A DNA stretch of 64,000 nucleotides, taken from IMG/VR virus record IMGVR_UViG_3300043372_000294, positions 32,744 to 96,743 of that record; one strand, 5' to 3'. A program made the translations under genes and the position numbers. Source of the DNA: a virus. Its lineage: Duplodnaviria; Caudoviricetes. Each line of letters opens with the position of its first letter. Position 1 is the first letter of the stretch. Below are positions 1 through 64,000 of the stretch, in pieces. A model generated the notes under the pieces. It did no database searches. It saw nothing but the letters and a program-made list of their open reading frames with translations, and was not told the DNA's origin.

Positions 1-2415
1 AGTTAATGTTTCTTCATGAAACATATCAGCAACACGTTGGGGAACAAAAAATTCATCAGAAAGTTGAGAATTTAAAGTTGCACCATTAGTTATAGATTTG
101 CTCAAACACTCTCTTTCAGTAGTTGAAAGCGCATAGTTAAATACAGAGAAGTTGGAGATGGTGCCATTGAAAATATCATAGTCGGAGACTGCCTTCCCCG
201 CTCCAATCATAAGCATAGGAGTAAGGCCAGTAGATACATCTCTCAGAGGCAGAGAAATAATAGCGTCATTAGATGAGACTGGCGACCCATTATTTATATA
301 TAACGAAAGAACTCCATTATTTTTTACAATTTGCACATTATATAATGTATTATCAGATAAAGTTGCGCTGCTTATCTGCACAGAAGCTCCAGATGTATTT
401 ACATATGTTACATAAATTTTATCATCAGTAGTGTTCCAGTAACAATCTATTGATTTAGTATTAGCTGTATTGCCAATCCAAAATATTCCATTAATACCAG
501 TTGTCGTAGAGTCTTTTTTTACAAGAAAAGAATAAGTAAAATTAGTCAAATCGCTTGAAATATTTTTAAACTGCTCCCGAGTAGTATTGGGCATATTTGT
601 TGAAGAAAAACAATAGCCAGTTCCGTCAAAAACATGGCCACCCGTAATATAATTAAAACCTTTAACTGCCAAGTAATCAATTGCTGCACCATTACTGATG
701 GCGCTAGTATTCCCAGCACCAACATATGTCGCATCTAAAGATTTCAAACTATCATCATCACGATATACAGATACAACAATATCGCCCGACCCCGGACTAG
801 TGGCATCGTCTGGTTTGACAGTACCAAGATCATACAATGTAAATGTATTATATTTTGCTTCAAATCTATAATAATGACTAGTACTAAAACTTCCAGCAAC
901 AGAGGTTATAGGATAAGCAGTTCCATCTTTGACAAGACGAATAAATATTGTTCCCCCACTAATAGTGGAATACCAAGCTGAAATATAATTATCATCATCA
1001 ATATATCTAACAACCGCCCCAGATCCAGCATATAAAGTTGAAAACTTAAAATCAACATAGTGATCTAGAGAATTAAGATTATAAAGAAGGTAGCCTACTC
1101 CAGACCTACTTGAGTCGCACACAGCAGATCCCACTGGAATAGTCCAAATATCTTTTGCATTACTTATCCTCCAAGAATACATATCATTGGGGCCAAACTG
1201 CCCAAGATTAAAATCTCCAGAGCGAGTCGCGGTAATAGTAAATGTATCTTCAATTCTCTCTGGCTCCAATACTTCTTTAGTTAAAGTGTTGCTAATATTA
1301 TAAGAAGGAATACTGTAATTAGTATTGAGTAGAGGGTTTGGAGTAACTTCGAAGTCATCAAGTCTTCTGTAAGCAACCTCCATCTTCTCAGATCCATAAT
1401 CAAATACTCTATGGCCACCATTGCGAAGAGAAGTAAAGTCAATAACACCCGTAGATGCTCCAGTATAAGGAACTGACGTAGAAGCTACTCCGCTATTTGA
1501 ATCAGCAAAACTTGTATTTAATTGAAATGTATTAGCAGCTTTATTTTGAACATAATAAACTACGCCTCTAGAATCAGGGGACTCTGTTATATCAGTCAAG
1601 GTTCCTGTTGTAGAAAACCAAACTGCAGCCCCGTTCTCCAGCCCATGAGCAATAGAGTTGATCTGAGTTCTTCGATAATGAAAACTATGTGTACCAGTAC
1701 CAGTTGTAGTGATATTTACAGCAGAACCACCGGAAGTCGTTGAGACTTGAAAAGTATTAGTGGCTTTATTTACAACATAATAATTAGTATCAACAGTAAG
1801 AGGTGAAGGTAAAGTTGTAGTAGTTGTAAACCCAATTACATCTCCATTATTTAAACCATGAGCACTTTTTGTTATAGTATCCGCACCAGTCTGGACTGAA
1901 GTAACAGTCTGAGAGTTTGATTGAACTAAAGATATAGTGACACTAGTATAATAAAAACTAAGAACACCCGTCCCCGGAGTTGTAATATCTATGGGAGAGC
2001 CACCAGAAGTCGCTGAGACTTGAAAAGTATCTGTAGTTTTGTTTACTACATAATAAGTGGTGTTTACAGCAAGAGGTTGTGGCAACAGCTTTGTGCTTTT
2101 AAATTTAATAACATTACCATTTGATAAACCGTGTGTATTTTTTGTTATAAAATCTGTGTCAATATTAACAGAAGTAACAGTTTTTGTAACACTGTTAGTG
2201 CTGGAAACAGTCAAAGCATCATAGTTAGTTTTATCCATCTTGATATGAACAAGAGGACTACGAGAAGAAATTTGTTTCTCATAAGTCATGCTTGGGCTAT
2301 GAAACTTCAAATTATCGGCATAACGAATATCAGACATCCAAGCTTTAACCTTGGGCAGAATCCTCTGAGAATCGCTCTCAAGTTCATTCTTAAGATCATC
2401 CGAAATTGTTATCAT
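1..2415 (-). CDS. Large minor tail protein, runs off left edge; two HG..G..I.F...LP..L....YYV beta modules and a LamG/ConA-like region
   Basis: Absent from ORF track (no stop in window). Starts MITISDDLKNELESDSQRILPKVKAW via ATGA overlap at 2412-2415; frame spot-checked open to position 1; follows tape measure and Dit-like gene. Confidence 0.8.
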   Translation of the reverse strand, partial: MITISDDLKNELESDSQRILPKVKAWMSDIRYADNLKFHSPSMTYEKQISSRSPLVHIKMDKTNYDALTVSSTNSVTKTVTSVNIDTDFITKNTHGLSNGNVIKFKSTKLLPQPLAVNTTYYVVNKTTDTFQVSATSGGSPIDITTPGTGVLSFYYTSVTISLVQSNSQTVTSVQTGADTITKSAHGLNNGDVIGFTTTTTLPSPLTVDTNYYVVNKATNTFQVSTTSGGSAVNITTTGTGTHSFHYRRTQINSIAHGLENGAAVWFSTTGTLTDITESPDSRGVVYYVQNKAANTFQLNTSFADSNSGVASTSVPYTGASTGVIDFTSLRNGGHRVFDYGSEKMEVAYRRLDDFEVTPNPLLNTNYSIPSYNISNTLTKEVLEPERIEDTFTITATRSGDFNLGQFGPNDMYSWRISNAKDIWTIPVGSAVCDSSRSGVGYLLYNLNSLDHYVDFKFSTLYAGSGAVVRYIDDDNYISAWYSTISGGTIFIRLVKDGTAYPITSVAGSFSTSHYYRFEAKYNTFTLYDLGTVKPDDATSPGSGDIVVSVYRDDDSLKSLDATYVGAGNTSAISNGAAIDYLAVKGFNYITGGHVFDGTGYCFSSTNMPNTTREQFKNISSDLTNFTYSFLVKKDSTTTGINGIFWIGNTANTKSIDCYWNTTDDKIYVTYVNTSGASVQISSATLSDNTLYNVQIVKNNGVLSLYINNGSPVSSNDAIISLPLRDVSTGLTPMLMIGAGKAVSDYDIFNGTISNFSVFNYALSTTERECLSKSITNGATLNSQLSDEFFVPQRVADMFHEETLT

Positions 2416-2828
2416 GATTCCTCAAAAGCTACATCAACAGTCCAAATAAATACCCCGGAAGGAGCATCTCTTTTTATCAAAGACTCCTTATAGTCAGTCA
2501 CAAAAACTGTGAACTCCTCATATTTGCCATTTTGATAAAAAAATCTTAAAGTGTGGGAATCAGAACTATCCCCAAACAATTTTACCATAGTATCACGGGC
2601 AGCGTATCCATCAATAGTGCAAGTGCTATCATCCGGCAAATAATCCCATTTTGTAGAAAAAGTATGCTTAACAGACTTGACATACTTCTTTCTAGTGCCA
2701 TTTGCCAGATCAATAGTAACAGATCTTTCATCACGCGATCGATCAACAGCCGAACGCCCCTGATCAGTTAACTGAACATTATCAATCCAAATAGCTGCCG
2801 GATAAAAGAGTGTATTCCCTGATGTCAT
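2412..2828 (-). CDS. Distal tail (Dit-like)/minor tail protein
   Basis: 138 aa directly after tape measure, ATGA-coupled on both sides. Confidence 0.65.
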   Translation of the reverse strand: MTSGNTLFYPAAIWIDNVQLTDQGRSAVDRSRDERSVTIDLANGTRKKYVKSVKHTFSTKWDYLPDDSTCTIDGYAARDTMVKLFGDSSDSHTLRFFYQNGKYEEFTVFVTDYKESLIKRDAPSGVFIWTVDVAFEES

Positions 2829-5800
2829 TTTATACTATACCTATCGTTATAGGAAGAAATAGTTCTTCTCTGCTGCCCGATCTTCTTACGTTCCTGAGGA
2901 GTAATCTTCATATCATATTTCTTCATAAGCTCATTAAACCATGCTTCTTCGCCAACAAAGGTTTCAACGCAGATATAAACGTCACCAGATTGCCCTCCGC
3001 CACCTCCGCCACCAGAAGACCTCGAAGAACCTGAGAACCCCATACTGTAGCCAGCAGCAGCCCTTATTGCAGCCCCCGCTTGCGCTCTGACGCCAAGCTG
3101 GGCAGAAGCGGCAGCGAGGTATCCGACATTAGCGGCACGATACTTGGGGTCAGTAGTAATAACATACTCATCATAACCACCCTCGCCAATATTAGCAAGA
3201 ATACCATTCTTTCTATTTTCTACAAGACTACCGCCACCGGCATACTGCACAACTCCGCCCATAGCCATCTTGAAAGCTCCAGCATTAGCGTTATACATAC
3301 CACCAGTAGCAGCTTTAACCCATATACCAGCCTCATTCTGTTTGTAAGCAGGGTTATCGGCAAGACCAGCGGCTGTATAAATCATAGGCTTGCCATTGAT
3401 CCATATAGTTTCACCAAAATTTGCTCCAGTTGTATCTATAGAATTCAATGTTTTGACAACATGATTAGGATCGTTCAAATCAATATTAATCAATACTGTT
3501 TTTCCATTTACCTGAAGGACTTCAAATCCAAGATCTTTAATCTTCTGAATAAGCGCTTCTGCCTCAGCGGTGCCCGGCCTAATGCCTTCAGTCGTTAATT
3601 GCTTAAAAATCTCCTCAGCCTTGCCAATATTGCTAATCGTGACATCTCTAACCTGATTAGTGCCAATAATTTGAACGCCTGTGACTTCTCCGCTTTCATT
3701 TTTTATAAATTCAGCAGCAGCACCAAACTGATCCTGCAAAACCCCATTAACTACTTTCCACTGACTTCCCATTTTATCTGTATACACAGTAAAGTTTCTA
3801 TTTATATTGTCACCGTGTCTAATTATTTCTTTCTCACTTACGCCAAAAGCTGTGCTAATTCTTGTTGTAGTTTTGCCCCAACTATCTTCAACACTCTGCG
3901 AAGTTACCGTCGCTTGCCTAGCGCCTCTCTTGTAAATATTGAGCGCAGCCGTAATTGTTTCATCAGTAAACCCTAAATAAAGAGCCTTATCTTTAATCTG
4001 ATTTTCACTTACACCTTTATCAAGTAATGCAAGAATTTTGAAAACTTCACCAAAATTATGAAGAGGTTCACTTTCAATATAACTTGACTTATTGCTATTT
4101 TCATCCCTATAACTAGCAGTGCTGCCACTATATTTTGTGATTGCATTATCAACTTCATTTGCAGTGACGCTCTTAGCTTCAGGCCGGATGGTATTCATCC
4201 CAGCAGTAGTTCCGCTAGCCCCAACTGAGCCCATACCAGCACCAGAGCCAACCCACCTCAGAATGTCCCTTTGACTTGGCTCTCGCTCTGGCGGCATATT
4301 GGCGCGTGTAATAAAACTATCAAAAGCAGCTTTTTCCTCTGGATTGAGGGAAGCAAGCGCTTTTGCTGCACCAGTCGTGCCACCAGTTGGACCGCCAGTA
4401 GGAGTTCCAGCTTGAGTAGCAATGATTGCAACACTATTAGCTGAAGCAAAGCCAATCATCCAAGCGCTACGAGAGTCCTTCCCGGCCCTTAGGAACTCAT
4501 CTGCAATTTGGCCATTAGTCTCCTTAAAGACTTCGAGCATACGATTCATAGCATCCTGAGCTACAGCAGGCAACTCTCCACCATTATCGACAACGATTTG
4601 ATTAATCTGATCCATCATGCTCTGGAATTCACCAATCGTTGCCGGAGCATACTTAATAATTAAATCAATGTGATCCTCAAGAGATTGCTTCTGAATGTCG
4701 AAGGCCTCTTTTGCAGCCTCTTTCTCAAGATTAATCTGATCTTTCTTAGTAGCTCTTTCTTCTTTGAGTAAATCTTTATTACGATCATTATCAATGTCAT
4801 TGATAGCTTTATTGTTTTCAGCAACAGTCTTAGAATGCTCAAGATCAAGTTTGCGAGCATCATCATAACGCCCCTCGTAAACAGCAGCAAAACGTGCTTT
4901 TTTATAGTTATTATTATCAAGCTCTCTCTTGTCAAGAGCTTCTCTTCTTTTGGCAAGATACTCCTGAGTTTTGAACAATTTCTCTTCAGCTTTTTCCTGA
5001 TCGTCAATGGCTTTAATACGAGCATCATAAACTTTCATTGCAGCATCTTGAGCTTTTTGCAACGATGCCATAGCGGACTTTTTGATTTTTTCAAGCTCTT
5101 TATCTAGATTACTATAAACTTTGCTAATCCAAGTTTCAACCCAACTGGTACCACTAGCAGAATCAGCAACCCCCTCATTCATAGCCTCGCCAACATCAGT
5201 GCCCAAATCATTACCAGCTTTTTGAGCATCAGGCTTAGCCGCATTCGCTCCTTCATTAACAGCTCTACCAAAAGCTCCACCAAGACCGCTTCTGAATGTC
5301 TTGTCAAGATCACTTACCCACGAAGGATTATTCGCAAAATCCCTCATGCTATCGCCCCAACCATCAAGACTTCTACCGACATCACCAAGGCCGATAGCCT
5401 TCAAGATTGCAGAAGATCCACCAAGAATTTTGTCAACCAATCTAGCAAAAACACCGGCAACAAACTGAGCAACTGAAACAACAGGTCTACCAAGCAACTC
5501 ATACAACATCGCTCCCGCATAATTAAGCGCATTAACCCAATCGCCAGTAAAAAGAGCGAAAACAAAGCCTACCATATCTTTCACAGTATAAAAAATCAAC
5601 TCAAAAGCAGGCATCAGCCAGCCGATAAGATTGCCAAGCCAACCTAAAGCAGTACCGATGATTTCGGCAACCTTGCCAGCAGCAGCGCCAATACCCTCCC
5701 AGACACTTGAAGCCTTTTCCCCCTCAGACCCACCAGTACCAAGCTGACCAATAATTGACTTAAAACGATCAATAATAGCAGAGAAAGCTTCCTTGACCCT

Positions 5801-8584
5801 TTCGAAGCCAGCTTTTAAGGCATCAAGACCCGGCTTCATCGTAGCCATTATCTGACCCCAATGACTCTTTATACCCTTGAACAAAGTAATGAGAATAAAT
5901 ACTGCAGCAATAATTGCTGCAACAATTAAAGCAATCCAGCTAAACGCAACTACCCCCGCTGAAAGAACGCCACCAATTCCAGTAGCAAGTGAGGTAAACG
6001 CTGCCTTGAAACCACCGGAAAATATAGTGGCAATTCTTGGACCAAGCCCCGCGATGCCATTAACTGCACCAGTGGCACCAGTTTTGATGGCACCACCAAT
6101 TTTCTTGGCAATAACAACAGGAGCAAGTTGAGAAACAAGACCGCCTTTCTGGGCGGCAGCAGTAGTCGCCAGACCAGCGGCCTGCTGCTCGGCAGCCACA
6201 AGATCCCCGTGCCTTGCTGCGGCATTAGTGAACTGCGCTGCAGTATTTGCATTAATAGCTATAGTTTCGTCTATCAACTCTAGTGCATTCAACTTCTCGG
6301 CAGTGGTTAAGCCGGTTGTCGTAGAAATAAGTAAATCTCTTGAAGCTATCAGATTTGCGTTAGTAATATGCTGACCATTTGACAATGTAATGTCAATAGG
6401 CTTCAACGCTAAACTTGCAGCTTCTGCATCAAATAGAGCCGTAGTTGCAGCAGCATTAGCCAACTTCGCTTGAGCCACACTAAGATTATTGCCAACTTGC
6501 ATTTTGTCAAACTGACCCAGTTTACCAAAAACAGCATTCTTTATACCTCCGCCACCAAGCATAAAAGTTTTACTACCAAGTTGCATAACTCTATTAGTAG
6601 CTAAAAGTTGTGTATTCATCAAGGCTTGAGCATTAGTGATATTAGTAATACCCGGAATCATAAAGGTAACAACTTTAAGCAAAGACATCAAAGAGTACTG
6701 AGCCATTGCTGCAGTATATTTAATTGGGCCCATAGCTGCAGCAAAAGCGCCAACAGCAAGTGCTACCTTATAAAAAATGGGGGGAGCATCTTGAAGTTTC
6801 TGCAGGAAAGCAAGAAGCTTCTCACCGACAGCAACAAGAGTTGGGGCAATATTAGCGCCAATCTGAATAAACAACTGATTCATTGCCGTTTTTAATCTTG
6901 CAATAGCAGTTGTGGGATCTTTCTTGTACATCTCAACTGCGTGCTTATATCTTTCGCTTGGATCATCAATATCAATTCCTTCGATCTTAATTTCACCAGA
7001 ATAAATCATACCCTTAATAAAATCGGAAGTAACATTTTCAAGTGTTATTGTTCCAGCAGCAAGTCGATCTAATTCAATTTTACCTGCAGCAAGATCATTG
7101 AAATACGAGTTCATACGAGCAGCTTGGCGAGTACCGAAAAGCTCAGGTGCGACAGATGCTCTCTGTTTATCACTCATACCATCAAACTGAGCACCAAGTG
7201 CAAGCATCTTCGCTGATGCATCAGACATATTGCCATTAGCATTGAAAAAAGTAAAACCTAAATCTGCAATGTGTTCTTTTGCTTTTTTAGTAGGATTAAC
7301 AAGCCTCTGAAGAGCAAACTTAAGACCATGAGCAGCTTCAGTCGCAGGAATACCGCGATTATACATACCAGCAAGAGACGAAGCAGTAGCGGCAGCAGAA
7401 AAGCCCATCTGAGACATAACAGGGGCAACCTCGGGAATACCGGCAGCAAGATCTGCAAGCTTCACGGAAGTATTATCAGCAATAGCATTCAACTGACTCA
7501 TGACCACATTGGTCTTTTCGATAGACTCCATCATGGTCAGATCAGGATCATCAGAAAAAAGCGCCTTAGTGGTTCTGAAGAACTGGAATGCTGCATCAGT
7601 ATCCATATTACCAAGAAGGGAAAGATTCTGGACACTCTTGACATATTCATCAATATTCTTAGAACCACGAACACCTAACTGAACAACTTCCTGATAAGTA
7701 TGAGCAACAGCTTTAGTGCTAGCGCCATAAGCTAAAGCAGTAGCATTAATTTCTTTGCGTAACTTGTCATACTTAACATCGTTCATGCCAGCAGCATTTT
7801 TATCTAATCCTTTGAAATCCGTAACTTTTTTAATACTAAGAATTTCAGTCTCAACAGATCTCCAAGAAGAGATAGCCCTACTAGCCATCAAACCAAGAGG
7901 GAGGCTGATACCTTGAATCATCTGCCTGCCAGCCCACTGCTGCTCCTTTACCGCTGCACCCCAAGCCTGCGTGTAACCATCTAGGTTAGATTTAGCAAGC
8001 CGAATCATCGAAGAGACTCTCTGCATACCAGAAAGTCCCTGCACTAAAGTGGGAGCACCGCCAGCAGCAGCCCGAATGCTTCTCTCGGTAGCAATGCCCG
8101 CCAAAGAAGTATCCTTCAAAGCAGAATTGGCTGTACGCATATTAGTTATAAAATGGCCAAGAGTCTTGGGCGTCGCCATGACAGCATAGCCAACTCTGTC
8201 CATACTCTCGGCAAAAAGTTTGGCGCCGTCTTGGCCATATTTGGTTTGCATATCAAATGCTTTACCAAACTGATTTCTAGTTACATTTGTAAGAACAGCA
8301 CCAAGCTTTGATGTCTCCATACTTAGAGCATTAGTGCTTGCAATATTTTTATTACTAATTATTTGGTGTTTAGCCTGCTGCTGCTCAATTTTTGTTAATG
8401 TAGATAAATATTTTTTAGCCAAAGCATCAGCTTGAGCGAAAACAGAAACACTATTAGTAGTTTTTGCCATTTGACTAATTTTTTCAAGAGCAAATTTAAT
8501 TTGGTTTAAGCTATCTATAACCGAAGAATTGTTACCCGGAATAGCATTAAACCTTAGAGTAATTAGCTCATCACTATTTGCCAT
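2825..8584 (-). CDS. Tape measure protein
   Basis: 1919 aa, Ala/Gly-rich helical, TP901-like core (LADLAAGIPEVAPV..MG), hydrophobic middle; follows tail chaperones. Confidence 0.95.
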   Translation of the reverse strand: MANSDELITLRFNAIPGNNSSVIDSLNQIKFALEKISQMAKTTNSVSVFAQADALAKKYLSTLTKIEQQQAKHQIISNKNIASTNALSMETSKLGAVLTNVTRNQFGKAFDMQTKYGQDGAKLFAESMDRVGYAVMATPKTLGHFITNMRTANSALKDTSLAGIATERSIRAAAGGAPTLVQGLSGMQRVSSMIRLAKSNLDGYTQAWGAAVKEQQWAGRQMIQGISLPLGLMASRAISSWRSVETEILSIKKVTDFKGLDKNAAGMNDVKYDKLRKEINATALAYGASTKAVAHTYQEVVQLGVRGSKNIDEYVKSVQNLSLLGNMDTDAAFQFFRTTKALFSDDPDLTMMESIEKTNVVMSQLNAIADNTSVKLADLAAGIPEVAPVMSQMGFSAAATASSLAGMYNRGIPATEAAHGLKFALQRLVNPTKKAKEHIADLGFTFFNANGNMSDASAKMLALGAQFDGMSDKQRASVAPELFGTRQAARMNSYFNDLAAGKIELDRLAAGTITLENVTSDFIKGMIYSGEIKIEGIDIDDPSERYKHAVEMYKKDPTTAIARLKTAMNQLFIQIGANIAPTLVAVGEKLLAFLQKLQDAPPIFYKVALAVGAFAAAMGPIKYTAAMAQYSLMSLLKVVTFMIPGITNITNAQALMNTQLLATNRVMQLGSKTFMLGGGGIKNAVFGKLGQFDKMQVGNNLSVAQAKLANAAATTALFDAEAASLALKPIDITLSNGQHITNANLIASRDLLISTTTGLTTAEKLNALELIDETIAINANTAAQFTNAAARHGDLVAAEQQAAGLATTAAAQKGGLVSQLAPVVIAKKIGGAIKTGATGAVNGIAGLGPRIATIFSGGFKAAFTSLATGIGGVLSAGVVAFSWIALIVAAIIAAVFILITLFKGIKSHWGQIMATMKPGLDALKAGFERVKEAFSAIIDRFKSIIGQLGTGGSEGEKASSVWEGIGAAAGKVAEIIGTALGWLGNLIGWLMPAFELIFYTVKDMVGFVFALFTGDWVNALNYAGAMLYELLGRPVVSVAQFVAGVFARLVDKILGGSSAILKAIGLGDVGRSLDGWGDSMRDFANNPSWVSDLDKTFRSGLGGAFGRAVNEGANAAKPDAQKAGNDLGTDVGEAMNEGVADSASGTSWVETWISKVYSNLDKELEKIKKSAMASLQKAQDAAMKVYDARIKAIDDQEKAEEKLFKTQEYLAKRREALDKRELDNNNYKKARFAAVYEGRYDDARKLDLEHSKTVAENNKAINDIDNDRNKDLLKEERATKKDQINLEKEAAKEAFDIQKQSLEDHIDLIIKYAPATIGEFQSMMDQINQIVVDNGGELPAVAQDAMNRMLEVFKETNGQIADEFLRAGKDSRSAWMIGFASANSVAIIATQAGTPTGGPTGGTTGAAKALASLNPEEKAAFDSFITRANMPPEREPSQRDILRWVGSGAGMGSVGASGTTAGMNTIRPEAKSVTANEVDNAITKYSGSTASYRDENSNKSSYIESEPLHNFGEVFKILALLDKGVSENQIKDKALYLGFTDETITAALNIYKRGARQATVTSQSVEDSWGKTTTRISTAFGVSEKEIIRHGDNINRNFTVYTDKMGSQWKVVNGVLQDQFGAAAEFIKNESGEVTGVQIIGTNQVRDVTISNIGKAEEIFKQLTTEGIRPGTAEAEALIQKIKDLGFEVLQVNGKTVLINIDLNDPNHVVKTLNSIDTTGANFGETIWINGKPMIYTAAGLADNPAYKQNEAGIWVKAATGGMYNANAGAFKMAMGGVVQYAGGGSLVENRKNGILANIGEGGYDEYVITTDPKYRAANVGYLAAASAQLGVRAQAGAAIRAAAGYSMGFSGSSRSSGGGGGGGQSGDVYICVETFVGEEAWFNELMKKYDMKITPQERKKIGQQRRTISSYNDRYSIK

Positions 8585-8613
8585 GCTTTAGTCTCCACAC
8601 TCACTAAACTGCT

Positions 8614-9281
8614 CTATTCCATTATAGAATAACCTAGATTTATAGGCAACCTAGAAACCTGCTCTTGGCCATAAATAGGTTCTACTTCACCGCTCTTGCC
8701 GGAATTCGCCTCCCAAGGCTGAACGTACTCAGGATCGACAGTTTGCCTCCTTGACGGAGGCTCATCTTCTTCAACATCTGCACCCATAGCCGCAGCGACA
8801 GTCTTTGCAAGACGATTTTGGCGAATCATAGTGGCCTCATAAATTTCAATAAGCTCATCAAGACTAAGAGAGTCCTCAAGCTCAAAAAAATTTTTCCACG
8901 AACCACATTCACAGAAAATCTCTCGCTCTAAATCTATAAGAGGAATATCATCCAGAGTAGTCCCTGAATCATCATCCCCGCTTACGCGTTTGGGTCAGTG
9001 CCCATTCCAGCAGCAATAAGCTGATTGAACGACTTGATGTCAAGAAGAGTCTCAAGCTCATCAAGATCTGCTGCAAGCTCAGGCTCAATGCTCTCAAGAA
9101 TAATTGAGGCAGCCTGAACCATAAGGTCAACAGACTCCTCGTCATCAGAGGAAGCCTCCATAGACTTCATAACAGAATTCAGTTTACGAAGTTGACGAAG
9201 AGAAACAGGATAAATAGTTCTAGTCTTGTCAGAAAAAACAATATCCATACCCGGACGTACATTATTACTAGCTTTTGGCAT
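8614..9281 (-). CDS. Tail assembly chaperone, long (G-T) form via -1 frameshift at C CCA AAC (8994-8988)
   Basis: The -1 frame from the slippery site reads RVSGDDDSGTTLDDIPLIDLEREIFCECGSWKNFFELEDSLSLDELIEIYEAT and is continuous with track ORF 8614-8829. Confidence 0.85.
8982..9281 (-). CDS. Tail assembly chaperone, short (G) form
   Basis: Between major tail and tape measure; ends ...GTDPNA* just after the slippery heptamer. Confidence 0.85.
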   Translation of the reverse strand: MPKASNNVRPGMDIVFSDKTRTIYPVSLRQLRKLNSVMKSMEASSDDEESVDLMVQAASIILESIEPELAADLDELETLLDIKSFNQLIAAGMGTDPNA

Positions 9282-9319
9282 TACACACACTCCTATAAGG
9301 TAAAAGGCTATTATAGCAC

Positions 9320-9344
9320 AAAAAGGAGCGGATTTCTCCGCTCC
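9320..9344 (-). terminator. Intrinsic terminator after major tail gene
   Basis: GGAGCGGA-GAAA-TCCGCTCC followed by TTTTT on minus strand. Confidence 0.75.
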
Positions 9345-9371
9345 CCTTTGTATTGCTATTAATTCTTAAGA

Positions 9372-9941
9372 TCAGACCTGATCAACGATGGTGCCATATT
9401 CCCGGCCAGTAGAGCCTTGATCGGGAAGCAGACGGAAGGTAACCGGGAACGAAATGTTCTCAGCACGCTTCAGCATATGTGCGCTTGAATCATACTGAAC
9501 AACTCGGTTGCAAGTATAAACGCGGGTCTTGGTTACAAGGCCACTGGAACCGGGGGCGGTGCCGGTGATCCTAATCGAACGCTCAACCGGATAAACTGAC
9601 TGAAGGCCAATACGAAGAGTAGTGGACCCAGCAGCAGGCGTACTAGTCAGAATCTCATTTCCGGCGCCCGATGTCTCAAGGTTCCAAGCGTAAGCAAGGT
9701 TTTGAAGCGTAGCTTCAGCAAGCTTAGTCTTTACGGTAACCTTAATCTTCGAAACAATAACGCGAGCGGCATCACCGAACTGATCAACCTCAATGTCAAC
9801 CATATCTGGCTCCCAAGAGATTTCAGCGCCATCCTGCGTAGCGCCAATATCAGCGTAAGTGCCGATAACACCTGCAGTGCTGATCTGGGCGATCTCAAGA
9901 ACACCCTCGCCAGTAATAATATTTGAAAAGTTAACTGCCAT
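9372..9941 (-). CDS. Major tail tube protein
   Basis: 189 aa, IGATQDG...DIEVDQ...LAEATLQNL...FPVTFRLLPD pattern; position upstream of chaperones. Confidence 0.9.
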   Translation of the reverse strand: MAVNFSNIITGEGVLEIAQISTAGVIGTYADIGATQDGAEISWEPDMVDIEVDQFGDAARVIVSKIKVTVKTKLAEATLQNLAYAWNLETSGAGNEILTSTPAAGSTTLRIGLQSVYPVERSIRITGTAPGSSGLVTKTRVYTCNRVVQYDSSAHMLKRAENISFPVTFRLLPDQGSTGREYGTIVDQV

Positions 9942-10081
9942 TTCATTCTCCTATTCTAGAATAAATTAAAGTGAGTATTAAACTCAACAACATAGACCTT
10001 TAGAACACACGTTTGTGGAGATTTTACCTTATAGCCACTGCTCCATATATAGATTAACTGAATTTTACTTATAAAGCAAAA

Positions 10082-10489
10082 TTAGATTTCTATATATCCA
10101 ACCTCAAAATTGCGTGTAACACTAGCAAATCCATCACGCTCAATGGCTGGATACATCTCGCCTCCCGCTAATCTTGACCAGCAGAGCCTATAATCTGGTG
10201 TGGTGAACAACGCTTTTAAAGAATCTACGCTATCACCGATATTAAGAAATCCATCTATTAACTTCGCAATATCTTTAGCCCTAGAGAGATTTGTATCAAA
10301 AACATAATAAGTCAAAATTGATTCTCTCAACCAATATTGCTCAACGCTACGAGTGGCCACAGACTCATCCCAAGTGATAAAAGGCGCAACAGAGTCATCA
10401 TAGCCATAAAGAGGAGTTATATCAATTTCTGTATAACCATTAGTTACCAGATATTGTTTTAACACTGGATTAATATATACACCTATCAT
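10082..10489 (-). CDS. Tail terminator protein
   Basis: 135 aa, APFITW motif, position just before major tail. Confidence 0.65.
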   Translation of the reverse strand: MIGVYINPVLKQYLVTNGYTEIDITPLYGYDDSVAPFITWDESVATRSVEQYWLRESILTYYVFDTNLSRAKDIAKLIDGFLNIGDSVDSLKALFTTPDYRLCWSRLAGGEMYPAIERDGFASVTRNFEVGYIEI

Positions 10490-10902
10490 TTTAACATCCT
10501 ATAATAAGCTCTAGCTTGACGCTGCGCTCTTCTGATCGCACTATCTATCAACTCTTTATGAGATTTTGACCCCGGATGATCAACACTTCCCGCAAATTGT
10601 CCGCCACCAATCGGCATTGGGCCTGAGGATGCAATGTGATGCCTTTTAGTCCCATGATATATAAAAAGACCAATATTATCTCTGGCACGAACAGAAACAT
10701 TTTGAACATGACTACCACCAGAAACTTGAACAATAAAATGTTTACTTTTTTCCCCAATAGCTTGATATAAATTTGCAATAATCAAAGTTTTCACCATATG
10801 AGATAATTGCATATTTCTTATATACAACAAGGAATTTCTTTGAATTAGTCTTTGCTCTACTTTTTTCATAGCTTGCAGATTTTTGATTTCAACAGTAATC
10901 AT
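10486..10902 (-). CDS. Neck/tail-completion protein (HK97 gp10-like)
   Basis: Basic protein with FIYHGT..H.I...V.HPG motif; synteny. Confidence 0.6.
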   Translation of the reverse strand: MITVEIKNLQAMKKVEQRLIQRNSLLYIRNMQLSHMVKTLIIANLYQAIGEKSKHFIVQVSGGSHVQNVSVRARDNIGLFIYHGTKRHHIASSGPMPIGGGQFAGSVDHPGSKSHKELIDSAIRRAQRQARAYYRMLK

Positions 10903-11276
10903 TCTATCACCGTCTTAACTCTAACCTGAATATGCTGAACTCTTCCAGAGAATCCAACGTGCTTATCAATCTGCATAATCTGAAGCCACCTAGAGTCAAC
11001 AACTTCCCCGCCAACAGCAACTCTTAAATTCTTAAGCCTTGTAGTGTATGAAATATCGGCATCATGGGGAAAAAAGATAGTAAAATAATCTGCCTGCTCA
11101 ATAGTAGGCGAAGTGCGGATCGCAGTACTAGATGCTGAAGGAACATATGAACAGTACTGATTTTCAGTCTGCAAGTTCCAGGAAGCATTCTCCTGACCCA
11201 TATCATTACGGGTGGATACTCTGCTATAAACATCAACTTTATGGGCAAAAGAGATATGGGATCGGCTAGATAACAT
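10899..11276 (-). CDS. Head-to-tail stopper (head closure)
   Basis: N-terminal ..RNDMGQ...W motif, beta-rich, synteny; start moved to MLSSRSH. Confidence 0.65.
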   Translation of the reverse strand: MLSSRSHISFAHKVDVYSRVSTRNDMGQENASWNLQTENQYCSYVPSASSTAIRTSPTIEQADYFTIFFPHDADISYTTRLKNLRVAVGGEVVDSRWLQIMQIDKHVGFSGRVQHIQVRVKTVIE

Positions 11277-12138
11277 AATCCATCGTCCAGAGCACAAAGT
11301 CCATTAACAAAGTATCAACATCAATGTTGCCAGTGGAGTTTAAGATAGAAGGATCAAATTGAATTCTCAAAGAATCTTGCTCAATTTTTGTCACCCCATA
11401 ACGACGATTTTCACGCTTAACGTCATTCAGAAGATCACAGATTAGAAGTTCAGTTGCCTGCTTGATTTCCCAAGGAACACTGAACCATCCCCAGTCGCCC
11501 GTAACCTTAACAATTGTATACAAAGGAAAGGTATATCGAACTAAGTCGTCTCTGCGGCTATCAAAGTAAGGATAATCAGTATTTAACTTAATAAAATATT
11601 TTGATCGAAGATCTATCGCAGCACGTTCTGTGAAATCTGACTCATCAATAAGAACTTCGGATACATTATTTAACCTCGCCCCAAGATAAATTTTTTCTCG
11701 TCCATTGCCATCATAAGAGATACTTTTATTTTTAATAAATTGAAAATCTTGCCCACAATAAGTGTCAATGATTCTTCTAGCAAGCTTCTCGTTTGCATCA
11801 AATTTTGCAGTATATTCGGGATAATCAAACTCGGGGTTATTATCAAAAAATTCTGTGCTAGTAATATAAATATCTTCTAACTTAAATTCAGTATAAGCAT
11901 AGAAGGATTTTGTTGAAAACGTACAAGACCACTTAATTCTATATACACCTGCTGCGCCAAGCAAGTCGTCACTAATAGCGACAGAGTACCTATTCCCAGA
12001 AACAAGAGTTGGGGCTGCAGCAGCAACTACAACATCACCAAAATCATAATAAACAACAACAGAAACACTCCCATTATCCGGGGTGCTTGGGTAAGTAAAA
12101 CTCTCAGTTACAGAAGAATAAAGAGGATAAGTGTTCAT
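11266..12138 (-). CDS. Head-to-tail adaptor with N-terminal Ig-like extension
   Basis: ARRIIDTYCGQ, VTGDWGW..VP..IKQA..LL and TGN..VD.LL motifs. Confidence 0.8.
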   Translation of the reverse strand: MNTYPLYSSVTESFTYPSTPDNGSVSVVVYYDFGDVVVAAAAPTLVSGNRYSVAISDDLLGAAGVYRIKWSCTFSTKSFYAYTEFKLEDIYITSTEFFDNNPEFDYPEYTAKFDANEKLARRIIDTYCGQDFQFIKNKSISYDGNGREKIYLGARLNNVSEVLIDESDFTERAAIDLRSKYFIKLNTDYPYFDSRRDDLVRYTFPLYTIVKVTGDWGWFSVPWEIKQATELLICDLLNDVKRENRRYGVTKIEQDSLRIQFDPSILNSTGNIDVDTLLMDFVLWTMDYVI

Positions 12139-12164
12139 AACAAATTATAACACTTAGCATTTTA

Positions 12165-12485
12165 TTAGCCAAGTTTATAAAACTCTTCAACCATCTGCTT
12201 GGTAGCATAAGCAAAGTTATAAGGCTGAGTTTGCACTAAGTTATTAGCAACTCCTCCATCAAGAAGCTGAAAAGGGTCTTCCTTAGTAAAGATAACATCT
12301 TCCGCATGATAAGAATGTCCACCGACCATTTTCACCATGATCTTCTCAAGCATCAAAGCGGTGGTAGCATCAACTGTAGGGTCCGGAGAGGCCTCTAGAA
12401 TCGTCTCTGCCGTCTTCTTCTTTCGTTGTGCAGTAGTTTTAGCTACTTCTCTTTTAACTTCATTCTCAACAACTTCTTCTGTCAT
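12165..12485 (-). CDS. Small virion-region protein downstream of capsid gene
   Basis: RBS GGAG before MTEEVVEN; the track's upstream extension overlaps a terminator. Confidence 0.6.
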   Translation of the reverse strand: MTEEVVENEVKREVAKTTAQRKKKTAETILEASPDPTVDATTALMLEKIMVKMVGGHSYHAEDVIFTKEDPFQLLDGGVANNLVQTQPYNFAYATKQMVEEFYKLG

Positions 12486-12502
12486 TTTATCTCCTAAAAT
12501 AC

Positions 12503-12530
12503 TAAAGCCGGGGATTTCTCCCCGGCTAAA
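12503..12530 (-). terminator. Terminator after major capsid gene
   Basis: AGCCGGGGA-4 nt loop-TCCCCGGCT inverted repeat. Confidence 0.7.
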
Positions 12531-12558
12531 GTATACCACATTTTAAAGGCTACTCAGA

Positions 12559-13641
12559 TTACGACCGGACTTTGACATTTCTTACGTGCACATAGCTAGC
12601 ACCATTCTCAATTGCGTTAGCAACACGAATGAACTGCGTGTACTCAATGGTGTCCTTCTTGGGCTTGAACTCACGATAGACAACGATGTCACGCTGAATG
12701 CCGATGATACGGTTCTGCGGGAACGTAAGCTCAACAATGCCGTGGTTGCCAGAGGCGGCAGTATAAGTGCCAGTCTCAGTCTCAGAGTAGAGTGGAACCT
12801 CAAGCAGCGGAATGCCGAACGGACGAATCCCACCGACATAAGCCGTACCAGCACCACCCTGAGCGCCACCCATACCCTGATTGACGATAGCATCGCCCAG
12901 AGTTGAACCAAAAGCAGCACCAAGGCCAGAGCCAGTCGTACCAGCACCAGCGCCGGGATTGTAAGTAGCGTTAGCGGAAGCATCAAGAGAAAGACTCCAG
13001 ATGTAGTCCTGAAGCAGCGAGCTAGAGGTAGAGAAAGCAAGCTGCGAACGACGCTGCAGGTACTTGTTCGGAAGGGCACGAAGAGCCTTGTCGAAAACTG
13101 AGCGAGTAAGGTTAGCGCCAGCAGCGTCGACAACAACACCGACACCAGCAAGACCCGAACGGCCACGGGAAAGCGACTTGAAGCCATCAAGGGCAACAAG
13201 AAGCTGATCAGCCGATGACTTATCACCGTTAACCATAAGATCCTCAAGGTCATTTGAAGTCTGGCGAGCCATCATTGAAGCGATATGATCCTCAAGAGAA
13301 TCACCCTCAATGTTGTCCTCAAGACCCTCAGTGGTAAGCTCCCAATCAAGACGAAGCTTAACAGTCGTCATCGAAACCTTCGAAAAGGTAGGAGTAGCAT
13401 CAGTCTGATTGGTGGTAGCGCCTTCAGTGGCAACCTTCATAATACGAGTGCCAAGATCAACCTTATCAATCTCAACGGTCGGAGCGTTCATACGAACAAT
13501 ACGGGCCGTCTTCATAAGGACAGACTGGTCAAACAGGTAATCGATAAAACGATTTGACTGTCTGGGCTTCAGAATACCACCGCTACCGGCACCGATAGCA
13601 CTATTATTTACAACTTTTTCTAAAAGATCTCTCTTATCCAT
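12559..13641 (-). CDS. Major capsid protein (HK97 fold)
   Basis: 360 aa; GGIL.P.QSNRFI..., LEDNIEG..LE..I..MMA.Q...DLE.L..NGD, LP.KY motifs; strongly biased codons. Confidence 0.95.
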   Translation of the reverse strand: MDKRDLLEKVVNNSAIGAGSGGILKPRQSNRFIDYLFDQSVLMKTARIVRMNAPTVEIDKVDLGTRIMKVATEGATTNQTDATPTFSKVSMTTVKLRLDWELTTEGLEDNIEGDSLEDHIASMMARQTSNDLEDLMVNGDKSSADQLLVALDGFKSLSRGRSGLAGVGVVVDAAGANLTRSVFDKALRALPNKYLQRRSQLAFSTSSSLLQDYIWSLSLDASANATYNPGAGAGTTGSGLGAAFGSTLGDAIVNQGMGGAQGGAGTAYVGGIRPFGIPLLEVPLYSETETGTYTAASGNHGIVELTFPQNRIIGIQRDIVVYREFKPKKDTIEYTQFIRVANAIENGASYVHVRNVKVRS

Positions 13642-13657
13642 TATTCACCTCCACTAA

Positions 13658-16300
13658 TCACGAATCATAACCGAGGGCTTTTACGACCTCGGTAGGGACG
13701 AACATTCCGCCCCAAAAGCTTTCAGATTCGGCACTCTTGGCGAGAACCTCATCCTCCGCAAAACCATCGGCCTCTATGTCAGCCGACTTCTTCCCTGCAC
13801 CTGAATTTGCAACCTTCTCAAGTTCACCCGAAAGCTCATCAGCAGCATCCTTAGCCTCAGAAACGGACTTTTCGATAGCATCGATCTTCCCGTCAACTTC
13901 GGCTGTGATATCGGCCTTGACCTTCTCAAGCTTCTCATCAAGAAGAGCGCCCAGTCCTTCAAGAACTTTCTCGAAATCCATTTCTTCTTCTCCTTCTGTT
14001 ACAGACAGTTCAATGTCTGTCTGACTATCTACTGACTTAATCGTGACTTCCTCAAGAGCGAACTCCCCCGGACCCTGACCAGTCAGAGAACTATCGCCAC
14101 TGACAGTTTCAGCGCGCGTTGCATTGGTGATATCTGCCTTCGGCGTAGTGCTTCCGACAGACTCCTCAAGCATTCCTCCGCCAACATTGATAGTTACTCT
14201 AGGAGCATTATCCATGTTGCCTTCAGAAACAATTTTAAGGTTGTGATTCATACTAACAACATCAACAACCTGACCCTTTTCAACAGAAGAATCTTTCCCA
14301 AACAGGAAAGATCCAAGCTTTGACAAAATATTTTGTTTTTGAGTATCTGTAAAATCTTCGTTGGCCATATCACTCATATTATCATAATTTTTATTCATAT
14401 GCAAATCACCTTCTTTTTCATTTTTAGAAACCATTGACTCCTCCATAGTGTCGGGTGTTTCGTAAATATCATCAGTAACTATTGCTGCTGCCTCGGAAAC
14501 AGTTCTGCGAAGAACCTGAATCACAATCTCCTGAGTAGGTGTAGGTTCAGGCATGATCTTGCTCATACGGTCTTCAGGTTTAATACCCTGTTGTGGCTTC
14601 TTAATACCACCACCGCCAGAGCCAATTTCTCCAGTCCCAATGGCTTTGCAATAAACGCAGTAAGAGTCTTTCATCATGACTCCTTCGCCATTGCAATATT
14701 CACAATCAGCACCATCAGACATCTTTCCCTCGCCGTCACATTCCGGGCAGGACATATCTTTCATCAAATACTCTGTATCATCACAATACTTGCACATATA
14801 ATCATTTTTATTCATTTCTTCTGCGCTTTCATTTGAATCAAAATAAACTTTTTTAGAACTAGAAGACTTTGGATGATCAGAGTCCAGAAGGTCATAGTCA
14901 GTTATATACTTACTATTTTCTGGTCTACCAGTGCGAGAAAGGTATAGGAAAGCATTAACGCGAGCAATTGCCCACTGATTACGATTCATTCCGGGGCGAT
15001 GCGAAGTAGAAAAAGCCCCCGCTCCGCGACGGTAAACTGCTTTCAATTGCCCAAGAGTCACCCGAGTCCACTCAGGGCGACCTTCCATTTTATCATTGTG
15101 CTCTTTAGCCTTATTTCGCAAAGCCTGCTCCGTAGCAGCAGAGACTGTAATGCCACCAGTTCTGCCAGATGCAGATCCGGGTTCATTAGCATCAGAACCA
15201 CGAATCTGCTCAGAAGGAGCAGCAGGAGCTTTGCTTATCTCAGATATAATTTGGCTCGGGCCATCAACACTCATGCCTTCGACATCTGTTCCGACACCTT
15301 TATCCATAGCTTTAATTCTATTAGTAATAGCGCGCGCCCAAGTTTGGCCGGGATCTCCGCCCCACAAAGCCCAAGCAATTCTTCCAGCGCTAGGATAGCC
15401 ATCGCCGGGAGTGAATCCCTTTCCTTGTTTATCAACCTCATGACGGGAAAAGAACGAGTGCATTCTTCGAACAGTTGAAATGCTCAGAGTATCTTTATTC
15501 ATAATGTCTCTAGCTCTAGCTACACCGACAGGAGTTCCGCCACGATTGAATTCTTTTCTCCACTCAAGACCGCGCTTGGCCTCTGCTGCCATAGCGTCTG
15601 TCGGGACAGTATTGATATCAGAAAGAGCTTTCTCAAAAGAATCATTAATAGTCTCAATGAATTTATTAATCAGAATTTTGTCGTATTCTTCGGAGCGCCC
15701 AATGATAATCATTTCTTCAGAACATACTGCACAAGTGCTATCGCCACCGACAGCAGCATATCTATCATCTTCGCAGTAGAAGACATCCTGAACACTCTCA
15801 GCGACATATTCAAGCTGACCATCAACACTTTTGATCATTGCAAACATCCCTGCAGGATTGCAAGGATTATCAACAACACTTAATTCTCCAAGAGTATATT
15901 GCGTAATCTCATTGATCTGTCTATTCAGCTTTTCAGAAAGTTTTTTCTTACTATCTTTAACATAACCACCAATAGAGAAGCCGCGCAAAGTTCCATCAAG
16001 AATCTTCTGCCAAGTGCTTTCTGCACCCTTAGAAATATAAACCGAAACCTCAATGCCTTGATAAGTTTCGCCCTCATGCTGAACAGGAACTTTCTTCCAA
16101 TCAACAAGTTTACCAACCGCAACAGGAGAATGCATCTCCCTAATATTTCCCACCCAATTAGAAAAAGCCTCAACGGAGGCATCAAAATTGACAACATCAT
16201 CTACAAGATCGGGGTTATCAGCGGTAGCAATACCAGTGACAATCCTCTGCTCCTGATTGATCTTCTGAAATGGGAAAGTGAAGTTAAGTCCAGATTGCAT
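13658..16300 (-). CDS. Prohead (capsid maturation) protease fused to inserted domains and C-terminal scaffold
   Basis: EQRIVTG.AT....D...D, IREMH...AVGK, W.KI.DG.L.GFSIGG, ELS.VD.P.N motifs; acidic coiled-coil C-terminus. Confidence 0.9.
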   Translation of the reverse strand: MQSGLNFTFPFQKINQEQRIVTGIATADNPDLVDDVVNFDASVEAFSNWVGNIREMHSPVAVGKLVDWKKVPVQHEGETYQGIEVSVYISKGAESTWQKILDGTLRGFSIGGYVKDSKKKLSEKLNRQINEITQYTLGELSVVDNPCNPAGMFAMIKSVDGQLEYVAESVQDVFYCEDDRYAAVGGDSTCAVCSEEMIIIGRSEEYDKILINKFIETINDSFEKALSDINTVPTDAMAAEAKRGLEWRKEFNRGGTPVGVARARDIMNKDTLSISTVRRMHSFFSRHEVDKQGKGFTPGDGYPSAGRIAWALWGGDPGQTWARAITNRIKAMDKGVGTDVEGMSVDGPSQIISEISKAPAAPSEQIRGSDANEPGSASGRTGGITVSAATEQALRNKAKEHNDKMEGRPEWTRVTLGQLKAVYRRGAGAFSTSHRPGMNRNQWAIARVNAFLYLSRTGRPENSKYITDYDLLDSDHPKSSSSKKVYFDSNESAEEMNKNDYMCKYCDDTEYLMKDMSCPECDGEGKMSDGADCEYCNGEGVMMKDSYCVYCKAIGTGEIGSGGGGIKKPQQGIKPEDRMSKIMPEPTPTQEIVIQVLRRTVSEAAAIVTDDIYETPDTMEESMVSKNEKEGDLHMNKNYDNMSDMANEDFTDTQKQNILSKLGSFLFGKDSSVEKGQVVDVVSMNHNLKIVSEGNMDNAPRVTINVGGGMLEESVGSTTPKADITNATRAETVSGDSSLTGQGPGEFALEEVTIKSVDSQTDIELSVTEGEEEMDFEKVLEGLGALLDEKLEKVKADITAEVDGKIDAIEKSVSEAKDAADELSGELEKVANSGAGKKSADIEADGFAEDEVLAKSAESESFWGGMFVPTEVVKALGYDS

Positions 16301-16352
16301 AAACAATCCTCCGATCCTATTAATTGTAGATAAGATTTACTAAAAAGTCAAA

Positions 16353-17120
16353 TTATCTAACTCTTAATAAATACCAACCATTTATAGTCGCTGTTGCAGT
16401 AGCGCTTGCAGTACCCATTTGCACAGTAAAGTCTATATATGTAGTTCCAGACATATCAGTAGCTGAAGAGCCATACCCAACTTGCGTTTGAGCGACAGTA
16501 ATAGCATTCCATGTTGCACCACCAGCACCATTGTAAAGCATACCTGAAGCTAATTGAGAAGGAGAAGATGGACCAATTGCTGCAACATTTAAATCTACCT
16601 CAATCCTCCAAGGTCTATTATTAGCGGAAACGCCTATAGATATAGCTCCAGTAGCTATGACTGCAGCCGTAGAAGACGTAGACCCAATTTTGTATCTCCA
16701 TGTATATGTAGTAGCTGCTGCAGCATTACTTAATAATGTTCCATAAGCAACTAGTTTATACAAATCTTGATTTTGAGCACCAGTGAAGTTTGTAGAAAGC
16801 AAAGCAGTTTCTGTCGTTGAATTAGATACAGTTGAGCTAGAACTTGATGAAGACAGGCGAATTGTTCCAGCCGGTCCAATAAGCGAAACTCCACCACCCC
16901 ATGCCCCGGATGCTTTTGGGCCATAAATACGGGAAGCAGTTGTATCAATGTAAAAATCACCATTGACTCCAAGGCCAGAAGATGGAACGCCAGACCCGTT
17001 AAGGATTGTCTTGCCATCGATACCATTAGTGCCATTAGTTCCTGTAGCACCTGTTGGACCTTGAGCACCAATAGCAGTCTCAACCCAAGCAGAGCCATCC
17101 CAAATCTTAAGAACAGTCAT
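16353..17120 (-). CDS. Collagen-repeat fibre/minor structural protein
   Basis: GXY repeats; G.TILNG.G.PSS.LG..GDFYID module. Confidence 0.65.
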   Translation of the reverse strand: MTVLKIWDGSAWVETAIGAQGPTGATGTNGTNGIDGKTILNGSGVPSSGLGVNGDFYIDTTASRIYGPKASGAWGGGVSLIGPAGTIRLSSSSSSSTVSNSTTETALLSTNFTGAQNQDLYKLVAYGTLLSNAAAATTYTWRYKIGSTSSTAAVIATGAISIGVSANNRPWRIEVDLNVAAIGPSSPSQLASGMLYNGAGGATWNAITVAQTQVGYGSSATDMSGTTYIDFTVQMGTASATATATINGWYLLRVR

Positions 17121-17674
17121 ATTTTACTCCTATATAAATTAGGATCAATAGTAGATGCAGCAATTTCTGGATCAATAGGCCATTTATTATCTAATAATAA
17201 ATTGAAAGTATTTAATGTATTATTAATTAAATCAGAATAATTTACAATAGAAAGATTGACATCACTACGCTCCGCTAAATCTTCTTCAATTTGGGTTCTA
17301 AAATTTATAAATGACTGTCCTATCAAACCACCAAAAGAGCTAGAATAAGAAAGTTGTATTTCATCTATAGATCTACTAGTTAAAACAATAGTCCATTCGC
17401 CATCTGGAAGATCAGTTAAATTATATACAGACATTTTTAAAATATTATTGTCTGGGACAATATCAATCCACTCAGATGCTGGGCGGGTGAGATAATTGTG
17501 AGCATAATAATCAGTATTAGGATTTGGATTATATCCAACGGAGTCAACTTCGCGACTTCTAATAACTGACTCAAGTTCCTGATTATACCAAATAGGCATT
17601 TGAGATGCTAAAGCAAGAGCATGAATTAAAGCAGTAGTTCCAGTTCTATTAAGCCCACCAATAATATATTTCAC
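17117..17674 (-). CDS. Sulfotransferase-like P-loop protein
   Basis: N-terminal GGLNRTGTT..L resembling the GxxRSGTS PAPS-binding motif; later R...E...S, Y.DL, IDP.LYR. Confidence 0.55.
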   Translation of the reverse strand: MKYIIGGLNRTGTTALIHALALASQMPIWYNQELESVIRSREVDSVGYNPNPNTDYYAHNYLTRPASEWIDIVPDNNILKMSVYNLTDLPDGEWTIVLTSRSIDEIQLSYSSSFGGLIGQSFINFRTQIEEDLAERSDVNLSIVNYSDLINNTLNTFNLLLDNKWPIDPEIAASTIDPNLYRSKI

Positions 17675-18351
17675 TATTTCACCGCCAAAAGCGTAGAAGC
17701 TGGATAATAAATAAGAGTTCCGCTAGTAGTAGCAGTTCTACTCCCAGTAGCGCCAGAAGCTATGAGGTTTTCAGTAGTCATAAGTGTATTTGTATAAAAA
17801 TTATGAACAGGACTATAAATATTTATGTTAGATCTTTCTGTCATAGATGCAGGTTTAATTAAAATATCTGAAGTGGCGCTCCAATTCCACCAACAACCAA
17901 CTAGTATATCTGAAGAAGTAGTTGTGGTAATTGAGTTCGCTGTCAGAGAACCGGCAACGGGAGCGCCAACTACATCTATTGCTGTCCCCCCAGATATTGC
18001 CATTATTGACATTGCCCCAGAATACCAATTGACACCGGGCCAAGTAAGTGATGTCTCAGAACCTGTTGCAGTTTTTGTAAAAATAAGCCTTTCATAATAA
18101 TCTCCACTAAAATTAGAAAAACCATACTGAGCAATCCATCCTGAAGGGGGATTATAGTAATTATATGTAGTACTTCCAGTTTTTGCATCAATATCAAGAT
18201 TAACTTGCATAATAAGAATATCACCTGCAGCGAAACCAGCAGGCATAGCACAAGTCATACTAGAAGTAGTTGTTGAAGCAGTAGCAACAGATCTGAATTG
18301 TGGACCCGCAGCAGCAGTAATACGACTAGAAGCAGTTATTCCAAGAATCAT
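17674..18351 (-). CDS. Ser/Thr-rich putative receptor-binding/minor tail protein
   Basis: MILGI.AS start; two related beta repeats (P.G..AGDILI / TT..DILV). Confidence 0.5.
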   Translation of the reverse strand: MILGITASSRITAAAGPQFRSVATASTTTSSMTCAMPAGFAAGDILIMQVNLDIDAKTGSTTYNYYNPPSGWIAQYGFSNFSGDYYERLIFTKTATGSETSLTWPGVNWYSGAMSIMAISGGTAIDVVGAPVAGSLTANSITTTTSSDILVGCWWNWSATSDILIKPASMTERSNINIYSPVHNFYTNTLMTTENLIASGATGSRTATTSGTLIYYPASTLLAVK

Positions 18352-18917
18352 GTTAAATCACCAACCAAAACCCATGTATTAGTAGCTCTCTTAATAAGTG
18401 TAGCAGAAGACCACTGCGCTCTCAAAATCAAACTTGGAGTAGCATTAATAGTTACCCCGCCAGCAGGAGCGATAGTTACAGATCCAGTACCAGTTGCCAA
18501 AAGATTAATTTGAGTCCCAATAGCAAAAGCAACAGATGCATTTGTCGGAACAGTTATTGTAGCAGCAGCAGAAACTTCAATCAAAGTTTGTTCATCTGTC
18601 AATGCCAAAGTATAATTGGCAGATTTAATAGAAGTATTCAATCTATATGGTGCAAAAAGTGAACCAGTAGAACTTGTATCAGCCCAAACTACAGAAGTAT
18701 CGGACGGGGCTGTTGACTGAATTACTATCCCCGCTGGACCTTGCGGGCCAATCATACCAACTGAAGCTTCGCTAGCAATAGCAGAAGGACTCACAGAAAT
18801 ATTCTGCAAACCTCTATTGACAGTAACATTAGGGCCAGCAGCAGTTGGAGTGACACTAACAGTCGTATCAGTACCACTTACAGTAATTTCATTAGTGGTC
18901 TGATTAACCTCAGTCAT
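18348..18917 (-). CDS. Minor structural/fibre-associated protein
   Basis: GPQGP; YTL.LTD....TITVP.NASV.F..GTQI....W.L.GDL module common in phage fibres. Confidence 0.6.
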   Translation of the reverse strand: MTEVNQTTNEITVSGTDTTVSVTPTAAGPNVTVNRGLQNISVSPSAIASEASVGMIGPQGPAGIVIQSTAPSDTSVVWADTSSTGSLFAPYRLNTSIKSANYTLALTDEQTLIEVSAAATITVPTNASVAFAIGTQINLLATGTGSVTIAPAGGVTINATPSLILRAQWSSATLIKRATNTWVLVGDLT

Positions 18918-19594
18918 TAGTAGGTAATCTCCTGCCTAACTTCAAATAACCCGCGAATAATTTTGATGGTATCTCCAGCAGTTCCTACGCCGGGAGAAGT
19001 ACCAAGAGTTACTTCAAGATCATAATCATAAATACCAGCGGCAACAGCGGCCATAGTTGTAGAGGGAATTTTGATATCAATAATGCCCGTCGAAGGAGTT
19101 AAGTCAAGAGTTGATGTAAAGAGACTATGACCTGTTCCCGCAGATCCTGAGGTAGTAATACCTGAACCATTTAAAGTAGAAGTTACGTTAAATGTGGTTG
19201 CAGTTAAATAGATTACATAATAAGAAGTTCCGGCAGTTAATCCGGTTGGCAGTGTTCCAGTGGTTGTGAACTTCACAACATCGTTAAGCAAAAGATTGTG
19301 GGCAGAAGGCGTAGTAAAAACTCCCGGAGCAGCAATAGTTACAGTCACAGTAGAAGCGAAAACTGAAGGATCTGACGTACCAATAGATATAACAGGTGCA
19401 TCTCTGTAAGCAGCAGCCTTAAGTCGCTCTGGATAAGACTTTCGAACCTTCATAGAAGCAGTAGCGCCAGTGCCAAGATTAATCGCAGTCCCAGCCGAAT
19501 TCTTGTAGACAATTTGACGGATAAAGGTTGTACCTTGATCCGCCACAATATTATAAATGCCAACATCAGAAACATCATTAACAATCGTCGTCAT
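18917..19594 (-). CDS. Baseplate-upper-like adaptor carrying an inserted beta module
   Basis: YNI..DQG.TF...INL....A.M.VRK and G.YDYDLEV....G.F.V..EIT frame around an HNL...LPTGL.AGT.YYV module. Confidence 0.55.
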   Translation of the reverse strand: MTTIVNDVSDVGIYNIVADQGTTFIRQIVYKNSAGTAINLGTGATASMKVRKSYPERLKAAAYRDAPVISIGTSDPSVFASTVTVTIAAPGVFTTPSAHNLLLNDVVKFTTTGTLPTGLTAGTSYYVIYLTATTFNVTSTLNGSGITTSGSAGTGHSLFTSTLDLTPSTGIIDIKIPSTTMAAVAAGIYDYDLEVTLGTSPGVGTAGDTIKIIRGLFEVRQEITY

Positions 19595-19648
19595 TTTTCC
19601 TCCAAATATATAACCATTTTATCATCATATTAACTTAAAGGCATAAAG

Positions 19649-20080
19649 TTATGCAATTAAATCTCCAACTAAAATATAAATATTAGATCCAGTACAAACT
19701 AATGTTGCCCCAGAGTACTGAGTCCTAAACTTCTTCCCCGAAGAAGAGTTTACAGTCGCTGTCCCAGCAATAGTTACTTGCCCCAATCCAGTTTGGATCA
19801 TATCAATTCTTTGTCCAACAGTAATGCCAATACCTATATTTACGTTTAGCGTCATCGCTACAGAACTGTTATTTAGCAAAAGTACTTTGCCATTATCTCC
19901 CGAATTAATAGAGTAAGAGTTTGCTGTGATTGTAGGAGTAGATACTGCCTGAGCAGTTGCCCAGTCTCCAGTGCTACCTTGAGGGCCCTGTGGCCCCTGT
20001 GGCCCCTGTGGACCTTGTTTTCCTACTACAATGACTTCCCATTGGCTTGTTGCTGGATTCCAGCTTTTGATTGTACTCAT
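19649..20080 (-). CDS. Collagen-repeat fibre protein
   Basis: (GPQ)4; C-terminal module paralogous to 18348-18917. Confidence 0.6.
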   Translation of the reverse strand: MSTIKSWNPATSQWEVIVVGKQGPQGPQGPQGPQGSTGDWATAQAVSTPTITANSYSINSGDNGKVLLLNNSSVAMTLNVNIGIGITVGQRIDMIQTGLGQVTIAGTATVNSSSGKKFRTQYSGATLVCTGSNIYILVGDLIA

Positions 20081-20110
20081 TATCTTTTCTGCACTGTTCT
20101 ATTCATAAAA

Positions 20111-23100
20111 TCAACCAATCTGAGTGAACATAAAGCTTGATCCCGCTTTTATTCTTGTTTCATCGCTACCTGATGCTAAGTTTCTTCCAAAAGCCAAATT
20201 CAAGATAGGTACAGAAGCGCCACTAGTAAACGAACCTTTTATTATTATGACATTGGGGGTTCCAAGGGACTTCACACCCATAGATAAAGCATTTGTGCCT
20301 GTTATTACATCACTAGTAAAAGCCGCCCCGCTGGTGTCTATCCCGCTTGCATACCAAGACAAGTCTGAGATGTTATTAACATTGAATTTTAATTTTATGT
20401 CCGCAGCGGAATTCCCTGTTACATACAAAGTCCCCTCAAATATATATTTTGCATTCTGTTTTCCGTTATCAAATGTAGCGGCAACGACATACGCTGAACC
20501 TGTAGAGGCCGTAGATACATCCCCATTGAAAAGGTATGGGGTCTGTTTGATGACGGTTTGATAGTTGGGACCTAGGGCAGGATTTTTGTTAAATGATGTA
20601 ATACCCCCTACTGCTATCTCCACACTCGTATCTTCTATCTTGACCACTTCATTATCACAAATCCCGTCAAACAAAATGTCTTGCAAGCTACAAGGGCCTC
20701 TTTCAAGACTGGCATGATACCGCTGCGTTTTAAAAGTGCATGACCCTGACGCGCTAGGGAATGCTACAAGGCGGGAAGTATCGGAAGGGTTTTTTGCGGA
20801 ATATTCTGCATCCGCAATGGAACCTGCTGCTCGGAAAGTGGTAGGGCTGTTAGCAAGTTCTCCCCACCAATAGCTATTTGCTGGAGCGGCTCCATCCTTA
20901 TTGGGTTCAGGGGTTATGCCCCAGTCGGCCCAATACACTTTTTGACGAGTGGTGGGGACAACGGCATAATAATCAATACCAGTAGAAAGGCCTGTAGGGA
21001 GAGGCCCTGTAACAGTCCAAGACGAATATGTTCCAGCACCGGCACCGGAATAGGCACTGCCTGTTATGACACCAGTAGTAGAATTGTAAGAGCTGACCAA
21101 AATATTTATGTAGTTGGTGGAATCATACGAGACAGTTATTGTCTGGGATGGTGTGCAAAAGAAAGGAGTTGCAACAGTGAAAGACTTCTCACCAAAAGAA
21201 ATCTCTAGTGAACTAGAGGAAGTGGTTTCATTACTAAAACGTATTCTAGCCCCTGTTGTCAACAGGTGCTTATTACTGCCATTTATAACTTTAGCATTTA
21301 CAAGATGAGTACTTGCCGTCGTATCAAACTTCCCTCGAATGACAGTAAGAGTAGTTCCTGATACTGCAGTTACTAACATTATTTCTAAATCAACCAGCAG
21401 AAGTGATCCAGCCGCTATACCTGTAGCAGAGGTAACTGTAATCGAAGTAGCACCAGTACTGGTTATTGCAGCACTGAGGTTAGTACCACTACCAACGACA
21501 TAAGGCTCCTCATCTGTATTAGCTACTACTGAACTTGAGGTAATATCATAAGATCCGTTAAAAGTGGCAATACCGCTTAGAGCATGAGTGTTTCCGATAT
21601 GGCCTTGGTTAAGGGAGACATTGTTGATAGCGCCCTGATTTGAGTAGGGCTGGATAGTTCCCGAAAGCGTGCTGGCACTCGTATAAGAAATTGCAACACC
21701 GTTTATGGCGTCAATATACGTTGCAGCTAACTTCAAGTTGGGGGAAGAGTCTATTGCAAAATAGTATGTGCTATTTGAAAACGGAGGATCAAGTGGGTGG
21801 CGATTATTATTAGAGTCATCCACAATAGCAGGAGAAGTAATCTTTACGCGTGTGCCGGTGACAATAGTATTAGTTCCGGGAACAGGAATTGTCGTAGTAT
21901 TAGTCCCAGTAAACTGCACAGTTACAGCTGTTGTTGAATTCGGGCTAGTCGCTTTAGAATAGCCGGTGCTTATATCAAAATCACATTCTCTGATCGAAGG
22001 TTTGCCATATGATCCATTGACAAATCTAACACCGCTAAAAAACACCCCGCGATTTCCCGCCACGGTAAGAGTGGTTCCCCCTCTCATAGCAGGCGAAGGT
22101 ACATAACTATACCCATCAAACTTTAAGAACTGTTGTCCAATTGCTTCCTGAGGATTATGCAGCATGGACTGTGAGAAATAACTATTCCTTGAATAAAGCG
22201 AGTTTGCTGTAGGATCAGGTTGAAGCCAAATATTGTCACCAAATGGATATATAGAAAAGAAGTTTTTGAAATGCATATTGTTGGTATCGTCAGCAACAAC
22301 TGTGTCCGACATATCAAACTGGGGATACGAACTCCCATCCCCACTTGCAAACAAATACACAAAATCAATTACCGCCTCCCGAATGCTCTGGTTCAACTTC
22401 AAAGCAGTACGAGCAAAATGATGGATACGAACATTACGCAGCAAGAACCTATTCTGGTACTGATACTCAAGCCCCCCAATATCAATCATCCTTCCTCGTC
22501 CATCTAGGAAGAGATTTTCTATGAACGAACCGTCAACATGGTTGCTTTGGATGTAGGAGGTGTCTGTTGGACCTCTTTTTACGGTTATGAACTGATTAGC
22601 AATAGTGCCGTTTACATGGTAGGCGGCAGTGACTCCGGAAACCGTAGTCTCTATGGGAGCAAGGCGGGTCAAGTTTTGACCGGCACCCGTAATATGCATA
22701 GGAAAATTGTAAGAGAATGGTTGACACTTGTAAAAGCCTTTTGGCAGTACGAGGGTATCTCCTCTGGTTAGCTCAGGCGTTTGGCCTGAAATATAAACAG
22801 TGCCGTTATTATTCAACACCCCAAAAGCCCTCTTTATGGCAGGGGTGATATCCGTAACAGAAGCATATGTTGGATCAAACACGCCAACCGCAATGTTGTC
22901 CTGAAACTCTCGGATATCAACAGCATTCTTATACTGTCGATCTGTCCAGCCAGTGTCGTAGTCGCTGTTTGAAATTTTTGATAAAATTTGCCCTTTCAGC
23001 CCGCCTGTTGGAAAAATTGTAGCATTACCCGGATCATCCGTATCAACCCAAAGTAAATTTGTAGAAGACGGAGCCTCATTTTGAAATACAACATTGCTCG

Positions 23101-23275
23101 GTCCTGCCGCTCCCTGTGGTCCCTGTGGTCCCTGTGGTCCCTGTGGTCCAACAGGACCAGAATTGCTAGAACCTACAGCAATAATAGTATTATCTGCTGA
23201 CTGAACTAATGTAATATTATTATCTTCTTTTAATATAATATTATTATTTTCTCTTAAAATAATAGACTGGTTCAT
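20111..23275 (-). CDS. Tail spike/fibre with pectate-lyase-like beta-helix (putative depolymerase)
   Basis: 1054 aa; GPQ repeats, VDIREF...D.TPAI..A...LVLPKG.Y...ITGAG...T.L tailspike entry motif. Confidence 0.75.
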   Translation of the reverse strand: MNQSIILRENNNIILKEDNNITLVQSADNTIIAVGSSNSGPVGPQGPQGPQGPQGAAGPSNVVFQNEAPSSTNLLWVDTDDPGNATIFPTGGLKGQILSKISNSDYDTGWTDRQYKNAVDIREFQDNIAVGVFDPTYASVTDITPAIKRAFGVLNNNGTVYISGQTPELTRGDTLVLPKGFYKCQPFSYNFPMHITGAGQNLTRLAPIETTVSGVTAAYHVNGTIANQFITVKRGPTDTSYIQSNHVDGSFIENLFLDGRGRMIDIGGLEYQYQNRFLLRNVRIHHFARTALKLNQSIREAVIDFVYLFASGDGSSYPQFDMSDTVVADDTNNMHFKNFFSIYPFGDNIWLQPDPTANSLYSRNSYFSQSMLHNPQEAIGQQFLKFDGYSYVPSPAMRGGTTLTVAGNRGVFFSGVRFVNGSYGKPSIRECDFDISTGYSKATSPNSTTAVTVQFTGTNTTTIPVPGTNTIVTGTRVKITSPAIVDDSNNNRHPLDPPFSNSTYYFAIDSSPNLKLAATYIDAINGVAISYTSASTLSGTIQPYSNQGAINNVSLNQGHIGNTHALSGIATFNGSYDITSSSVVANTDEEPYVVGSGTNLSAAITSTGATSITVTSATGIAAGSLLLVDLEIMLVTAVSGTTLTVIRGKFDTTASTHLVNAKVINGSNKHLLTTGARIRFSNETTSSSSLEISFGEKSFTVATPFFCTPSQTITVSYDSTNYINILVSSYNSTTGVITGSAYSGAGAGTYSSWTVTGPLPTGLSTGIDYYAVVPTTRQKVYWADWGITPEPNKDGAAPANSYWWGELANSPTTFRAAGSIADAEYSAKNPSDTSRLVAFPSASGSCTFKTQRYHASLERGPCSLQDILFDGICDNEVVKIEDTSVEIAVGGITSFNKNPALGPNYQTVIKQTPYLFNGDVSTASTGSAYVVAATFDNGKQNAKYIFEGTLYVTGNSAADIKLKFNVNNISDLSWYASGIDTSGAAFTSDVITGTNALSMGVKSLGTPNVIIIKGSFTSGASVPILNLAFGRNLASGSDETRIKAGSSFMFTQIG

Positions 23276-23610
23276 CTAGTAATATCCTTCTCAATATAGG
23301 CAGGGCCGGTGAGAAGCGTAGTCACAACAGATCCATTGACTTCTTGTAAATCCCAAACTGCATTAGCAGGAGAAAGAGCAGCAGTAGTAGTAGCTGATAG
23401 CGTACAAGCAAAAATGCCGTTAGCAGCATTGACGATTGCACAACTAAAAGTAGCAAGAGGAGCAGAAGAACTAGCCTTAGCTCTGACCTGCGCTGAGTAA
23501 GTTCTACCCGTAATGTTAATCGGAGTGCCAGTAGAATTTTGACGAGTCACAGTAACTGTCTCAGTATCGCCAATCTTAATATTTAATGGATAATTTGTAG
23601 GCTTACTCAT
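23272..23610 (-). CDS. Small baseplate-upper-like adaptor protein
   Basis: L.I..GDT...INITG.T..AQVR....WDLQ.....TLL.G......DITR; paralogous frame to 18917-19594. Confidence 0.6.
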   Translation of the reverse strand: MSKPTNYPLNIKIGDTETVTVTRQNSTGTPINITGRTYSAQVRAKASSSAPLATFSCAIVNAANGIFACTLSATTTAALSPANAVWDLQEVNGSVVTTLLTGPAYIEKDITR

Positions 23611-23619
23611 CTCTCTCCT

Positions 23620-24132
23620 TTATTCAAAGAAAACACTTCCACTAACAGCACCAGCAGAAACGTCAATATAAATACCTGTATTGAATGGGATCTGCCCCCA
23701 TGCAATTGATTGGTTCTCAGTTAATCCAAGATGGATGTGGAAAACAACAATTGGACCTCTGTAAACAGTATGGACACCAGAACCTGCGCTAGTAGTATTA
23801 ATAGCTGCACTGCCCTTATTAAAGGAAAGTTGGAATGTATTAATGTCCACATATTTTACATAATAAACGGTATTGACTGCAAGACCAGCAGGAAGTGAAC
23901 CAGTAGAACTGAAGATAACAGTGTCGCCTTCAACGAAACCATGACCATTCGCTGTAACTACAGCAGGGGCAGCATTTGAAATAGTGCAAGTGCCTACAGA
24001 TGCACCATAAGCACTAAGGCCATCAATGATATTTATAATTGTCCCATCAAGACCGCCAGCGACATAGTAGCCGTTCATAACTACTCTGCCATTAACTACT
24101 AGACCATCACCTACAAAAGTTTTATATTGCAT
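23620..24132 (-). CDS. Structural-region protein with inserted beta module
   Basis: HGF.EGD.VIF.STGSLPAGLA.NTVYYV module inserted into a frame paralogous to 24136-24399. Confidence 0.55.
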   Translation of the reverse strand: MQYKTFVGDGLVVNGRVVMNGYYVAGGLDGTIINIIDGLSAYGASVGTCTISNAAPAVVTANGHGFVEGDTVIFSSTGSLPAGLAVNTVYYVKYVDINTFQLSFNKGSAAINTTSAGSGVHTVYRGPIVVFHIHLGLTENQSIAWGQIPFNTGIYIDVSAGAVSGSVFFE

Positions 24133-24135
24133 ATT

Positions 24136-24399
24136 TTACTCCCAAAAAATACTGCCAGTAGCAGTGCCAGAAACAACTTCCACAAAAATTCCTTCATTAA
24201 AAGGAACTCCTTTGAAAGAGTCATAAAGAGCAGTGCTAGTAGTTGCCACTGCAATTCTGAACACAGGATTTCCCGCACCAGTTGCATTATCATGAATATG
24301 AACTACAGCAGTCGCTGTTGCTCTAATTGAAAAACCATGAATAATTGCAGGACTAGAGACAATAATAGTATTTCCGGTATTAAATGTTGTATATTGCAT
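24136..24399 (-). CDS. Small beta-rich protein (paralog of 23620-24132)
   Basis: Both start MQY.TF and end PFN.GI.V.V..G...GS.F.E. Confidence 0.6.
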   Translation of the reverse strand: MQYTTFNTGNTIIVSSPAIIHGFSIRATATAVVHIHDNATGAGNPVFRIAVATTSTALYDSFKGVPFNEGIFVEVVSGTATGSIFWE

Positions 24400-24411
24400 T
24401 TTTAATTCTCC

Positions 24412-26100
24412 TTAAACTGGCGGATTGGAATCTTGCTTAGATCCTCTTTCCGCTCTTCCTGTAGTTGCATCTGCCGGTGACGATTCTCCAGCAGCACTAT
24501 CTTGACTACCCTTTGGCGGACTTCCCGCTGCTGAATTAGAGTTCCCAACCGGAGCGCCCTCAGCCTTCGGCGTCTGTTCCCCGCCAACCATAACCTGACC
24601 CATATCAAAGCGATTCTTCTCTTGAGCAATCTTGGTGGGATAAGGAAGAACAATGTCTCCCTCTTCAAGCGCAGTAAGTCCAACCTTAAGGCGAACCTCA
24701 TTAGGAGTCATAACTTCAGTACGAAGATAACGATCCCAAATTCTAGAACGAAGATCTTCATCAATAACATCGATCTCATCAAACTTGAAAACTTTTTTGT
24801 CAGAAAACTCTTGAACAATACGATTGATTTTTTTTTCAAGGATTTTCTGATCCGGTCCTACAACCTGATTTTTAAACGTCTTATCTGCATCTCTAGATAC
24901 GGCAAGATTAGCATTGTCATAAATGCCAATCTTAGGAGCAGGCACTCTATTCGCAACAGTGATCTCATCGCGATTAGCTTTGCGATATTTATCAAAAGAA
25001 CTATCTTGAACTGTATTCTCAAGTTTTTCAAACTTAATATCTACATCACGGCCAAGAGTGGCAGGAAGAGGGATGAAAAGAGTTCCGTGATTATTTCCTT
25101 TAATTTCATTCTTAAAATAATTGACAATTTCAGTTTTTGATTTTTGAGAAAGATTTGCACCTTTAAGAATAATTGCATAACGAGGAATGCTTTTATTTTC
25201 AAAATAATCAATGTTATATTCTTTAGCAAACTTATCGCCAATAATAGCACTAAGCGCACCTACCGCAGAAGGAATACCATAGTAAGTATTAGTTGGTGAA
25301 TACTGTCTAAAGTGAATAATTTCATTAGGATTTGGATCACTGCCAATTGGATCTTTAGTATCCATATCTTGAAAATTTCTAAAGAAAATAAAACGAGCAG
25401 CAGAGCGTTGAACGAAACCATCTCTTGCTCTTCTAATTCTAATATGAGTCGCTGGGATATGTCCTACATAACCAATTGTGCCATTTCTATTTCGGCCAAT
25501 TTCAAGATATCCATTGCCAATAGTAAGATAGTCAACCCAAACTTTAATAAGTACTTCAATAAAACTTTCGTCAATATTGAAGGCATCAAAAAGTTCGTTC
25601 AAACGATCTTCTTCTCTTTGAAGTTCATCACGAAGTCTTGCTAACGTATCGCTATTCTTTCCGGATGCTTTCTCAACTCTTTTACGACTTTTGGAAGTGT
25701 CTTCCCATCGATATCCAAGAGCAACAGTATTCATAGTCCTAGCAAGAATACTTGCATTATGAGTAGCGCTTTCTTCATAAAGAGAAGCAAGAATTTCTAG
25801 ATTATAGGGAGGTTGAACAAGATCAAACATCCCATAACCATTAACAACTTCTGGATCGACATACTTAGATCCAGTCCCGCTTTTGCCAGAGTTATATTGC
25901 GGAGCACTATATTTTTTATTAATTTTACTTAATTGATTTTTAATCTTTCGACTTTGAAAAGCAGGATCAATCGGTTTACTAAAAATATCTTTATCTTCAG
26001 TAATTATTTTTGAAATATTTCCAGTATAAGAACTAGTTACATCATCAATTTCGATAATATCATTTCTTTCTTCAACCAATGAAGCGGCAATTCTTCTCAT
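24412..26100 (-). CDS. Portal protein
   Basis: 562 aa; GNGYLEI.RN..G....HIPA..IR, NEIIH...Y.P...YYG.P, YFEN..IPR, MTPNEVR..GL. Confidence 0.95.
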   Translation of the reverse strand: MRRIAASLVEERNDIIEIDDVTSSYTGNISKIITEDKDIFSKPIDPAFQSRKIKNQLSKINKKYSAPQYNSGKSGTGSKYVDPEVVNGYGMFDLVQPPYNLEILASLYEESATHNASILARTMNTVALGYRWEDTSKSRKRVEKASGKNSDTLARLRDELQREEDRLNELFDAFNIDESFIEVLIKVWVDYLTIGNGYLEIGRNRNGTIGYVGHIPATHIRIRRARDGFVQRSAARFIFFRNFQDMDTKDPIGSDPNPNEIIHFRQYSPTNTYYGIPSAVGALSAIIGDKFAKEYNIDYFENKSIPRYAIILKGANLSQKSKTEIVNYFKNEIKGNNHGTLFIPLPATLGRDVDIKFEKLENTVQDSSFDKYRKANRDEITVANRVPAPKIGIYDNANLAVSRDADKTFKNQVVGPDQKILEKKINRIVQEFSDKKVFKFDEIDVIDEDLRSRIWDRYLRTEVMTPNEVRLKVGLTALEEGDIVLPYPTKIAQEKNRFDMGQVMVGGEQTPKAEGAPVGNSNSAAGSPPKGSQDSAAGESSPADATTGRAERGSKQDSNPPV

Positions 26101-26432
26101 ACTAAACCTTTACGTTTTAACTGTTTTGCAACATCAACAGGATCGGGAATATGTCCATCTAAGAATCTTTCCATATGATCATCTGATTCATTATCAGTGA
26201 CTTTCCTACTGCCAGAAGACCAGAATGCACTTCCGAGCAGAGCATCTCCACCGATATAATGAACTGCTGCGTCCAACATCTTTCTTTCAACAATTGGGTC
26301 ATCCAGATAACCTTCCATTGAAAGAAAACGATTATATTCGTCGCCAATAAAGTCGCCATTTGGCATACGCCAGAGGCAGACGCCACGTATATCTTCTTTT
26401 ATAACTTCGATTCTCTTAAGTCTTTTTCCCAT
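26097..26432 (-). CDS. Hypothetical protein coupled to portal gene
   Basis: 111 aa, ATGA overlap with portal. Confidence 0.7.
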   Translation of the reverse strand: MGKRLKRIEVIKEDIRGVCLWRMPNGDFIGDEYNRFLSMEGYLDDPIVERKMLDAAVHYIGGDALLGSAFWSSGSRKVTDNESDDHMERFLDGHIPDPVDVAKQLKRKGLV

Positions 26433-26485
26433 ACCACTAATATTATCACAGATAATACGTTATCAAGCAAGAAGTACTACCAAAA

Positions 26486-26523
26486 ATGACAAAACTATAC
26501 CAGTTTTGGTATAGTTTTGTCAT
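26486..26523. terminator. 17-bp-stem hairpin after nrdJ
   Basis: ATGACAAAACTATACCA-GTTT-TGGTATAGTTTTGTCAT. Confidence 0.6.
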
Positions 26524-26540
26524 AAAATGGTACTTTTTTG

Positions 26541-28562
26541 TTAAATTTCGCAAGTATCGTTGCTACAGTACTTCTCACCTTCTGCATCAAGCGAATTCCC
26601 TGCGTACAAACCTGACCACCCAATGCCCTTAATCTTCTTCACTGAGGTATTCCAAGTATCAATGTCAATGCGCTCATAAGGCATTTGAGCATAAGCTCCA
26701 CCAACCTCAAGCAGAGGAAGCATGGAGACTGATTTTAACTGACCATCAATCGAACGCAGTAAGGCACTGATCTGACTCTTCTCATCATCAGTAAACGTCA
26801 CAGTGACTGACACCTGATTATCCGCCCAATAACGCTGAGCAAGAATTGCCAGAGATGCCTTTTCCCACATTGATACCTCACGCTCAGTGCGAACATCAGG
26901 ACCGACAGTAGGAAGTTCAACTACTACGCTATGAGTCGGGTCCATAACATCAGGCTCCGACTTATACCCAGCCTTGGCCAGAGCATCAAGAAGAGGATCG
27001 TTTGAAGCAAAGCGCATACGACGAATATAAACATCTGCAGTAGGCCAATGAACACCGGGGGTCACTCCAAAGAGCAATGAGACGGTCCCAGAGGGCTTCA
27101 CAGACGTTGTTTTGATAGAAGAGCGACATCCAAGCCACTCTGAGTATTTATTGTCCAAAACCTGAATATTATTGTATCCGGTATCAAGCCAAGTACGAAG
27201 TTCAGTCCATCCATGCATCTCAGCAAAATGAGCAAGACCAGACACTGAGCAACCAATGCGACGATTACGCTGCATGATAGCATTCGTCTCAGGCCAATGG
27301 GTGGGAAGCAAAGTTACAGACTTGGCATAAAGATACGAAACCTTCAGAGTCTTATTGAAATCTTCCAGCGAATCATGGCGAGAAATGAAATTCTCAACAA
27401 GAGTACAGCACTCTCCAGACTCAAGGGTCTGCTCAGAGCAGGGGTTAGTACCAGCAGCACGCCAATCCTTGTGATCTGCAGGATCAACAAGACGGCCAAA
27501 CTCACGACAAAGATCAAGCCAAACAATTCCCGGCTCTCCATTATCAGCAATCAATGTGGCAATATTATCAAAATTATCACCAACATTTGCAACAATAGAA
27601 TTGTTCGAAGTATGACCCCAACCATTTGCCCCCATACGTTCAGGATTGATCTCCCAGTTCTTCAGATTAAGGAACTCTTCATCATCTGCGCTACCAAGGG
27701 CAATCTCAGCAGAACGACGAACATTGCCGGAGACAACACACTTACCAATCTTATTCTGGATATCTACAATGTCAGTGGCAGTAATTCTTTCACCCGCACG
27801 GTTATCAAACTGCTTCTTGAGAGAAAAATGAAGGTCAATTAGCGGACCCGGACCAGCAGCGACTCCGCCAAACCCCTTGATAGGCTCACCCGAAGGCCTC
27901 ACCTGACTATAGTCAAACTCAATAGTATTTCTATTAGCAAAGAAGTATGACTCAAGAAGAATCGAGACAGACTCAAACCATCCTTCACGAGAATCAGGAA
28001 CAATAAAAGTTTTGATTTCAGAATTAGGCTGATGGATCTCAAGCTTCCCCGCACCCTTAGTATCGAAGCCAACACCCACGCCAAGCATTGACATCTCCAT
28101 AAGACGAACAAAAGGCCAAACAGCATCATGGACGCTACGAGACGAAATGCTTTCCGTAGAAAGGAAAGAGCAATTCTGAAGTGCTGCAGAATTCTTGCCA
28201 GCATGAACAAACTCAGTGCCCATCATCCAAAGGCCACGACCGGGCGGAGTCCACTTACCAACAAAAAGACGCTCATAAGCATCCTGCGCAGTTGCCTGAG
28301 CCTTACGCTCATTCCACGGAAGACGATTCTCCTTGCACCAATCCTTCTGGATAGTGAAAGTTCCTTCGATAACTCTCCTACAAGTTTCCAGCCAACGCTC
28401 TTTCGTGCCATCAGATTTGCGACGAGAATATTTAGTTAAGAATGTAAGTTCTCCAAGAGAATTACCACCACCAATCGGAAATCCCCAAGGAACCTGTCGA
28501 TCCTCATAAGATGAAACAAAATCATCAGCCAATTTGAAACTAAGAAAATCTGTATTGCCCAC
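26541..28562 (-). CDS. nrdJ: Class II (B12-dependent) ribonucleoside-triphosphate reductase
   Basis: WTPPGRGLW, L.NC, VVSGNVRRSA, GTNPCSEQ.L...ECC.L.E, VKPSGTVSLL motifs. Confidence 0.95.
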   Translation of the reverse strand: MGNTDFLSFKLADDFVSSYEDRQVPWGFPIGGGNSLGELTFLTKYSRRKSDGTKERWLETCRRVIEGTFTIQKDWCKENRLPWNERKAQATAQDAYERLFVGKWTPPGRGLWMMGTEFVHAGKNSAALQNCSFLSTESISSRSVHDAVWPFVRLMEMSMLGVGVGFDTKGAGKLEIHQPNSEIKTFIVPDSREGWFESVSILLESYFFANRNTIEFDYSQVRPSGEPIKGFGGVAAGPGPLIDLHFSLKKQFDNRAGERITATDIVDIQNKIGKCVVSGNVRRSAEIALGSADDEEFLNLKNWEINPERMGANGWGHTSNNSIVANVGDNFDNIATLIADNGEPGIVWLDLCREFGRLVDPADHKDWRAAGTNPCSEQTLESGECCTLVENFISRHDSLEDFNKTLKVSYLYAKSVTLLPTHWPETNAIMQRNRRIGCSVSGLAHFAEMHGWTELRTWLDTGYNNIQVLDNKYSEWLGCRSSIKTTSVKPSGTVSLLFGVTPGVHWPTADVYIRRMRFASNDPLLDALAKAGYKSEPDVMDPTHSVVVELPTVGPDVRTEREVSMWEKASLAILAQRYWADNQVSVTVTFTDDEKSQISALLRSIDGQLKSVSMLPLLEVGGAYAQMPYERIDIDTWNTSVKKIKGIGWSGLYAGNSLDAEGEKYCSNDTCEI

Positions 28563-28643
28563 TATCTCTCCTAAACTAAGTGTCGCATTAAGCGCTTGCT
28601 CGTATCTTGATCATACCATCTATCGGAGGCTTTCCTCCTGATA

Positions 28644-29630
28644 TCAGATGGTTTCGTTAATCTTTTCACCAAGAATATCTATTATTTTTCTACCGATATG
28701 ATCCCACGTTTGTTTTTCGTGGAGAATATTTGCTGAATGAAGAGTCTTCTGCTTGACTTCTTCAAAATTATTATACACATATTTCATTTTATCTCTCAGA
28801 TCATCAAGATCCGGATTAACCCAATCGCCTAAATGAATCCCTTCACCGGGAGCGGGATGGGAATTAAGTGGCACTGACATTTCAGCGAAATCAGCGCAAG
28901 CAGTTGCGTTTGTAACAATAGTCGGAAGACCAGTAGCAATACCCTGAAAAGGAATCAACCCAAAGCCCTCTCCGTTTGTAGGATAAACTAAACAATGTGC
29001 AGTATTATATAATCTAACTAAATCTTCAACATCAATCTTATGATCAATATTATGAATCTGAGGATGATGAGCAGCGCTCTTGAAATCAACGCCACGTTCC
29101 CAGTATCTTGTTTCAGTTGCATCGTTAGACTTCAAGATCAATCTAACATCATCATTGCCATCAAAAAGATCCAAGAAAGCGTCTACAACTCGCTGTCCAC
29201 CTTTTCTTTCAGTTGGGCCACCAATATGTAGGAAAACAAATTTATCTGTTAAATATCGATTTTCTATTTTCCAAAGATTATTGTCAATTCCATGTGGAAC
29301 TAATCTAATAATCTTGTTCACATTGAATGACTCAAAGACATCAACACAATATTGCGAAGTAGTCCAGATTTCGTCCATCTCATTCATTGTATACGGCCAA
29401 CTCTCGGGAATGATAGAAGACTCCCAAGGCGTATAGCCAATTCTATACTGCCTAAAATCGCCGCTATAAAATTCAGGTTGAACAAATGAAATATGAGCTT
29501 TAGTATCTCTAACATCATACGCAACTTGTACACCAGCATTTTGCATTGCCTTGATTGTCATTATGGCAGCGTAGCCATAACCCATTCCGTCACCAAGTCC
29601 CGGTGGACTAAACCAGCTTATTCTGCTCAT
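28644..29630 (-). CDS. Glycosyltransferase family 4
   Basis: RKG...., YP..GEGFGLIP.Q..ATGLP.I.T GT-B motif. Confidence 0.85.
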   Translation of the reverse strand: MSRISWFSPPGLGDGMGYGYAAIMTIKAMQNAGVQVAYDVRDTKAHISFVQPEFYSGDFRQYRIGYTPWESSIIPESWPYTMNEMDEIWTTSQYCVDVFESFNVNKIIRLVPHGIDNNLWKIENRYLTDKFVFLHIGGPTERKGGQRVVDAFLDLFDGNDDVRLILKSNDATETRYWERGVDFKSAAHHPQIHNIDHKIDVEDLVRLYNTAHCLVYPTNGEGFGLIPFQGIATGLPTIVTNATACADFAEMSVPLNSHPAPGEGIHLGDWVNPDLDDLRDKMKYVYNNFEEVKQKTLHSANILHEKQTWDHIGRKIIDILGEKINETI

Positions 29631-29673
29631 ATTATCTCTCTTGATTATTCCTAGATAATCAGTTTACCATAAA

Positions 29674-30078
29674 TTAGAAAAGACCTTCCCAGAAACCTTC
29701 AATTTTTGAAATAGTTTTGGGAAGACTTGATGGATTTTTTGTAGCAATACCAAGATTAGAATAAACACTTCTAGCATCGGCATCATTATCAATAGCTAAG
29801 ACTATATTATCTGCTTTAAGTAATTTTTCAGCATGATTCTTTTTAGACTCTAAAGTAAATTTATGCCCATCTCCAAGGCTATTCATATACAATCTATTAA
29901 ACTTTACACCAGCATTTCTGAGTGCTTTTGTGGTGGAAGATCGTTCCGACTCTGGTCTACCAGTTGAAATATAAACTTTATATTTTTTTGATTTTTCATT
30001 TACCCAAACAATAGTATTATCAATACCATTATTGCCACTGAGTAAAGTTCCATCAATATCTACAATAATTCCAGCCAT
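29674..30078 (-). CDS. HAD-family phosphatase (polynucleotide kinase phosphatase-like)
   Basis: DIDGTL, STGR.E..R..T, K, IDND motifs. Confidence 0.8.
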   Translation of the reverse strand: MAGIIVDIDGTLLSGNNGIDNTIVWVNEKSKKYKVYISTGRPESERSSTTKALRNAGVKFNRLYMNSLGDGHKFTLESKKNHAEKLLKADNIVLAIDNDADARSVYSNLGIATKNPSSLPKTISKIEGFWEGLF

Positions 30079-30107
30079 CTAATATTATAGCATAACTTAC
30101 TTATTAG

Positions 30108-30181
30108 CGCCCCCGGTAGGAATCGAACCTACGACCTAGTGGGTAGAAACCACTTGCTCTAATCCGCTGAGCTACAGGGGC
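30108..30181 (-). tRNA. tRNA-Arg(UCU)
   Basis: GCCCCTG acceptor; AGTGG-TTTCTAC-CCACT anticodon arm; GGTTCGATTCC T-arm; CCA not encoded. Confidence 0.95.
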
Positions 30182-30285
30182 AATTATATTACTACACTAC
30201 CATTTATCGGATCACTACGCTACCATCTATCAGGAAATTTCTACACAGTTCATACTATGGTGCATAGATAATTCACGTTATAGAC

Positions 30286-30501
30286 CTATCGCCCGACCGC
30301 CTGACGGAGCGCGACGACCGCACTGCGATCTCTGAGATCCGGATCGGGGTAGGCGTCCCATGCGTCTGAGGCGTCGGCCCATTCGGTGATGAGGGAACGC
30401 AAACGCTTGATCTCGTCGGCGGCACGTTTGTACAACGTCTCATCCCACGGGCTTGGATCATTGGAAATAGCGTAATGAAGATCATCTACAATATTTCTCA
30501 T
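30286..30501 (-). CDS. Small hypothetical protein (paralog of 30498-30743)
   Basis: Shared ADEI..LRSLI..WADA.D...LR..VGR. Confidence 0.65.
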   Translation of the reverse strand: MRNIVDDLHYAISNDPSPWDETLYKRAADEIKRLRSLITEWADASDAWDAYPDPDLRDRSAVVALRQAVGR

Positions 30502-30743
30502 CTTCCAACCTCCGCACGAAGAACATCATAAGCAGCCTCAAGAGCATCATGCTGCTTATTAGTCAAACCCTCAGTATAAATATCATCTGCATCAGCCCAT
30601 GCTTCAATAAGAGAACGAAGATTATAAATCTCATCAGCAAGAAGTGCAATAGCACAAGTAGGATGCCACTGCCAACAATCTGCTGAATGAGTACGAACTA
30701 GATCGTCTCCCCATTTTTCAATAATGCTATCTACAGCATTCAT
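30498..30743 (-). CDS. Small hypothetical protein
   Basis: HS..CW.WH..C motif; RBS AGGAG. Confidence 0.7.
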   Translation of the reverse strand: MNAVDSIIEKWGDDLVRTHSADCWQWHPTCAIALLADEIYNLRSLIEAWADADDIYTEGLTNKQHDALEAAYDVLRAEVGR

Positions 30744-30805
30744 ACTTTCTCCTTTTGATCATAATACTATCCATAAGATACTTTATGGTTATCATACTAT
30801 CCAAG

Positions 30806-30879
30806 TGCGGGTAGTGGGACTCGAACCCACACTGAAGCGGGTTTAAGCCGCCGCCCTCTGCCAGTTGGGGTATACCCGC
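30806..30879 (-). tRNA. tRNA-Leu(UAA), short variable arm (74 nt)
   Basis: GCGGGTA acceptor; GGCGG-CTTAAAC-CCGCT anticodon arm; GGTTCGAGTCC. Confidence 0.9.
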
Positions 30880-30887
30880 TAAATGTT

Positions 30888-30917
30888 TGTGGGGGAGAGA
30901 TTGCCCTCTCCCCCACA
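30888..30917. terminator. Strong GC hairpin upstream of tRNA-Leu
   Basis: TGTGGGGGAGAG-ATTGCC-CTCTCCCCCACA. Confidence 0.5.
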
Positions 30918-30952
30918 GCACTGCCTTCACACGGTTTTGCGCTTCGTTCGGA

Positions 30953-31276
30953 CTATGACATCATATCATTAAGACGGACAATACCATCAGGAATTGCAGC
31001 AAGTCTACAAAGACCTTCCGGCTCAACCGTCTGTAGTACAATGTGACAGACGCCTTCTCCATCGTAATGAGCGCAATTGAAGCACTTGATTCCCCTAGAG
31101 GAAACTTCATTCTCAGATGCCTCAGTATAGCCAACCCATATTCCCTTGCCGTCATTATTCGCAAGTTTTCCATGACGCTCTACAATATTCATCATAGCTT
31201 GAACAAACTCTTTTTCGGGCTGAGGCATAATATTCATAAGCTCATGCGCCATCTTATCTACTAAATTTTCTTCCAC
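30953..31276 (-). CDS. HiPIP-like Cys-motif protein
   Basis: C..C..Y....C.IV...V.P.G.C. Confidence 0.55.
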   Translation of the reverse strand: MEENLVDKMAHELMNIMPQPEKEFVQAMMNIVERHGKLANNDGKGIWVGYTEASENEVSSRGIKCFNCAHYDGEGVCHIVLQTVEPEGLCRLAAIPDGIVRLNDMMS

Positions 31277-31327
31277 AATATCTCCTTTTTTATGCTACGT
31301 TCGCAACTTTTAGATTATACCAGATTT

Positions 31328-31498
31328 TTAAAAATTTTGATACGGAAGAATTCCCGGATCAAGTGTCATTCTTGACATTCCTTTTTCAATCTTCAAAACT
31401 CCAATACGAGAGAGAGATTTATCTCCATCTGGATAAATTTCAATCTCTGTATCAACCGGGTCTGGAAGTTTATCTCCAGAAATCTTTACATTAGCCAT
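31328..31498 (-). CDS. Small hypothetical protein (56 aa, MANVKISGDKLPDP...)
   Basis: Translated by hand; RBS AAGGAG. Confidence 0.55.
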   Translation of the reverse strand: MANVKISGDKLPDPVDTEIEIYPDGDKSLSRIGVLKIEKGMSRMTLDPGILPYQNF

Positions 31499-31519
31499 TC
31501 TATTCTCCTTTATTGAGGG

Positions 31520-31592
31520 TGCCTCCGGTGGGTTTCGATCCCACGACTATCGGCTTAAAAGGCCGCTACTCTTCCAACTGAGTTACAGAGGC
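31520..31592 (-). tRNA. tRNA-Lys(UUU)
   Basis: GCCTCTG acceptor; CGGC-CTTTTAA-GCCG; T-loop variant GGATCGAAACC. Confidence 0.9.
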
Positions 31593-31598
31593 GGAACA

Positions 31599-32021
31599 TC
31601 AAACAGGCCAGATATACTCCAGATCATCTGGCTCTGTCCATCCGAACTGAGAGTAGAATTCTACATCTTTTCTCAGCAAATTGCTACGGTGGGACGCATG
31701 AATTTTTTTATCACCCATCCACTCTGGATACGTAAAATTCTTGTCAATAGACTTAAACGCTTCATAAGTTTTATCAAGACAAGTATCTTTATACCCCCGC
31801 ATTGTCCACGCTGAAACAATTGCAATTTGATAAAGCATAAGATAGCTCTCATGCCCCATCCACATTTTTGTAGCTGGATGATTGATCCAACCCTTGCCTT
31901 TACTCATACCAGCAATTGTTTGCATGATTTGAAGTGTTTCTACTCTTTGCTTACCAAGTCGCTGTCTATCAAGCGACAAGGCGCAGAGAGCGAAATCATC
32001 ACTCGGAAGGAATGTTTGCAC
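31599..32021 (-). CDS. Pyrimidine-dimer DNA glycosylase/endonuclease V-like (MSMEG_6728 family)
   Basis: GTG start QTFLP...LD..RLGKQRVE..QI, W.NHPA..MW, H.SH.SNL.RKD; track start is over-extended. Confidence 0.8.
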   Translation of the reverse strand: MQTFLPSDDFALCALSLDRQRLGKQRVETLQIMQTIAGMSKGKGWINHPATKMWMGHESYLMLYQIAIVSAWTMRGYKDTCLDKTYEAFKSIDKNFTYPEWMGDKKIHASHRSNLLRKDVEFYSQFGWTEPDDLEYIWPV

Positions 32022-32235
32022 TAGTTTCTCCATTGGCAAAATTAGTGAGACGGATACGATAAGATCTAGCAATTTCTTTACTTGCATCAAGTTGTTTTTG
32101 CAAAATTTCAATTTCACTTGCGGCTTGATGAAAGAGCCAGCAGTCAGTATGACCATGATCTTGTTCTGGATTATCTCCAGTCCAAGGTTCACCCGCAGGG
32201 CAAGCTCTTTCACGAAGTTGATCTGGTAAATTCAT
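31999..32235 (-). CDS. Small hypothetical protein
   Basis: RBS AAGGAG; AA.EIE.L motif like the 30286 family. Confidence 0.6.
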   Translation of the reverse strand: MNLPDQLRERACPAGEPWTGDNPEQDHGHTDCWLFHQAASEIEILQKQLDASKEIARSYRIRLTNFANGETSANIPSE

Positions 32236-32422
32236 TGCTGCTCCTTAAATAAGTAGTGTACTATCCATAACTATTATTATGATTATTAAACTATTTATAA
32301 CCATTATTAATCATTAATATAGTTAAGATACTATGCATCGATAAAAAAGAACTCCAGTACCAATTGCAATACCTCATCCCGATCCAATAACTATAGCGGT
32401 TAAAGTATAAGCAATAATTTTC

Positions 32423-32581
32423 TCAGTCATAAAGTCTCAAAGCTCTTTCGATAGCTTTATCCATAATTTCTCCATTATAGAACTCTCCATCTGGATTGTC
32501 CAGAGCTTCAACTATAACACGCGGCAGGATCAAAGTTACAAGATCTTGCATCTCTTCTGCTGTAGGACTGCTTGCTGACAT
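32423..32581 (-). CDS. Small hypothetical protein (52 aa, MSASSPTAEEMQDL...)
   Basis: Translated by hand; RBS GAGGAG. Confidence 0.5.
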   Translation of the reverse strand: MSASSPTAEEMQDLVTLILPRVIVEALDNPDGEFYNGEIMDKAIERALRLYD

Positions 32582-32623
32582 AGTATCTCCTCACATAGTA
32601 TCCAACGACATAGTATTACCTAG

Positions 32624-32697
32624 TCCGGCAGGGTGGGATTGAACCACCGACCACGACTGTATAAGAATCGCGCTCTGACCAACTGAGCTACTGCCGG
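32624..32697 (-). tRNA. tRNA-Ile(UAU)
   Basis: CCGGCAG/CTGCCGG acceptor; CGATT-CTTATAC-AGTCG anticodon arm; GGTTCAATCCC. Confidence 0.9.
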
Positions 32698-32738
32698 GTA
32701 CATCCAGCATCGTACCACGACTTCAACAGGTTCGCAAC

Positions 32739-33446
32739 CTAAAAGGAAGTCTGCTTTGTTGCAGTCCAGTTTAAGGATTGATTATTCCAAGGATGAGTAT
32801 GGATCTCTTCGCCCGGCAGTCCTCCCCATTTATTTTTAAAATATTCTCTATTTTGTTCAAATAATTGAGATGGAACAACTGGGTGATCACCGCTATTTTG
32901 AGTTTGTGATCCATAATGATAAAACATTGCTACCTCAGAACCTACACATTTAATACCAGCTAAATTACCTCTGCGGTGATAATCATTGTCTTCAAAATAA
33001 GCTGGATATAAACCTTCATCGAACTCGCCAATTTTTTCATATGTGTCTGGTGTAATCATGAAGCAGGCAAAGTTAGGGCCAAGTTGCATTTTATCAATAT
33101 TATCTCCTAATGGAGAAGCAAGTACTTGATCTGCAGTTAGAGTATCTCTGTAATCACCAGCACTAATTAGCCCAATATCATTATTATCAATAGTATTTAT
33201 AAGATACTCAATGGTATTTGGAGCCAGTACAATGTCATCATTAATAATTAAAATATAGTCACATTTTTTTTCAATAGCTTTTTTAATGCCAATATTCCAA
33301 GATCTAGCAACACCCTTATTTTCAGACCAATTATTAATAATAAAAAATTCGCAATGAATAGTATTAGGAGTTTTGGCTGACTCTAAAGCTTTGAGGGCAA
33401 ATTCAAATTGATTGAGTACTGGTACTACTATTCCTATTTTTCTCAT
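32739..33446 (-). CDS. Glycosyltransferase family 2
   Basis: IVVPV.N, N.GVA.SWN.G, INDD, GEFDE...AYFED.DY. Confidence 0.9.
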   Translation of the reverse strand: MRKIGIVVPVLNQFEFALKALESAKTPNTIHCEFFIINNWSENKGVARSWNIGIKKAIEKKCDYILIINDDIVLAPNTIEYLINTIDNNDIGLISAGDYRDTLTADQVLASPLGDNIDKMQLGPNFACFMITPDTYEKIGEFDEGLYPAYFEDNDYHRRGNLAGIKCVGSEVAMFYHYGSQTQNSGDHPVVPSQLFEQNREYFKNKWGGLPGEEIHTHPWNNQSLNWTATKQTSF

Positions 33447-33460
33447 TTATTTAGTCCTAA

Positions 33461-34132
33461 TTAAAATATCCCATCACGCAATAAAGATTGAACGCTATTG
33501 TCGTGATATCTCTTTGTTTCAAAAGGTCCGCCATCCACTGGGTAAAACTTACGTCCAGTAGCAGATATTCTATTCCAGAAAACAGCATCTGCTGCACCCC
33601 AGTGCATAGGATTATCGTCCCATCCGCCAGCTTCATGGAATACGTTTATTCGATGCATAAGAGAATTATGATCAACGGCACAAGCCGCAATATCAATAAT
33701 ACCAGCAGTATATCTGATGCCCAGTTGATTGTCATTAGCATCAGCTAATCTTTGAGCACCGTATACTACATCAACGGATTCGTCCTCTAAGGCATTGACC
33801 ATTGCTTCTAATCTATTAGTATGATAGTAATCATCATTAGTTAAATATGTTATATAGTCACCAGTAGCAAAATCTCTAACACCAATATTGATTAAAGTAG
33901 CATATCTAGCAGTTGTTTTTCTTTGATCTTCACTAATATTAGATCTATATATTTTAATTCTATCATCATTATAAGATGACAAAATTAATTCTATATTTTC
34001 ATCACTTGAATTATCTTCTAATATAATTAATTCTAAATTAGGATATGTTTGATTCAAAACTGAATCAATACATTGATTCAGCCATTGAGAATTGTTATAT
34101 ACAGTGAGAATTACACTAACTCTCTTGTGCAT
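33461..34132 (-). CDS. Glycosyltransferase family 2 (SpsA-like)
   Basis: VSVIL..YN, IDSVL.QT..N.ELII.EDNS.D, GDYITYL.NDD. Confidence 0.9.
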   Translation of the reverse strand: MHKRVSVILTVYNNSQWLNQCIDSVLNQTYPNLELIILEDNSSDENIELILSSYNDDRIKIYRSNISEDQRKTTARYATLINIGVRDFATGDYITYLTNDDYYHTNRLEAMVNALEDESVDVVYGAQRLADANDNQLGIRYTAGIIDIAACAVDHNSLMHRINVFHEAGGWDDNPMHWGAADAVFWNRISATGRKFYPVDGGPFETKRYHDNSVQSLLRDGIF

Positions 34133-34133
34133 G

Positions 34134-35204
34134 TCAAGAAAGAATAGAATTCCAAGTATTAGGTCCAACTATGCCATCAACCCTGAGATTATGATCACGC
34201 TGATACCTGCGAACAGCAGAGTCAGTAGCAGGACCAAAGACACCATCCTGAACAAGGGCGTAGCCTTTAAGATTTAAAGCGCCCTGAAGGATCTTCACAG
34301 ATCCTCCTACTGCCCCTTCCTTCAAAATCTGAGAAGCTGCACTTGCAACAGCCGCAACGAAAGCATCACCCTCTCCCGAGGCGGGGTGATGATTCTGTGA
34401 GGATAACCAGACAAAAAACTGGGTAGTAGCCTCGTCAGTTCTTGGACCCCAAATACCATCGGCAGGAATGTTCAAATTTCTCTGCCAAACAGTAACTGCC
34501 GCCTGAGTCTTGGGGCCATATACACCATCCTGAGAAGCTCCGACAAGTGCCTGAATAGTCTTCACCTTATTGCCAGTTGATCCGAGGCCAAATACATCAG
34601 TACTAGGGTTAGGTGTCTGAGGAGGTTGCGGAGCGGGAGCCTGACCCCCAAGATTCTTTGAAATCTCAGAAAGAAGCTGATCCCAAGGATAATCAGGGCC
34701 GGGATCAGTATGACCACCCTTAACAAAAGCATAGGTAATCTCACGATGAGAAGTAATGCCAACACGATCACCCGCACGAAGATCATCGGCAGTGAGGAAG
34801 TGTACCGGAATACCGTAGCGCTCACAAAGAGCAGCGCACAGAGGGGCAACCTGATTGATAATCATATCCTGTGAATACTGATCGGCCCATCCAGTTCCAA
34901 AACCAATGCCCTGATTGGCATAACCAGCCTGCTCAATGCCAATGCCACAATTATTTGTGCTATTTTCGCCAGTATGCCAAGCGGTATCATCAGGCTTTAC
35001 TGAACAGACAGTACTATTGTTATCGCAACAATAATGAGCAGAAGCCTGAGGAGCATTTCCACCAGCAAAATAACTTGCACATGACTCTGCTGTTGTGGAA
35101 TATTCTCCAGCTTCCATATCATGAATTACAATAAGGGAAGGCTGAACCTTACGACCCCAAGTAAAATTTCTCGCCTGAATAAAGGGAATTGCGTCTAAGT
35201 TCAT
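34134..35204 (-). CDS. Endolysin: N-acetylmuramoyl-L-alanine amidase plus peptidoglycan-binding domains
   Basis: IVIH, SAHY, AWH, IGIE, H....GHTDPG; C-terminal DG.YGP.T / DG.VGP.TW repeats. Confidence 0.92.
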   Translation of the reverse strand: MNLDAIPFIQARNFTWGRKVQPSLIVIHDMEAGEYSTTAESCASYFAGGNAPQASAHYCCDNNSTVCSVKPDDTAWHTGENSTNNCGIGIEQAGYANQGIGFGTGWADQYSQDMIINQVAPLCAALCERYGIPVHFLTADDLRAGDRVGITSHREITYAFVKGGHTDPGPDYPWDQLLSEISKNLGGQAPAPQPPQTPNPSTDVFGLGSTGNKVKTIQALVGASQDGVYGPKTQAAVTVWQRNLNIPADGIWGPRTDEATTQFFVWLSSQNHHPASGEGDAFVAAVASAASQILKEGAVGGSVKILQGALNLKGYALVQDGVFGPATDSAVRRYQRDHNLRVDGIVGPNTWNSILS

Positions 35205-35263
35205 GATGATCTCCTATTTATATATATTCATTTTATCATGGATAAAGAGATTTTACAACTAAA

Positions 35264-35428
35264 CTAATGAGTTGACTTATATCCACCCGGAACTTGGCCA
35301 AATCCAATTGTTTTTACTCTACAAGCAAAACAATCACAGTAGTCTGGATGATGACATGGGCACTCGCAGGCATACCCTAAGCATTCATAGTGCTCTTTAT
35401 TTTCACATAAAGTACTTTTAAATCTCAT
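35264..35428 (-). CDS. Small Cys-rich protein
   Basis: C...H..C....C.C.CH...C.C..C. Confidence 0.5.
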   Translation of the reverse strand: MRFKSTLCENKEHYECLGYACECPCHHPDYCDCFACRVKTIGFGQVPGGYKSTH

Positions 35429-35432
35429 ATTA

Positions 35433-36236
35433 CTATAATACCAGATCGAGGTTATGCCTAACTTGAGCAAAACCATTAAAATTTCCAGCAGGATTTAATT
35501 TTTTAGTAATAGGTGTAGCAATATGCTCCATAGGACTCCAGTGAGGAGGCTCTGCACTTGCCAACCTAGAAAATAACTGAAGATCTTTAAGCTGATTGAA
35601 AGATCCATCATGATTATCATAGGAAACTCTTGCACACCTAGCTACACACATTTTAATTTTATCTTCTGTACTAAAATTTAAATCTTTAAAAGTCAAATAT
35701 GGCAAATGATATTCACCCTTAATTAAAAGAGATGGAGTGCTTGCCTCATAGGCTTCTTTCATAAGATCAGCTACTTCGCGAATTTCAGGTTGAGCAAGGG
35801 GACTACACCTTTGCTCAAAAAAACTATCCCACTCAGTTGAACTGACAATGACCTTATGCCACATAAAAGGCTCAAGAAGTCTATTAGTAGTCTGCTTATG
35901 AACTCCAAGCTTCTCAAGTTTCTTTGCGTGCTTCACTGCACTCTTGGAGGCCTTAAGCCAAGTCTTGCTTGCTTTGACTGAATCGCAGTATGCTAACTTT
36001 TCTTCTGCTTGCATACCGGGCTTATTGACTCCCCAGAAAACTGGGAAGGCAGGATTTTTTGAAATTCTTTCTATTTGCCTAGAAATTGGGATAGCTCTTG
36101 ATGATGCAGAGTTGCGAGAAAAAACTCGGTGAGTATTAAACTCAGGAAGGATAAATCGATGGAATTGAACCTCCATCGTAGTAAGCCTATCTCCCTCAGC
36201 ATTTAAACTGTCAGCAATCACTTTTGCGTAAATCAT
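35433..36236 (-). CDS. thyX: Flavin-dependent thymidylate synthase
   Basis: EFNTHRVFSRNSASSRAIP, HKQ..NRLLEPF, AQPEI, ARCARVSY, HWSP.EH. Confidence 0.9.
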   Translation of the reverse strand: MIYAKVIADSLNAEGDRLTTMEVQFHRFILPEFNTHRVFSRNSASSRAIPISRQIERISKNPAFPVFWGVNKPGMQAEEKLAYCDSVKASKTWLKASKSAVKHAKKLEKLGVHKQTTNRLLEPFMWHKVIVSSTEWDSFFEQRCSPLAQPEIREVADLMKEAYEASTPSLLIKGEYHLPYLTFKDLNFSTEDKIKMCVARCARVSYDNHDGSFNQLKDLQLFSRLASAEPPHWSPMEHIATPITKKLNPAGNFNGFAQVRHNLDLVL

Positions 36237-36243
36237 CAATCTC

Positions 36244-36687
36244 CTATGCGCTATCGCGGTAGGAGCCAATTATATCACTACAAATGCCAATACACTGAGA
36301 GATATCATCATCAAACATTTCGGGAAGAACGGCAATGCTCTGACAGATCGGCTGTTGTCCGGGATACGCCCAAATATACTGCTTAGATGTCAATGCTACT
36401 TTATCTTGTTGATGCCAGAAAAAATTGAAGATCTCATACTCTTTCAAGGGCATAATAGTATCTACATTTTTGCAATGAATCCAAAGTTTTGATGCATTAT
36501 TAAGTAACCAAGAAAGCTTAACATGAGAATCTGGTTTATCATGTCCTAGATAAAAATTATTATTTAAATACCATACATCAATCTCAACATCAAAATCTTT
36601 ATTAATTGCATTATCAATATACTCAATTGTATTTTCAAATTCAATATTTTTTTCATTAACATTGCCTCTATGCGAAATATAAATCAT
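36244..36687 (-). CDS. GDPD/PI-PLC-like phosphodiesterase
   Basis: ISHRGN...EN...I..A...FDVEIDVW...LGHD.P...WIHCKN...GICSD. Confidence 0.75.
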   Translation of the reverse strand: MIYISHRGNVNEKNIEFENTIEYIDNAINKDFDVEIDVWYLNNNFYLGHDKPDSHVKLSWLLNNASKLWIHCKNVDTIMPLKEYEIFNFFWHQQDKVALTSKQYIWAYPGQQPICQSIAVLPEMFDDDISQCIGICSDIIGSYRDSA

Positions 36688-36689
36688 GG

Positions 36690-37361
36690 TTACATCCTAA
36701 AAAAATGAATTTTTTTGACAAAAGATTCATCGTACTCGGCCACTAATTCTCTCATAGTTCCTTGAATAGCATTGGTTACATCATATCCTAAATTAGTTAA
36801 AACAACTCCGGTAATTCTTTCAGTAGTGCAAGACTCAATTTTTCTATTAGGTAGAATATTAAATATACCACTATTACTTAAATCAGTCATTACTTTATTA
36901 GAACAATAAAACATAGGACCAAAAATGCCCTTATGTTCTTCTGGGAAACCGTATCCAATGTGAGCTTTCATTTGATCATCTGCCCAAACTGACATACTCA
37001 CCCCGTTGTCATGATCAAAATCAGTTGGTTCAGGAGGACAAGTCCACCATCTAATTACAGTCAAATCGTTTTTCTCTACAAAGGAAATATTTTGTTGTAA
37101 AACTAAAGAATCATGCATACAATAATAAAAATCTTCATCTTTATTATCCTCAAACCCAATTCTGTATGCCTCTAACGCATAGTGAGTATTGTGGACATCA
37201 TAAAAAATTACTTTAGAATCAAGATCGTTTTTGTATCCACGATCTTCTGAATCTGAATCTATAACTGCTATCTTAGCATCTGGATGAAACTGGCGGATGG
37301 CATTTACACAATCAAAAATTACAGGATTCTCTTTATCAAATTTACAAGGTATAATAAACAT
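36690..37361 (-). CDS. Glycosyltransferase-like protein
   Basis: CV.AIR.FHP...I.VIDS.S, HDS motif, ER..G. Confidence 0.6.
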   Translation of the reverse strand: MFIIPCKFDKENPVIFDCVNAIRQFHPDAKIAVIDSDSEDRGYKNDLDSKVIFYDVHNTHYALEAYRIGFEDNKDEDFYYCMHDSLVLQQNISFVEKNDLTVIRWWTCPPEPTDFDHDNGVSMSVWADDQMKAHIGYGFPEEHKGIFGPMFYCSNKVMTDLSNSGIFNILPNRKIESCTTERITGVVLTNLGYDVTNAIQGTMRELVAEYDESFVKKIHFFRM

Positions 37362-37368
37362 AATTTTC

Positions 37369-38037
37369 CTAACTAAAAAATATATCTTTAATTTTAAAAC
37401 TTAATTCATCTACAAATTTAATTTCAATATTTTGTTTTGCTAAATACCTAGCAAAAATTTCCTCAGCATTTAATGCTGTCTCAATAATATCTTCGGTATA
37501 AAATGTTTCATCTGGAATTGCTTTCAACATGGTGTCCGGGGTTCCATAAAAAAAACAATCACTAATAAATCCATTAGTAGGAGATTGCTTAGAATAAATT
37601 ATATTATCTTCAATTTCTATAATTTTTGGTAATACTAAATCTTGCAAATCAAATCTAGATCTAAACAGAACATCATATTTTTTTGAAGAATCAACTACAT
37701 ATAATATTGATTTCTTAATTTTCTTAAACATTAATATAGTATTTAAAATACTCACATTATGTTGCGTCTTTAATGTTAAATCAAAATGATTATATTTAAT
37801 ATATTTATCCTGATTCTCAATATCTATATTTAATGGACTGTATATATTAATCAAAGAATTGATATCTACATTGTTAGTTTCATCATCATTATCTCCAGAC
37901 CAAAACACTTTTTCACTACCAGTTTTTTCCCATGTTGATATATAAAAATCACTTTGTATATTCTTCAATATCTGATTAGCATTAGATATTTTATTATCAT
38001 ACTCTCTGCTGTGTCCAGCTATGCACGCTGCGTACAT
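37369..38037 (-). CDS. Putative glycan-modifying protein
   Basis: A.CI.G..R, D.YISTW, YD...RSRFD, D.F.YG, E pattern typical of polysaccharide-locus proteins. Confidence 0.55.
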   Translation of the reverse strand: MYAACIAGHSREYDNKISNANQILKNIQSDFYISTWEKTGSEKVFWSGDNDDETNNVDINSLINIYSPLNIDIENQDKYIKYNHFDLTLKTQHNVSILNTILMFKKIKKSILYVVDSSKKYDVLFRSRFDLQDLVLPKIIEIEDNIIYSKQSPTNGFISDCFFYGTPDTMLKAIPDETFYTEDIIETALNAEEIFARYLAKQNIEIKFVDELSFKIKDIFFS

Positions 38038-38822
38038 TATTCTTCAATCTTAGCAACATGGGATGTTGGTAGATTATACCAACATGAATGATACTGCGCT
38101 GGATACTTTTCAAGTATGTAGTCAGGATATTTAAGAGTATCAAAAAATATGTCCCCCGTCTCAAGCACAAGACAATAGTCATTTAATTGCCAGCCAGAGT
38201 CCCACCTAGTCTTTGCTCTCTTGAGAACTTGGTCTTTTGATCTATAGCTAAACTGCTTATGCTGAAACGGACTATAGGCCACTCTCTCAAGCGCCTGTGG
38301 TGGTACCACTAGTCTATGTTGATCATTGTATGTGTATCTTATATCAAATCTAAAATAACGATGCTCAGGATGTCCGGGTGCCATATACCATTTCATTTTT
38401 GGTTCTATGAAGTCACCCTTATCAAAAATCCAGTCTTCCCTCTGAGATGTGTGGAGGAAAAAATGTAGATTCTGAATACACACTGTCGTTGCATCTGGAT
38501 ACTGATCTAACATCTGAAGTGGATCACCACTCGGAAACTCATCAGGATGCAGAACAGCAACCCATTCTTTATCATCTACAAGACTTTTTGCTCTCTCCCA
38601 CAAAAAGCTTCTTATTGAATCATTTGATATTCCATCAATAACATTTTTATCTTTTTCATAAAAAATAACTTCAGGAAATTTAGAACATATTTCAAAACCT
38701 TGATCATCATCTGATCCGTCTAAAACTAAAATCTTGTCATAAAAACAAGTAATCCTAGAAAGATATTCTTCTAAAATATCATTTTCATCTCTCATTATGA
38801 GAAGTCCCATTTGCTTATTCAT
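38037..38822 (-). CDS. Glycosyltransferase family 2-like
   Basis: RDE.D.L.E.L....D.I.V.DGSDD, W...H.DEF. Confidence 0.7.
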   Translation of the reverse strand: MNKQMGLLIMRDENDILEEYLSRITCFYDKILVLDGSDDDQGFEICSKFPEVIFYEKDKNVIDGISNDSIRSFLWERAKSLVDDKEWVAVLHPDEFPSGDPLQMLDQYPDATTVCIQNLHFFLHTSQREDWIFDKGDFIEPKMKWYMAPGHPEHRYFRFDIRYTYNDQHRLVVPPQALERVAYSPFQHKQFSYRSKDQVLKRAKTRWDSGWQLNDYCLVLETGDIFFDTLKYPDYILEKYPAQYHSCWYNLPTSHVAKIEE

Positions 38823-40195
38823 CGCCCTCTATACTCTTTTAAATAAAAATCTAAATCTTCTGGAGTTCCAAGACCCCACATTTTACTAATGTCAAAAGTT
38901 TTGATTTTCTTGCCATCTTTAATAGCTTGATTAAACACTGGACATACATAGAATTCATTATTAACTCTAATGTTATTGCTAATCATATCTTCAGCATACT
39001 TAACAAAGTCTGATCCATGTTTCCAATAGTAAAAACCAACAGTAGCAATATCTGAAATAGGATTTTTCTCCGCAACTTCAATAACAAATCCGCTTTCATC
39101 TACCTTGGCAAATGACCACTTTGGATGAGTTGATCTAAATGATACAATTCCGCCATCAACCTGTGACTCTTGCATATTATAAAGAAACTCTGACGAGTTC
39201 CACTCAACAAACTGATCTGAATTCGCAAAGAATAGAGGATCATCATTATCAATAAACTCTTTGGATAAGAGAGCAGTGCAAGCAGCCCCTTCAGTAAGAC
39301 CATCTATTTCAACAACAGTAGAATTTGGGGCAATAAGATTCAATAGTGCATCTAAGTTATACTTTTCTCTTTCGTTCTTCTGAACTATAAAGATATAATT
39401 AGCATCTATATTAATATTTTCAACAACCACCTGAATCATTGGTTTCCCTTTGACTTCAATTAAAGGCTTTGGAAACGTATATCCAGCATCTCTAAATCTA
39501 CTTCCGGCTCCTGCCATTGGTATAACTATATTCATCTTCTTGTCTACCCACTTAAAATTCTTAAATTTCTTATCTTTATCAATCATCTTGATATTGTCAA
39601 TGATATCAGAAAAATTGATATCTGAGGGAGACTTGACTCTCAATATATGAGATCCACTTTTTTCAGCAGCAAGCAGTCCAAATGGAGAATCTTCAACTAT
39701 AAGAGTTTCGTCAGGTAGTAGATTCATGTATGAGATAGCTTTCCAGTACATCTCTGGGTGAGGCTTGCTATTACCGACATCTTCATTTGATAAAATTAAA
39801 TCAAAGAATTGTATAATATTTAGTCTAGATAAAACAGTAAAAACAGTTTTTCTAACACTATTAGAACAACAAGCTAACTTATATCCAAGATTAGATAAAG
39901 TTTGCATACAATCAAAAATATCTTGAGATGGCTCAATAGTACTTAGCATTTGCAGAGTTATCTGTTGCTTTCTCTGTTCTATTGAAAAATGCAAATTAGA
40001 AGGAAGATTTTTTTCTTTTGTTAAAATACTTAATTTAGTCTTAGTTTTTAAACCATCATATTTAGAAAGATGTTCATTCCAAGTAATTGCATAATCCGGA
40101 TCTACTTCAGACAAAGCAATATTTAAAGCATCAAAATGAATATTTTTAGCTTCTACTAGAACACCATCTAGATCAAATATAACGAACTTTATCAT
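38819..40195 (-). CDS. HAD hydrolase fused to sugar-nucleotidyltransferase
   Basis: FDLDGVL...KPHP...VEDS..G; IPMAGAGSRF..GY..PKPLI, EFYV.PV, LGTPEDL. Confidence 0.9.
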   Translation of the reverse strand: MIKFVIFDLDGVLVEAKNIHFDALNIALSEVDPDYAITWNEHLSKYDGLKTKTKLSILTKEKNLPSNLHFSIEQRKQQITLQMLSTIEPSQDIFDCMQTLSNLGYKLACCSNSVRKTVFTVLSRLNIIQFFDLILSNEDVGNSKPHPEMYWKAISYMNLLPDETLIVEDSPFGLLAAEKSGSHILRVKSPSDINFSDIIDNIKMIDKDKKFKNFKWVDKKMNIVIPMAGAGSRFRDAGYTFPKPLIEVKGKPMIQVVVENINIDANYIFIVQKNEREKYNLDALLNLIAPNSTVVEIDGLTEGAACTALLSKEFIDNDDPLFFANSDQFVEWNSSEFLYNMQESQVDGGIVSFRSTHPKWSFAKVDESGFVIEVAEKNPISDIATVGFYYWKHGSDFVKYAEDMISNNIRVNNEFYVCPVFNQAIKDGKKIKTFDISKMWGLGTPEDLDFYLKEYRGR

Positions 40196-40207
40196 ATAAA
40201 AATTATA

Positions 40208-40564
40208 TCATGATCTAGTTTCTTTTTTATGCAACCGTGACTTTCTTTTCACAACTTGCTTCTTCTTCTTCTTTTTACGACTACGCATCTTCTCTTTATT
40301 GCGAATAAATGCCTCAGTAGCAATCCAAAGATTCTGGCCGCTCTGTCGCTGTCTACGATGCAATGCTGAGTGACACAAATGACAAAGCGGAACCAAATCT
40401 GCATCCCGCTCTTGTCCTAGTCGTCTATAAGTTTTGTGATGAAGGTGAATTCTTTTCGCTGAGCCGCAAGCTCTACACCGTCGAAGATGATTCTCGAAAT
40501 AGTCTTCTCTACGCTTCTTCCACTCATCAGACGTAATGTATTCACGATATATCATAATAGTCAT
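40208..40564 (-). CDS. HNH endonuclease
   Basis: C..CG....HLHH.TY..LG.E...DL..LC..CH...H; basic tail. Confidence 0.85.
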   Translation of the reverse strand: MTIMIYREYITSDEWKKRREDYFENHLRRCRACGSAKRIHLHHKTYRRLGQERDADLVPLCHLCHSALHRRQRQSGQNLWIATEAFIRNKEKMRSRKKKKKKQVVKRKSRLHKKETRS

Positions 40565-40570
40565 TATAGC

Positions 40571-40768
40571 CTATATAATTGGGATTTTTTTCTCAATCTT
40601 GTTCCAAAGACTTTTTGCAACAAGATATCTATCATCTGTAAAAAGAACTACAGACTTTTCTTCCGCCGCTGATTTCATTTTATGAAAAAAATCAACAACA
40701 GCCGCATTCAAGTAAGCTGCTTCCATTTCTGTAAGATGAAATATGTATTCTTTTTCTATATTATCCAT
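40571..40768 (-). CDS. Small hypothetical protein
   Basis: 65 aa ORF directly 3' of tRNA-Val. Confidence 0.5.
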   Translation of the reverse strand: MDNIEKEYIFHLTEMEAAYLNAAVVDFFHKMKSAAEEKSVVLFTDDRYLVAKSLWNKIEKKIPII

Positions 40769-40770
40769 AG

Positions 40771-40844
40771 TGGGCGTTGAGGGATTCGAACCCCCGACCC
40801 TCTCCTTGTAAGGGAGATGCTCTAACCAACTGAGCTAAACGCCC
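40771..40844 (-). tRNA. tRNA-Val(UAC)
   Basis: GGGCGTT/AACGCCC acceptor; TCTCC-CTTACAA-GGAGA; GGTTCGAATCC. Confidence 0.95.
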
Positions 40845-40849
40845 AATCC

Positions 40850-41371
40850 TCAAGCAGCATTCAGCGCAGGAGGAAAATATTCATCTATATGAGTCTGCTT
40901 TGCATAATGCTTATTAAATTTAATCAATTGATTTGGATTCATAAAATCTGGGATAAGAATCCCATCGAAATGATCCATCTCATGAAGGATTGCCCTAGCT
41001 ATCACGCCAGTAAATGTTCTAAGACGCTCAATAGCATTGATATCTTTATAAGAGATACAAACAATTGAAGGCCTTTCGATATTCCAGAAATAGCCCGGAA
41101 TTGAAAGACAGCCCTCTTGCATTGTAGCGCTACCACTTGTGCTGACAATCTGAGGGTCAATAATCCAGCTATACTCTTTTGTCTTAAAAGAGAAGTATCC
41201 AAGCGCTGTATAAGGTCTGCCAATTTGGATCGCTGAAATGGCGAACCCGCCAACCTCCCAGCAGGCCTTCCTCATGTCCCCAATAAGATTTCCTACTTCT
41301 TTTTCGTCAAGAGTCGGGAAAACTGGTTGAGAAGTTATCAACAACTCTTCACTTGGATATTTAATAATCAA
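40850..41371 (-). CDS. def: Peptide deformylase
   Basis: GFAISAIQIG (motif 1 variant), EGCLSIP, HEMDHFDG. Confidence 0.9.
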   Translation of the reverse strand: MIIKYPSEELLITSQPVFPTLDEKEVGNLIGDMRKACWEVGGFAISAIQIGRPYTALGYFSFKTKEYSWIIDPQIVSTSGSATMQEGCLSIPGYFWNIERPSIVCISYKDINAIERLRTFTGVIARAILHEMDHFDGILIPDFMNPNQLIKFNKHYAKQTHIDEYFPPALNAA

Positions 41372-41751
41372 GAAAGCATCTCCGATCTAAGCGACTGAAT
41401 CTTGCTGACAAGCTTGACATAATTGTCACTCATTGCCTCCTTATCCAGCTTACCAGACTCATACAAAGGATTGTTCGGAATTGCCGGGATTTCGCAAAGA
41501 TAAGAATCTTCCTCATTGCAGTTACAGGAAATATGAAGAAGTCCGGCACCAGAAAAATAGCTGGAGATATTCATAAGAGTTGAAAACTCAACATCCACCT
41601 TAGCAATATAGAGTCTCCAAAAAATTTCTGGAATAGAAGAACCATCTACAGAAAAAAGAACACAAATTTCTTCTGCAATATCATTGTCATTATCAAAAAC
41701 TTCTTTGATTGAAAGAAGATCTTCCATCAAAAATTCATAAAAAGCATTCAT
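41368..41751 (-). CDS. Hypothetical acidic protein
   Basis: RBS GGAG before MNAFYE; ATGA-coupled to def. Confidence 0.6.
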   Translation of the reverse strand: MNAFYEFLMEDLLSIKEVFDNDNDIAEEICVLFSVDGSSIPEIFWRLYIAKVDVEFSTLMNISSYFSGAGLLHISCNCNEEDSYLCEIPAIPNNPLYESGKLDKEAMSDNYVKLVSKIQSLRSEMLS

Positions 41752-41859
41752 GGTTCTCCATTCAGCCACAGGGTTTCCGTGGACTTGCGGGCCTCTACCG
41801 GCTCAGGAGCATCCTATCAGCCCTCGGACGGTTTCGCACGCGCGCGACTGAAGAAGGGA

Positions 41860-42240
41860 GAATTACCTTTATACATTAAAACTTTATAAATACTATTTAC
41901 TTGAATACTATTTAATTTAATAGTATTAGTAAATCATTATTTTAATTGTAATTACTAATATTCTTATATTATCTCTTTTCAGCTTATAAAGATTTTAAAA
42001 AATTAGTATTTATATATAGAAGGTGACTCAAATATTTTGAGGAACGCAAACTAGGATTTCCGGTGTATACTCCGTGAAATCTTATCGGTTGTGTCCTGAC
42101 TATGTGATCACTAGTAGACTTTTATTCGTCTGAGATTCACTATACCACGCATTCCGAGGCTCGCGTCGTTATTTTGTTATGTTTTCTGAAATTCCTCAGG
42201 TTTGGCATTTGAACATTACGATTGATATACTTATATTACG
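41860..42240. promoter_or_regulatory. Very AT-rich non-coding region with divergent promoters at the minus/plus switch
   Basis: No ORF; TTGGCA-N18-TATACT at 42202-42231 (plus); TGGTATAGT near 42139-42147 (minus). Confidence 0.55.
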
Positions 42241-42279
42241 GTATTGCAACCGTTCTACTCTATCATCGAGGTATAGGAA

Positions 42280-42579
42280 GTGAATGACTTAGTATCAGCA
42301 GCCCAAGCACTAGTGGTTCCTATTGTAGTAGCTTTCATTACAGCCGGTGGCGGAGCGCTAGCCATGCAAAAGCTAAAAAAAGAAAACACCAAGCAGCACA
42401 ATGAAGGAAAAGCGTTAAATGAAGAGAACAACACTCTGCTCCAACATCTAAGCCATCAAGTCACTGGTATTGATAATAAAGTTGACAAGCTTGACGAAAG
42501 ATTGGATAATGTTGCAATCTGGCAAGCTGAGCATGAAAAAGAACATCTTATTATCAAGGAACTGCCACCTAAAGACTAA
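42280..42579 (+). CDS. Single-TM coiled-coil membrane protein (holin-like, unconfirmed)
   Basis: N-terminal hydrophobic helix, then EN..QH...VD.LD.RLD....H. Confidence 0.55.
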   Translation: MNDLVSAAQALVVPIVVAFITAGGGALAMQKLKKENTKQHNEGKALNEENNTLLQHLSHQVTGIDNKVDKLDERLDNVAIWQAEHEKEHLIIKELPPKD

Positions 42580-42599
42580 TTATCTGGTAGAATGATCTT

Positions 42600-42893
42600 A
42601 TGAAGATATCCACCTATTTCAGAGGACAGTTACTTGGGAAACCTATCCCCAATTTTCCGTATCCCGAGAAGATGTGTAGATATTGCAATAAGAAGTGCGA
42701 AATGACTGATGCGATCCATGTTACGGAGTCGCCGGAGATCTATAAGGCACTTTATATCTGCAAGAATCCTAGATGCGATGTCTACGACGAGCCAGCACGC
42801 AAAGCGTATGCTAAGGTATACTATTCGTCAGATGAAGCGTATGAAGGATTAGAACTTCATCGAATTTGGCATGATACGAAAAGAGCAGACTAA
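42600..42893 (+). CDS. Zn-ribbon hypothetical protein
   Basis: C..C...C.NP.C. Confidence 0.6.
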   Translation: MKISTYFRGQLLGKPIPNFPYPEKMCRYCNKKCEMTDAIHVTESPEIYKALYICKNPRCDVYDEPARKAYAKVYYSSDEAYEGLELHRIWHDTKRAD

Positions 42894-43147
42894 TGGAATT
42901 TTTTACTGAAATTGAAAACGCCGAAAACCTTAATCGTGATGAACGCATCAGCGTTGAGGTTCGAAACTTTCTTGATCTTGTCGATATCTGGGTTACTGCT
43001 AGCGAATTAGTTTACGTCATCTCAGAAGACGACAAGAAGGCCTCTGAGGAGGCTCTGAAGCTTCTTAGCGACAAGGTGACTACATTTAGCACTAGAGTCG
43101 TTGAAGAAAGTAAAAGTATTGCAGAAGGTGAAATTATTTTCGAATAA
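42893..43147 (+). CDS. Hypothetical protein
   Basis: TAATG coupling. Confidence 0.6.
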   Translation: MEFFTEIENAENLNRDERISVEVRNFLDLVDIWVTASELVYVISEDDKKASEEALKLLSDKVTTFSTRVVEESKSIAEGEIIFE

Positions 43148-43294
43148 TTGTTGCAAAACGATTTTTGCCTGATACAATACCTTTCAAGGCCGGTCGCCCA
43201 AAATAAGAGAGAGTAAGAAACAACAACTACTCTTTCAAACCCCAATGGCCTTAAGACGACCAACATAGAACCCACCACTTCAACTGGAGGAAAA

Positions 43295-43666
43295 ATGGAT
43301 ATCAATAATTTTCTGGCAACACCAGAAGTAGCAAATACGCTTGAAGAAGCGTTCGTAGTACTCGCAGAAGCAGGCGACACATTCAACGTATCCGAGACTA
43401 TGACTAACGGGTATTACAGTCATATCACAATCGTTGATCAGGATGAGAATGGGAAGTCTTTCTCTAAGACTCTTAAGCTTTCAAAGATCGGTGCTGGACA
43501 TATAAGCGCTGGATACGCCGCCCTTCATATTTTATCAACACTTTACTGTCTTGCTAATCAGGGACAAATTGTTGTCGATTTTGATGACGCACACTACTAC
43601 AATCTTCTTGGCTCTGCTCTCAACGGAGTTAAGAATCGGGGATTTGTAGATGTCACCTTTGAGTGA
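43295..43666 (+). CDS. Hypothetical protein
   Basis: RBS GGAGG. Confidence 0.65.
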   Translation: MDINNFLATPEVANTLEEAFVVLAEAGDTFNVSETMTNGYYSHITIVDQDENGKSFSKTLKLSKIGAGHISAGYAALHILSTLYCLANQGQIVVDFDDAHYYNLLGSALNGVKNRGFVDVTFE

Positions 43667-44033
43667 TACGAAGAAAGAGAATCCTAGCGCTCTTTCTTCA
43701 GCGACTCCCACTGCAGATCAGATTCGTTTGATCTGCGCCAATATCACCACAATGCTTCTTGAGAAGAATCGTAAGTACGGTGATTCCGCTTTAGATCCCG
43801 TGAAGATCTTCCATAAGGGGAACGCCGGAGACGCTCTTCGTGTTAGGATTGATGACAAACTTTCGCGCATCAACAATCAACAGGAAGATGAGGATGAAGA
43901 TGTTATCGATGATCTTATTGGATATCTGATTTTATACAAGGTATATTTGAAGATGGAAAGAATGGTTCCTATTCTTTCTGATAAATCCTATAAGAGCTTT
44001 GGTCACAGACATCCAGTATCTTTGATACAATAG
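43650..44033 (+). CDS. DUF1599/nucleotide-modification-associated domain protein
   Basis: LL.KN..YGDS...P..IF......L.VRIDDKL.RI.....ED...DL.GY..L. Confidence 0.75.
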   Translation: MSPLSDTKKENPSALSSATPTADQIRLICANITTMLLEKNRKYGDSALDPVKIFHKGNAGDALRVRIDDKLSRINNQQEDEDEDVIDDLIGYLILYKVYLKMERMVPILSDKSYKSFGHRHPVSLIQ

Positions 44034-44036
44034 TAT

Positions 44037-44252
44037 ATGTCAACAACACCGGAATATGTTAAAGCCTATATCTGTAAATGCGAATGCGGATGGACTATAG
44101 AATCTTTAACCCCGGATATTTGTTGGCAATGTGGATCATCAGGCCCTCATCGGGTGATGGCAACTTCTAGAACTACTTGTAAGTTCATGAAGATCAAGTC
44201 ATCCGATGAGGATTACCTGTTTCAATTCACAAACGAACTATTGGAGAGTTGA
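44037..44252 (+). CDS. Zn-ribbon small protein
   Basis: C.CG......C..CG. Confidence 0.55.
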   Translation: MSTTPEYVKAYICKCECGWTIESLTPDICWQCGSSGPHRVMATSRTTCKFMKIKSSDEDYLFQFTNELLES

Positions 44253-44253
44253 G

Positions 44254-44427
44254 ATGGATTATTGGGAATGGCTGAACCTTGGCGTTGAGCATGAATGGAT
44301 TTCTATGCCAGTGTGCGACACACATGATGGTTTACCTATGACCGAAGAAGAATACGACCAGTTTGATGAAGGATACGATCCTTGCATTCCTGTCGTTAGG
44401 CTCTGGGGACACGAAAAAGTAATTTAA
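44254..44427 (+). CDS. Small acidic protein (C.THDG.P...E......G.DPC)
   Basis: RBS GGAG before MDYWEWL. Confidence 0.6.
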   Translation: MDYWEWLNLGVEHEWISMPVCDTHDGLPMTEEEYDQFDEGYDPCIPVVRLWGHEKVI

Positions 44428-44473
44428 AAAATTACTATATATTGTAGCATAAATAGAATATCAAGGAGGCTAT

Positions 44474-45118
44474 ATGCCTGAGTTAAATGCAAATATTCCG
44501 CCTATTGAATGTTTTGTTCGTGGAAACTTTTTAAGAAATCAAAAAGATAGTCACGAAAAAAAATTCCCAGTGGTTATCTTCGGAGTGGCATCACTCCAAA
44601 ACCGCAGCCCACTTTTCCACTTTTTGATGGAAGACGGAGCCATTTGGTGGCGAATGCCGATTTCCGCTTTTTGTTCAAGAGAAGAGTCTCCTGAAGTTGA
44701 CTTGCATGATCTTGTTTTGTGGAATTCGTTTTCACCAAATATCAGCGTCACACAGTTCGCTAATATGCGCAACATGAGGATGCTATACAGAGACAGGACC
44801 GGAAAAGAGATAACTGGCAAGTATTTGATGACACTTGACTGGCACAATCCGGACGCAAACATCTTGGATTCAAGTTATTCGGAAAACCCCGGACAACACA
44901 AATGTGGTCACATCATCGAACGTGACGATGGCAACTATGCGATACAGCCAAACAATCGTTGCAGACTGTTTGAACCTTCATTTACTACAAAAATAGATAC
45001 AAATATAATTGATCGATTGATCAATACACGACTATGGGATGTTGAGGACGCTGCGAAATCAATCACAGAAGACTCTGATGCCTACGAATACAAGTTGAGC
45101 AGCGAAAAGCAAAAATGA
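44474..45118 (+). CDS. Phage protein of unknown function
   Basis: RBS AAGGAGG; LNANIP...VR..FL, WR.PISAF, HKC.H....DGN.A.QPNNR. Confidence 0.8.
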   Translation: MPELNANIPPIECFVRGNFLRNQKDSHEKKFPVVIFGVASLQNRSPLFHFLMEDGAIWWRMPISAFCSREESPEVDLHDLVLWNSFSPNISVTQFANMRNMRMLYRDRTGKEITGKYLMTLDWHNPDANILDSSYSENPGQHKCGHIIERDDGNYAIQPNNRCRLFEPSFTTKIDTNIIDRLINTRLWDVEDAAKSITEDSDAYEYKLSSEKQK

Positions 45119-45345
45119 GCGAAGCATCATGGACTTGGCTGCTTTTTGCCTTTGAGATCATGGGCATTGTCGGAATGTACTTTGTTGGCGCAAAGTATTG
45201 GTGGGGATGGCTCATTGTCCTACTTCACAGCATTCCTTGGTTCATTTACAGCATCACATATGGCAAACCCGGCTTCATTGCCATGTCATTTATGTGGTGG
45301 ACAGTCAATTTTTTCAATATGATCAAATGGAAACGACAAAATTGA
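45115..45345 (+). CDS. PnuC-like small membrane protein
   Basis: Three short TM helices, G.K.WWGW......W..Y. Confidence 0.55.
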   Translation: MSEASWTWLLFAFEIMGIVGMYFVGAKYWWGWLIVLLHSIPWFIYSITYGKPGFIAMSFMWWTVNFFNMIKWKRQN

Positions 45346-45935
45346 TCTATTTGACACCAACATCATCGCAAGTTGTGAAGGAAGCTATCATTGCCGGAGA
45401 ATTCGGGCAGATTGTAACCCCCAAGTCGGGTGATAAGATCCTTCCGGGAGCAACTTGGGCTCTTGATAACGGATGTTTCTCAAAAAAATGGTCTGAATCA
45501 CGATGGAAGAAGAATATTGTACGGTATAAAGAAGAAAGTAATTGTCTTTTTGCTGTTGTCCCCGATGTTGTGGCCGATGCAGAGCGAACAAACGAGCTTT
45601 GGGACCGATGGTTGCCTTTCGTCAAGGAACATGGGTACAAAGCTGCGTATGTTTTGCAGAATGCTTGCACACAAGTGCCGGAGAATGCTGATGCGATCTT
45701 CACAGGTGGAGATACAGACTGGAAACTGGGACCAGAAGCACGCGAATTGATGTTCGAAGCTCAAGATCGTGGCCTTTGGTGCCACATGGGAAGAGTAAAT
45801 TCTCTCAAAAGGTTAAGATATGCCATAGAGTGTGGCTACGACTCAGTAGATGGCACTTATATCAAGTACTGTCCAGAAAAAAATCTTAACGATATGAGAA
45901 GATGGCTAGAGAAAGTTCACACAGAGTTAATATGA
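45342..45935 (+). CDS. TGT/DpdA-like (queuine tRNA-ribosyltransferase fold) protein
   Basis: ALDNG.FS, PDVV.D...T, V.Q, F.GG...WK, HMGRVN, DS.DGT; TTG start overlapping the upstream stop (ATG 45327 is an alternative). Confidence 0.65.
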   Translation: MIYLTPTSSQVVKEAIIAGEFGQIVTPKSGDKILPGATWALDNGCFSKKWSESRWKKNIVRYKEESNCLFAVVPDVVADAERTNELWDRWLPFVKEHGYKAAYVLQNACTQVPENADAIFTGGDTDWKLGPEARELMFEAQDRGLWCHMGRVNSLKRLRYAIECGYDSVDGTYIKYCPEKNLNDMRRWLEKVHTELI

Positions 45936-46540
45936 AGGTTGGATCTTTATTTTCAGGAGCAGGTGGAGGAGACTTAGGCCTTATCGAAGCAGGTCATGAG
46001 ATCGTTTTTGCTTGCGAAAAAAACAGTTATGTAAGATCTGTATTAAGATTTCATAATCCTTTAGTAAAAATATATAATGACGTACAAGAAGTAACAGCAG
46101 AAAGGCTGAAAGAAGATGGAATCGAATTCCCAGACATCATTTTTGGAGGATCACCCTGCCAAAACCTCTCAATGGTTGGAGATCGTGAAGGACTGGATGG
46201 ACACCACAGCGCCTTATTTAGAGAACAATGTCGAATCGCTGATGAACTCTCTACCGAATGGCTTCTCTGGGAAAACGTCGCTAACGCTCTGCGCAGCAGC
46301 AAGGGCGAAGACTTCGCCCAAGTCCTCAAAGACATCACAGGATTCCACCCTCAACGACCAGATGAAGGATGGCGTAACGCCGGAATCTGTATTGGATACA
46401 AACGAACAGCAGTATGGCGTGTGCTTAACTCTCAATACTTTGGAGTCCCCCAGCATCGTAGAAGAATCTTTCTTGTGGCAAATACTGGAAGACCCCGATC
46501 AAATACAATCAAAATACTACTTGAGCAAGAAAGCATCTGA
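45932..46540 (+). CDS. DNA cytosine-C5 methyltransferase, alpha part (motifs I-VIII)
   Basis: SLFSGAGG, GGSPCQ.LS, WENV, FGVPQ.RRR.F; ends before motifs IX/X. Confidence 0.9.
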   Translation: MKVGSLFSGAGGGDLGLIEAGHEIVFACEKNSYVRSVLRFHNPLVKIYNDVQEVTAERLKEDGIEFPDIIFGGSPCQNLSMVGDREGLDGHHSALFREQCRIADELSTEWLLWENVANALRSSKGEDFAQVLKDITGFHPQRPDEGWRNAGICIGYKRTAVWRVLNSQYFGVPQHRRRIFLVANTGRPRSNTIKILLEQESI

Positions 46541-46976
46541 AGGAATTCTCAGACGACTCGCCAAAACAAAGGTTACCCTCCCGGAACGCCTAAAAAAAAA
46601 TCTTGAAAACATCCAAGAATTGCAAGTCTACACAAACTACGACAAACCCTACGTTTGCTTCGATTCCAAATCATCTGGCGCATTCCCAATCAACAACGAC
46701 GGAACAGTATCCATCACAATCAAACGAGGATCAGACACAAGCTGCTGCCCACCGGCAATAGGAATCGGCACCGCCATCCGCAAACTCACCGAAATAGAAT
46801 GCGAACGCCTCATGGGATGGCCCGACAACTACACCCTCCACGGTCTAAATGATCAAGGAGAACCAATAATCCTAAACAAAACAAGACGATACCAAATATG
46901 CGGAAACGGCATCGTCACCAACATCACCAAATGGTTAGGTCAACGCATCACAAACTATGATAAAATAGAAAAATGA
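46116..46976 (+). CDS. DNA cytosine-C5 methyltransferase, beta part (overlapping frame; TRD plus motifs IX-X)
   Basis: LTLNT.E.P....S.L..ILE....KYYLS.KA..GILRR; RKLT..ECERLMG.PD.YT...RY...GNG. Confidence 0.85.
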   Translation: MESNSQTSFLEDHPAKTSQWLEIVKDWMDTTAPYLENNVESLMNSLPNGFSGKTSLTLCAAARAKTSPKSSKTSQDSTLNDQMKDGVTPESVLDTNEQQYGVCLTLNTLESPSIVEESFLWQILEDPDQIQSKYYLSKKASEGILRRLAKTKVTLPERLKKNLENIQELQVYTNYDKPYVCFDSKSSGAFPINNDGTVSITIKRGSDTSCCPPAIGIGTAIRKLTEIECERLMGWPDNYTLHGLNDQGEPIILNKTRRYQICGNGIVTNITKWLGQRITNYDKIEK

Positions 46977-47593
46977 GCAAACTCGTACTATCACTCTGCG
47001 ACAAAACCGGCAACATGATCCAACCTTGGCTAGAAGCCGGATACGACTGCATGGTTGTAGACACCCAACACCCCAAAGGCATCACCAAAAACGGCAAACT
47101 CACCCTCATCGGCGCAGACATCACAAAATGGTTACCACCCAAAACAGAATACGAAATCGTCTTCGCATTCCCACCATGCACCAACCTCGCAGTATCAGGC
47201 GCAGCATGGTTCCACGACAAAGGCCTCACCGCACTCATCGAAGGCCTCCAAACCTTCGAAGCCTGCATCAAAATCGCAGAATGGTCCGAAGCCCCATACA
47301 TGATCGAAAACCCAGTATCAACCGTATCCAGCTACTACAGAAAACCAGATCACACATTCCAACCAACAGAATACGCAGGATACCTACAAAACCCCGAAGA
47401 CGAAGCATACCACAAACGCACCTGCCTCTGGACAGGACACGGATTCCAAATGCCCCCAACCAAACCAGTCCCACCAACCAACAAAAACTACATACAAAAC
47501 ATGGGCGAAACCAAAAACCGAGCCGAAAAACGGTCCGCCACCCCAAAAGGATTCGCCCAAGCAGTCTATCAAACAAACTCGCAACAAAAATAA
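46973..47593 (+). CDS. Compact Dcm-like DNA methyltransferase
   Basis: LSL.D.TG....PW...G, FPPCT..A.SGA, IENPV, Y.K.T.LW, RS.TP.GFA. Confidence 0.75.
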   Translation: MSKLVLSLCDKTGNMIQPWLEAGYDCMVVDTQHPKGITKNGKLTLIGADITKWLPPKTEYEIVFAFPPCTNLAVSGAAWFHDKGLTALIEGLQTFEACIKIAEWSEAPYMIENPVSTVSSYYRKPDHTFQPTEYAGYLQNPEDEAYHKRTCLWTGHGFQMPPTKPVPPTNKNYIQNMGETKNRAEKRSATPKGFAQAVYQTNSQQK

Positions 47594-47613
47594 TCTCATG
47601 ATACACTAACAAC

Positions 47614-47820
47614 ATGAACGAAACCCCCCAAGAAACCTCCGGAATCACACTAGGCACCATCATCCTCAGCAAAGTCCTAGACGAAAACGGAAACATCGGC
47701 ATCGAAATCGACACAGACGAAGAACTCGCAGCATACGAAACCATCGGAATGCTCACCATAGCCCTCCAACAAGCCAAAAAAGACGCCGAATACGAATACG
47801 ACTACGAAGAAGAAGAATAA
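47614..47820 (+). CDS. Small acidic protein
   Basis: 68 aa ORF with the same A/C codon bias as its neighbours. Confidence 0.6.
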   Translation: MNETPQETSGITLGTIILSKVLDENGNIGIEIDTDEELAAYETIGMLTIALQQAKKDAEYEYDYEEEE

Positions 47821-47954
47821 TGACACCAACAATCATCGAAATCGAACCCGACACCATCCCCATCCCCGACAAACCAATCCCCGATTACCCCGACGAAATC
47901 GAATGGGACGACGAACCCGACGACGACAACGAAACCCCAAACTGGGACATCTAA
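47820..47954 (+). CDS. Small Pro/Asp-rich protein (44 aa, MTPTIIEIEPD...)
   Basis: TAATG coupling; translated by hand. Confidence 0.45.
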   Translation: MTPTIIEIEPDTIPIPDKPIPDYPDEIEWDDEPDDDNETPNWDI

Positions 47955-47968
47955 AACCAAAACACCCA

Positions 47969-47995
47969 AACCCCCGCAAGGGGGTTATTTTTTTT
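47969..47995 (+). terminator. Intrinsic terminator ending the plus-strand modification operon
   Basis: AACCCCC-GCAA-GGGGGTT then A and T8. Confidence 0.85.
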
Positions 47996-48236
47996 GCCCA
48001 AACCCAAAAAACCCAAAAATTTAATAAATACTCCGACAATGCTGCCCTGCCTACAGGAAACCACTGAAAACGTACAGAGGGCATGGACAACTGGCGTTCG
48101 TGACGCAGACTCGCTCGCTTGCTCGCCCTAGGAATAGGGTTGTGTGCTGACACGCAAATTGAGTACATGACTAGACACGCAGTCAGTCATCCAGTAAGGT
48201 TCACCCATCACCCACTAGCGCCCACGGAGGCACGCC

Positions 48237-48461
48237 ATGAACACCACCACCTACACCATCAACGCAGCGACCGGCAACTACCCCACCACCACTCATGAGG
48301 CAGCAGTCAACAACGGAGAGTCGGAGATGCACGCAGCCGGACTCATCGCCAATGGATGGCGTCAGACCCACGACAACGGCAACATGATCTGTCTCGCTCG
48401 CAACAACGCCACAGTCGTCATCACACGCACGCACGGCAGCGTGCAATACACGCAAGGCTGA
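48237..48461 (+). CDS. Cassette 1 hypothetical protein
   Basis: RBS GGAGG; fills repeat interval. Confidence 0.75.
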   Translation: MNTTTYTINAATGNYPTTTHEAAVNNGESEMHAAGLIANGWRQTHDNGNMICLARNNATVVITRTHGSVQYTQG

Positions 48462-48622
48462 CATGGCAGCGAGCGAGTCTGGCGTTCGTGACGCAGGCTC
48501 GCTCGCTTGCTCGCCCTTGGAAGAGGGTATGTGCTAGCACGCAAATTGAGTACATGACTAGCTTTCTCTCCCGATCTGTGCTTGACTCTCACCAACACCA
48601 ACCAACGCCCACGGAGGCCACC

Positions 48623-48850
48623 ATGAACACCATCACCCGCACCGCCATCAACATCCTCATCGGACTGGGAGCCATCATCGCTCTCACCGCTCCGATGGTG
48701 GGAGCCATGATCCTCGCGCTCTCGCTCTTCCCAGATTCACCCACCGATGCCATCCCCACCATCATCGTGGTGGCAGGTGTCGGAGCCGGACTGGGAGCCA
48801 TGTGGCTCTACAGTCTCATCATGGACCCACTGCTCCCCGCCAATCGCTAG
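48623..48850 (+). CDS. Cassette 2 two-TM membrane protein
   Basis: RBS GGAGG; MNTITRTAINILIGLG... Confidence 0.75.
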   Translation: MNTITRTAINILIGLGAIIALTAPMVGAMILALSLFPDSPTDAIPTIIVVAGVGAGLGAMWLYSLIMDPLLPANR

Positions 48851-48992
48851 CTAGTCGAGCCGGAGTCTGGTGTTCGTGACTCCGGCTCGCTCGCTTGCTC
48901 GCCCTGCCGAATAGGTAGGTAGTTGACAACACACTTGAGTGTGTGTCAGGATGGTGGCTGGCCCCGAGAGACGGGGCAGCAGAAAGGGAATC

Positions 48993-49133
48993 ATGACCGA
49001 AGAAGAGTGGGAGCGCTACGAGGCTGAGATCCTCAACCTTCAGGCGAAGCGTTGGGCGAATCGTGATCAGTCGATCACCAGCGTCGGGTACCGAATGCTG
49101 CAGCGTTCGCAGCAGTCAAAGACTCGCCGGTAG
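48993..49133 (+). CDS. Cassette 3 small protein (46 aa)
   Basis: TTGACA-N18-CAGGAT, hairpin, AGAAAGGG RBS. Confidence 0.7.
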   Translation: MTEEEWERYEAEILNLQAKRWANRDQSITSVGYRMLQRSQQSKTRR

Positions 49134-49275
49134 GTGGCAGCGAGCCGGAGTCCCGTTCGTGATTCCGGCTCGCTCGCTTGCTCGCCCTCCAATGATGTAC
49201 CGACTTGACAGCACACTTGAGTGTCTGCGCACAATGTAGGCGGAGCCGGAAAGACCGGCTCCAAGAAAGGGAAAC

Positions 49276-49524
49276 ATGAACGGAACATACGTCAACCACG
49301 GGGTCCACATCAGTGTGGTGGATTTCTTCCTGACCGAACAGACTTCGGCTGAGAACCCCAAGAACGTGAATCAGGCGATCATCCTGAATCGCACGTTCGC
49401 TGAGGGCGACTACCGCTGTCTCCACACGAACGGGAACCACACTGTCTGGGAAGGCCCCAAGGGCATCGTGACTGTCTCACGATGTGAGCTTCCGACTCTC
49501 ACCGTCTCGCCCCGCGAGTCTTGA
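49276..49524 (+). CDS. Cassette 4 hypothetical protein
   Basis: TTGACA-N19-CACAAT, hairpin, AGAAAGGG RBS. Confidence 0.75.
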   Translation: MNGTYVNHGVHISVVDFFLTEQTSAENPKNVNQAIILNRTFAEGDYRCLHTNGNHTVWEGPKGIVTVSRCELPTLTVSPRES

Positions 49525-49668
49525 GTCAGGGCGAGCCGGAGTCCCGTTCGTGATTCCGGCTCGCTCGCTTGCTCGCCCATGCAGAATGGGTACCTACTTG
49601 CGCAGCAGTTGAACGTGTGTCAGAATGATCCCCGAGGCACTCCCGCCTCCCCCACGAAAGGCAGTCCA

Positions 49669-49893
49669 ATGACCCAGACCCAGTTCCTCGCCTCGCTCCC
49701 CGAGCCCGCCACGGCCCTTGTGGAGCGTGCCATTCGCATGATGCGCAGCACAGACTCCGGCCCGCAGCGTCACGCTCGGGAGTGCATCGTCGCAGCCGCA
49801 GGGATGCTCGTCGGCGCAGGAATGGCAGACACGCTTTCCGGCGCAGTCTTCATGATCGAAGACGGAGCCGGAATCCTCATCCCGCACCCGTAG
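49669..49893 (+). CDS. Cassette 5 hypothetical protein
   Basis: GAAAGG RBS before MTQTQFL. Confidence 0.7.
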   Translation: MTQTQFLASLPEPATALVERAIRMMRSTDSGPQRHARECIVAAAGMLVGAGMADTLSGAVFMIEDGAGILIPHP

Positions 49894-50035
49894 GCGAAAG
49901 CGAGCCGGAGTCCCGTTCGTGATTCCGGCTCGCTCGCTTGCTCGCCCTTGGAGCTAGGTACATAGTTGACAGGGAACTGGAATGCGTGCCTATAATGAGA
50001 TCGGAGCAGCCCCCGCTCCCCAACGAAAGGCAATC

Positions 50036-50143
50036 ATGGCTGATTTCTTCGAAGTAGCTTTCATGCTCTCCCTCCCATTCATCCTCACTTCCCTCATCCT
50101 CCTCATCATCTACGTCATCTACGTCAATCTGGATGACCTATAG
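50036..50143 (+). CDS. Cassette 6 single-TM peptide (35 aa)
   Basis: TTGACA-N19-TATAAT; MADFFEVAFMLSLPFILTSLILLIIYVIYVNLDDL; not in track. Confidence 0.7.
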   Translation: MADFFEVAFMLSLPFILTSLILLIIYVIYVNLDDL

Positions 50144-50276
50144 GCTCCGTCGGCGTTCGTGATTCCGGCTCGCTCGCTTGCTCGCCCATCGACTAGGTAG
50201 GTAGTTGACCCTGGCGGTGAGTATGTGTCAGAATGATCATCAAGGCCCAACACAGGGCGAACAGAAAGGGAAACCA

Positions 50277-50468
50277 ATGCAACTCATAAAGTCCACAGAC
50301 CTTCTCCCCCACGACTCAATCCTCACAGTAGAGGGTGTTTCTCACTTCGTGGTGATGCTCACCCTAGAGCCCGGAGGATGCACGATTCTGTGGCAGTCAA
50401 TGGCCACCGGGGAGCGTTGGCAAGACTGCTACTCAAAGCATGAACGCCTAGAGGTATTCAGGGTCTGA
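50277..50468 (+). CDS. Cassette 7 hypothetical protein
   Basis: TTGACC-N18-CAGAAT, AGAAAGGG RBS. Confidence 0.7.
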   Translation: MQLIKSTDLLPHDSILTVEGVSHFVVMLTLEPGGCTILWQSMATGERWQDCYSKHERLEVFRV

Positions 50469-50576
50469 CAGGCGTTCGTGCTTCCGGACTCGCTCGCTTG
50501 CTCGCCCATTGACTAGCGGCTACGCTTACGCCAGGATTTAGTACCCAAACAGAAACCCAAACAGAAAGGCCCTACA

Positions 50577-50783
50577 ATGATCGTCAAAGTATCCCGAGAG
50601 TACGCCACCGAGAACGGAATCATCTCGGCATCAATCCTGTGCGACTCATGCAACGGACGAACCGGAGCCATCGACACCCCCGATGGGGAGAGCATGACTT
50701 GGGGACCGACGTACTTCGATTGGGAATACCAGTGGTGGCTTTGTGAGCCATGCGCTGACGACTTCATCGCCAACATCGGCTAG
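50577..50783 (+). CDS. Cassette 8 Zn-finger-like protein
   Basis: CDSC...CEPC; AGAAAGG RBS. Confidence 0.7.
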   Translation: MIVKVSREYATENGIISASILCDSCNGRTGAIDTPDGESMTWGPTYFDWEYQWWLCEPCADDFIANIG

Positions 50784-50912
50784 CGGAGGCGTGCGTAGCG
50801 CCGGACTCGCTCGCTTGCTCGCCCATCGAATGCGGATGAGTTGACAGGCCCAATGGAGTATGCAAGTATGCAAAGGAGCGCCGGACCCTCCGGCGCAACG
50901 CAAGGGGAAACC

Positions 50913-51197
50913 GTGAACATCAATACTCGGATCATTGAGACGGACGAAGACTACGCGAGGCGCGAGGTTCTACTAGACGGGCAAGTCGTCGGGGAGATCC
51001 ACCGAAGCAGCGGTTGGGGAGACTACGGGAGAGATAGCCGTTGGTACTTCCCCGGAGGCGGGAGAATGATTCCATGTGAAAGAATGGGGGAGGCAATCTT
51101 GCAGGCCCTGAGGGACCATCTCGCTCCCGAAGAGATGAACGCAGCGCGAATCCAGCTAAAGCTCAGGGGAGCGCATGAGCAACGCTCCCGTGCGTAG
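50913..51197 (+). CDS. Cassette 9 hypothetical protein
   Basis: GTG start after AAGGGG; stop lies inside repeat. Confidence 0.7.
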   Translation: MNINTRIIETDEDYARREVLLDGQVVGEIHRSSGWGDYGRDSRWYFPGGGRMIPCERMGEAILQALRDHLAPEEMNAARIQLKLRGAHEQRSRA

Positions 51198-51313
51198 CGC
51201 CTGATCGCTCGCTTGCTCGCCCCTCGGGAACGGGTGACTTGCACAACGCAATTGGGTATGCAATGATGAACCCAGCGGGCATAGGGCCCGCTGGGATGAG
51301 AAAGGGAAACGAA

Positions 51314-51526
51314 ATGGAAATCGATCTCGCTTGCGGGCATGAGGCAGAACTGGGTTCGGAGGTTTTCTCGCACTACACCATGCGAACGGGCACTATCGTC
51401 CGACTCTACGAAGATGGGTGGTTCGACGTTGTTGGAACTGATCATGGAAATATGCTCAACGGGGAACGGGCCATGTGCCTCGCCTGTGGTGACCGCTACT
51501 GGCCGGAACAACGATCCCGTGCGTAG
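51314..51526 (+). CDS. Cassette 10 Cys/His protein
   Basis: CGH...C..C; stop lies inside repeat. Confidence 0.7.
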   Translation: MEIDLACGHEAELGSEVFSHYTMRTGTIVRLYEDGWFDVVGTDHGNMLNGERAMCLACGDRYWPEQRSRA

Positions 51527-51606
51527 CACAGATCGCTCGCTTGCTCGCCCCCTTGACACCACTTCGGTAGTCAAGTAGATTTAGTACACGAAAGAAAGGG
51601 AAACCC

Positions 51607-51762
51607 ATGCCAGAAGCAACGAAAACCTGCCCGAAGTGCGAAGGGGCCACGATGCTGATCGTTCTAGAAGAGCTCGTCATGAGTCTGATTTACTGCCCCG
51701 ATTGTCGGGGACGGGGACGGATCCCGTGCGTAGCATCAGATCGCTCGCTTGCTCGCCCATGA
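51607..51762 (+). CDS. Cassette 11 DnaJ-type Zn-finger peptide (51 aa)
   Basis: CPKCEG...CPDCRGRG; reads through the repeat; not in track. Confidence 0.6.
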   Translation: MPEATKTCPKCEGATMLIVLEELVMSLIYCPDCRGRGRIPCVASDRSLARP

Positions 51763-51850
51763 TCAACGGCGCATAGTTGCATTCCTACTTGAGTGTATGT
51801 CTATAATGGGTATCAGGATGTCCCCGACTCACGAACACAGGAGAAACACA

Positions 51851-51940
51851 ATGAGAACCGCAATGTTTTTCGCACTCGTCCTACTCCTCCCCGCCCTGAC
51901 TCTCTACACAGGGCGACAGGGCCGACGCTCCCGTGCGTAG
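51851..51940 (+). CDS. Cassette 12 hydrophobic peptide (29 aa)
   Basis: TTGCAT-N19-TATAAT, AGGAG RBS; stop inside repeat. Confidence 0.6.
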   Translation: MRTAMFFALVLLLPALTLYTGRQGRRSRA

Positions 51941-52131
51941 CACCCGCTCGCTCGCTTGTTCGTCCATCCAGACCGTACCTCTAAAATTTCTACATTGAGT
52001 GTACATAGTTATCCACAGAAGCCGCCAACTATTTAGTCTTCTCTTTGCCTTCTCGTAACCTTCCGTTCACTTGGGTATGATTCAATGGTGTCTGTCGGGG
52101 GGACAGTCCCCCCGACATGAGAAAGGGAATC

Positions 52132-52488
52132 ATGATCAGGATCTACCGGAAGGCAAAGCGCACCGCTAAGCCGACCAAAGCAAAGCGTGAGACAGTCACT
52201 CACGCACTGGCACTGTCTCGCGTCGATCGGCCCAACGTCGTCGAACTCTTCATGTCGGGAGAGTTCCACCGACTCCCCATCGTTCCGCCCCATGTCGTGA
52301 AAAACCCTGCGCTACGTCGTCGGGATCACGCGAACGATGGGTGGGTCGTGCCAGTCGCTGACTACGGGCGAGGCAATCGTGAAGAGTCGAAACTGACTCA
52401 GCAGCTGCTGCTCTTCATCGTTCGATATTTCGTCGATACCGGCGTGATCGATCGCGACGAATACGCAATCGTCGTAGACCCAGACTGA
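52132..52488 (+). CDS. Cassette 13, 118-aa paralog family copy A
   Basis: IRIYRKAK.T.KP.KA.R...SGEFH.LPIVP.H..KN..LR.RD. Confidence 0.85.
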   Translation: MIRIYRKAKRTAKPTKAKRETVTHALALSRVDRPNVVELFMSGEFHRLPIVPPHVVKNPALRRRDHANDGWVVPVADYGRGNREESKLTQQLLLFIVRYFVDTGVIDRDEYAIVVDPD

Positions 52489-52630
52489 ACACAGTCCACC
52501 GAGTTATCCACAGGCAGTAGTCGAGCCTGTGGATAACTCCCGTGCTCCGCACGCCGCTCGCTCGCTTGTTCGTCCATCCGATTACGTTCCTAGTTGACAG
52601 GAAGATTGAATGCCCATGTATACTGATCCC

Positions 52631-52948
52631 ATGACACTGACCGACTTCATCGCAACCGTAACCCGACTGGCCATCGCTCTAAGCGACGGAGATAACGTGT
52701 ACGTTTCCGGCGCTCTACTGCGACCCATTCACAAGGCCATGAAAGCCGAACGAATCCGCCTCACTGATGCGGAGTTCGCCGCTCTCATGTACGAATGGCA
52801 GAAGTCAGAATCGCACAAGCCGCAGGATGAGTCAGTCATGTTCACGGCAGCCACTGGTACCAAAAACGGAACGCACTACTGGCTCAGAATTGATGACGCA
52901 CCTTGGACAGTACACTTCGTCGGAATCCGTCTCCGCCGCCCAAAATGA
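52631..52948 (+). CDS. Cassette 14 hypothetical protein, probably leaderless
   Basis: TTGACA-N19-TATACT with ATG 6 nt after the -10; no RBS. Confidence 0.7.
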   Translation: MTLTDFIATVTRLAIALSDGDNVYVSGALLRPIHKAMKAERIRLTDAEFAALMYEWQKSESHKPQDESVMFTAATGTKNGTHYWLRIDDAPWTVHFVGIRLRRPK

Positions 52949-53053
52949 AGCTCCCGTACGCTCCGCACGCCGCTCGCTCGCTTGTTCGTCCACTTGACGC
53001 CATCCCCACACTCGACTAGATTGAATACGCAAACAGAAACCGAAAGGGACACC

Positions 53054-53272
53054 ATGACAATCCGCCCCATTGCAGACTGCACCATCGAAACCGGAGAGCC
53101 CGAGCTTTGCGAAGATGGAGAGATCCGCTACCGACTCACCGCCCGATTCCCCGATGGAACGTGGATGGCCACCTACTGGCACCCTCCGCTTCCCCCTCGA
53201 CCGGGGATGCCCGGAGGAAACTGGCAGACCATCGAAGAATTCACCTCATGGATCGAATGGGCCCGGTCCTAG
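53054..53272 (+). CDS. Cassette 15 hypothetical protein
   Basis: TTGACG-N17-TAGATT, GAAAGGG RBS. Confidence 0.7.
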   Translation: MTIRPIADCTIETGEPELCEDGEIRYRLTARFPDGTWMATYWHPPLPPRPGMPGGNWQTIEEFTSWIEWARS

Positions 53273-53395
53273 TACCCGCACGCCGCTCGCTCGCTTGTTC
53301 GTCCACCGATCATGTACCAACTTGACAGCCCAGTTGAGCATCTGCGCATAATGGACCCCCGAGGCATCCCCGCCTCACCCCGAAAGGAAAACCCA

Positions 53396-53752
53396 ATGGA
53401 AATCCGCATCTACCGCAAGGCCAAGCTCACCACGAAGCCCACGAAGGCCGTTCGTGCAGCCGTGGAGCATGAGCTCATGATCTCCCGCTTCCCGAAGCCC
53501 CTCACCACCGAGTGGTTCCTCTCCGGCGAGTTTCACCGCCTCCCGATCGTTCCCGCTCACATCATCAAGAACGCCCCACTCCGCCAGCGTGACTACATCG
53601 ACGCAGGATGGATTGTGCCGGAGTCCGAGCACGGACGCATCAACCGTGAGCCGGAGAAAGCCTCACAGGTCATCCACGCATGGATCGTGCGCTACATGGT
53701 GGCAGCCGGAGCCATCGATCGTGCCGAGTTCGCCGTAGTGGTGGACCACTGA
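53396..53752 (+). CDS. Cassette 16, 118-aa paralog family copy B
   Basis: As copy A; TTGACA-N19-CATAAT. Confidence 0.85.
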   Translation: MEIRIYRKAKLTTKPTKAVRAAVEHELMISRFPKPLTTEWFLSGEFHRLPIVPAHIIKNAPLRQRDYIDAGWIVPESEHGRINREPEKASQVIHAWIVRYMVAAGAIDRAEFAVVVDH

Positions 53753-53901
53753 CCCAGGAACAGCGGCGGCGCGGTTGTGCGGAGGCACGCCGCTCGCTCG
53801 CTTGTTCGTCCACGGAGAAGGTACCCAGTTCGACAGGCAGTTGAGTACACGCTACGATTCACGACAGGGCCGACGGGGCCCTGCACAGAAAGGGAAAACC
53901 A

Positions 53902-54186
53902 ATGGAAAACACTGAGTCGAAAGCTCACGAGATTCTCGGCGGCGAGCGTCTCGCGTGGATGAAGGGCGCCCCGTGCGTCGGGCGAGGAGAACTGTTCTTC
54001 GGCCCCTTCCGTGAGGGCGAGAAGGGCCGCCGACGTCGGGAGCATTTCGCTCGCCAGATCTGCCAGACCTGCGATGCGATGCAGGAATGCCGCCAGTACG
54101 CCCGAGACGCCCACGAACAGGGTTACTGGGGCGGCGAGGGCGAAGAGGCACGCGAGCGAGCAGTGAGGCTCACACAGGGCGCATGA
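53902..54186 (+). CDS. whiB: WhiB-family transcriptional regulator (cassette 17)
   Basis: W...A.C.G...LFF...A..IC..C.....C..YA.....GYWGG. Confidence 0.9.
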   Translation: MENTESKAHEILGGERLAWMKGAPCVGRGELFFGPFREGEKGRRRREHFARQICQTCDAMQECRQYARDAHEQGYWGGEGEEARERAVRLTQGA

Positions 54187-54809
54187 GCGAGGGCGAGCGG
54201 TTGTGCGGAGGCACGCCGCTCGCTCGCTTGTTCGTCCATGAAACTACGAAGCAAAATGCTCCAAAATTGATCACATTCCACAAAACGCTGCCTATGTAAC
54301 CCTGTTACAATGTGTTTATGAACATAACTATGTTCAAAATACCCTCTTATAAGACCCCTTCTAGATATCCCCGCCCAAGGAGGGAGGGCGCCAGCCCGCC
54401 GCTCGCTCGCTTGTTCGTCCACCCGAACCGTATCTGTAAAATTCTTACATTGAGTACGCATAGTTATCCACACCCTGTGGAAAAGTTATCCACAGCCCTG
54501 TGGAAAACCCGTTGGGTGCATATTCATGCATCGAAACGCAAAATATGCATACCCTCTCAGATCGCACAGAATGGCCCTAGAGCCGTCCGACCCCCATTGC
54601 GCCACAGCTACCGCAGAAAGTCCTCGCAGACGCTTAGGGAGGACCGTATAGAAATCCTACAATCCGCCCCAATCTGTAGAGAAAACCTACAGAAACAGCG
54701 TCAAAAGGTGTGACGGATGTCACATCTCAGAATTGTGTACCTAGCTACGAAACGCGATACGCTTCACCTAGTGAGTCGAACCGTTCGGTTCACAGAAAGG
54801 CAGTCAGTC

Positions 54810-55166
54810 ATGCGAATCCTCATCTACCGGAAGGCAAAGCTCACCGCCAAGCCTTCCAAAGCGAAGCGTGAAGCTCTCGCCCACGAGCTTGCCATCTCCC
54901 GAATCTCGAAGCCTCAGGTTCGCGAGTTCTTCGAGTCCGGCGAGTTCCACAAACTGCCAATCGTTCCGCAGCACGTTGTGAAGAACGCCCCACTCCGAAT
55001 CCGCGACCACTCCGCCGATGGCTGGGAGGTTCCCGAAGATGAGTTCGGAAACGTGAACCGTGAGCTTGAGAAGGCTTCCCAAGTGATTCACGCGTGGATC
55101 ATCCGCTACATCGTCGCATCGGGGATCATCTCACGCGAAGAGTTCGCAGTCGTAGTCGAACCCTAG
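54810..55166 (+). CDS. Cassette 19, 118-aa paralog family copy C
   Basis: AGAAAGG RBS before MRILIYRKAK. Confidence 0.85.
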   Translation: MRILIYRKAKLTAKPSKAKREALAHELAISRISKPQVREFFESGEFHKLPIVPQHVVKNAPLRIRDHSADGWEVPEDEFGNVNRELEKASQVIHAWIIRYIVASGIISREEFAVVVEP

Positions 55167-55173
55167 AACCCCA

Positions 55174-55216
55174 AAGTTATCCACAGGCAGCAGTCGGGCC
55201 TGTGGATAACTTTTTT
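55174..55216 (+). terminator. Terminator hairpin built from inverted DnaA boxes (similar hairpin at 52501-52539)
   Basis: AAGTTATCCACAGGC...GCCTGTGGATAACTT followed by a T-run. Confidence 0.7.
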
Positions 55217-55531
55217 GCGGTCGTCCTACGGACGCCGCCCGCTCGCTTGTTCGTCCAGCAATTAGGTTCCTATTTATGTACCCATTTTAGTGCATAATCG
55301 TAAACATAAATAGCTTTCTGACGTTGAGATACATAATCAATTTCCTAAATATGTTCCAAAATATGTCTTATAAGGGCTACATATATATGCCCCGGCCAGC
55401 CTCTAGTAATGTTACAAAACTGGTGTGACGGATGTCACATCTCAGGATTGTGTTTATGTTCCCCCTAGCGAGTATCTTGGAGTTTGTGGCCGAGAGGGAC
55501 TTAGCCACAAAGTAGGAAGGGAAAGCTAATT

Positions 55532-55786
55532 ATGTTCACAGGTGGCATCACACGACAGCAATTCCTGAGGATGGCAGAAATCCTCGGGCTGACCGGCGAA
55601 GAGCAAGCAGTAATTATGTACCGATTTGGTATCGGTGACGGAATTGTCCGCACCATTCCCGAAGTGACAAAGATCATGAATCGGGAACATAATTATGCAG
55701 AGGACGATGAGTATCGGAACGAAGATATCCGAACCATAGAATCCGTTGCTATTCGTGCAATCAACGGACTAGAGGGGGGAGCATAA
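55532..55786 (+). CDS. Stand-alone sigma-70 region-4-like HTH protein
   Basis: LT.EEQ.VI.YRFGIGDG..RT..EV......EDIR.IE..AIR matches the sigma4 pattern. Confidence 0.7.
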   Translation: MFTGGITRQQFLRMAEILGLTGEEQAVIMYRFGIGDGIVRTIPEVTKIMNREHNYAEDDEYRNEDIRTIESVAIRAINGLEGGA

Positions 55787-55788
55787 TT

Positions 55789-55962
55789 ATGCGAGTAAAT
55801 ACTAGAAAGAACAGTTCGATGCGTAAGCGACCTACTCACAGTTCGGTAGTAGCAAAGTCGAAAACGCACAAATCTTCTGAGAAAGAAAAGAAGAGAGAAC
55901 TGCAAGCTAAATATGTTGCTAAACTCTCAGCCTCCGCCCAAGATCTCACGAAAGGTGCCTAA
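55789..55962 (+). CDS. Small basic protein (57 aa, MRVNTRKNSS...)
   Basis: Translated by hand; GGAG RBS. Confidence 0.5.
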   Translation: MRVNTRKNSSMRKRPTHSSVVAKSKTHKSSEKEKKRELQAKYVAKLSASAQDLTKGA

Positions 55963-56014
55963 ATAGGTTCCTCACATATTTAGGTAGCTGTCCCCCCTTT
56001 CCGGCTACCTAATT

Positions 56015-56050
56015 AGATACCCCACCAGTTCCGCCGCTGGTGGGGTATCT
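56015..56050 (+). terminator. Hairpin with TTCCGCCG loop (twin at 56753-56794)
   Basis: AGATACCCCACCAG/CTGGTGGGGTATCT; twin AGATAACCCCCTCGG/CCGAGGGGGTTATCT plus T-run. Confidence 0.7.
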
Positions 56051-56441
56051 TCATATCCATCTAAATATGTTCCCAAATAGATTCCTAAATAGGTACATAA
56101 ATAAGTACATAAATAGCAGGGCGGGCCCGCTCGCGGTTCCTGTTTCTTGCCCGCCCTCTAATTATGTACCTAAATAGGTTGCTACTTTGATACATAATTC
56201 TATTCTCAATTATGTACCTAAATATCCTCTATAAAATGTAAATACATATCCCCGTAAATAGATTCCCAACTATGTCCTATAATAGCAACATATTTATGCC
56301 CCGACTTTGACGTTTGTAAAACTTCTACAAGGTGTGACGGATGTCACACCGCAGAATGCCATTTATGTTCCCCATCTAGGGTAAGTTAGTGTCAACGGAT
56401 CGGGGCAATACGGCCCCGCCGCTAGAAAAGGAAACGCAATT

Positions 56442-56714
56442 ATGTTTGAAATCATTCCCGTCTCAGAGGTTCGGGTTTCGCCCCGTGGCCGAAAGACCAC
56501 CTACAACGAGGACCTGATCAAGGCTCTCAAGACCCTCAAGACAGGACAGGCCGTGAACCTCGGCGGACTCTACGGGAACGTAGCGAAGAAGGACCGAGCG
56601 AGCGTCGCCCAGAGCATCCGCAAGCACTGGAAGGCTGCTCGCGAGGACGGTTGTCGGATCGATTGGGATTCCGAAACCGGTTTCGCTCAGATTCAGGCTA
56701 AGGCAGATAAGTAG
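56442..56714 (+). CDS. Small basic putative DNA-binding protein (VSPRGRK), paralog 1
   Basis: AGAAAAGG RBS; clearly similar to 57082-57366. Confidence 0.85.
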   Translation: MFEIIPVSEVRVSPRGRKTTYNEDLIKALKTLKTGQAVNLGGLYGNVAKKDRASVAQSIRKHWKAAREDGCRIDWDSETGFAQIQAKADK

Positions 56715-57023
56715 CCACCAGTTTATGTAGGGTCCCGCCCCCCTACATAAATAGATAACCCCCTCGGTTCCGCCGCCGAGGGGGTTATCTTTTTGCGTCC
56801 CTAAATAGATACCTAAATAGGAACATAAGTACAAACATAATTAGCTACCTAAATAGATACATATTTATGTACATAATTGGCGGGGTGTTCCCCTCAGCTT
56901 TTCGGGAACATGAACACCCCCTAAATATGTACCTAATTATGTTGCTACTTTGATACATATTTTGAAACCTATTTATCTACCCCAGATAGCTCTATAATTA
57001 TGTAACCATTTACCCCGCCAAAT

Positions 57024-57057
57024 AAAAAAGCCCCCGAGCATCCTTCGCTCGGGGGCT
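57024..57057 (-). terminator. Terminator for 57082-57366
   Basis: AGCCCCCGAGC/GCTCGGGGGCT then T-run on minus strand. Confidence 0.8.
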
Positions 57058-57081
57058 GGCACTACTTAGGGGGCTAAATAT

Positions 57082-57366
57082 CTAACCCCTACGGGCAAGG
57101 CTAACCTGCGCCATGCCCGTCTCGCCGTTCCAATCGATTCGGCACGCATCCTCACGCACATGGCGCCAATGTTTCCGAATCGTTTGGGCGACGGAGGCAC
57201 GCTGCGACTTGGGGACATTGCCGAACGGAGTGAGAACCAACGCCTGACCTTCCTTCAGCGCTGCCAGCGCCTTTAGAAGATCTTCGTTGAAAACCGTCTT
57301 GCGACCCCTCGGGCTAACTCGCACCTCGGAAACCGGAATTACTTCAAACTTACTCATGTCACTCAC
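57082..57366 (-). CDS. Small basic putative DNA-binding protein (VSPRGRK), paralog 2, inverted
   Basis: GAGGAGG RBS; FE.IPVSEVRVSPRGRKT..NEDL.KAL. Confidence 0.85.
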   Translation of the reverse strand: MSDMSKFEVIPVSEVRVSPRGRKTVFNEDLLKALAALKEGQALVLTPFGNVPKSQRASVAQTIRKHWRHVREDACRIDWNGETGMAQVSLARRG

Positions 57367-57950
57367 CTCCTCTCAGAATCTCAGTGTGTCGGTGAGCCGT
57401 TCCCACCAACAACTAAAACTTACTCGCTAACCCCTACATAAACACAATCGTAGCGTGTGACATCCGTCACACCCTCTAACATTCCTACAACGCCGCCACC
57501 GCATACTCAGCCACATAAACAGCCGCATACACAGCAACATAAACAACAGCATACATACAAACATAAACAGCAAACTAAATAGAAACATAAATAGCGGCAT
57601 ACTTATGTACATAATTAGGCACGGGCGTTCCCATCGCCTTTTATGGGAACTTGACGCCCGTTATTTATGTAGCTAATTAGCTGCCTAGTTGAGTCTATAA
57701 TTGGAAACCTATTCCCCCGCCTAATTATGTGCCCAGTTATGTAAACTCATTTATGTGCCTAATTAGGTAAAGTGATTTCGGTTTCAGAAGTTTATTCAGA
57801 TCTAAAGATAGAGATTTTATATAGCCCTTATAAGGGCCCTTTTTATTTGCCCCGCCAAGGCAGAATCTTATCCATCAATTTGCGCATACCAGTCAACTAG
57901 AGTACGCTACTCCTATCGAAGCAATCATCCCCAACACGAAAGTGCGAATT

Positions 57951-58154
57951 ATGTCAGATACAAAGGTTGTAACAGAAACTGTAAAAGGAATTATCGCACT
58001 TGTTGCGCTACTTCTTATCGCCTTTCTTTACTCAGAGTTTTGCATAAAGTCTGAGAACGATTCCTACAATAGGAATTACGAAAAGATTCAGCGAATCATG
58101 GATCAAAACCGCATGGACAACAACAACTCACTCATCATGGGAGAAATGAAATGA
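57951..58154 (+). CDS. Single-TM small protein
   Basis: GIIALVALLLIAFLY helix. Confidence 0.6.
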   Translation: MSDTKVVTETVKGIIALVALLLIAFLYSEFCIKSENDSYNRNYEKIQRIMDQNRMDNNNSLIMGEMK

Positions 58155-58420
58155 ATAAGGAATACGAAAAGATGTCGGATTCTACACGGGAAAGGTTGGA
58201 GAGTGAGTTTCGTAATCTTCTCATGACTATTCCTTTCTCTAAGCGTTTAGAGTTGGAGCAAGCAGTTCGGGCAGAATGTTACGCTAAACTTCAGGATAAG
58301 ATCCTGCAGTTTGATGAGCATTGGAGTGTCTATGATAGTTCTGTAGATTCTCAGATTTCAGGATGGAAAGATTATGTCGATCCCATCACCGGAAAAATCA
58401 ACGAAAGTGATCTCTTCTAA
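58151..58420 (+). CDS. Hypothetical protein
   Basis: ATGA coupling. Confidence 0.65.
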   Translation: MNKEYEKMSDSTRERLESEFRNLLMTIPFSKRLELEQAVRAECYAKLQDKILQFDEHWSVYDSSVDSQISGWKDYVDPITGKINESDLF

Positions 58421-58758
58421 TGCTTACCCCAGTTATTCCCGAAATGAGTGACGTAAACGATACGCCATTCGATAGGTATGTTGTTGCCACTACTGATGGC
58501 ATCAATCTTACCGGTCTTTCTTCCTATCTTTATTTCATAGAAGATGCTTGTACAGAGTACGAAACTCTTTTGCAAGAGTTTCCGAACGACATCATCATCA
58601 TGATTCTCAATGAAACGGGCAAAATGTTTGTCAATTCTGTTGACAAAGCTCTTTTCGATAGAAAGAACTATGGAGTTATGCCACTTCCTGATGATAGGAA
58701 GTGGGATATCCGTGACGGTTGTTTTCCCGCAGTAATGTTCCCCGAGAAAGGTGCATGA
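58420..58758 (+). CDS. Hypothetical protein
   Basis: TAATG coupling. Confidence 0.65.
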   Translation: MLTPVIPEMSDVNDTPFDRYVVATTDGINLTGLSSYLYFIEDACTEYETLLQEFPNDIIIMILNETGKMFVNSVDKALFDRKNYGVMPLPDDRKWDIRDGCFPAVMFPEKGA

Positions 58759-58760
58759 TA

Positions 58761-58946
58761 ATGAGTAATCATTTCTGTAGTGAGATCTGGTATGGTAGTG
58801 TTCATTCAGATTTGTGTGGTACTGATCTTTCCGATTCAGAATGGCGTAATCTTCTACATAACGCTCTGAATGAATGGTTGGATAACAGTAACGGTGAAGG
58901 TTGTTTCTATGTTGGCCATTTTCCTGAAGAATCGGAGGAGGAATAA
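58761..58946 (+). CDS. Small acidic protein
   Basis: GAAAGG RBS. Confidence 0.55.
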   Translation: MSNHFCSEIWYGSVHSDLCGTDLSDSEWRNLLHNALNEWLDNSNGEGCFYVGHFPEESEEE

Positions 58947-59107
58947 TGGGAAAGATTATTATCCCTACTGATCCCGAGTTTTCTGATGTTGTTTATGAGT
59001 GTGATACTTGCGATAAAGCTTACACTTATGAACCAAAAGATTCTTTTCAGACTTACAATGCACAATGGTTTTGTTCGGAAGAATGCGGAAAGAAAGGTGG
59101 TTGGTAA
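58946..59107 (+). CDS. Zn-finger peptide (CDTC...FCSEEC, 53 aa)
   Basis: Translated by hand; GGAGG RBS; TAATG-coupled on both sides. Confidence 0.6.
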   Translation: MGKIIIPTDPEFSDVVYECDTCDKAYTYEPKDSFQTYNAQWFCSEECGKKGGW

Positions 59108-59268
59108 TGCCTGACTCTATGGATTGGGTAAAAAGTGGCATGAGAAGTTGTGATGAATGTGGCCGTGAAACTGATGCCGGAGAATGGCCGGATTGGGTAA
59201 ACGGTATCTGTGAGGATTGTGATCCCACTATCCTTTTCGATTACAGTGAGGAGAATAGTAATGCCTAA
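59107..59268 (+). CDS. Zn-finger peptide (CDEC...CEDC)
   Basis: Coupled start MPDSMDW. Confidence 0.55.
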   Translation: MPDSMDWVKSGMRSCDECGRETDAGEWPDWVNGICEDCDPTILFDYSEENSNA

Positions 59269-59809
59269 TTGGTGCTACAATCACATCGAAGTATTTGATG
59301 TTGGTGAAGATAAGAAAGAACGTGATCGTTTTTTCTCTGAGGAAGAGTTTGCCATTACAACTCCCCTCCAAAAATATCTCCCAATGTCTGAGTATCATAA
59401 GACAATGGAAGGCTACAATGATGGTGGCTATTCATGGTGCTATGATAATTGGGGAACAAAGTGGCCTGAAAATGATCTTACTCTTATCGATAATGAATAC
59501 TCTCTAGACTTCTCCTTTGATTCTCCGTGGGGTCCACCTATTGAGGGTTATCAAAAGATCTCAGCAATGTTCCCCGAATTGTTCTTCCTGCATTATTATC
59601 AGGAAGATGGTATGTGTTTTTCAGGTTCTATTATTTACCATCAGGGTAGTCAAGTATTCGTCAAAGAATACAATGATAAAGATTGGCCTGAATGGTTGCC
59701 GGAATATGAAGACAATCCAGATCCCTATTATGAGTTGGTAACTGAAAAGAGATACCAAACTCTAGGGGAAGCTCAAAAGGTTTTGGAAAAACTTCTTCAT
59801 ATCGAATAG
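59261..59809 (+). CDS. DUF1281/YubB ferredoxin-like domain protein
   Basis: MPNWC.N, Y.W...NWGTKW, F.SPW.PP, Y.E.G..F.G. Confidence 0.75.
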   Translation: MPNWCYNHIEVFDVGEDKKERDRFFSEEEFAITTPLQKYLPMSEYHKTMEGYNDGGYSWCYDNWGTKWPENDLTLIDNEYSLDFSFDSPWGPPIEGYQKISAMFPELFFLHYYQEDGMCFSGSIIYHQGSQVFVKEYNDKDWPEWLPEYEDNPDPYYELVTEKRYQTLGEAQKVLEKLLHIE

Positions 59810-60437
59810 TCTCATGGGGATGAGAATAAATGGGGGCCTAAATAGGCCCCTATTTATTTCCCCCTTCTATTTATGTACCCAACTATACTTCCGGCTATCC
59901 CCCCAATTATGTTCCCATCTATGTACATAATTAGCAGGGCGTTCCCAACGTCTTTCTGGGAACTGTAACGCCCTCTGTTTATGTACCTAATTAGGTTGCT
60001 AATTGAGTGCATAATCTATTTCCCCATATTTATGTTCCTAATTATGTGCCTAATGTAATTCAAATGTTTATGCCCCTATTTATGTACCTAATTGGGGGGC
60101 GGCGAAAAGGTTTTGATTTACCTCTAGCTAGAGGTTTCAATAAGGCCTTATAAAAGCCTCGTCACTATCCCCGTGACATAGCGTGAGACACCTCTATTTT
60201 CGTTTCTAAGCGCCTTGAAGTATGGAATGGGGTGATTCCTACTATCATTACAAAAAGACGTCAAAGAGGGGCAAATAGATGTCTCGGTTAGATATTCAAA
60301 AAAGAATATGAAAGAAAGATCTAACCCACAAAAATCTGTTCAAAAATCCCTTTAAAAATGCCGGAAAATATAGATATATGTTTTAAAATACCCCTATAAT
60401 AGCATAAATATATGCCCCGTCGGACAAAAAAGGCATG

Positions 60438-60466
60438 AAAAAAGCCCGCATTTCTGCGGGCCTTTT
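60438..60466. terminator. Bidirectional terminator
   Basis: AAAAAA-GCCCGCA-TTTC-TGCGGGC-CTTTT. Confidence 0.8.
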
Positions 60467-60481
60467 CAAATACTATTCAAT

Positions 60482-60497
60482 TGTTTCACGTGAAACA
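60482..60497. promoter_or_regulatory. parS: Perfect parS site TGTTTCACGTGAAACA
   Basis: Exact match to the 16-bp bacterial chromosomal ParB-binding palindrome; intergenic. Confidence 0.85.
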
Positions 60498-60779
60498 CTA
60501 CAACTGGAAAAAACCGGGGGGGAACTTTGAATCAGAACTATATCCCAACCCAAGCTTCCTCCTTATCTGAGAGGGATCAATAACAATGAACCTATCCACC
60601 ATTTTTTCCCAAACCCCATCTTCTTTGCGATACAATAGAATCCAAAGATTAGAAGCAATAGAAGGACCATGAACAGTAACATAAGATTCTGTAGGCTGAA
60701 CAATCACCTCACTACGCTTCTCCTTCTTATATGAAGGTTCCTTATCATAACCCAACTCATAATAGAAATACTGGCTCAT
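60498..60779 (-). CDS. Hypothetical protein
   Basis: ATGA-coupled to the hicA-like gene. Confidence 0.6.
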   Translation of the reverse strand: MSQYFYYELGYDKEPSYKKEKRSEVIVQPTESYVTVHGPSIASNLWILLYRKEDGVWEKMVDRFIVIDPSQIRRKLGLGYSSDSKFPPGFFQL

Positions 60780-60997
60780 ACATCCAAACCTTTCGCTCTA
60801 AGCATCATCAAAACATTCTTAAAATTACGATAAGAACTAGGAGAAGTAGGCATAGTAACAAAACCATCTTCCTTATTCGGGGGATAAAGAAGAACATGAC
60901 CACCATTTGTTTTCTCTATTCTCCATCCAGCCTTTACAGCTAGCCTAACAACATTCTTAACTTCTTTGTTACTAGATACCGATTTAGACATATACAC
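60776..60997 (-). CDS. HicA-like (dsRBD-fold) toxin
   Basis: GW.IE.T.GGH..L.PP.....VT.P..PS..R...N....LR..G. Confidence 0.7.
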   Translation of the reverse strand: MYMSKSVSSNKEVKNVVRLAVKAGWRIEKTNGGHVLLYPPNKEDGFVTMPTSPSSYRNFKNVLMMLRAKGLDV

Positions 60998-61164
60998 ATC
61001 TTTCCAAGTAGAAACTTAAATATATAGCAAAACAACGCAAAGGACGTATCTTCTTTTAGAGGGACGTATCTTGTTTCCTCTGGTTATATTCGCTTATGTC
61101 TTCTTTTGAAGACATGGTATATAACTGAGAGAGATGTTGAACGCCCTTCGCCCCGTTTTTTCAC

Positions 61165-61362
61165 TCAAATACTGTTATCTGCATTGAATGTTTGCACCGG
61201 ATAGTAATCTAAACCATCAATAGGCTCCCAATCAATATCATCCAATGCCCCTTCCATAACCATTTCCTGAGCATTCTCAATAGCGTCAGTCATATTATCA
61301 GCTTTCACATAAAGATAACATTTGTTTTGTTGAACGATCTGAACTAGAAAGTCTTTCATCAT
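61165..61362 (-). CDS. Small acidic protein
   Basis: V.A....DA...A.E motif; GGAGG RBS upstream. Confidence 0.6.
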   Translation of the reverse strand: MMKDFLVQIVQQNKCYLYVKADNMTDAIENAQEMVMEGALDDIDWEPIDGLDYYPVQTFNADNSI

Positions 61363-61742
61363 TCACCCCCCAACATTCCATCAACATAAGTCTCGAAAGC
61401 CGAACCCTTAGCTTCATCCCAAGTTCTCTGCTCACCAGTATCACCATCAACACTATCAGCAGTAACTTGTGCAGCCCAAAGAATCCCAACAGCAAGCTCC
61501 TCAAAATCATCTCTTGAAAGAGTATACTTAGGACTATCAAGCAAAGCGATAATAGAATGCTCATTCAAACGATCATCAATAGATGGAAGACGATAACCTA
61601 ACCTACTGATAACTTCCCCCGCAATACAATGATGATTCTCATCCTCAGGATGAGTATATACACAAGTCGAATACTCCATAGGATTAACTCCATCATCAGG
61701 CAAATCCATCATAATCTCGACTACTTGTTGCGCTGTAATCAT
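61359..61742 (-). CDS. Hypothetical protein (C.Y......CIAG)
   Basis: AAGGAG RBS. Confidence 0.7.
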   Translation of the reverse strand: MITAQQVVEIMMDLPDDGVNPMEYSTCVYTHPEDENHHCIAGEVISRLGYRLPSIDDRLNEHSIIALLDSPKYTLSRDDFEELAVGILWAAQVTADSVDGDTGEQRTWDEAKGSAFETYVDGMLGGE

Positions 61743-61793
61743 ATCAACTCCTTAACGTAGTAACTTGGGATAATTAAACAAAAAGCGTGATAA

Positions 61794-62018
61794 TTAAGCC
61801 GTACCAATCTGGCTCTTATCAACAAGACGGATAACAGTTTCGCTACCATCAGAGTAAGAAAGAGTAATAACTGTTGGAGCACCCGGGTAGATATCATCCT
61901 TAACAGCCTTAGCCAAAGTTTCCTCAATACTCAAATCAAGCTTCTTATTGAGATAATAAGTATTGGCACTATCCAACTTCATGCTGTAAATAACCCAGCA
62001 ACTTTCATTCGTATCCAT
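61794..62018 (-). CDS. Hypothetical protein
   Basis: TGATG coupling. Confidence 0.6.
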   Translation of the reverse strand: MDTNESCWVIYSMKLDSANTYYLNKKLDLSIEETLAKAVKDDIYPGAPTVITLSYSDGSETVIRLVDKSQIGTA

Positions 62019-62458
62019 CAGAACCAGCCTTTCCAGAAAGTCTTCTTAGAAGAAGAACGATTGATTTTCAATTCGGCAACAACACGCTCAGCATTAGCCA
62101 AACGATCAGACAATTCCTTGACCCTATTCATAATAGTCTCATCAAGACGATTCTCAATCACCTCATGCATTGATTCCATGAAAGCAGTATTCTCAATAAG
62201 GCTATTAGTGAAGTCTTCCACCATAGACTCAGCAACTTCATCCATATGGTTAAAACGGATATCTTCAGTCACACCCTCAACAATAGAGGAATAATCCATA
62301 TTCTCAAGAATATCTGAACACAGGACATCACTAGAAGCAATGCACTGAGCAATATCAGCACGAAAAGCATAGTCATAAAGCTTCTCGTTCAGATACTCAC
62401 CCATAGCCTCGGCAATAACAGTATCTGGAAAAATAAGTTCTGCTCGGATCTCAGTCAT
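62018..62458 (-). CDS. Acidic coiled-coil protein
   Basis: 146 aa ORF ending FWKGWF. Confidence 0.65.
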   Translation of the reverse strand: MTEIRAELIFPDTVIAEAMGEYLNEKLYDYAFRADIAQCIASSDVLCSDILENMDYSSIVEGVTEDIRFNHMDEVAESMVEDFTNSLIENTAFMESMHEVIENRLDETIMNRVKELSDRLANAERVVAELKINRSSSKKTFWKGWF

Positions 62459-62491
62459 TTCATTTCTCTTTCTTTTGGTTGATTAATAGAA

Positions 62492-62848
62492 CTACGACGA
62501 TGCCATGCCACAAAAATACCAACGATTGTCACCAAGATAAAAAGCGACAGCCGGACCATACTTATCATTGAAATTAGAAGTTATCTCATCAGCAACAACC
62601 TCACCGAATCTTGCAATAACAATATCTGGAGTATTATTCCAACTCATCTCCAAAGCGACAAAGATATCATCAGCCTCTTCGAAAGTAAGATCAGGAGTAT
62701 TACGATAAGCAACAACATCTTCCTTCTCGCAAATCGTACCAGTATATCCACTATGACCATGCCAATAAAAAGCATCCTCTCTAGCAGTATTAAAAGCCTC
62801 CGCTAAAGTCTCACCCTGCCATTGAGCATAAAAGCTTTCAGCACTCAC
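62492..62848 (-). CDS. Small phage protein (A....A.Y..GH.GYTGTI.EK...KYGP......G.ASS)
   Basis: Recognisable motif pattern; GTG start. Confidence 0.7.
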   Translation of the reverse strand: MSAESFYAQWQGETLAEAFNTAREDAFYWHGHSGYTGTICEKEDVVAYRNTPDLTFEEADDIFVALEMSWNNTPDIVIARFGEVVADEITSNFNDKYGPAVAFYLGDNRWYFCGMASS

Positions 62849-63102
62849 TACACATCTCCCTCACATAGAACACAAGCCTGACCGACATTGATAAGACCAA
62901 CCTGATTCACAACAACTCCGGTGTTCTCACAGCAATAACAATCATGACGCTCATACTCTTTATGAAGTTTGATACAGTCATCACAATAATAAGCATCACA
63001 ACATTCATCGACAGCAACCTGATTGCACTGCCAATACTTATCAATACCATGCTGATCAGTCATATAACTAGCAACACTACAAAGTTTCACATCAGACTTC
63101 AT
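62848..63102 (-). CDS. Cys-rich Zn-finger protein
   Basis: Multiple CxxC, C..C..TG...C..C.G. Confidence 0.6.
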   Translation of the reverse strand: MKSDVKLCSVASYMTDQHGIDKYWQCNQVAVDECCDAYYCDDCIKLHKEYERHDCYCCENTGVVVNQVGLINVGQACVLCEGDV

Positions 63103-63346
63103 GATAACTCGTTCCTATCTGAAAGTAGAACTTCTCGAATACAGTAAAGCAAACAGCACAAATCTTCTCTCCCTCAACTTTGAAAACAGGAGAATCCGAC
63201 TCGCAAGGTAGACAATAACGCCAATCCCAATCCTTATGATGCTCACGAACATAATCGAAAATAGCACCCTGACCACCATCATCATAAAGATTAGTCAAAG
63301 TACGAGCAATCTGATTACTCCAAGCTGGAACAATAACTTCAGTCAT
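63092..63346 (-). CDS. Hypothetical protein with CxxC pairs
   Basis: Likely start MTEVIVP. Confidence 0.6.
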   Translation of the reverse strand: MTEVIVPAWSNQIARTLTNLYDDGGQGAIFDYVREHHKDWDWRYCLPCESDSPVFKVEGEKICAVCFTVFEKFYFQIGTSYHEV

Positions 63347-63347
63347 T

Positions 63348-63545
63348 TTAATTAACTTTCCACTCTTCGTGAGTCTCATTGTTGTAGATATGACAGATAT
63401 AGGGATCTTCAGAGTTAGTCTCATCACCTTCATCAAGAAGATGATAAAGATCAGCAAGATCTAACTTACGAATCTCATCAGCATTCTCTGCATCAACAAC
63501 AGCAGTGTAATAGATTGTATGAGCAACAGTAACAGCAAACTCCAT
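63348..63545 (-). CDS. Small acidic protein
   Basis: GAGG RBS before MEFAVTV. Confidence 0.6.
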   Translation of the reverse strand: MEFAVTVAHTIYYTAVVDAENADEIRKLDLADLYHLLDEGDETNSEDPYICHIYNNETHEEWKVN

Positions 63546-63556
63546 TGTAATTCCTC

Positions 63557-63694
63557 TCACCAAACCCAATCTAACATTGTTTCACAACAAACCCTGCAAT
63601 AATTGATGATCTCATTACCATCGTCATCAGTCGTATAGATACAACTACTACAACCGATAGCGCACTCTTCAATAGAGTCAGGATGCGATTCCAT
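63557..63694 (-). CDS. Cys-rich peptide (45 aa, MESHPDSIEECAIGCSSC...)
   Basis: Translated by hand; GGAG RBS. Confidence 0.5.
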   Translation of the reverse strand: MESHPDSIEECAIGCSSCIYTTDDDGNEIINYCRVCCETMLDWVW

Positions 63695-63696
63695 AA

Positions 63697-64000
63697 TCAA
63701 ACTCCAATCGTATTAACCGGATAAGCAAAACAATCAATAGTTGAATGATCTAACTGAGTATTCGTCCAATCAAAGAAAGCAGTTCCGCCAAAATGAACGC
63801 TACCAAAATACCACTGGTAACTGCGCTGAGAAATACTAGCATCCCAACCAATCCTTCGAAGAAACTCGTTAATCCTTTTCTTAGTCGTCGCACTAAACCA
63901 ACCTCCATTATTGATGAAATAACTTCCATCTTACTTAATACCAGCAATAACAGTACGATGATACTGAATACCGTACACAACATTATCGAAAGCATCAACA
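63697..64000 (-). pseudogene. Phage protein (YH.T.I...GGW.S.TTK.RIN...Q..YQW) interrupted by in-frame TAA at 63933-63931; 5' end outside window
   Basis: Frame reads ...IQYHRTVIAGIK*DGSYFINNGGWFSATTKKRINEFL... Confidence 0.55.

Follow-up and report, generated by a model that had tools for sequence, protein, structure and literature searches.

Hairpins and a distal box at near-constant spacing in the early island of an actinobacterial phage: a putative transcription checkpoint

The early island of an uncultivated phage of actinobacteria raises the question of what holds a hairpin-type core and a distal box at an almost constant distance in 24 successive copies. The window, meaning the whole 64,000-nucleotide stretch that was analysed, is the right two thirds of the 96.7-kb genome (about 40% GC) of a siphovirus of an actinobacterium. 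The phage carries a WhiB-like gene, and its portal shares 40-45% identity with those of Streptomyces cluster BE/BK phages. The GC-rich island contains about 30 small plus-strand open reading frames, all 24 elements (Table 1), iterons, DnaA boxes, CRP-like palindromes and parS, with many sites for DNA-binding proteins; its left border is a terminator (47969-47986), and minus-strand genes converge on it from the right. For n cassettes there are n+1 elements, one at either island edge being counted in. The island is probably a host-takeover or terminal-repeat module and, by analogy, probably the equivalent of the 11-kb terminal repeat in cluster BE1 Streptomyces phages. An ejection or packaging signal, one of the options proposed earlier for the element, would be compatible with such an equivalence. 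In Mildred21, a distantly related BE1 phage, the one terminal repeat examined lacks the hairpin-box geometry; it codes for proteins resembling Lsr2 and ParB, and each of its junctions carries a palindrome of its own.

Table 1 Elements, candidate genes and island in the window (positions of the window; gap given between upstream part and box).
Feature	Position	Strand	Upstream part	Gap	Box	Remarks
Element 1	48109..48166	+	core	N30	TTGAGTAC	no SigA promoter after
Element 2	48497..48553	+	core (strong hairpin with left arm)	N29	TTGAGTAC	
Element 3	48885..48942	+	core (strong hairpin)	N30	TTGAGTGT	box in -35/-10 spacer
Element 4	49168..49224	+	core (strong hairpin)	N29	TTGAGTGT	box in -35/-10 spacer
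Element 5	49559..49616	+	core (strong hairpin)	N30	TTGAACGT	
Element 6	49928..49985	+	core (strong hairpin)	N30	TGGAATGC	
Element 7	50168..50224	+	core	N29	GTGAGTAT	
Element 8	50488..50544	+	core	N29	TTTAGTAC	box immediately 3' of -10
Element 9	50805..50861	+	core	N29	TGGAGTAT	
Element 10	51203..51259	+	core	N29	TTGGGTAT	
Element 11	51531..51587	+	core	N29	TTTAGTAC	box immediately 3' of -10 TAGATT
Element 12	51739..51796	+	core	N30	TTGAGTGT	
Element 13	51946..52002	+	core	N29	TTGAGTGT	DnaA box downstream
Element 14	52556..52613	+	core	N30	TTGAATGC	left end of two-cassette indel relative to L303
Element 15	52972..53028	+	core (no real hairpin, -4.7 kcal/mol)	N29	TTGAATAC	box immediately 3' of -10
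Element 16	53285..53341	+	core	N29	TTGAGCAT	right end of indel relative to L303
Element 17	53792..53848	+	core (strong hairpin)	N29	TTGAGTAC	
Element 18	54218..54274	+	core (strongest hairpin, -43 kcal/mol)	N29	TTGATCAC	weakest box
Element 19	54401..54457	+	core	N29	TTGAGTAC	DnaA boxes downstream
Element 20 (hybrid)	55237..55293	+	GC-type core	N29	TTTAGTGC	AT-type spacer with two 11-mers
Element 21	56119..56193	+	different hairpin (foot GGGCG/CGCCC)	N29	TTTGATAC	
Element 22	56882..56956	+	different hairpin (foot ...CACCC)	N29	TTTGATAC	
Element 23	57621..57696	+	different hairpin	N29	TTGAGTCT	
Element 24 (last)	59936..60010	+	different hairpin	N29	TTGAGTGC	
Basic protein gene	56442..56714	+				90 aa; motifs RGRKT and IRKHW
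Paralogue of RGRKT/IRKHW family	57082..57366	-				opposite strand
GC-rich early island	47990..60450	+				12.4 kb; 51-59% GC at 48-56 kb versus about 40% GC in the phage

All 24 pairs of core end and box start listed in a preliminary description of this DNA were verified, including those at the four hairpins of different sequence. The gap, counted from the last C of CGYCC to the first base of the box, measures 29 nt in 18 copies; the other six have 30 nt. When the window was compared with shuffled controls, CGYCC-N29-TTKRRTRY gave 12 matches where 0.08 were expected (100 dinucleotide shuffles) and CGYCC-N30-TTKRRTRY gave five where 0.10 were expected; the strict pattern thus matched 17 times against about 0.2 expected, always on the plus strand, and 16 of these matches were elements already listed. 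The hexamer T[TAG][GT]A[AG]T, with a background frequency of 0.0027 per nt, was present at N=29 or 30 in 17 of the 24 copies and in at most two copies at any other offset between 0 and 90. Because the remaining copies differ from it by one or two bases (for example TTGAAC, GTGAGT, TTGAGC, TTGATC and TTTGAT), the earlier wording "TTGAGTRY-like" describes the box correctly. Across the whole 96.7-kb genome the strict box occurs 13 times forward, nine of them at the N29/30 position, and 12 times in reverse; 11 of the reverse boxes lie within called open reading frames, and no context is common to any of the 12. The 20-nt core was found 20 times forward, never in reverse, and is confined to the island region. 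No element was observed on the opposite strand or outside the island, and the orientation is always that of transcription. Elements are located both within promoters and in short intergenic spaces.

The stems are near-perfect, GC-rich palindromes of 11-19 bp and are found between all neighbours among the roughly twenty small early genes. For the array of 20 cores, the term hairpin holds for about seven, which fold strongly (-32 to -43 kcal/mol), and is too generous otherwise, folding being weak in 13 of the 20 copies and nearly absent in copy 15, yet with the box retained. In the window, no T run follows the core or hairpins 21-24, unlike the canonical terminators of the same region. A crude test of the association between a missing U-tract and the box, across all small hairpins, was not significant.

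The box was previously described as anchored to the repeat and not to the SigA-type promoter, and this is strengthened by the variable promoter distance in relatives. The box lies within the -35/-10 spacer in copies 3-7, 9, 10, 12, 14, 16 and 17 and adjoins the -10 TAGATT in copies 8, 11 and 15; no close promoter follows copies 13 and 18-20. It is positioned 13 nt after the -35 in this phage and 22 or 40 nt before the -35 in G006, with no helical phasing, and the distance is different again in G001 and G003. Since this distance is not fixed, the box is not part of the promoter. T at position 2 of the box in 43 of 62 elements excludes a normal SigA -10.

The same island with the same geometry was found in five related phage genomes, so that the element was not refuted by the proposed check on spacing in relatives. 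In each of these, T-N-K-A-R-T-R-N-R-Y comes 27-30 nt after a long GC-rich hairpin whose foot reads CGCC[C/A]. The spacing is 27-30 nt throughout the six phage genomes (62 pooled elements) even though hairpins and spacers from different phages have no sequence relationship, and a constraint therefore ties the hairpin to the box. Since the geometry is retained where the surrounding sequence differs, it constitutes a real control element. Five further metagenome contigs containing the core of this phage have the box at N29/30 in 16 of 17 elements. Measured from CGCC[C/A], the distance is 28-30 nt in five of the six genomes and 27 nt in G003; measured from the physical end of the stem, it is 26-30 nt. 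The tighter distance from the sequence is a better fit to a reader of sequence than to a reader of structure. Phage-specific motifs are located 17-20 bp upstream of the box, namely GGTACC here, a 16-bp palindrome in G003 and GTAAnnTTAC in G005; the spacer of about 30 bp in this phage holds an operator-like (A/T)TGTACC or GGTACC.

The element is most likely a putative transcription checkpoint. Our tentative reading, to which we assign a probability of about 0.3, is a stoperator-like roadblock site combined with a hairpin that lacks a U-tract, with RNA polymerase as the ruler. Each cassette junction would be a strand-specific punctuation module, composed of a GC-rich hairpin with CGYCC (CGCC[C/A] in relatives) at the end of its 3' foot, about 30 bp with an operator-like motif, and the asymmetric, conserved box TTGAGTRNRY. 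A putative protein on the box would halt RNA polymerase coming from the upstream cassette at the point where the hairpin has just emerged from the RNA exit channel, and hairpin and roadblock would jointly separate the cassettes as an insulator or a factor-dependent terminator. In elongation complexes about 10 nt lie between the hairpin foot and the RNA 3' end, and about 17-19 bp of downstream DNA are held, which would add up to the 27-30 nt seen here. At junctions where the box and the following SigA-type promoter overlap, the majority in this phage, this protein may silence the promoter as well.

The lack of a T run after the hairpins counts in favour of the roadblock. Element 24 is placed 3' of the canonical terminator of the last plus-strand operon, with no plus-strand gene downstream, and its counterpart in G001 also comes after the last plus-strand operon, facing convergent genes; with nothing downstream to drive, both fit a stop signal and not a promoter. 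Several observations count against it: the weak folding of 13 of the 20 copies in which the box is kept, the tighter spacing from CGCC[C/A] than from the stem end, the near-perfect palindromic stems with their weak bias towards a more stable plus-strand fold, the non-significant U-tract test, and the canonical U-tract terminator just upstream of many hairpins in G001 and G006, because of which little transcription should reach those hairpins. The preliminary description knew of no element with this architecture, and none was found here either, although parts of it have close analogues in stoperators and PeSLs. Cluster A mycobacteriophages contain more than 20 asymmetric stoperators that halt elongation in one orientation only, and these share with the present elements an orientation along transcription and locations inside promoters and in short intergenic spaces (PMC9283540).

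The RGRKT/IRKHW family of about 90 amino acids is the only island protein family common to all six phages and is therefore a candidate for binding the box or the hairpin. The predicted model of the protein has the order helix-strand-helix-helix-strand-strand, as in a winged helix, and the protein is possibly of this type; its fold matches are at noise level (Z about 5), and the putative recognition helix is not conserved in G005. No match to the protein was found among 50,697 phage records, BE1 phages included.

It is possible, if rather unlikely, that the foot CGCC[C/A] and the box, about three helical turns apart, form a bipartite double-stranded DNA site for a putative architectural or regulatory protein complex. 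Such complexes would mark cassette boundaries and condense, silence or organise the early island, perhaps together with the DnaA boxes, CRP-like palindromes, iterons and parS, and polymerase would not set the distance. This would accommodate the sharper spacing from CGCC[C/A], its retention in copy 15 where a hairpin is impossible, the conservation of the foot sequence across phages and the density of protein-binding sites in the island. The proteins and junction palindromes of the Mildred21 repeat, and the small, basic, possibly winged-helix RGRKT/IRKHW protein, point in the same direction. However, CGCCC is also present on the other arm of every palindrome with no symmetrical upstream box, so the palindrome itself is left unexplained, and the two centres lie about 35 bp apart, which does not correspond to an integral number of helical turns.

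We consider it unlikely that the box is the -10-like hexamer of a second promoter class, in which the phage-specific motif 17-19 bp upstream would replace the -35, the hairpin would be a mere upstream terminator or insulator, and transcription would begin 6-8 nt downstream of the box. Each cassette would then have a second promoter of different timing, used by RNA polymerase together with either a phage factor or an alternative host sigma. Thirteen of the 17 boxes in G006 read TAGAGT or TAGAAT, which corresponds to the Streptomyces-type -10 consensus TAGRRT; the upstream motifs sit where a -35 or an operator would, and cassettes 1 and 2, with the best boxes, have no recognisable SigA promoter. 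Against this, position 2, the base flipped by sigma-70-type factors, is T in 43 of the 62 elements and is never A in this phage, and a search of three near-complete genomes returned no sigma-70 region 2 domain. A promoter would give no reason for a hairpin of variable sequence to lie at a fixed distance upstream, element 24 and its counterpart in G001 are not followed by any gene that a promoter could serve, and the box is missing from every other operon of the genome.

Improbable also is a recombination or nicking site, proposed earlier, in which a DNA hairpin and a distal box would be an enzyme substrate following an integron- or IS200-like logic, with cassettes cut or exchanged or strand-specific nicks made in virion DNA. 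The part concerning cassette variation held: contig L303, a natural variant without two of the cassettes, passes from the left flank of repeat 14 into the right flank of repeat 16, and the changeover falls within the core, which is also the case at PeSL repeats. The two cassettes at 52576-53304 were therefore gained or lost as a unit. Contigs L268 and L291 have one junction in common and differ upstream of it, cassette content is wholly different among relatives while island and punctuation are retained, and the n+1 count is in keeping with such a site. The part concerning the enzyme received no support: nothing links box or spacing to recombination, domains of tyrosine recombinases, serine recombinases and Y1 transposases were not found in G000, G001 or G006, and no integrase, resolvase, IS200-type transposase or sigma factor is encoded in the three near-complete genomes. 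Homologous recombination between identical repeats of 20-50 nt, as at PeSLs, suffices for the indel and accounts for neither box nor spacing. The box also lies 30 nt outside the stem, unlike the R' site of attC, and the G of GTTRRRY is not conserved.

An element acting in RNA is similarly doubtful. In read-through transcripts the hairpin would act jointly with UUGAGU, single-stranded and 30 nt further on, either as an antitermination site of the nut type (BoxB/BoxA) or as an RNase III/E site at which the polycistronic early RNA is cut into stable monocistronic messages. The early region of T7 has RNase III sites between its genes with stems comparable to those found here, and UUGAG presumably also occurs in the BoxA/BoxC region of the mycobacterial rrn leader. 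The plus-strand RNA fold is slightly more stable overall, a weak bias (Wilcoxon p=0.006, with copies that are non-independent) that is opposite in G003, and three or four phages have the pyrimidine-rich loop motifs TCGTTCCTC and GCTTTTCC in common. However, most cassettes here have their SigA promoter between hairpin and box, so that the pair is never on the transcript from that promoter, and in G001 and G006 the elements come after a canonical terminator. A fixed 29-30 nt of unconserved, unstructured RNA would be hard to measure, and Rfam gave no match for the element.

The minus-strand promoter of the preliminary description (ACTCAA at -35, TAC.T at -10, short antisense hairpin RNAs) is very improbable, since the TAC(A/C)T-like motif found 17 nt from the reverse complement of the box in this phage is nothing other than the phage-specific GGTACC or 11-mer and has no conserved counterpart in G001, G003, G005 and G006, ACTCAA resembles no known -35, and the sigma-70 region 2 domain was not found, as noted above. 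A search for a T7-type RNA polymerase domain gave no match, its control likewise matching in no genome. The weak A.GTA motif reported after the core was recovered at 0.6-1.0 bit; it belongs to the 11-mer WWWTAKGTWCC, of which 14 forward copies lie at 55.26-60.08 kb.

The element recurs 24 times in the window as a GC-rich hairpin or core ending in CGYCC, an interval and a TTGAGTRY-like box, with the interval from the end of CGYCC to the start of the box being 29 nt in 18 copies and 30 nt in six. Elements 1 to 20 have a common 20-nt core, which was found 20 times on the plus strand and not at all on the minus strand or elsewhere in the genome, and elements 21 to 24 are hairpins of different sequence. 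The near-invariant spacing proposed in the preliminary description held up against shuffled sequence, as its search pattern CGYCC-N29/30-TTKRRTRY gave 12 matches in the window at N29 and five at N30, versus 0.08 and 0.10 expected. All of these matches were on the plus strand and 16 of the 17 coincided with the 24 elements. A looser hexamer, T[TAG][GT]A[AG]T, was observed at N29/30 in 17 of the 24 copies and at any other offset in at most two; the other seven copies differed from it by one or two changes. Information content reached its maximum at the eight box positions and was low between core and box, except for a weak motif about 10 nt past the core that had also been noticed previously and corresponds to a copy of an 11-mer, WWWTAKGTWCC, repeated in the AT-rich right part of the island. 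The 11-mer has 14 forward copies there, partly in a 12-bp register, and reversed copies to the left of hairpins 21 to 24 place each of these hairpins at the center of a palindrome of about 70 bp. The iteron found at the same places differs in each related phage.

The hairpin described for every copy was confirmed only in part. Strong folding was predicted for about seven of the 20 cores, with a variable left flank, nearly none was predicted for copy 15, and a hairpin was present in about 11 of the 24 copies overall; what is conserved across the array is the sequence of the right arm. The elements were confined to the island, with one at each of its edges, and all 24 were co-directional with the island genes (none reversed). 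Element 24 and its counterpart in the related phage G001 are located downstream of the canonical terminator of the last operon, facing convergent genes.

The portal protein as query retrieved about 360 related contigs from IMG/VR, and further ones were obtained with an alignment of the RGRKT/IRKHW family, basic proteins of about 90 amino acids encoded by two genes of the island. The islands of five relatives were examined, namely G001 (97.5 kb), G003 (85.7 kb), G005 (52 kb), G006 (101 kb, complete) and G007 (29 kb). Each contains about 20 small co-directional genes. No counterparts of the window's cassette proteins were detected in G001, G006 or G007, the three relatives compared, and the window has in common with these only the RGRKT/IRKHW family and the flanking genes. 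In every island, long and near-perfect GC-rich hairpins are followed by T[TAG][GT]A[AG]TR; the left foot of the hairpin reads GCGGGCG, GCTGGCG or CGGGTG and its right foot CGCC[C/A] or CACCC. Each phage has several unrelated families of hairpin sequence, the spacers are unrelated between phages, and a short phage-specific motif is present 17-20 bp upstream of the box in each. The distance from CGCC[C/A] to the box was nevertheless kept, and no description of a hairpin-N29/30-box geometry kept through complete sequence turnover was found in the searchable literature. An internal distance that survives sequence turnover is the hallmark of machinery measuring about 30 bp.

Hairpin-to-box distance and spacer motif in the phages compared
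Phage	CGCC[C/A]-to-box distance	Elements	Spacer motif
This phage			GGTACC or 11-mer
G001	29-30 nt	9/10 (tenth without CGCC anchor)	ATGAAC-type iterons
G003	27-28 nt		16-bp palindrome
G005	28-29 nt		GTAAnnTTAC
G006	29-30 nt	17/17	TGGTGATAGC or GGTATC
G007	28-29 nt		TATGCATA

When 62 elements were pooled, the successive box positions were T (61), T (43), A (13) or G (6), G (48) or T (14), A (59), G (42) or A (18), T (59), R (61), N, R (52) and Y (59); since positions 8 and 9 were outside the search pattern, the true length of the box is about 10 bp. Distances to TNGARTRY had a flat distribution in a control set of 80 unrelated IMG/VR loci carrying a GCGGGCG...CGCCCGC palindrome, taken among the matches listed. 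A metagenome scan with the core of this phage returned five more contigs with two to six copies each, in which a box with at most one mismatch was located at N29/30 in 16 of 17 elements versus about 6% at control offsets. The core pattern produced only single chance matches in IMG/VR. Core matches in three other metagenome contigs (L297, L298 and L309) were false positives, unrelated GCTCGC-rich tandem arrays with repeats of about 90-130 bp and no boxes. In G003, two hairpin-box elements stand in tandem at each junction, and the spacer palindrome between hairpin and box, GTTAGG-N4-CCTAAC, resembles the IdeR/DtxR iron box. Two pyrimidine-rich loop motifs, TCGTTCCTC and GCTTTTCC or CTTTCT, recur across the phages. 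As with the 3' end of 16S rRNA, their sequence is complementary to that of the island's purine-rich ribosome-binding sites (AGAAAGG).

A run of T directly after the hairpin was absent in all 24 copies; the canonical terminators of the region have one. The elements were accordingly rejected as intrinsic (Rho-independent) terminators, no hairpin having a directly adjoining U-tract. The preferred reading, to which a probability of about 30% is assigned, is a stoperator-like roadblock for which the elongating RNA polymerase serves as the ruler. A nascent hairpin acts with its foot approximately 8-11 nt behind the RNA 3' end, and RNA polymerase holds approximately 17-19 bp of downstream duplex, so a protein bound at the box would be expected to stop the enzyme at the point of hairpin formation. 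The elongating polymerase would be what measures the 27-30 nt from the hairpin or its foot to the 10-bp box in one orientation, the bound protein would halt it exactly once the hairpin had formed, and the roadblock would replace the pause normally given by a U-tract. The stoperators of cluster A mycobacteriophages (L5 gp71, TipsytheTRex repressor), which are proposed to halt elongating RNA polymerase (PMC9283540), provide an actinophage precedent for the roadblock half of this model. Like the elements, they are short asymmetric sites in more than 20 copies whose orientation follows transcription, in actinobacterial phages, and they are located both in promoters and in short intergenic spaces (PMC9283540). 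Stoperators are 13-mers distributed genome-wide in temperate phages and bound by an immunity repressor with a helix-turn-helix and a stoperator domain (PMC9283540), whereas the box here has 8-10 bp, is restricted to the early island and is in every case coupled over 27-30 nt to an upstream GC-rich hairpin, in a phage with no integrase whose candidate binding protein belongs to an unrelated 90-aa family.

This family, RGRKT/IRKHW, is the only island protein family common to all six phages and is the obvious candidate for the predicted box-bound protein. Its structural model (pLDDT 74.5) has a winged-helix-like order of elements. Foldseek returned nothing for the model at E<=0.001, and VIA-align returned mixed winged-helix, R3H and RepE/Pi matches with Z of about 5, which is noise level. 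A PDB sequence-profile search returned nothing, no match was obtained among 50,697 phage records, and only viral clusters without names were retrieved from Atlas.

The probability of the roadblock was held down by points concerning its anchor, folding, upstream terminators, strand bias and the U-tract. A canonical terminator with a U-tract is often present a few bases upstream of the hairpin in G001 and G006, so that these relatives already have a terminator ahead of the element. An association between the missing U-tract and the box was not significant in a crude 2x2 table of all small hairpins. The plus-strand RNA fold of the hairpin is only slightly more stable, a weak bias, and the stems make almost no use of G-U pairs. 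The distance to the box is sharper with CGCC[C/A] as its starting point than with the stem end, and many array copies fold poorly; the elements may alternatively constitute a bipartite binding site on duplex DNA, which is possible though not likely.

The relation of the box to promoters bears on the reading of the elements as a second promoter class. Most cassettes have their own pair of TTGACA-like and TAnAAT-like hexamers. In 11 cassettes the TTGACA-like -35 is at +17 from the core, between core and box, and the -10 is at +41, which puts the box inside the -35/-10 spacer; in three others the -35 is at +3 and the -10, TAGATT, ends at the first bases of the box. Altogether, 14 copies have the box in the promoter spacer, at the -10 or at the start site, and the others have it far from any promoter, with no promoter at a comparable position in copies 1, 2, 13 and 18-24. 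Within this genome alone, the pattern could also reflect the common descent of a single 80-nt module, and the relatives are decisive. In G006 the SigA-type promoter (TTGACT, 17 nt, TAGTTT) follows the box at 22 or 40 nt, and those of G001 and G003 lie at other distances from it, so the box travels with the hairpin and not with the promoter, in agreement with the preliminary description. A manual count on the element sequences gave no helical phasing between box and promoter. A second promoter class is considered unlikely.

Several identities for the box itself were tried and rejected. It is not a -35, having no -10 at 17 nt downstream, nor a SigA -10 (A at position 2, T at position 6), given the composition of position 2 across the 62 elements, where this phage has no A at all. 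A general middle or late promoter element was rejected on the 12 other TTGAGTRY sequences on the minus strand of the genome, which have no common context and of which 11 are within called ORFs. Sites of host factors (the HspR HAIR half-site CTTGAGT, CIRCE, IHF, the ARG box, sigma-54 and the SigF/SigB -10 GGGTAY) matched as a half-site or at 5/6 positions at most, with the required partner absent. Elsewhere in the island, an 84-aa ORF resembles by eye a lone sigma-70 region 4 helix-turn-helix. This assignment was rejected because the best Pfam match (E 0.08) is an unrelated DUF and the ORF lacks conservation in the relatives.

An RNA-level site would recall lambda nut and the BoxB-BoxA of rrn operons, which likewise combine a hairpin with a short linear box at a set distance and in one orientation. 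In those systems, the spacing is about 4-10 nt and both parts are on the transcript past the promoter, whereas here hairpin and box are often separated by the promoter, and this reading is rated as improbable.

Much the same standing is given to a recombination or nicking site, which had been offered in the preliminary description. The part of that proposal that stands is the gain and loss of cassettes at the core. The contig L303 has 86% identity to a segment of the window, and to the left of one of its core copies is the sequence that stands left of repeat 14 in the window; the pair of cassettes that separates repeats 14 and 16 there is absent, with the switch located inside the core. Two other contigs, L268 and L291, have one junction in common with different sequence upstream. 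Homology alone suffices for such an indel, which therefore explains neither the box nor the spacing. Six-frame domain searches were carried out in the three near-complete genomes (this phage, G001 and G006). The tyrosine recombinase domain PF00589 gave no match at E<=1, with a positive control in 14 of 14 genomes, and no resolvase or IS200-type Y1 transposase domain was found, with working controls. A T7-type RNA polymerase domain search had no match, and its control was likewise without a match in any genome.

The array was also compared with two known kinds of repeat array. PeSLs of T4-like phages are composites of a stem-loop and an early promoter, repeated between the small and variable early ORFs of a hyperplastic region (PMC2839356, PMC4122927). 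As in this island, a stem-loop and a host-type early promoter are repeated between small ORFs that are not shared with relatives, and indels between related phages end in the repeat, of which L303 is the one clear case here. PeSLs are conserved as sequence and recombination requires only their homology (PMC4122927), unlike the present elements, whose hairpin-box distance is kept among phages with sequence-unrelated repeats and whose box is independent of the promoter. The carriers also differ, being T4-like myoviruses for PeSLs and an actinobacterial siphovirus with a portal closest to those of Streptomyces siphoviruses here. Integron arrays resemble this array in their one-directional, short, single-gene cassettes, their imperfect hairpin repeats with a conserved 3' arm and the gain or loss of cassettes as units (two cassettes in L303). 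An integron has the IntI tyrosine recombinase beside its array and cassettes mostly without promoters, expressed from Pc; here there is no integrase, most cassettes have their own promoters and the carrier is a lytic phage. The attC R' site GTTRRRY lies within the stem and has an invariant G, whereas the box is 29-30 nt beyond the foot and TTGAGT is preceded by A, C or G. The absence of an integrase removes membership among integrons. It is decidedly improbable that hairpin and box are the recombination site of an integrase-independent cassette-exchange system with an unrecognised enzyme, which would recognise the GC-rich hairpin by its structure in the DNA and act, by cutting or pairing, at the box a fixed distance away. 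If true, this would explain the complete turnover of cassettes between relatives with the punctuation geometry kept, and the early islands of lytic actinophages would be integron-like gene-capture platforms. Least probable, and very much so, is a minus-strand promoter as first suggested, since no sigma-70 region 2 domain was found in the three near-complete genomes (six-frame searches, working controls), which makes a phage sigma factor unlikely.

The virus record comprises 96,743 bp, of which the window covers bases 32744-96743, with a GC content of 30-47% over most of its length versus 51-59% at 48-56 kb of the window. It encodes a 1919-aa tape-measure protein, a portal, a class II ribonucleotide reductase and an amidase endolysin, is of siphovirus type and has five tRNA genes; ARAGORN found no tRNA-like gene in the island. 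One island cassette encodes a WhiB-like protein (PF02467, E 1.3e-8), from which the host is taken to be an actinobacterium. Judged by the portal, with 40-45% amino-acid identity, its nearest isolates are Streptomyces siphoviruses of the Mildred21/Gilson type (BE/BK). No DNA match to the array was obtained by megablast among 50,697 phage records, and Rfam at E<=1 gave nothing relevant. A high-GC island (50-63%) within a genome of 35-40% GC was observed in all six phages, with its genes not kept; escape from Lsr2-type silencing of AT-rich DNA as the cause is purely speculative. Three paralogous 118-aa proteins beginning M..IYRKAK are encoded in three separate cassettes. They had no Pfam or PHROG match and no relatives in G001, G006 and G007, and neither the methyltransferase nor a 118-aa paralogue retrieved related loci as a single-protein query.

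Locations of features (window positions unless a locus or contig, L, is named)
Feature	Location	Remark
Early island	47.99-60.45 kb	12.4 kb
Hairpin-box elements	48109-60010	24 copies, plus strand
High-GC region	48000-56000; L107, L112/L113, L114, L235, L236	GC content
118-aa paralogues	52132-52488, 53396-53752, 54810-55166	
84-aa ORF	55532-55786	
RGRKT/IRKHW genes	56442-56714 (+), 57082-57366 (-)	
11-mer WWWTAKGTWCC	55260-56933, 59869-60088	
Pyrimidine-rich loop motifs	elements 4-6, 21-24; L107, L112, L114	hairpin loops
Segment matched by L303	53278-54238	
Perfect DnaA boxes	52009-55209	five forward, two reverse
CRP/GlxR-like palindromes	54709-54724, 55424-55439, 56333-56348, 57456-57471	TGTGAC-N4-GTCACA
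parS-type palindrome	60482-60497	16 bp, perfect
G003 spacer palindrome	L235, ~9860-13480	
Mildred21 terminal repeat	L234, 1-10818	

The island falls within the range of the takeover modules of SPO1, T5 and BE1 phages, which have 10-13 kb and 20-30 tiny early genes with their own strong host-type promoters. Direct terminal repeats of about 11 kb, holding 20-25 small ORFs, are present in BE1 Streptomyces phages and were likened to T5 and SPO1 in their description (PMC5764925). By analogy, the island is probably the same kind of module as the BE1 terminal repeat, in single copy in the assembly, and the array as such is already known in kind, as PeSL-like repeats in a probable terminal-repeat takeover module. 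The terminal repeat of Mildred21 contains 21 small co-directional genes, with junctions made up of a terminator, a 15-bp palindrome, GGTACAT-like iterons and a SigA-type promoter (-35 TTGTAC, 17-nt spacer, -10 TAGACT); no hairpin-N30-box geometry and no box at a fixed distance were found in it. At most of the junctions examined, a 15-bp palindrome with the form TGTCCGGSCCGGACA stands just after a terminator that has no U-tract. The repeat also has CGGACAT alongside GGTACAT iterons, and neither palindromes nor iterons are annotated in the record.

Anti-defence and host-shut-off genes accumulate in the early takeover regions of large lytic phages, and the regulation and shuffling of these regions are poorly known beyond T4, T5 and SPO1. 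In a clade of uncultivated actinobacterial phages (six genomes and several contigs), the same two-part signal fences every early cassette. If RNA polymerase is indeed roadblocked, the element would be a factor-dependent terminator of an undescribed kind and would provide high-GC hosts with a new type of insulator part; if a recombination enzyme is responsible, it would represent a new cassette-capture system. Under either reading, CGCC[C/A]-N29/30-TTGAGT provides a simple sequence handle for finding such islands in metagenomes.

Other binding-site motifs were also observed in the island. A perfect parS-type palindrome at its right edge adjoins a bidirectional terminator, and neither parA nor parB was seen among the genes of the window. 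Seven perfect DnaA boxes (TTATCCACA), confined to one segment of the 96.7-kb genome, include several inverted pairs that form hairpins, and G001 and G007 have dozens of TT(A/G/T)TCCACA boxes between cassettes. The first-step-transfer region of T5 has DnaA boxes and repeats, as does the island here. Four palindromes fit the CRP/GlxR consensus, each just upstream of a CAGAAT- or CAGGAT-like -10, and precede a 118-aa paralogue, the 84-aa ORF and both RGRKT/IRKHW genes. A related sequence, GTGTGACATATGACCA, precedes the RGRKT/IRKHW genes of G001.

What the first reader, a model, noticed from the sequence alone, without database searches (positions are those of the whole stretch)
48091..55293. Integron-like array of about 20 self-contained gene cassettes
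Seen: the typical unit is repeat, sigmaA-like promoter (TTGACA-N17-19-TANNNT/CANNAT), 5' stem-loop, AGAAAGG(G)-type RBS, one 29-118 aa ORF, then the next repeat. Most units are 200-600 bp and all are co-oriented. The block is visibly much more GC-rich than the rest of the window. Cargo is mostly unrelated (TM peptides, Zn fingers, WhiB, three paralogs), and one unit (54238-54396) is empty. Established precedents: PeSL promoter-stem-loop modules that shuffle small ORFs in T4-type phages, SPO1-type host-takeover modules, and integron attC arrays. Inference: a modular, shufflable early-gene (host-takeover or anti-defence) locus. No recombinase is present in this window.
Basis: partly seen in the sequence, partly recalled or inferred. 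Interest (0 to 1): 0.88.

Follow-up and report, generated by a model that had tools for sequence, protein, structure and literature searches.

The report
Repeat-bounded small-gene cassette array in actinophage
A virus of actinobacteria carries a GC-rich run of about 19 tiny genes, each with its own start and stop signals. They are separated by an almost invariant 18-base repeat at which related viruses have gained, lost and swapped whole genes, like the 'PeSL' cassettes of T4-type phages and unlike an integron.

Summary
There are 20 co-oriented copies of TCGCTCGCTTGYTCGYCC at window 48111-55256, where chance predicts none, and none elsewhere in the 96.7-kb phage record. Each copy is followed 29 or 30 nt later by a TTGAGTA-like box. 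Most units then carry a sigmaA-type promoter, often a 5' hairpin, an AGAAAGG Shine-Dalgarno and one 29-118 aa ORF. The array is 57.6% GC against 40.5% for the rest of the window; ORF GC3 is 0.70 against 0.35.

Metagenome contigs of at least five related lineages carry the same repeat at the same genomic place, with different cassette sets. Whole cassettes are present or absent, one has changed position, and 51 of 91 homology-block ends lie inside the repeat (10.5 expected).

No tyrosine or serine integrase, RecT or Erf was found. The phage encodes a RecA-like protein, exonucleases and SSB.

The best reading is a PeSL-like terminator-promoter repeat that also serves as a crossover site for homologous recombination in an early-gene block. 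It is not an integron. The invariance of the core and the fixed spacing to TTGAGTA point to an additional, unidentified protein-binding role. Cargo function is unknown apart from one WhiB.

This scan has reported PeSL-like arrays in other phages. Cultured Streptomyces cluster-BE phages have an analogous GC3-rich block.

The parts
47969..47996 (+). Intrinsic terminator (GC hairpin plus T-run) that closes the upstream + strand operon. The array starts about 100 nt downstream.
   Evidence: Terminator scan. Homology with relative L011 ends at 48092.
48111..48498 (+). Unit 1: core 48111-48128, TTGAGTA box 30 nt after the core, ORF 48237-48461 (74 aa). No canonical sigmaA promoter found.
48499..48886 (+). 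Unit 2: core, strong hairpin using the 5' half of the core as right arm (-39 kcal/mol), ORF 48623-48850 (75 aa, hydrophobic).
48887..49169 (+). Unit 3: core, TTGACA-N18-CAGGAT, 5' hairpin, AGAAAGGG SD, ORF 48993-49133 (46 aa).
49170..49560 (+). Unit 4: core, TTGACA-N19-CACAAT, 5' hairpin, ORF 49276-49524 (82 aa). Family H, also found in the L017 and L018 lineage.
49561..49929 (+). Unit 5: core, ORF 49669-49893 (74 aa).
49930..50169 (+). Unit 6: core, TTGACA-N19-TATAAT, ORF 50036-50143 (35 aa, hydrophobic). The cassette is shared with L011 at 89% nt identity, and the homology is bounded by the two flanking repeats.
50170..50489 (+). Unit 7: core, TTGACC-N18-CAGAAT, ORF 50277-50468 (63 aa).
50490..50806 (+). 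Unit 8: core, promoter abutting the core (short-leader class), ORF 50577-50783 (68 aa, CxxC...CxxC). Family M, which lies on the other side of cassette B in L012.
50807..51204 (+). Unit 9: core, TTGACA-N17-AAGTAT, 5' hairpin, ORF 50913-51197 (94 aa, GTG start). Its C-terminal RSRA and stop codon are encoded by the 5' flank of the next repeat.
51205..51532 (+). Unit 10: core, 5' hairpin, ORF 51314-51526 (70 aa). Family B, shared with L011, L013, L023 and L020.
51533..51740 (+). Unit 11: core, TTGACA-N17-TAGATT abutting the core, ORF 51607-51762 (51 aa Zn-ribbon) that reads through the next core. Absent in L023.
51741..51947 (+). Unit 12: core, ORF 51851-51940 (29 aa, hydrophobic). L013 has two other cassettes here, and the homology stops at the 3' end of the core (51760).
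51948..52557 (+). Unit 13: hybrid repeat (B-type 5' flank with the TTGTTCGTCC core variant), TTATCCACA boxes, ORF 52132-52488 (118 aa, paralog family A).
52558..52973 (+). Unit 14: core, TTGACA-N19-TATACT, ATG 7 nt after the -10 (probably leaderless), ORF 52631-52948 (105 aa, family D).
52974..53286 (+). Unit 15: core, TTGACG-N17-TAGATT, ORF 53054-53272 (72 aa, family E). The whole cassette is absent from L013 and L023, and both breakpoints lie inside the repeat.
53287..53793 (+). Unit 16: core, TTGACA-N19-CATAAT, 5' hairpin, ORF 53396-53752 (118 aa, paralog family A).
53794..54219 (+). Unit 17: core, TCGACA-N17-TACGAT, 5' hairpin, ORF 53902-54186 (94 aa WhiB). The whole cassette is absent from L023, and the breakpoints lie inside the repeat.
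54220..54402 (+). Unit 18: an ORF-less, AT-rich 183-nt unit with 12-nt ATGTTC-type iterons. It is conserved in length (179-183 nt) and position in all lineages.
54403..55238 (+). Unit 19: core, long leader with TTATCCACA boxes and a TGTGA-N6-TCACA palindrome, ORF 54810-55166 (118 aa, paralog family A), then a TTATCCACA-palindrome terminator.
55239..55256 (+). Terminal (20th) core, with one mismatch. It is followed by an iteron-type promoter and the gene at 55532-55786.

Best explanation
The block is a hyperplastic, probably early-expressed gene array of a virulent-type siphovirus of Actinobacteria, a distant relative of the Streptomyces cluster-BE phages.

Each small gene is its own transcription unit. 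The intergenic repeat is a composite 'punctuation' module. It comprises a GC-rich hairpin at the end of the previous gene, often with the 5' half of the core as its right arm. Then come the invariant 18-nt core, exactly 29-30 nt of cassette-specific sequence and a TTGAGTA box. SigmaA-type -35 and -10 hexamers overlap this stretch. Many units add a 5'-terminal mRNA hairpin and a Shine-Dalgarno.

The repeat is the only sequence shared by otherwise unrelated cassettes. It therefore serves as the crossover point for homologous recombination, in register or out of register, between replicating copies or co-infecting relatives. The phage's RecA-like protein, exonucleases and SSB, or host enzymes, could carry this out. 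The outcome is deletion, duplication, replacement and occasional relocation of whole genes without damage to their expression signals.

Shown: the anatomy, cassette flux among relatives, breakpoints in the repeats, and purifying selection on the ORFs. Inferred: promoter and terminator activity, early timing, and the enzyme responsible.
For: The same core and array sit at the same genomic place (after the methyltransferase operon, before the iteron region) in 12 contigs of at least five lineages from independent ENA, JGI and Logan assemblies.

Cassette maps differ by whole units. E is absent in L013 and L023. WhiB is absent in L023. Units 11-12 are absent in L023. Unit 12 is replaced in L013. 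L011 shares only cassettes L and B plus the right-hand block with the window. M lies before B in the window but after B in L012.

Homology-block ends lie 0-8 nt from the 3' end of the core or 3-23 nt upstream of it. 51 of 91 distinct ends lie inside the 45-nt repeat window; the random expectation is 10.5 +/- 3.0, with a maximum of 23 in 2000 trials.

Both alleles of the E and WhiB polymorphisms are seen in two independent assemblies each.

No Tyr or Ser recombinase, RecT or Erf was found. A RecA-like protein is encoded at genome 16621-17601, with DnaE, DnaG and DnaB. Exonuclease, Cas4-type nuclease, SSB and HNH families are also present.

Evidence for early expression. Array GC3 is 0.70 against 0.33-0.35 for structural genes. 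All five phage tRNAs read A-ending codons: AGA, UUA, AAA, AUA and GUA. Those codons are almost absent from array ORFs: AGA 5/117 against 99/265, TTA 0/106 against 65/448, ATA 1/97 against 71/452.

The geometry of -10, then 6-8 nt, then hairpin or leaderless ATG is kept across divergent copies.

The precedent is PeSL (PMC2839356, PMC4122927).
Against: Homology alone does not explain two features. The core is identical (17/17, apart from positions 11 and 15) in 114 distinct units from lineages whose backbone proteins are only about 35-90% identical. The TTGAGTA box also keeps an exact 29/30-nt distance.

In some units of other lineages the recognisable promoter lies about 45 nt beyond the TTGAGTA box. 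The bipartite element is therefore not simply 'the promoter'.

Only 12-13 of 20 units have a convincing sigmaA promoter, and a strict scan is not enriched. Hairpins that use the core are strong in only about 7 of 20 units.

There are no expression data, and the host is unknown. Shared cassettes are mostly collinear, so 'shuffling' is mainly gain, loss and replacement. The contigs are short-read metagenome assemblies, and three scaffolds have 100-N gaps inside the array.
Confidence: 0.6

Rival explanations
1. The bipartite element (core, 29/30 nt, TTGAGTA) is mainly a regulatory site for one sequence-specific protein, of phage or host origin. This protein would switch all cassettes on or off together, like stoperators, phiC31 CIR sites or host-factor boxes in phage promoters. 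Recombination at the repeats would be a by-product.
For: The core is invariant across lineages whereas its 5' flank is lineage-specific and homogenised within genomes. The spacing is strictly 29/30 nt in 87 of 127 units and takes no other value. In the common promoter class the TTGAGTA box lies between -35 and -10, and in the short-leader class it lies over the -10. A bound protein there would occlude RNA polymerase. The same phage region uses other boxes that resemble host-factor sites: TTATCCACA, TGTGA-N6-TCACA and 12-nt iterons. Earlier scan note e1-118477 reports a phage whose repeated early-promoter motif is a host marbox.
Against: No candidate binding protein was identified. The core is asymmetric, GC-rich and matches no consensus that I could name. 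Its distance to the sigmaA hexamers takes two values about 16-17 nt apart, so it is not phased on one face of the helix. No repressor or integrase points to a temperate lifestyle. This rival does not conflict with the recombination evidence.
Confidence: 0.22
2. This is a true site-specific or nuclease-targeted cassette system. An unrecognised recombinase or a homing-type (HNH) nuclease recognises the bipartite element, possibly as a folded hairpin, and excises, inserts or converts cassettes. It would be a functional analogue of integron attC x attC recombination.
For: Right-hand homology ends pile up within 0-3 nt of the 3' edge of the core. The element has two conserved boxes around a fixed-length variable middle. 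Hairpins with a conserved right arm occur in a subset of units. One cassette has moved relative to another. The genome encodes HNH endonucleases.
Against: No tyrosine or serine recombinase is present in the 92%-complete genome. The block ends are equally what homologous crossover in a short repeat predicts. Order is mostly collinear, with no sign of insertion at one preferred end. The cassettes are not promoterless. The hairpin is not universal, and in the L017 lineage it lies wholly upstream of the core. HUH families were not searched.
Confidence: 0.08
3. The core works at the RNA level, as part of the 3' end of the upstream transcript. It could be a U-tract-less terminator arm, a Rho-loading C-rich tract, or an RNase processing or stabilising site. 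It would then be conserved for that reason.
For: The core is A-free and C/U-rich on the coding strand. It forms the right arm of very stable hairpins (-33 to -44 kcal/mol, z below -3.8) in units 2-6 and 18. In subfamily B the repeat flank supplies the stop codon and the last residues (RSRA) of three unrelated ORFs.
Against: The hairpin that uses the core is missing or replaced by other hairpins in more than half of the units and in other lineages. No Rfam family matches. An RNA role does not explain the fixed distance to the TTGAGTA box downstream.
Confidence: 0.1
4. The cassette differences are assembly artefacts: chimeric joins across repeats in short-read metagenomes.
For: Three scaffolds have 100-N gaps flanked by duplicated 55-mers inside the array.
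Against: The repeats are 18-45 nt, shorter than reads and final k-mers. The same variant junctions recur in independent assemblies: the E-less form in L013 and L023, and L011 matches L012 at 100% over 1.6 kb. The ORFs show purifying selection.
Confidence: 0.02

Closest known systems
PeSL (promoter-early stem-loop) regulatory cassettes in hyperplastic regions of T4-type phages (Arbiol et al. 2010, PMC2839356; Comeau et al. 2014, PMC4122927)
   Same: Both are composite intergenic terminator-hairpin plus sigma70-type early-promoter modules upstream of small ORFan genes. In both, indels and replacements between related phages are bounded by the module. In both, recombination is homologous and no integrase is involved.
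   Different: The host and phage type differ: an actinobacterial siphovirus-like phage with a 1919-aa tape measure, not a T4-like myovirus. There is one dense contiguous array of 20 units in 7.2 kb rather than about 50 scattered copies. The conserved part is a GC-rich 18-nt core upstream of the promoter plus a TTGAGTA box at a fixed 29/30 nt, not the promoter hexamers and an AT-rich UP region. The array is a GC3-rich island. Mini-circles were not tested.
GC3-rich block of about 20 small single-gene units in the first ~10 kb of Streptomyces phage Mildred21 (cluster BE, Stanwilliamsviridae). Cluster-BE phage Coruscant has a 12-kb direct terminal repeat (PMC7650747).
   Same: These are the nearest cultured relatives by portal protein (40-45% identity). 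They are low-GC phages with tRNAs in a higher-GC host. Small co-oriented genes each sit behind a hairpin, a conserved motif, a -10 box and an SD. GC3 is 0.72 in the block against 0.46 next to it. ATGTACC/ATGTCCG-type short iterons are present.
   Different: The repeated sequences are different: a TGTCCGGNCCGGACA palindrome and a TAGACT -10, with no 18-nt core. No cassette homology was found. I did not test whether BE phages exchange cassettes at their modules. The one cluster-BE paper read here (PMC7650747) does not describe such an array.
Integrons (intI, attI, attC cassette arrays)
   Same: Both are co-oriented arrays of single small genes separated by a recurring site. Cassette content varies between relatives, with boundaries at the site.
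   Different: No integrase was found. The repeats do not have attC architecture (no R''/L''-L'/R' palindrome or GTTRRRY box). Every cassette has its own promoter. Order is mostly collinear rather than driven by insertion at attI.
Morons of lambdoid phages
   Same: Each cassette is an autonomous promoter, gene and terminator unit.
   Different: Morons are single insertions between essential genes. They are not a repeat-delimited array sharing one junction sequence.
Stoperators of cluster A mycobacteriophages and CIR operator sites of phiC31 (from my own knowledge, not checked in papers here)
   Same: Both involve many copies of a short asymmetric site, co-oriented with transcription, in intergenic positions next to promoters or terminators.
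   Different: Those sites are spread genome-wide in temperate phages and are bound by the phage repressor. Here no repressor or integrase was found, and the sites are confined to one array.

Membership tests
Integron | IntI-type tyrosine recombinase encoded next to the array | tested here: not met
   PF00589 found nothing in the whole 96.7-kb record (92% complete) while it hit all 14 control genomes. PF00239 also found nothing.
Integron | attC sites: imperfect palindromes with conserved R''/L'' and L'/R' boxes (GTTRRRY) | tested here: not met
   The repeat is an asymmetric 18-nt core followed 29/30 nt later by TTGAGTA. Hairpins are absent from many units, and no GTTRRRY box is present.
Integron | Promoterless cassettes expressed from a common Pc promoter | tested here: not met
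   12-13 of 20 units carry their own TTGACA-N16-19-nAnnnT, and hairpins lie between units. This is a prediction, not an expression measurement.
Integron | Cassette content varies, with boundaries at the recombination site | tested here: met
PeSL-type regulatory cassettes | Composite module of a sigma70-type early promoter and a stem-loop terminator in intergenic position | tested here: met
   Met by sequence prediction only. Promoter hexamers sit at fixed offsets and stable hairpins lie upstream. No functional assay was done.
PeSL-type regulatory cassettes | Located upstream of small ORFan genes in a hyperplastic region | tested here: met
   16 of 18 cargo proteins have no Pfam or PHROG hit. 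Content is highly variable among relatives.
PeSL-type regulatory cassettes | Indels and replacements between related phages are bounded by the motif | tested here: met
   51 of 91 block ends lie inside the repeat against 10.5 expected.
PeSL-type regulatory cassettes | Sequence conservation resides in the promoter consensus and the AT-rich upstream region; described in T4-like myoviruses | tested here: not met
   The conserved part is a GC-rich core outside the hexamers plus a TTGAGTA box. The phage is a siphovirus-like actinophage.
PeSL-type regulatory cassettes | Formation of excised mini-circles by recombination between neighbouring motifs | not testable with these tools
   This needs raw reads or PCR on phage DNA.
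Repressor operator arrays (stoperator or CIR type) | Sites bound by a phage repressor in a temperate phage | tested here: inconclusive
   No integrase was found and no repressor was recognised. Binding cannot be tested in silico.
CRISPR array | Short (about 25-50 nt) non-coding spacers between repeats | tested here: not met
   The 'spacers' are 165-818 nt and encode proteins under purifying selection.

The most novel reading that the evidence does not exclude
The invariant core, the fixed 29/30-nt spacer and the TTGAGTA box together form a dedicated recognition site for a still unidentified protein, possibly the conserved 118-aa A-family protein, an HNH nuclease or a host factor. That protein would actively target recombination or co-ordinated regulation to cassette boundaries. 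The array would then be an integrase-free, phage-borne functional analogue of an integron. It would feed on a pool of GC3-rich early genes shared among divergent actinophages.
Probability: 0.15. Interest if true: 0.8.

Novelty: new variant of a known kind. Interest (0 to 1): 0.55.

Why it matters
The result extends repeat-mediated cassette exchange, described so far for T4-type phages, to a lineage of uncultured actinophages. Here the case is unusually clean. One contiguous array is delimited by a junction sequence that stays identical across lineages whose backbone proteins have diverged to roughly 55% identity.

The array links three features that are rarely seen together. Each gene has its own expression signals. 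There is a sharp GC3 jump (0.70 against 0.35). The array avoids exactly the codons served by the phage's own tRNAs. Together these suggest a division of labour in which early genes are translated by the host's tRNA pool and late genes by phage tRNAs.

The array is also a compact catalogue of about 60 small ORFan families under purifying selection. These are good candidates for host-takeover or counter-defence screens. The bipartite element is a concrete, testable binding site.

Tried and rejected
- An exact-core scan of IMG/VR gave only two single chance hits.
- Searches of viral contigs with the paralog alignment and with the flanking 206-aa methyltransferase found no relatives. Relatives were reached only through the search for homologous proteins and the look-up of encoding contigs.
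- blastn of the whole array and tblastn of WhiB against 50,697 deposited phages found nothing.
- The 41-nt repeat gave only single 20-nt chance hits inside genes of Microbacterium and Mycobacterium phages, with no arrays.
- The metagenome scan for the core returned mostly single chance matches. Only L074 and L057 carry several copies.
- Rfam gave no family at E below 0.1.
- Host identification through the phage peptide deformylase failed; the best hits are unrelated phyla at about 30% identity.
- Recombinases could not be searched in the relatives' full records, because those records are not held.
- A position weight matrix for the TTGAGTA box alone is not specific outside the array, so it is not a genome-wide promoter motif.
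- I compared the bipartite element from memory with known sigma, response-regulator and HspR (HAIR) consensus sequences. None fits both boxes and their spacing. These comparisons are leads only.
- The A-family protein gave a confident model (pLDDT 92.4). It has no Foldseek hit at E of 0.001 or below, and the best VIA Z is 3.4.
- Cassette proteins shared between distant lineages (64-78% identity) are not clearly more similar than backbone proteins (35-91%). Recent cross-lineage transfer is therefore not shown.

Full report
CONTEXT

The window is bases 32744-96743 of a 96,743-bp IMG/VR virus record that is linear and 92% complete. Most genes lie on the minus strand. They include a 1919-aa tape measure, portal, head protease, capsid-type protein, endolysin and ribonucleotide reductase. 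Upstream of the window are DnaE, DnaG, DnaB and a RecA-like protein.

A WhiB gene and an Rpf-type transglycosylase (PF06737) mark the phage as an actinophage. The portal is 40-45% identical to those of the 128-134-kb Streptomyces cluster-BE phages of the Stanwilliamsviridae.

THE OBSERVATION

The 18-nt core TCGCTCGCTTGYTCGYCC occurs 20 times between 48111 and 55256, always on the + strand. Shuffles predict none, and the rest of the genome has none.

I anchored all units on the core, first the 20 window units and then 114 distinct units from all related loci. This showed three conserved features:
- the core itself, invariant except at positions 11 and 15;
- a GG 9-10 nt after the core;
- an ATTKAGTA box.

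The box lies exactly 29 nt (72 units) or 30 nt (15 units) after the core and never at another distance. The remaining 40 of 127 units have degenerate versions at the same place.

Downstream, 12-13 of the 20 window units have a TTGACA-like hexamer, 16-19 nt and nAnnnT at one of two fixed offsets. A strict sigma-70 scan is not enriched over shuffles, so the promoter claim is true for a majority of units, not for all.

In the common class, the -10 is followed after 6-8 nt by a GC hairpin and then by AGAAAGG(G) and the start codon. In cassette D it is followed directly by the ATG. Divergent copies keep this geometry. I take this as indirect support that these are the working promoters.

There are eighteen ORFs of 29-118 aa. 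Between orthologous cassettes of different contigs, substitutions fall 178/142/641 at codon positions 1/2/3, so the ORFs are real genes.

Cargo is as follows:
- one WhiB;
- one weak Zn-ribbon and one CxxC...CxxC protein;
- three hydrophobic peptides;
- three paralogs of a 118-aa family, modelled with pLDDT 92.4 but with no clear structural relative in the PDB;
- otherwise ORFans.

COMPOSITION

The array is 57.6% GC against 40.5% for the rest of the window. The arrays of all related contigs are 54-59% GC against about 41%. The difference lies at synonymous sites: GC3 is 0.70 against 0.35.

The phage encodes five tRNAs: Arg-TCT, Leu-TAA, Lys-TTT, Ile-TAT and Val-TAC. All read A-ending codons. 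Those codons are common in the structural genes and nearly absent from the array. For example, TTA is 0/106 against 65/448 and ATA is 1/97 against 71/452.

My inference is that the array can be translated by the tRNA pool of a GC-richer host without phage tRNAs, which fits genes expressed first.

The cultured relative Mildred21 shows the same pattern. Its first ~10 kb holds about 20 small co-oriented genes. Each sits behind a hairpin, a conserved TGTCCGGNCCGGACA palindrome, a TAGACT -10 and an SD. GC3 is 0.72 there against 0.46 next door. Cluster-BE phage Coruscant has a 12-kb direct terminal repeat, 48% GC in a 72% GC host, and 41 tRNAs (PMC7650747). That paper does not describe such an array.

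COMPARATIVE TEST

Homologues of the 118-aa paralog led to twelve contigs from ENA, JGI and Logan assemblies. All carry 4-21 co-oriented copies of the same core. The array sits at the same genomic position, after the methyltransferase operon and before an iteron-rich region.

Clustering the cassette proteins gives the following maps (x is a unique cassette, A is the paralog, I is WhiB):

- Window: x K x H x L x M x B N x A D E A I empty A
- L011: x x x x L x C O x B (x) E P A D E A I empty A
- L013: B N x x A D A I empty A
- L023: B A D A empty A
- L017: x H x C R O A J A empty A
- L018: Q H x C R x G A
- L020: C B G A J A empty A
- L021: x x K x C A G A S T empty A

At nucleotide level:
- Cassette E (window 52992-53287) is missing from L013 and L023, with both breakpoints inside the repeat.
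- The WhiB cassette (53812-54220) is missing from L023 in the same way.
- Units 11-12 are missing from L023.
- Unit 12 is replaced in L013, and homology stops 1 nt after the core.
- L011 shares cassettes L and B as islands bounded by repeats.
- The left edge of all homology with L011 is the first repeat (48092).

Over all pairs, 51 of 91 distinct block ends fall in the 45-nt repeat window. The random expectation is 10.5 +/- 3.0, with a maximum of 23 in 2000 trials.

Shared cassettes are mostly collinear. However, M lies before B in the window and after B in L012, and E is duplicated in L011.

Neither holds.

As caveats, these are short-read assemblies and three scaffolds have 100-N gaps in the array. 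Against that, the repeats are shorter than reads, and both alleles of the E and WhiB polymorphisms recur in independent assemblies.

ENZYMES

The genome has no tyrosine or serine recombinase, RecT or Erf. It does encode a RecA-like protein and exonuclease, Cas4-type nuclease, SSB and HNH endonuclease families. HUH families were not searched.

WHAT THE REPEAT IS

In units 2-6, 17 and 18 the 5' half of the core is the right arm of a very stable hairpin at the end of the upstream gene. Other units and other lineages use separate hairpins or none.

In subfamily B the repeat flank supplies the last residues (RSRA) and the stop codon of three unrelated ORFs. A fourth ORF reads through the core.

The 5' flank of the repeat is lineage-specific and uniform within a genome. 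That is the signature of concerted evolution by recombination or gene conversion. The core, by contrast, is identical across lineages whose backbone proteins are 35-91% identical.

In several units of the L014, L017 and L021 lineages, the recognisable promoter lies about 45 nt beyond the TTGAGTA box, behind a TGTGA-N6-TCACA palindrome.

The core, spacer and TTGAGTA box are thus a unit in their own right, under constraint on sequence and on spacing. Homology-driven recombination does not require that. I therefore think a protein reads this element, as an operator that overlaps the promoters or as a targeting site for recombination. I could not identify that protein.

VERDICT

The anatomy and the cassette flux are real. 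The closest known system is the PeSL promoter-terminator cassette of T4-type phages (PMC2839356, PMC4122927), which works by homologous recombination without an integrase.

This array differs from PeSL in four ways:
- the phage and host group;
- its form as one dense array;
- a conserved part that is a GC-rich bipartite element rather than the promoter consensus;
- its GC3 and tRNA signature.

It fails three of the four defining features of an integron.

Earlier reports of this scan describe PeSL-like arrays in T4-like cyanophages and marine phages, so the kind is not new to the scan. I rate it a new variant of a known kind, of moderate interest.

Noticed in passing
window 52008-52016, 52505-52541, 54466-54500, 55177-55213: Perfect TTATCCACA (DnaA-box-like) motifs, several arranged as palindromic hairpins, flank the A-family paralog cassettes. 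Relatives have the same motifs (L013, L011). They may be host DnaA sites or part of a phage origin.
   Followed up: no
window 54707-54724, 55422-55439, 56331-56348 (+) and 57459-57476 (-): GGTGTGACGGATGTCACA, a TGTGA-N6-TCACA palindrome of CRP/GlxR type, is repeated four times upstream of small genes. Related palindromes follow the TTGAGTA box in the first units of the L014, L017 and L021 arrays.
   Followed up: partly
window 55260-57600, and inside unit 18 (54300-54345): Runs of 12-nt periodic iterons (TAAATAGGTACC / TAATTATGTTCC) sit around terminators and promoters downstream of the array. ATGTACC/ATGTCCG-type repeats also occur in the Mildred21 block (L176). With the DnaA-like boxes, this may be an origin or a second regulatory class.
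   Followed up: partly
window 55532-55786 (+): The 84-aa protein just after the last core resembles region 4 of primary sigma factors. Its only PDB sequence hits are RpoD/SigA region 4, best E 0.002. It may be a sigma-region-4 decoy or mimic. WhiB proteins bind that region, and a WhiB cassette lies in the array.
   Followed up: partly
window 30107-32697 and 40770-40844 (-): Five tRNA genes (Arg-TCT, Leu-TAA, Lys-TTT, Ile-TAT, Val-TAC) all read A-ending codons that the array ORFs avoid.
   Followed up: yes
window 52132-52488, 53396-53752, 54810-55166: The 118-aa A family is present in 2-3 copies in every related array. It folds confidently (pLDDT 92.4, pTM 0.84) but has no clear match in the PDB (best VIA Z 3.4, no Foldseek hit at E of 0.001 or below).
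   Followed up: yes
window 56442-56714 (+) and 57082-57366 (-): Two divergently oriented paralogous ~90-aa genes flank an iteron-rich spacer. Both match the same gene in L017 at 50-56% identity. Function is unknown.
   Followed up: no
L176 (Streptomyces phage Mildred21, NC_042008.1) 900-9900: This cultured cluster-BE phage has about 20 small co-oriented genes, each preceded by a hairpin, a TGTCCGGNCCGGACA palindrome, a TAGACT -10 and an SD. The block is 52-60% GC and its GC3 is 0.72. The architecture is analogous, and the one cluster-BE paper I read does not describe it.
   Followed up: partly
L011 8895-8994, L013 1099-1198, L014 9374-9473: 100-N scaffold gaps flanked by duplicated 55-mers lie inside three related arrays. 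One 'unit' in my L011 map (u11) is therefore probably an artefact.
   Followed up: yes
genome 16621-17601 (-), upstream of the window: A phage-encoded RecA-family protein (PF00154, E 1.7e-15) lies next to a DnaE-type polymerase. Exonuclease, Cas4-type nuclease, SSB, HNH, dCMP deaminase and polynucleotide kinase families are present in the same module.
   Followed up: partly
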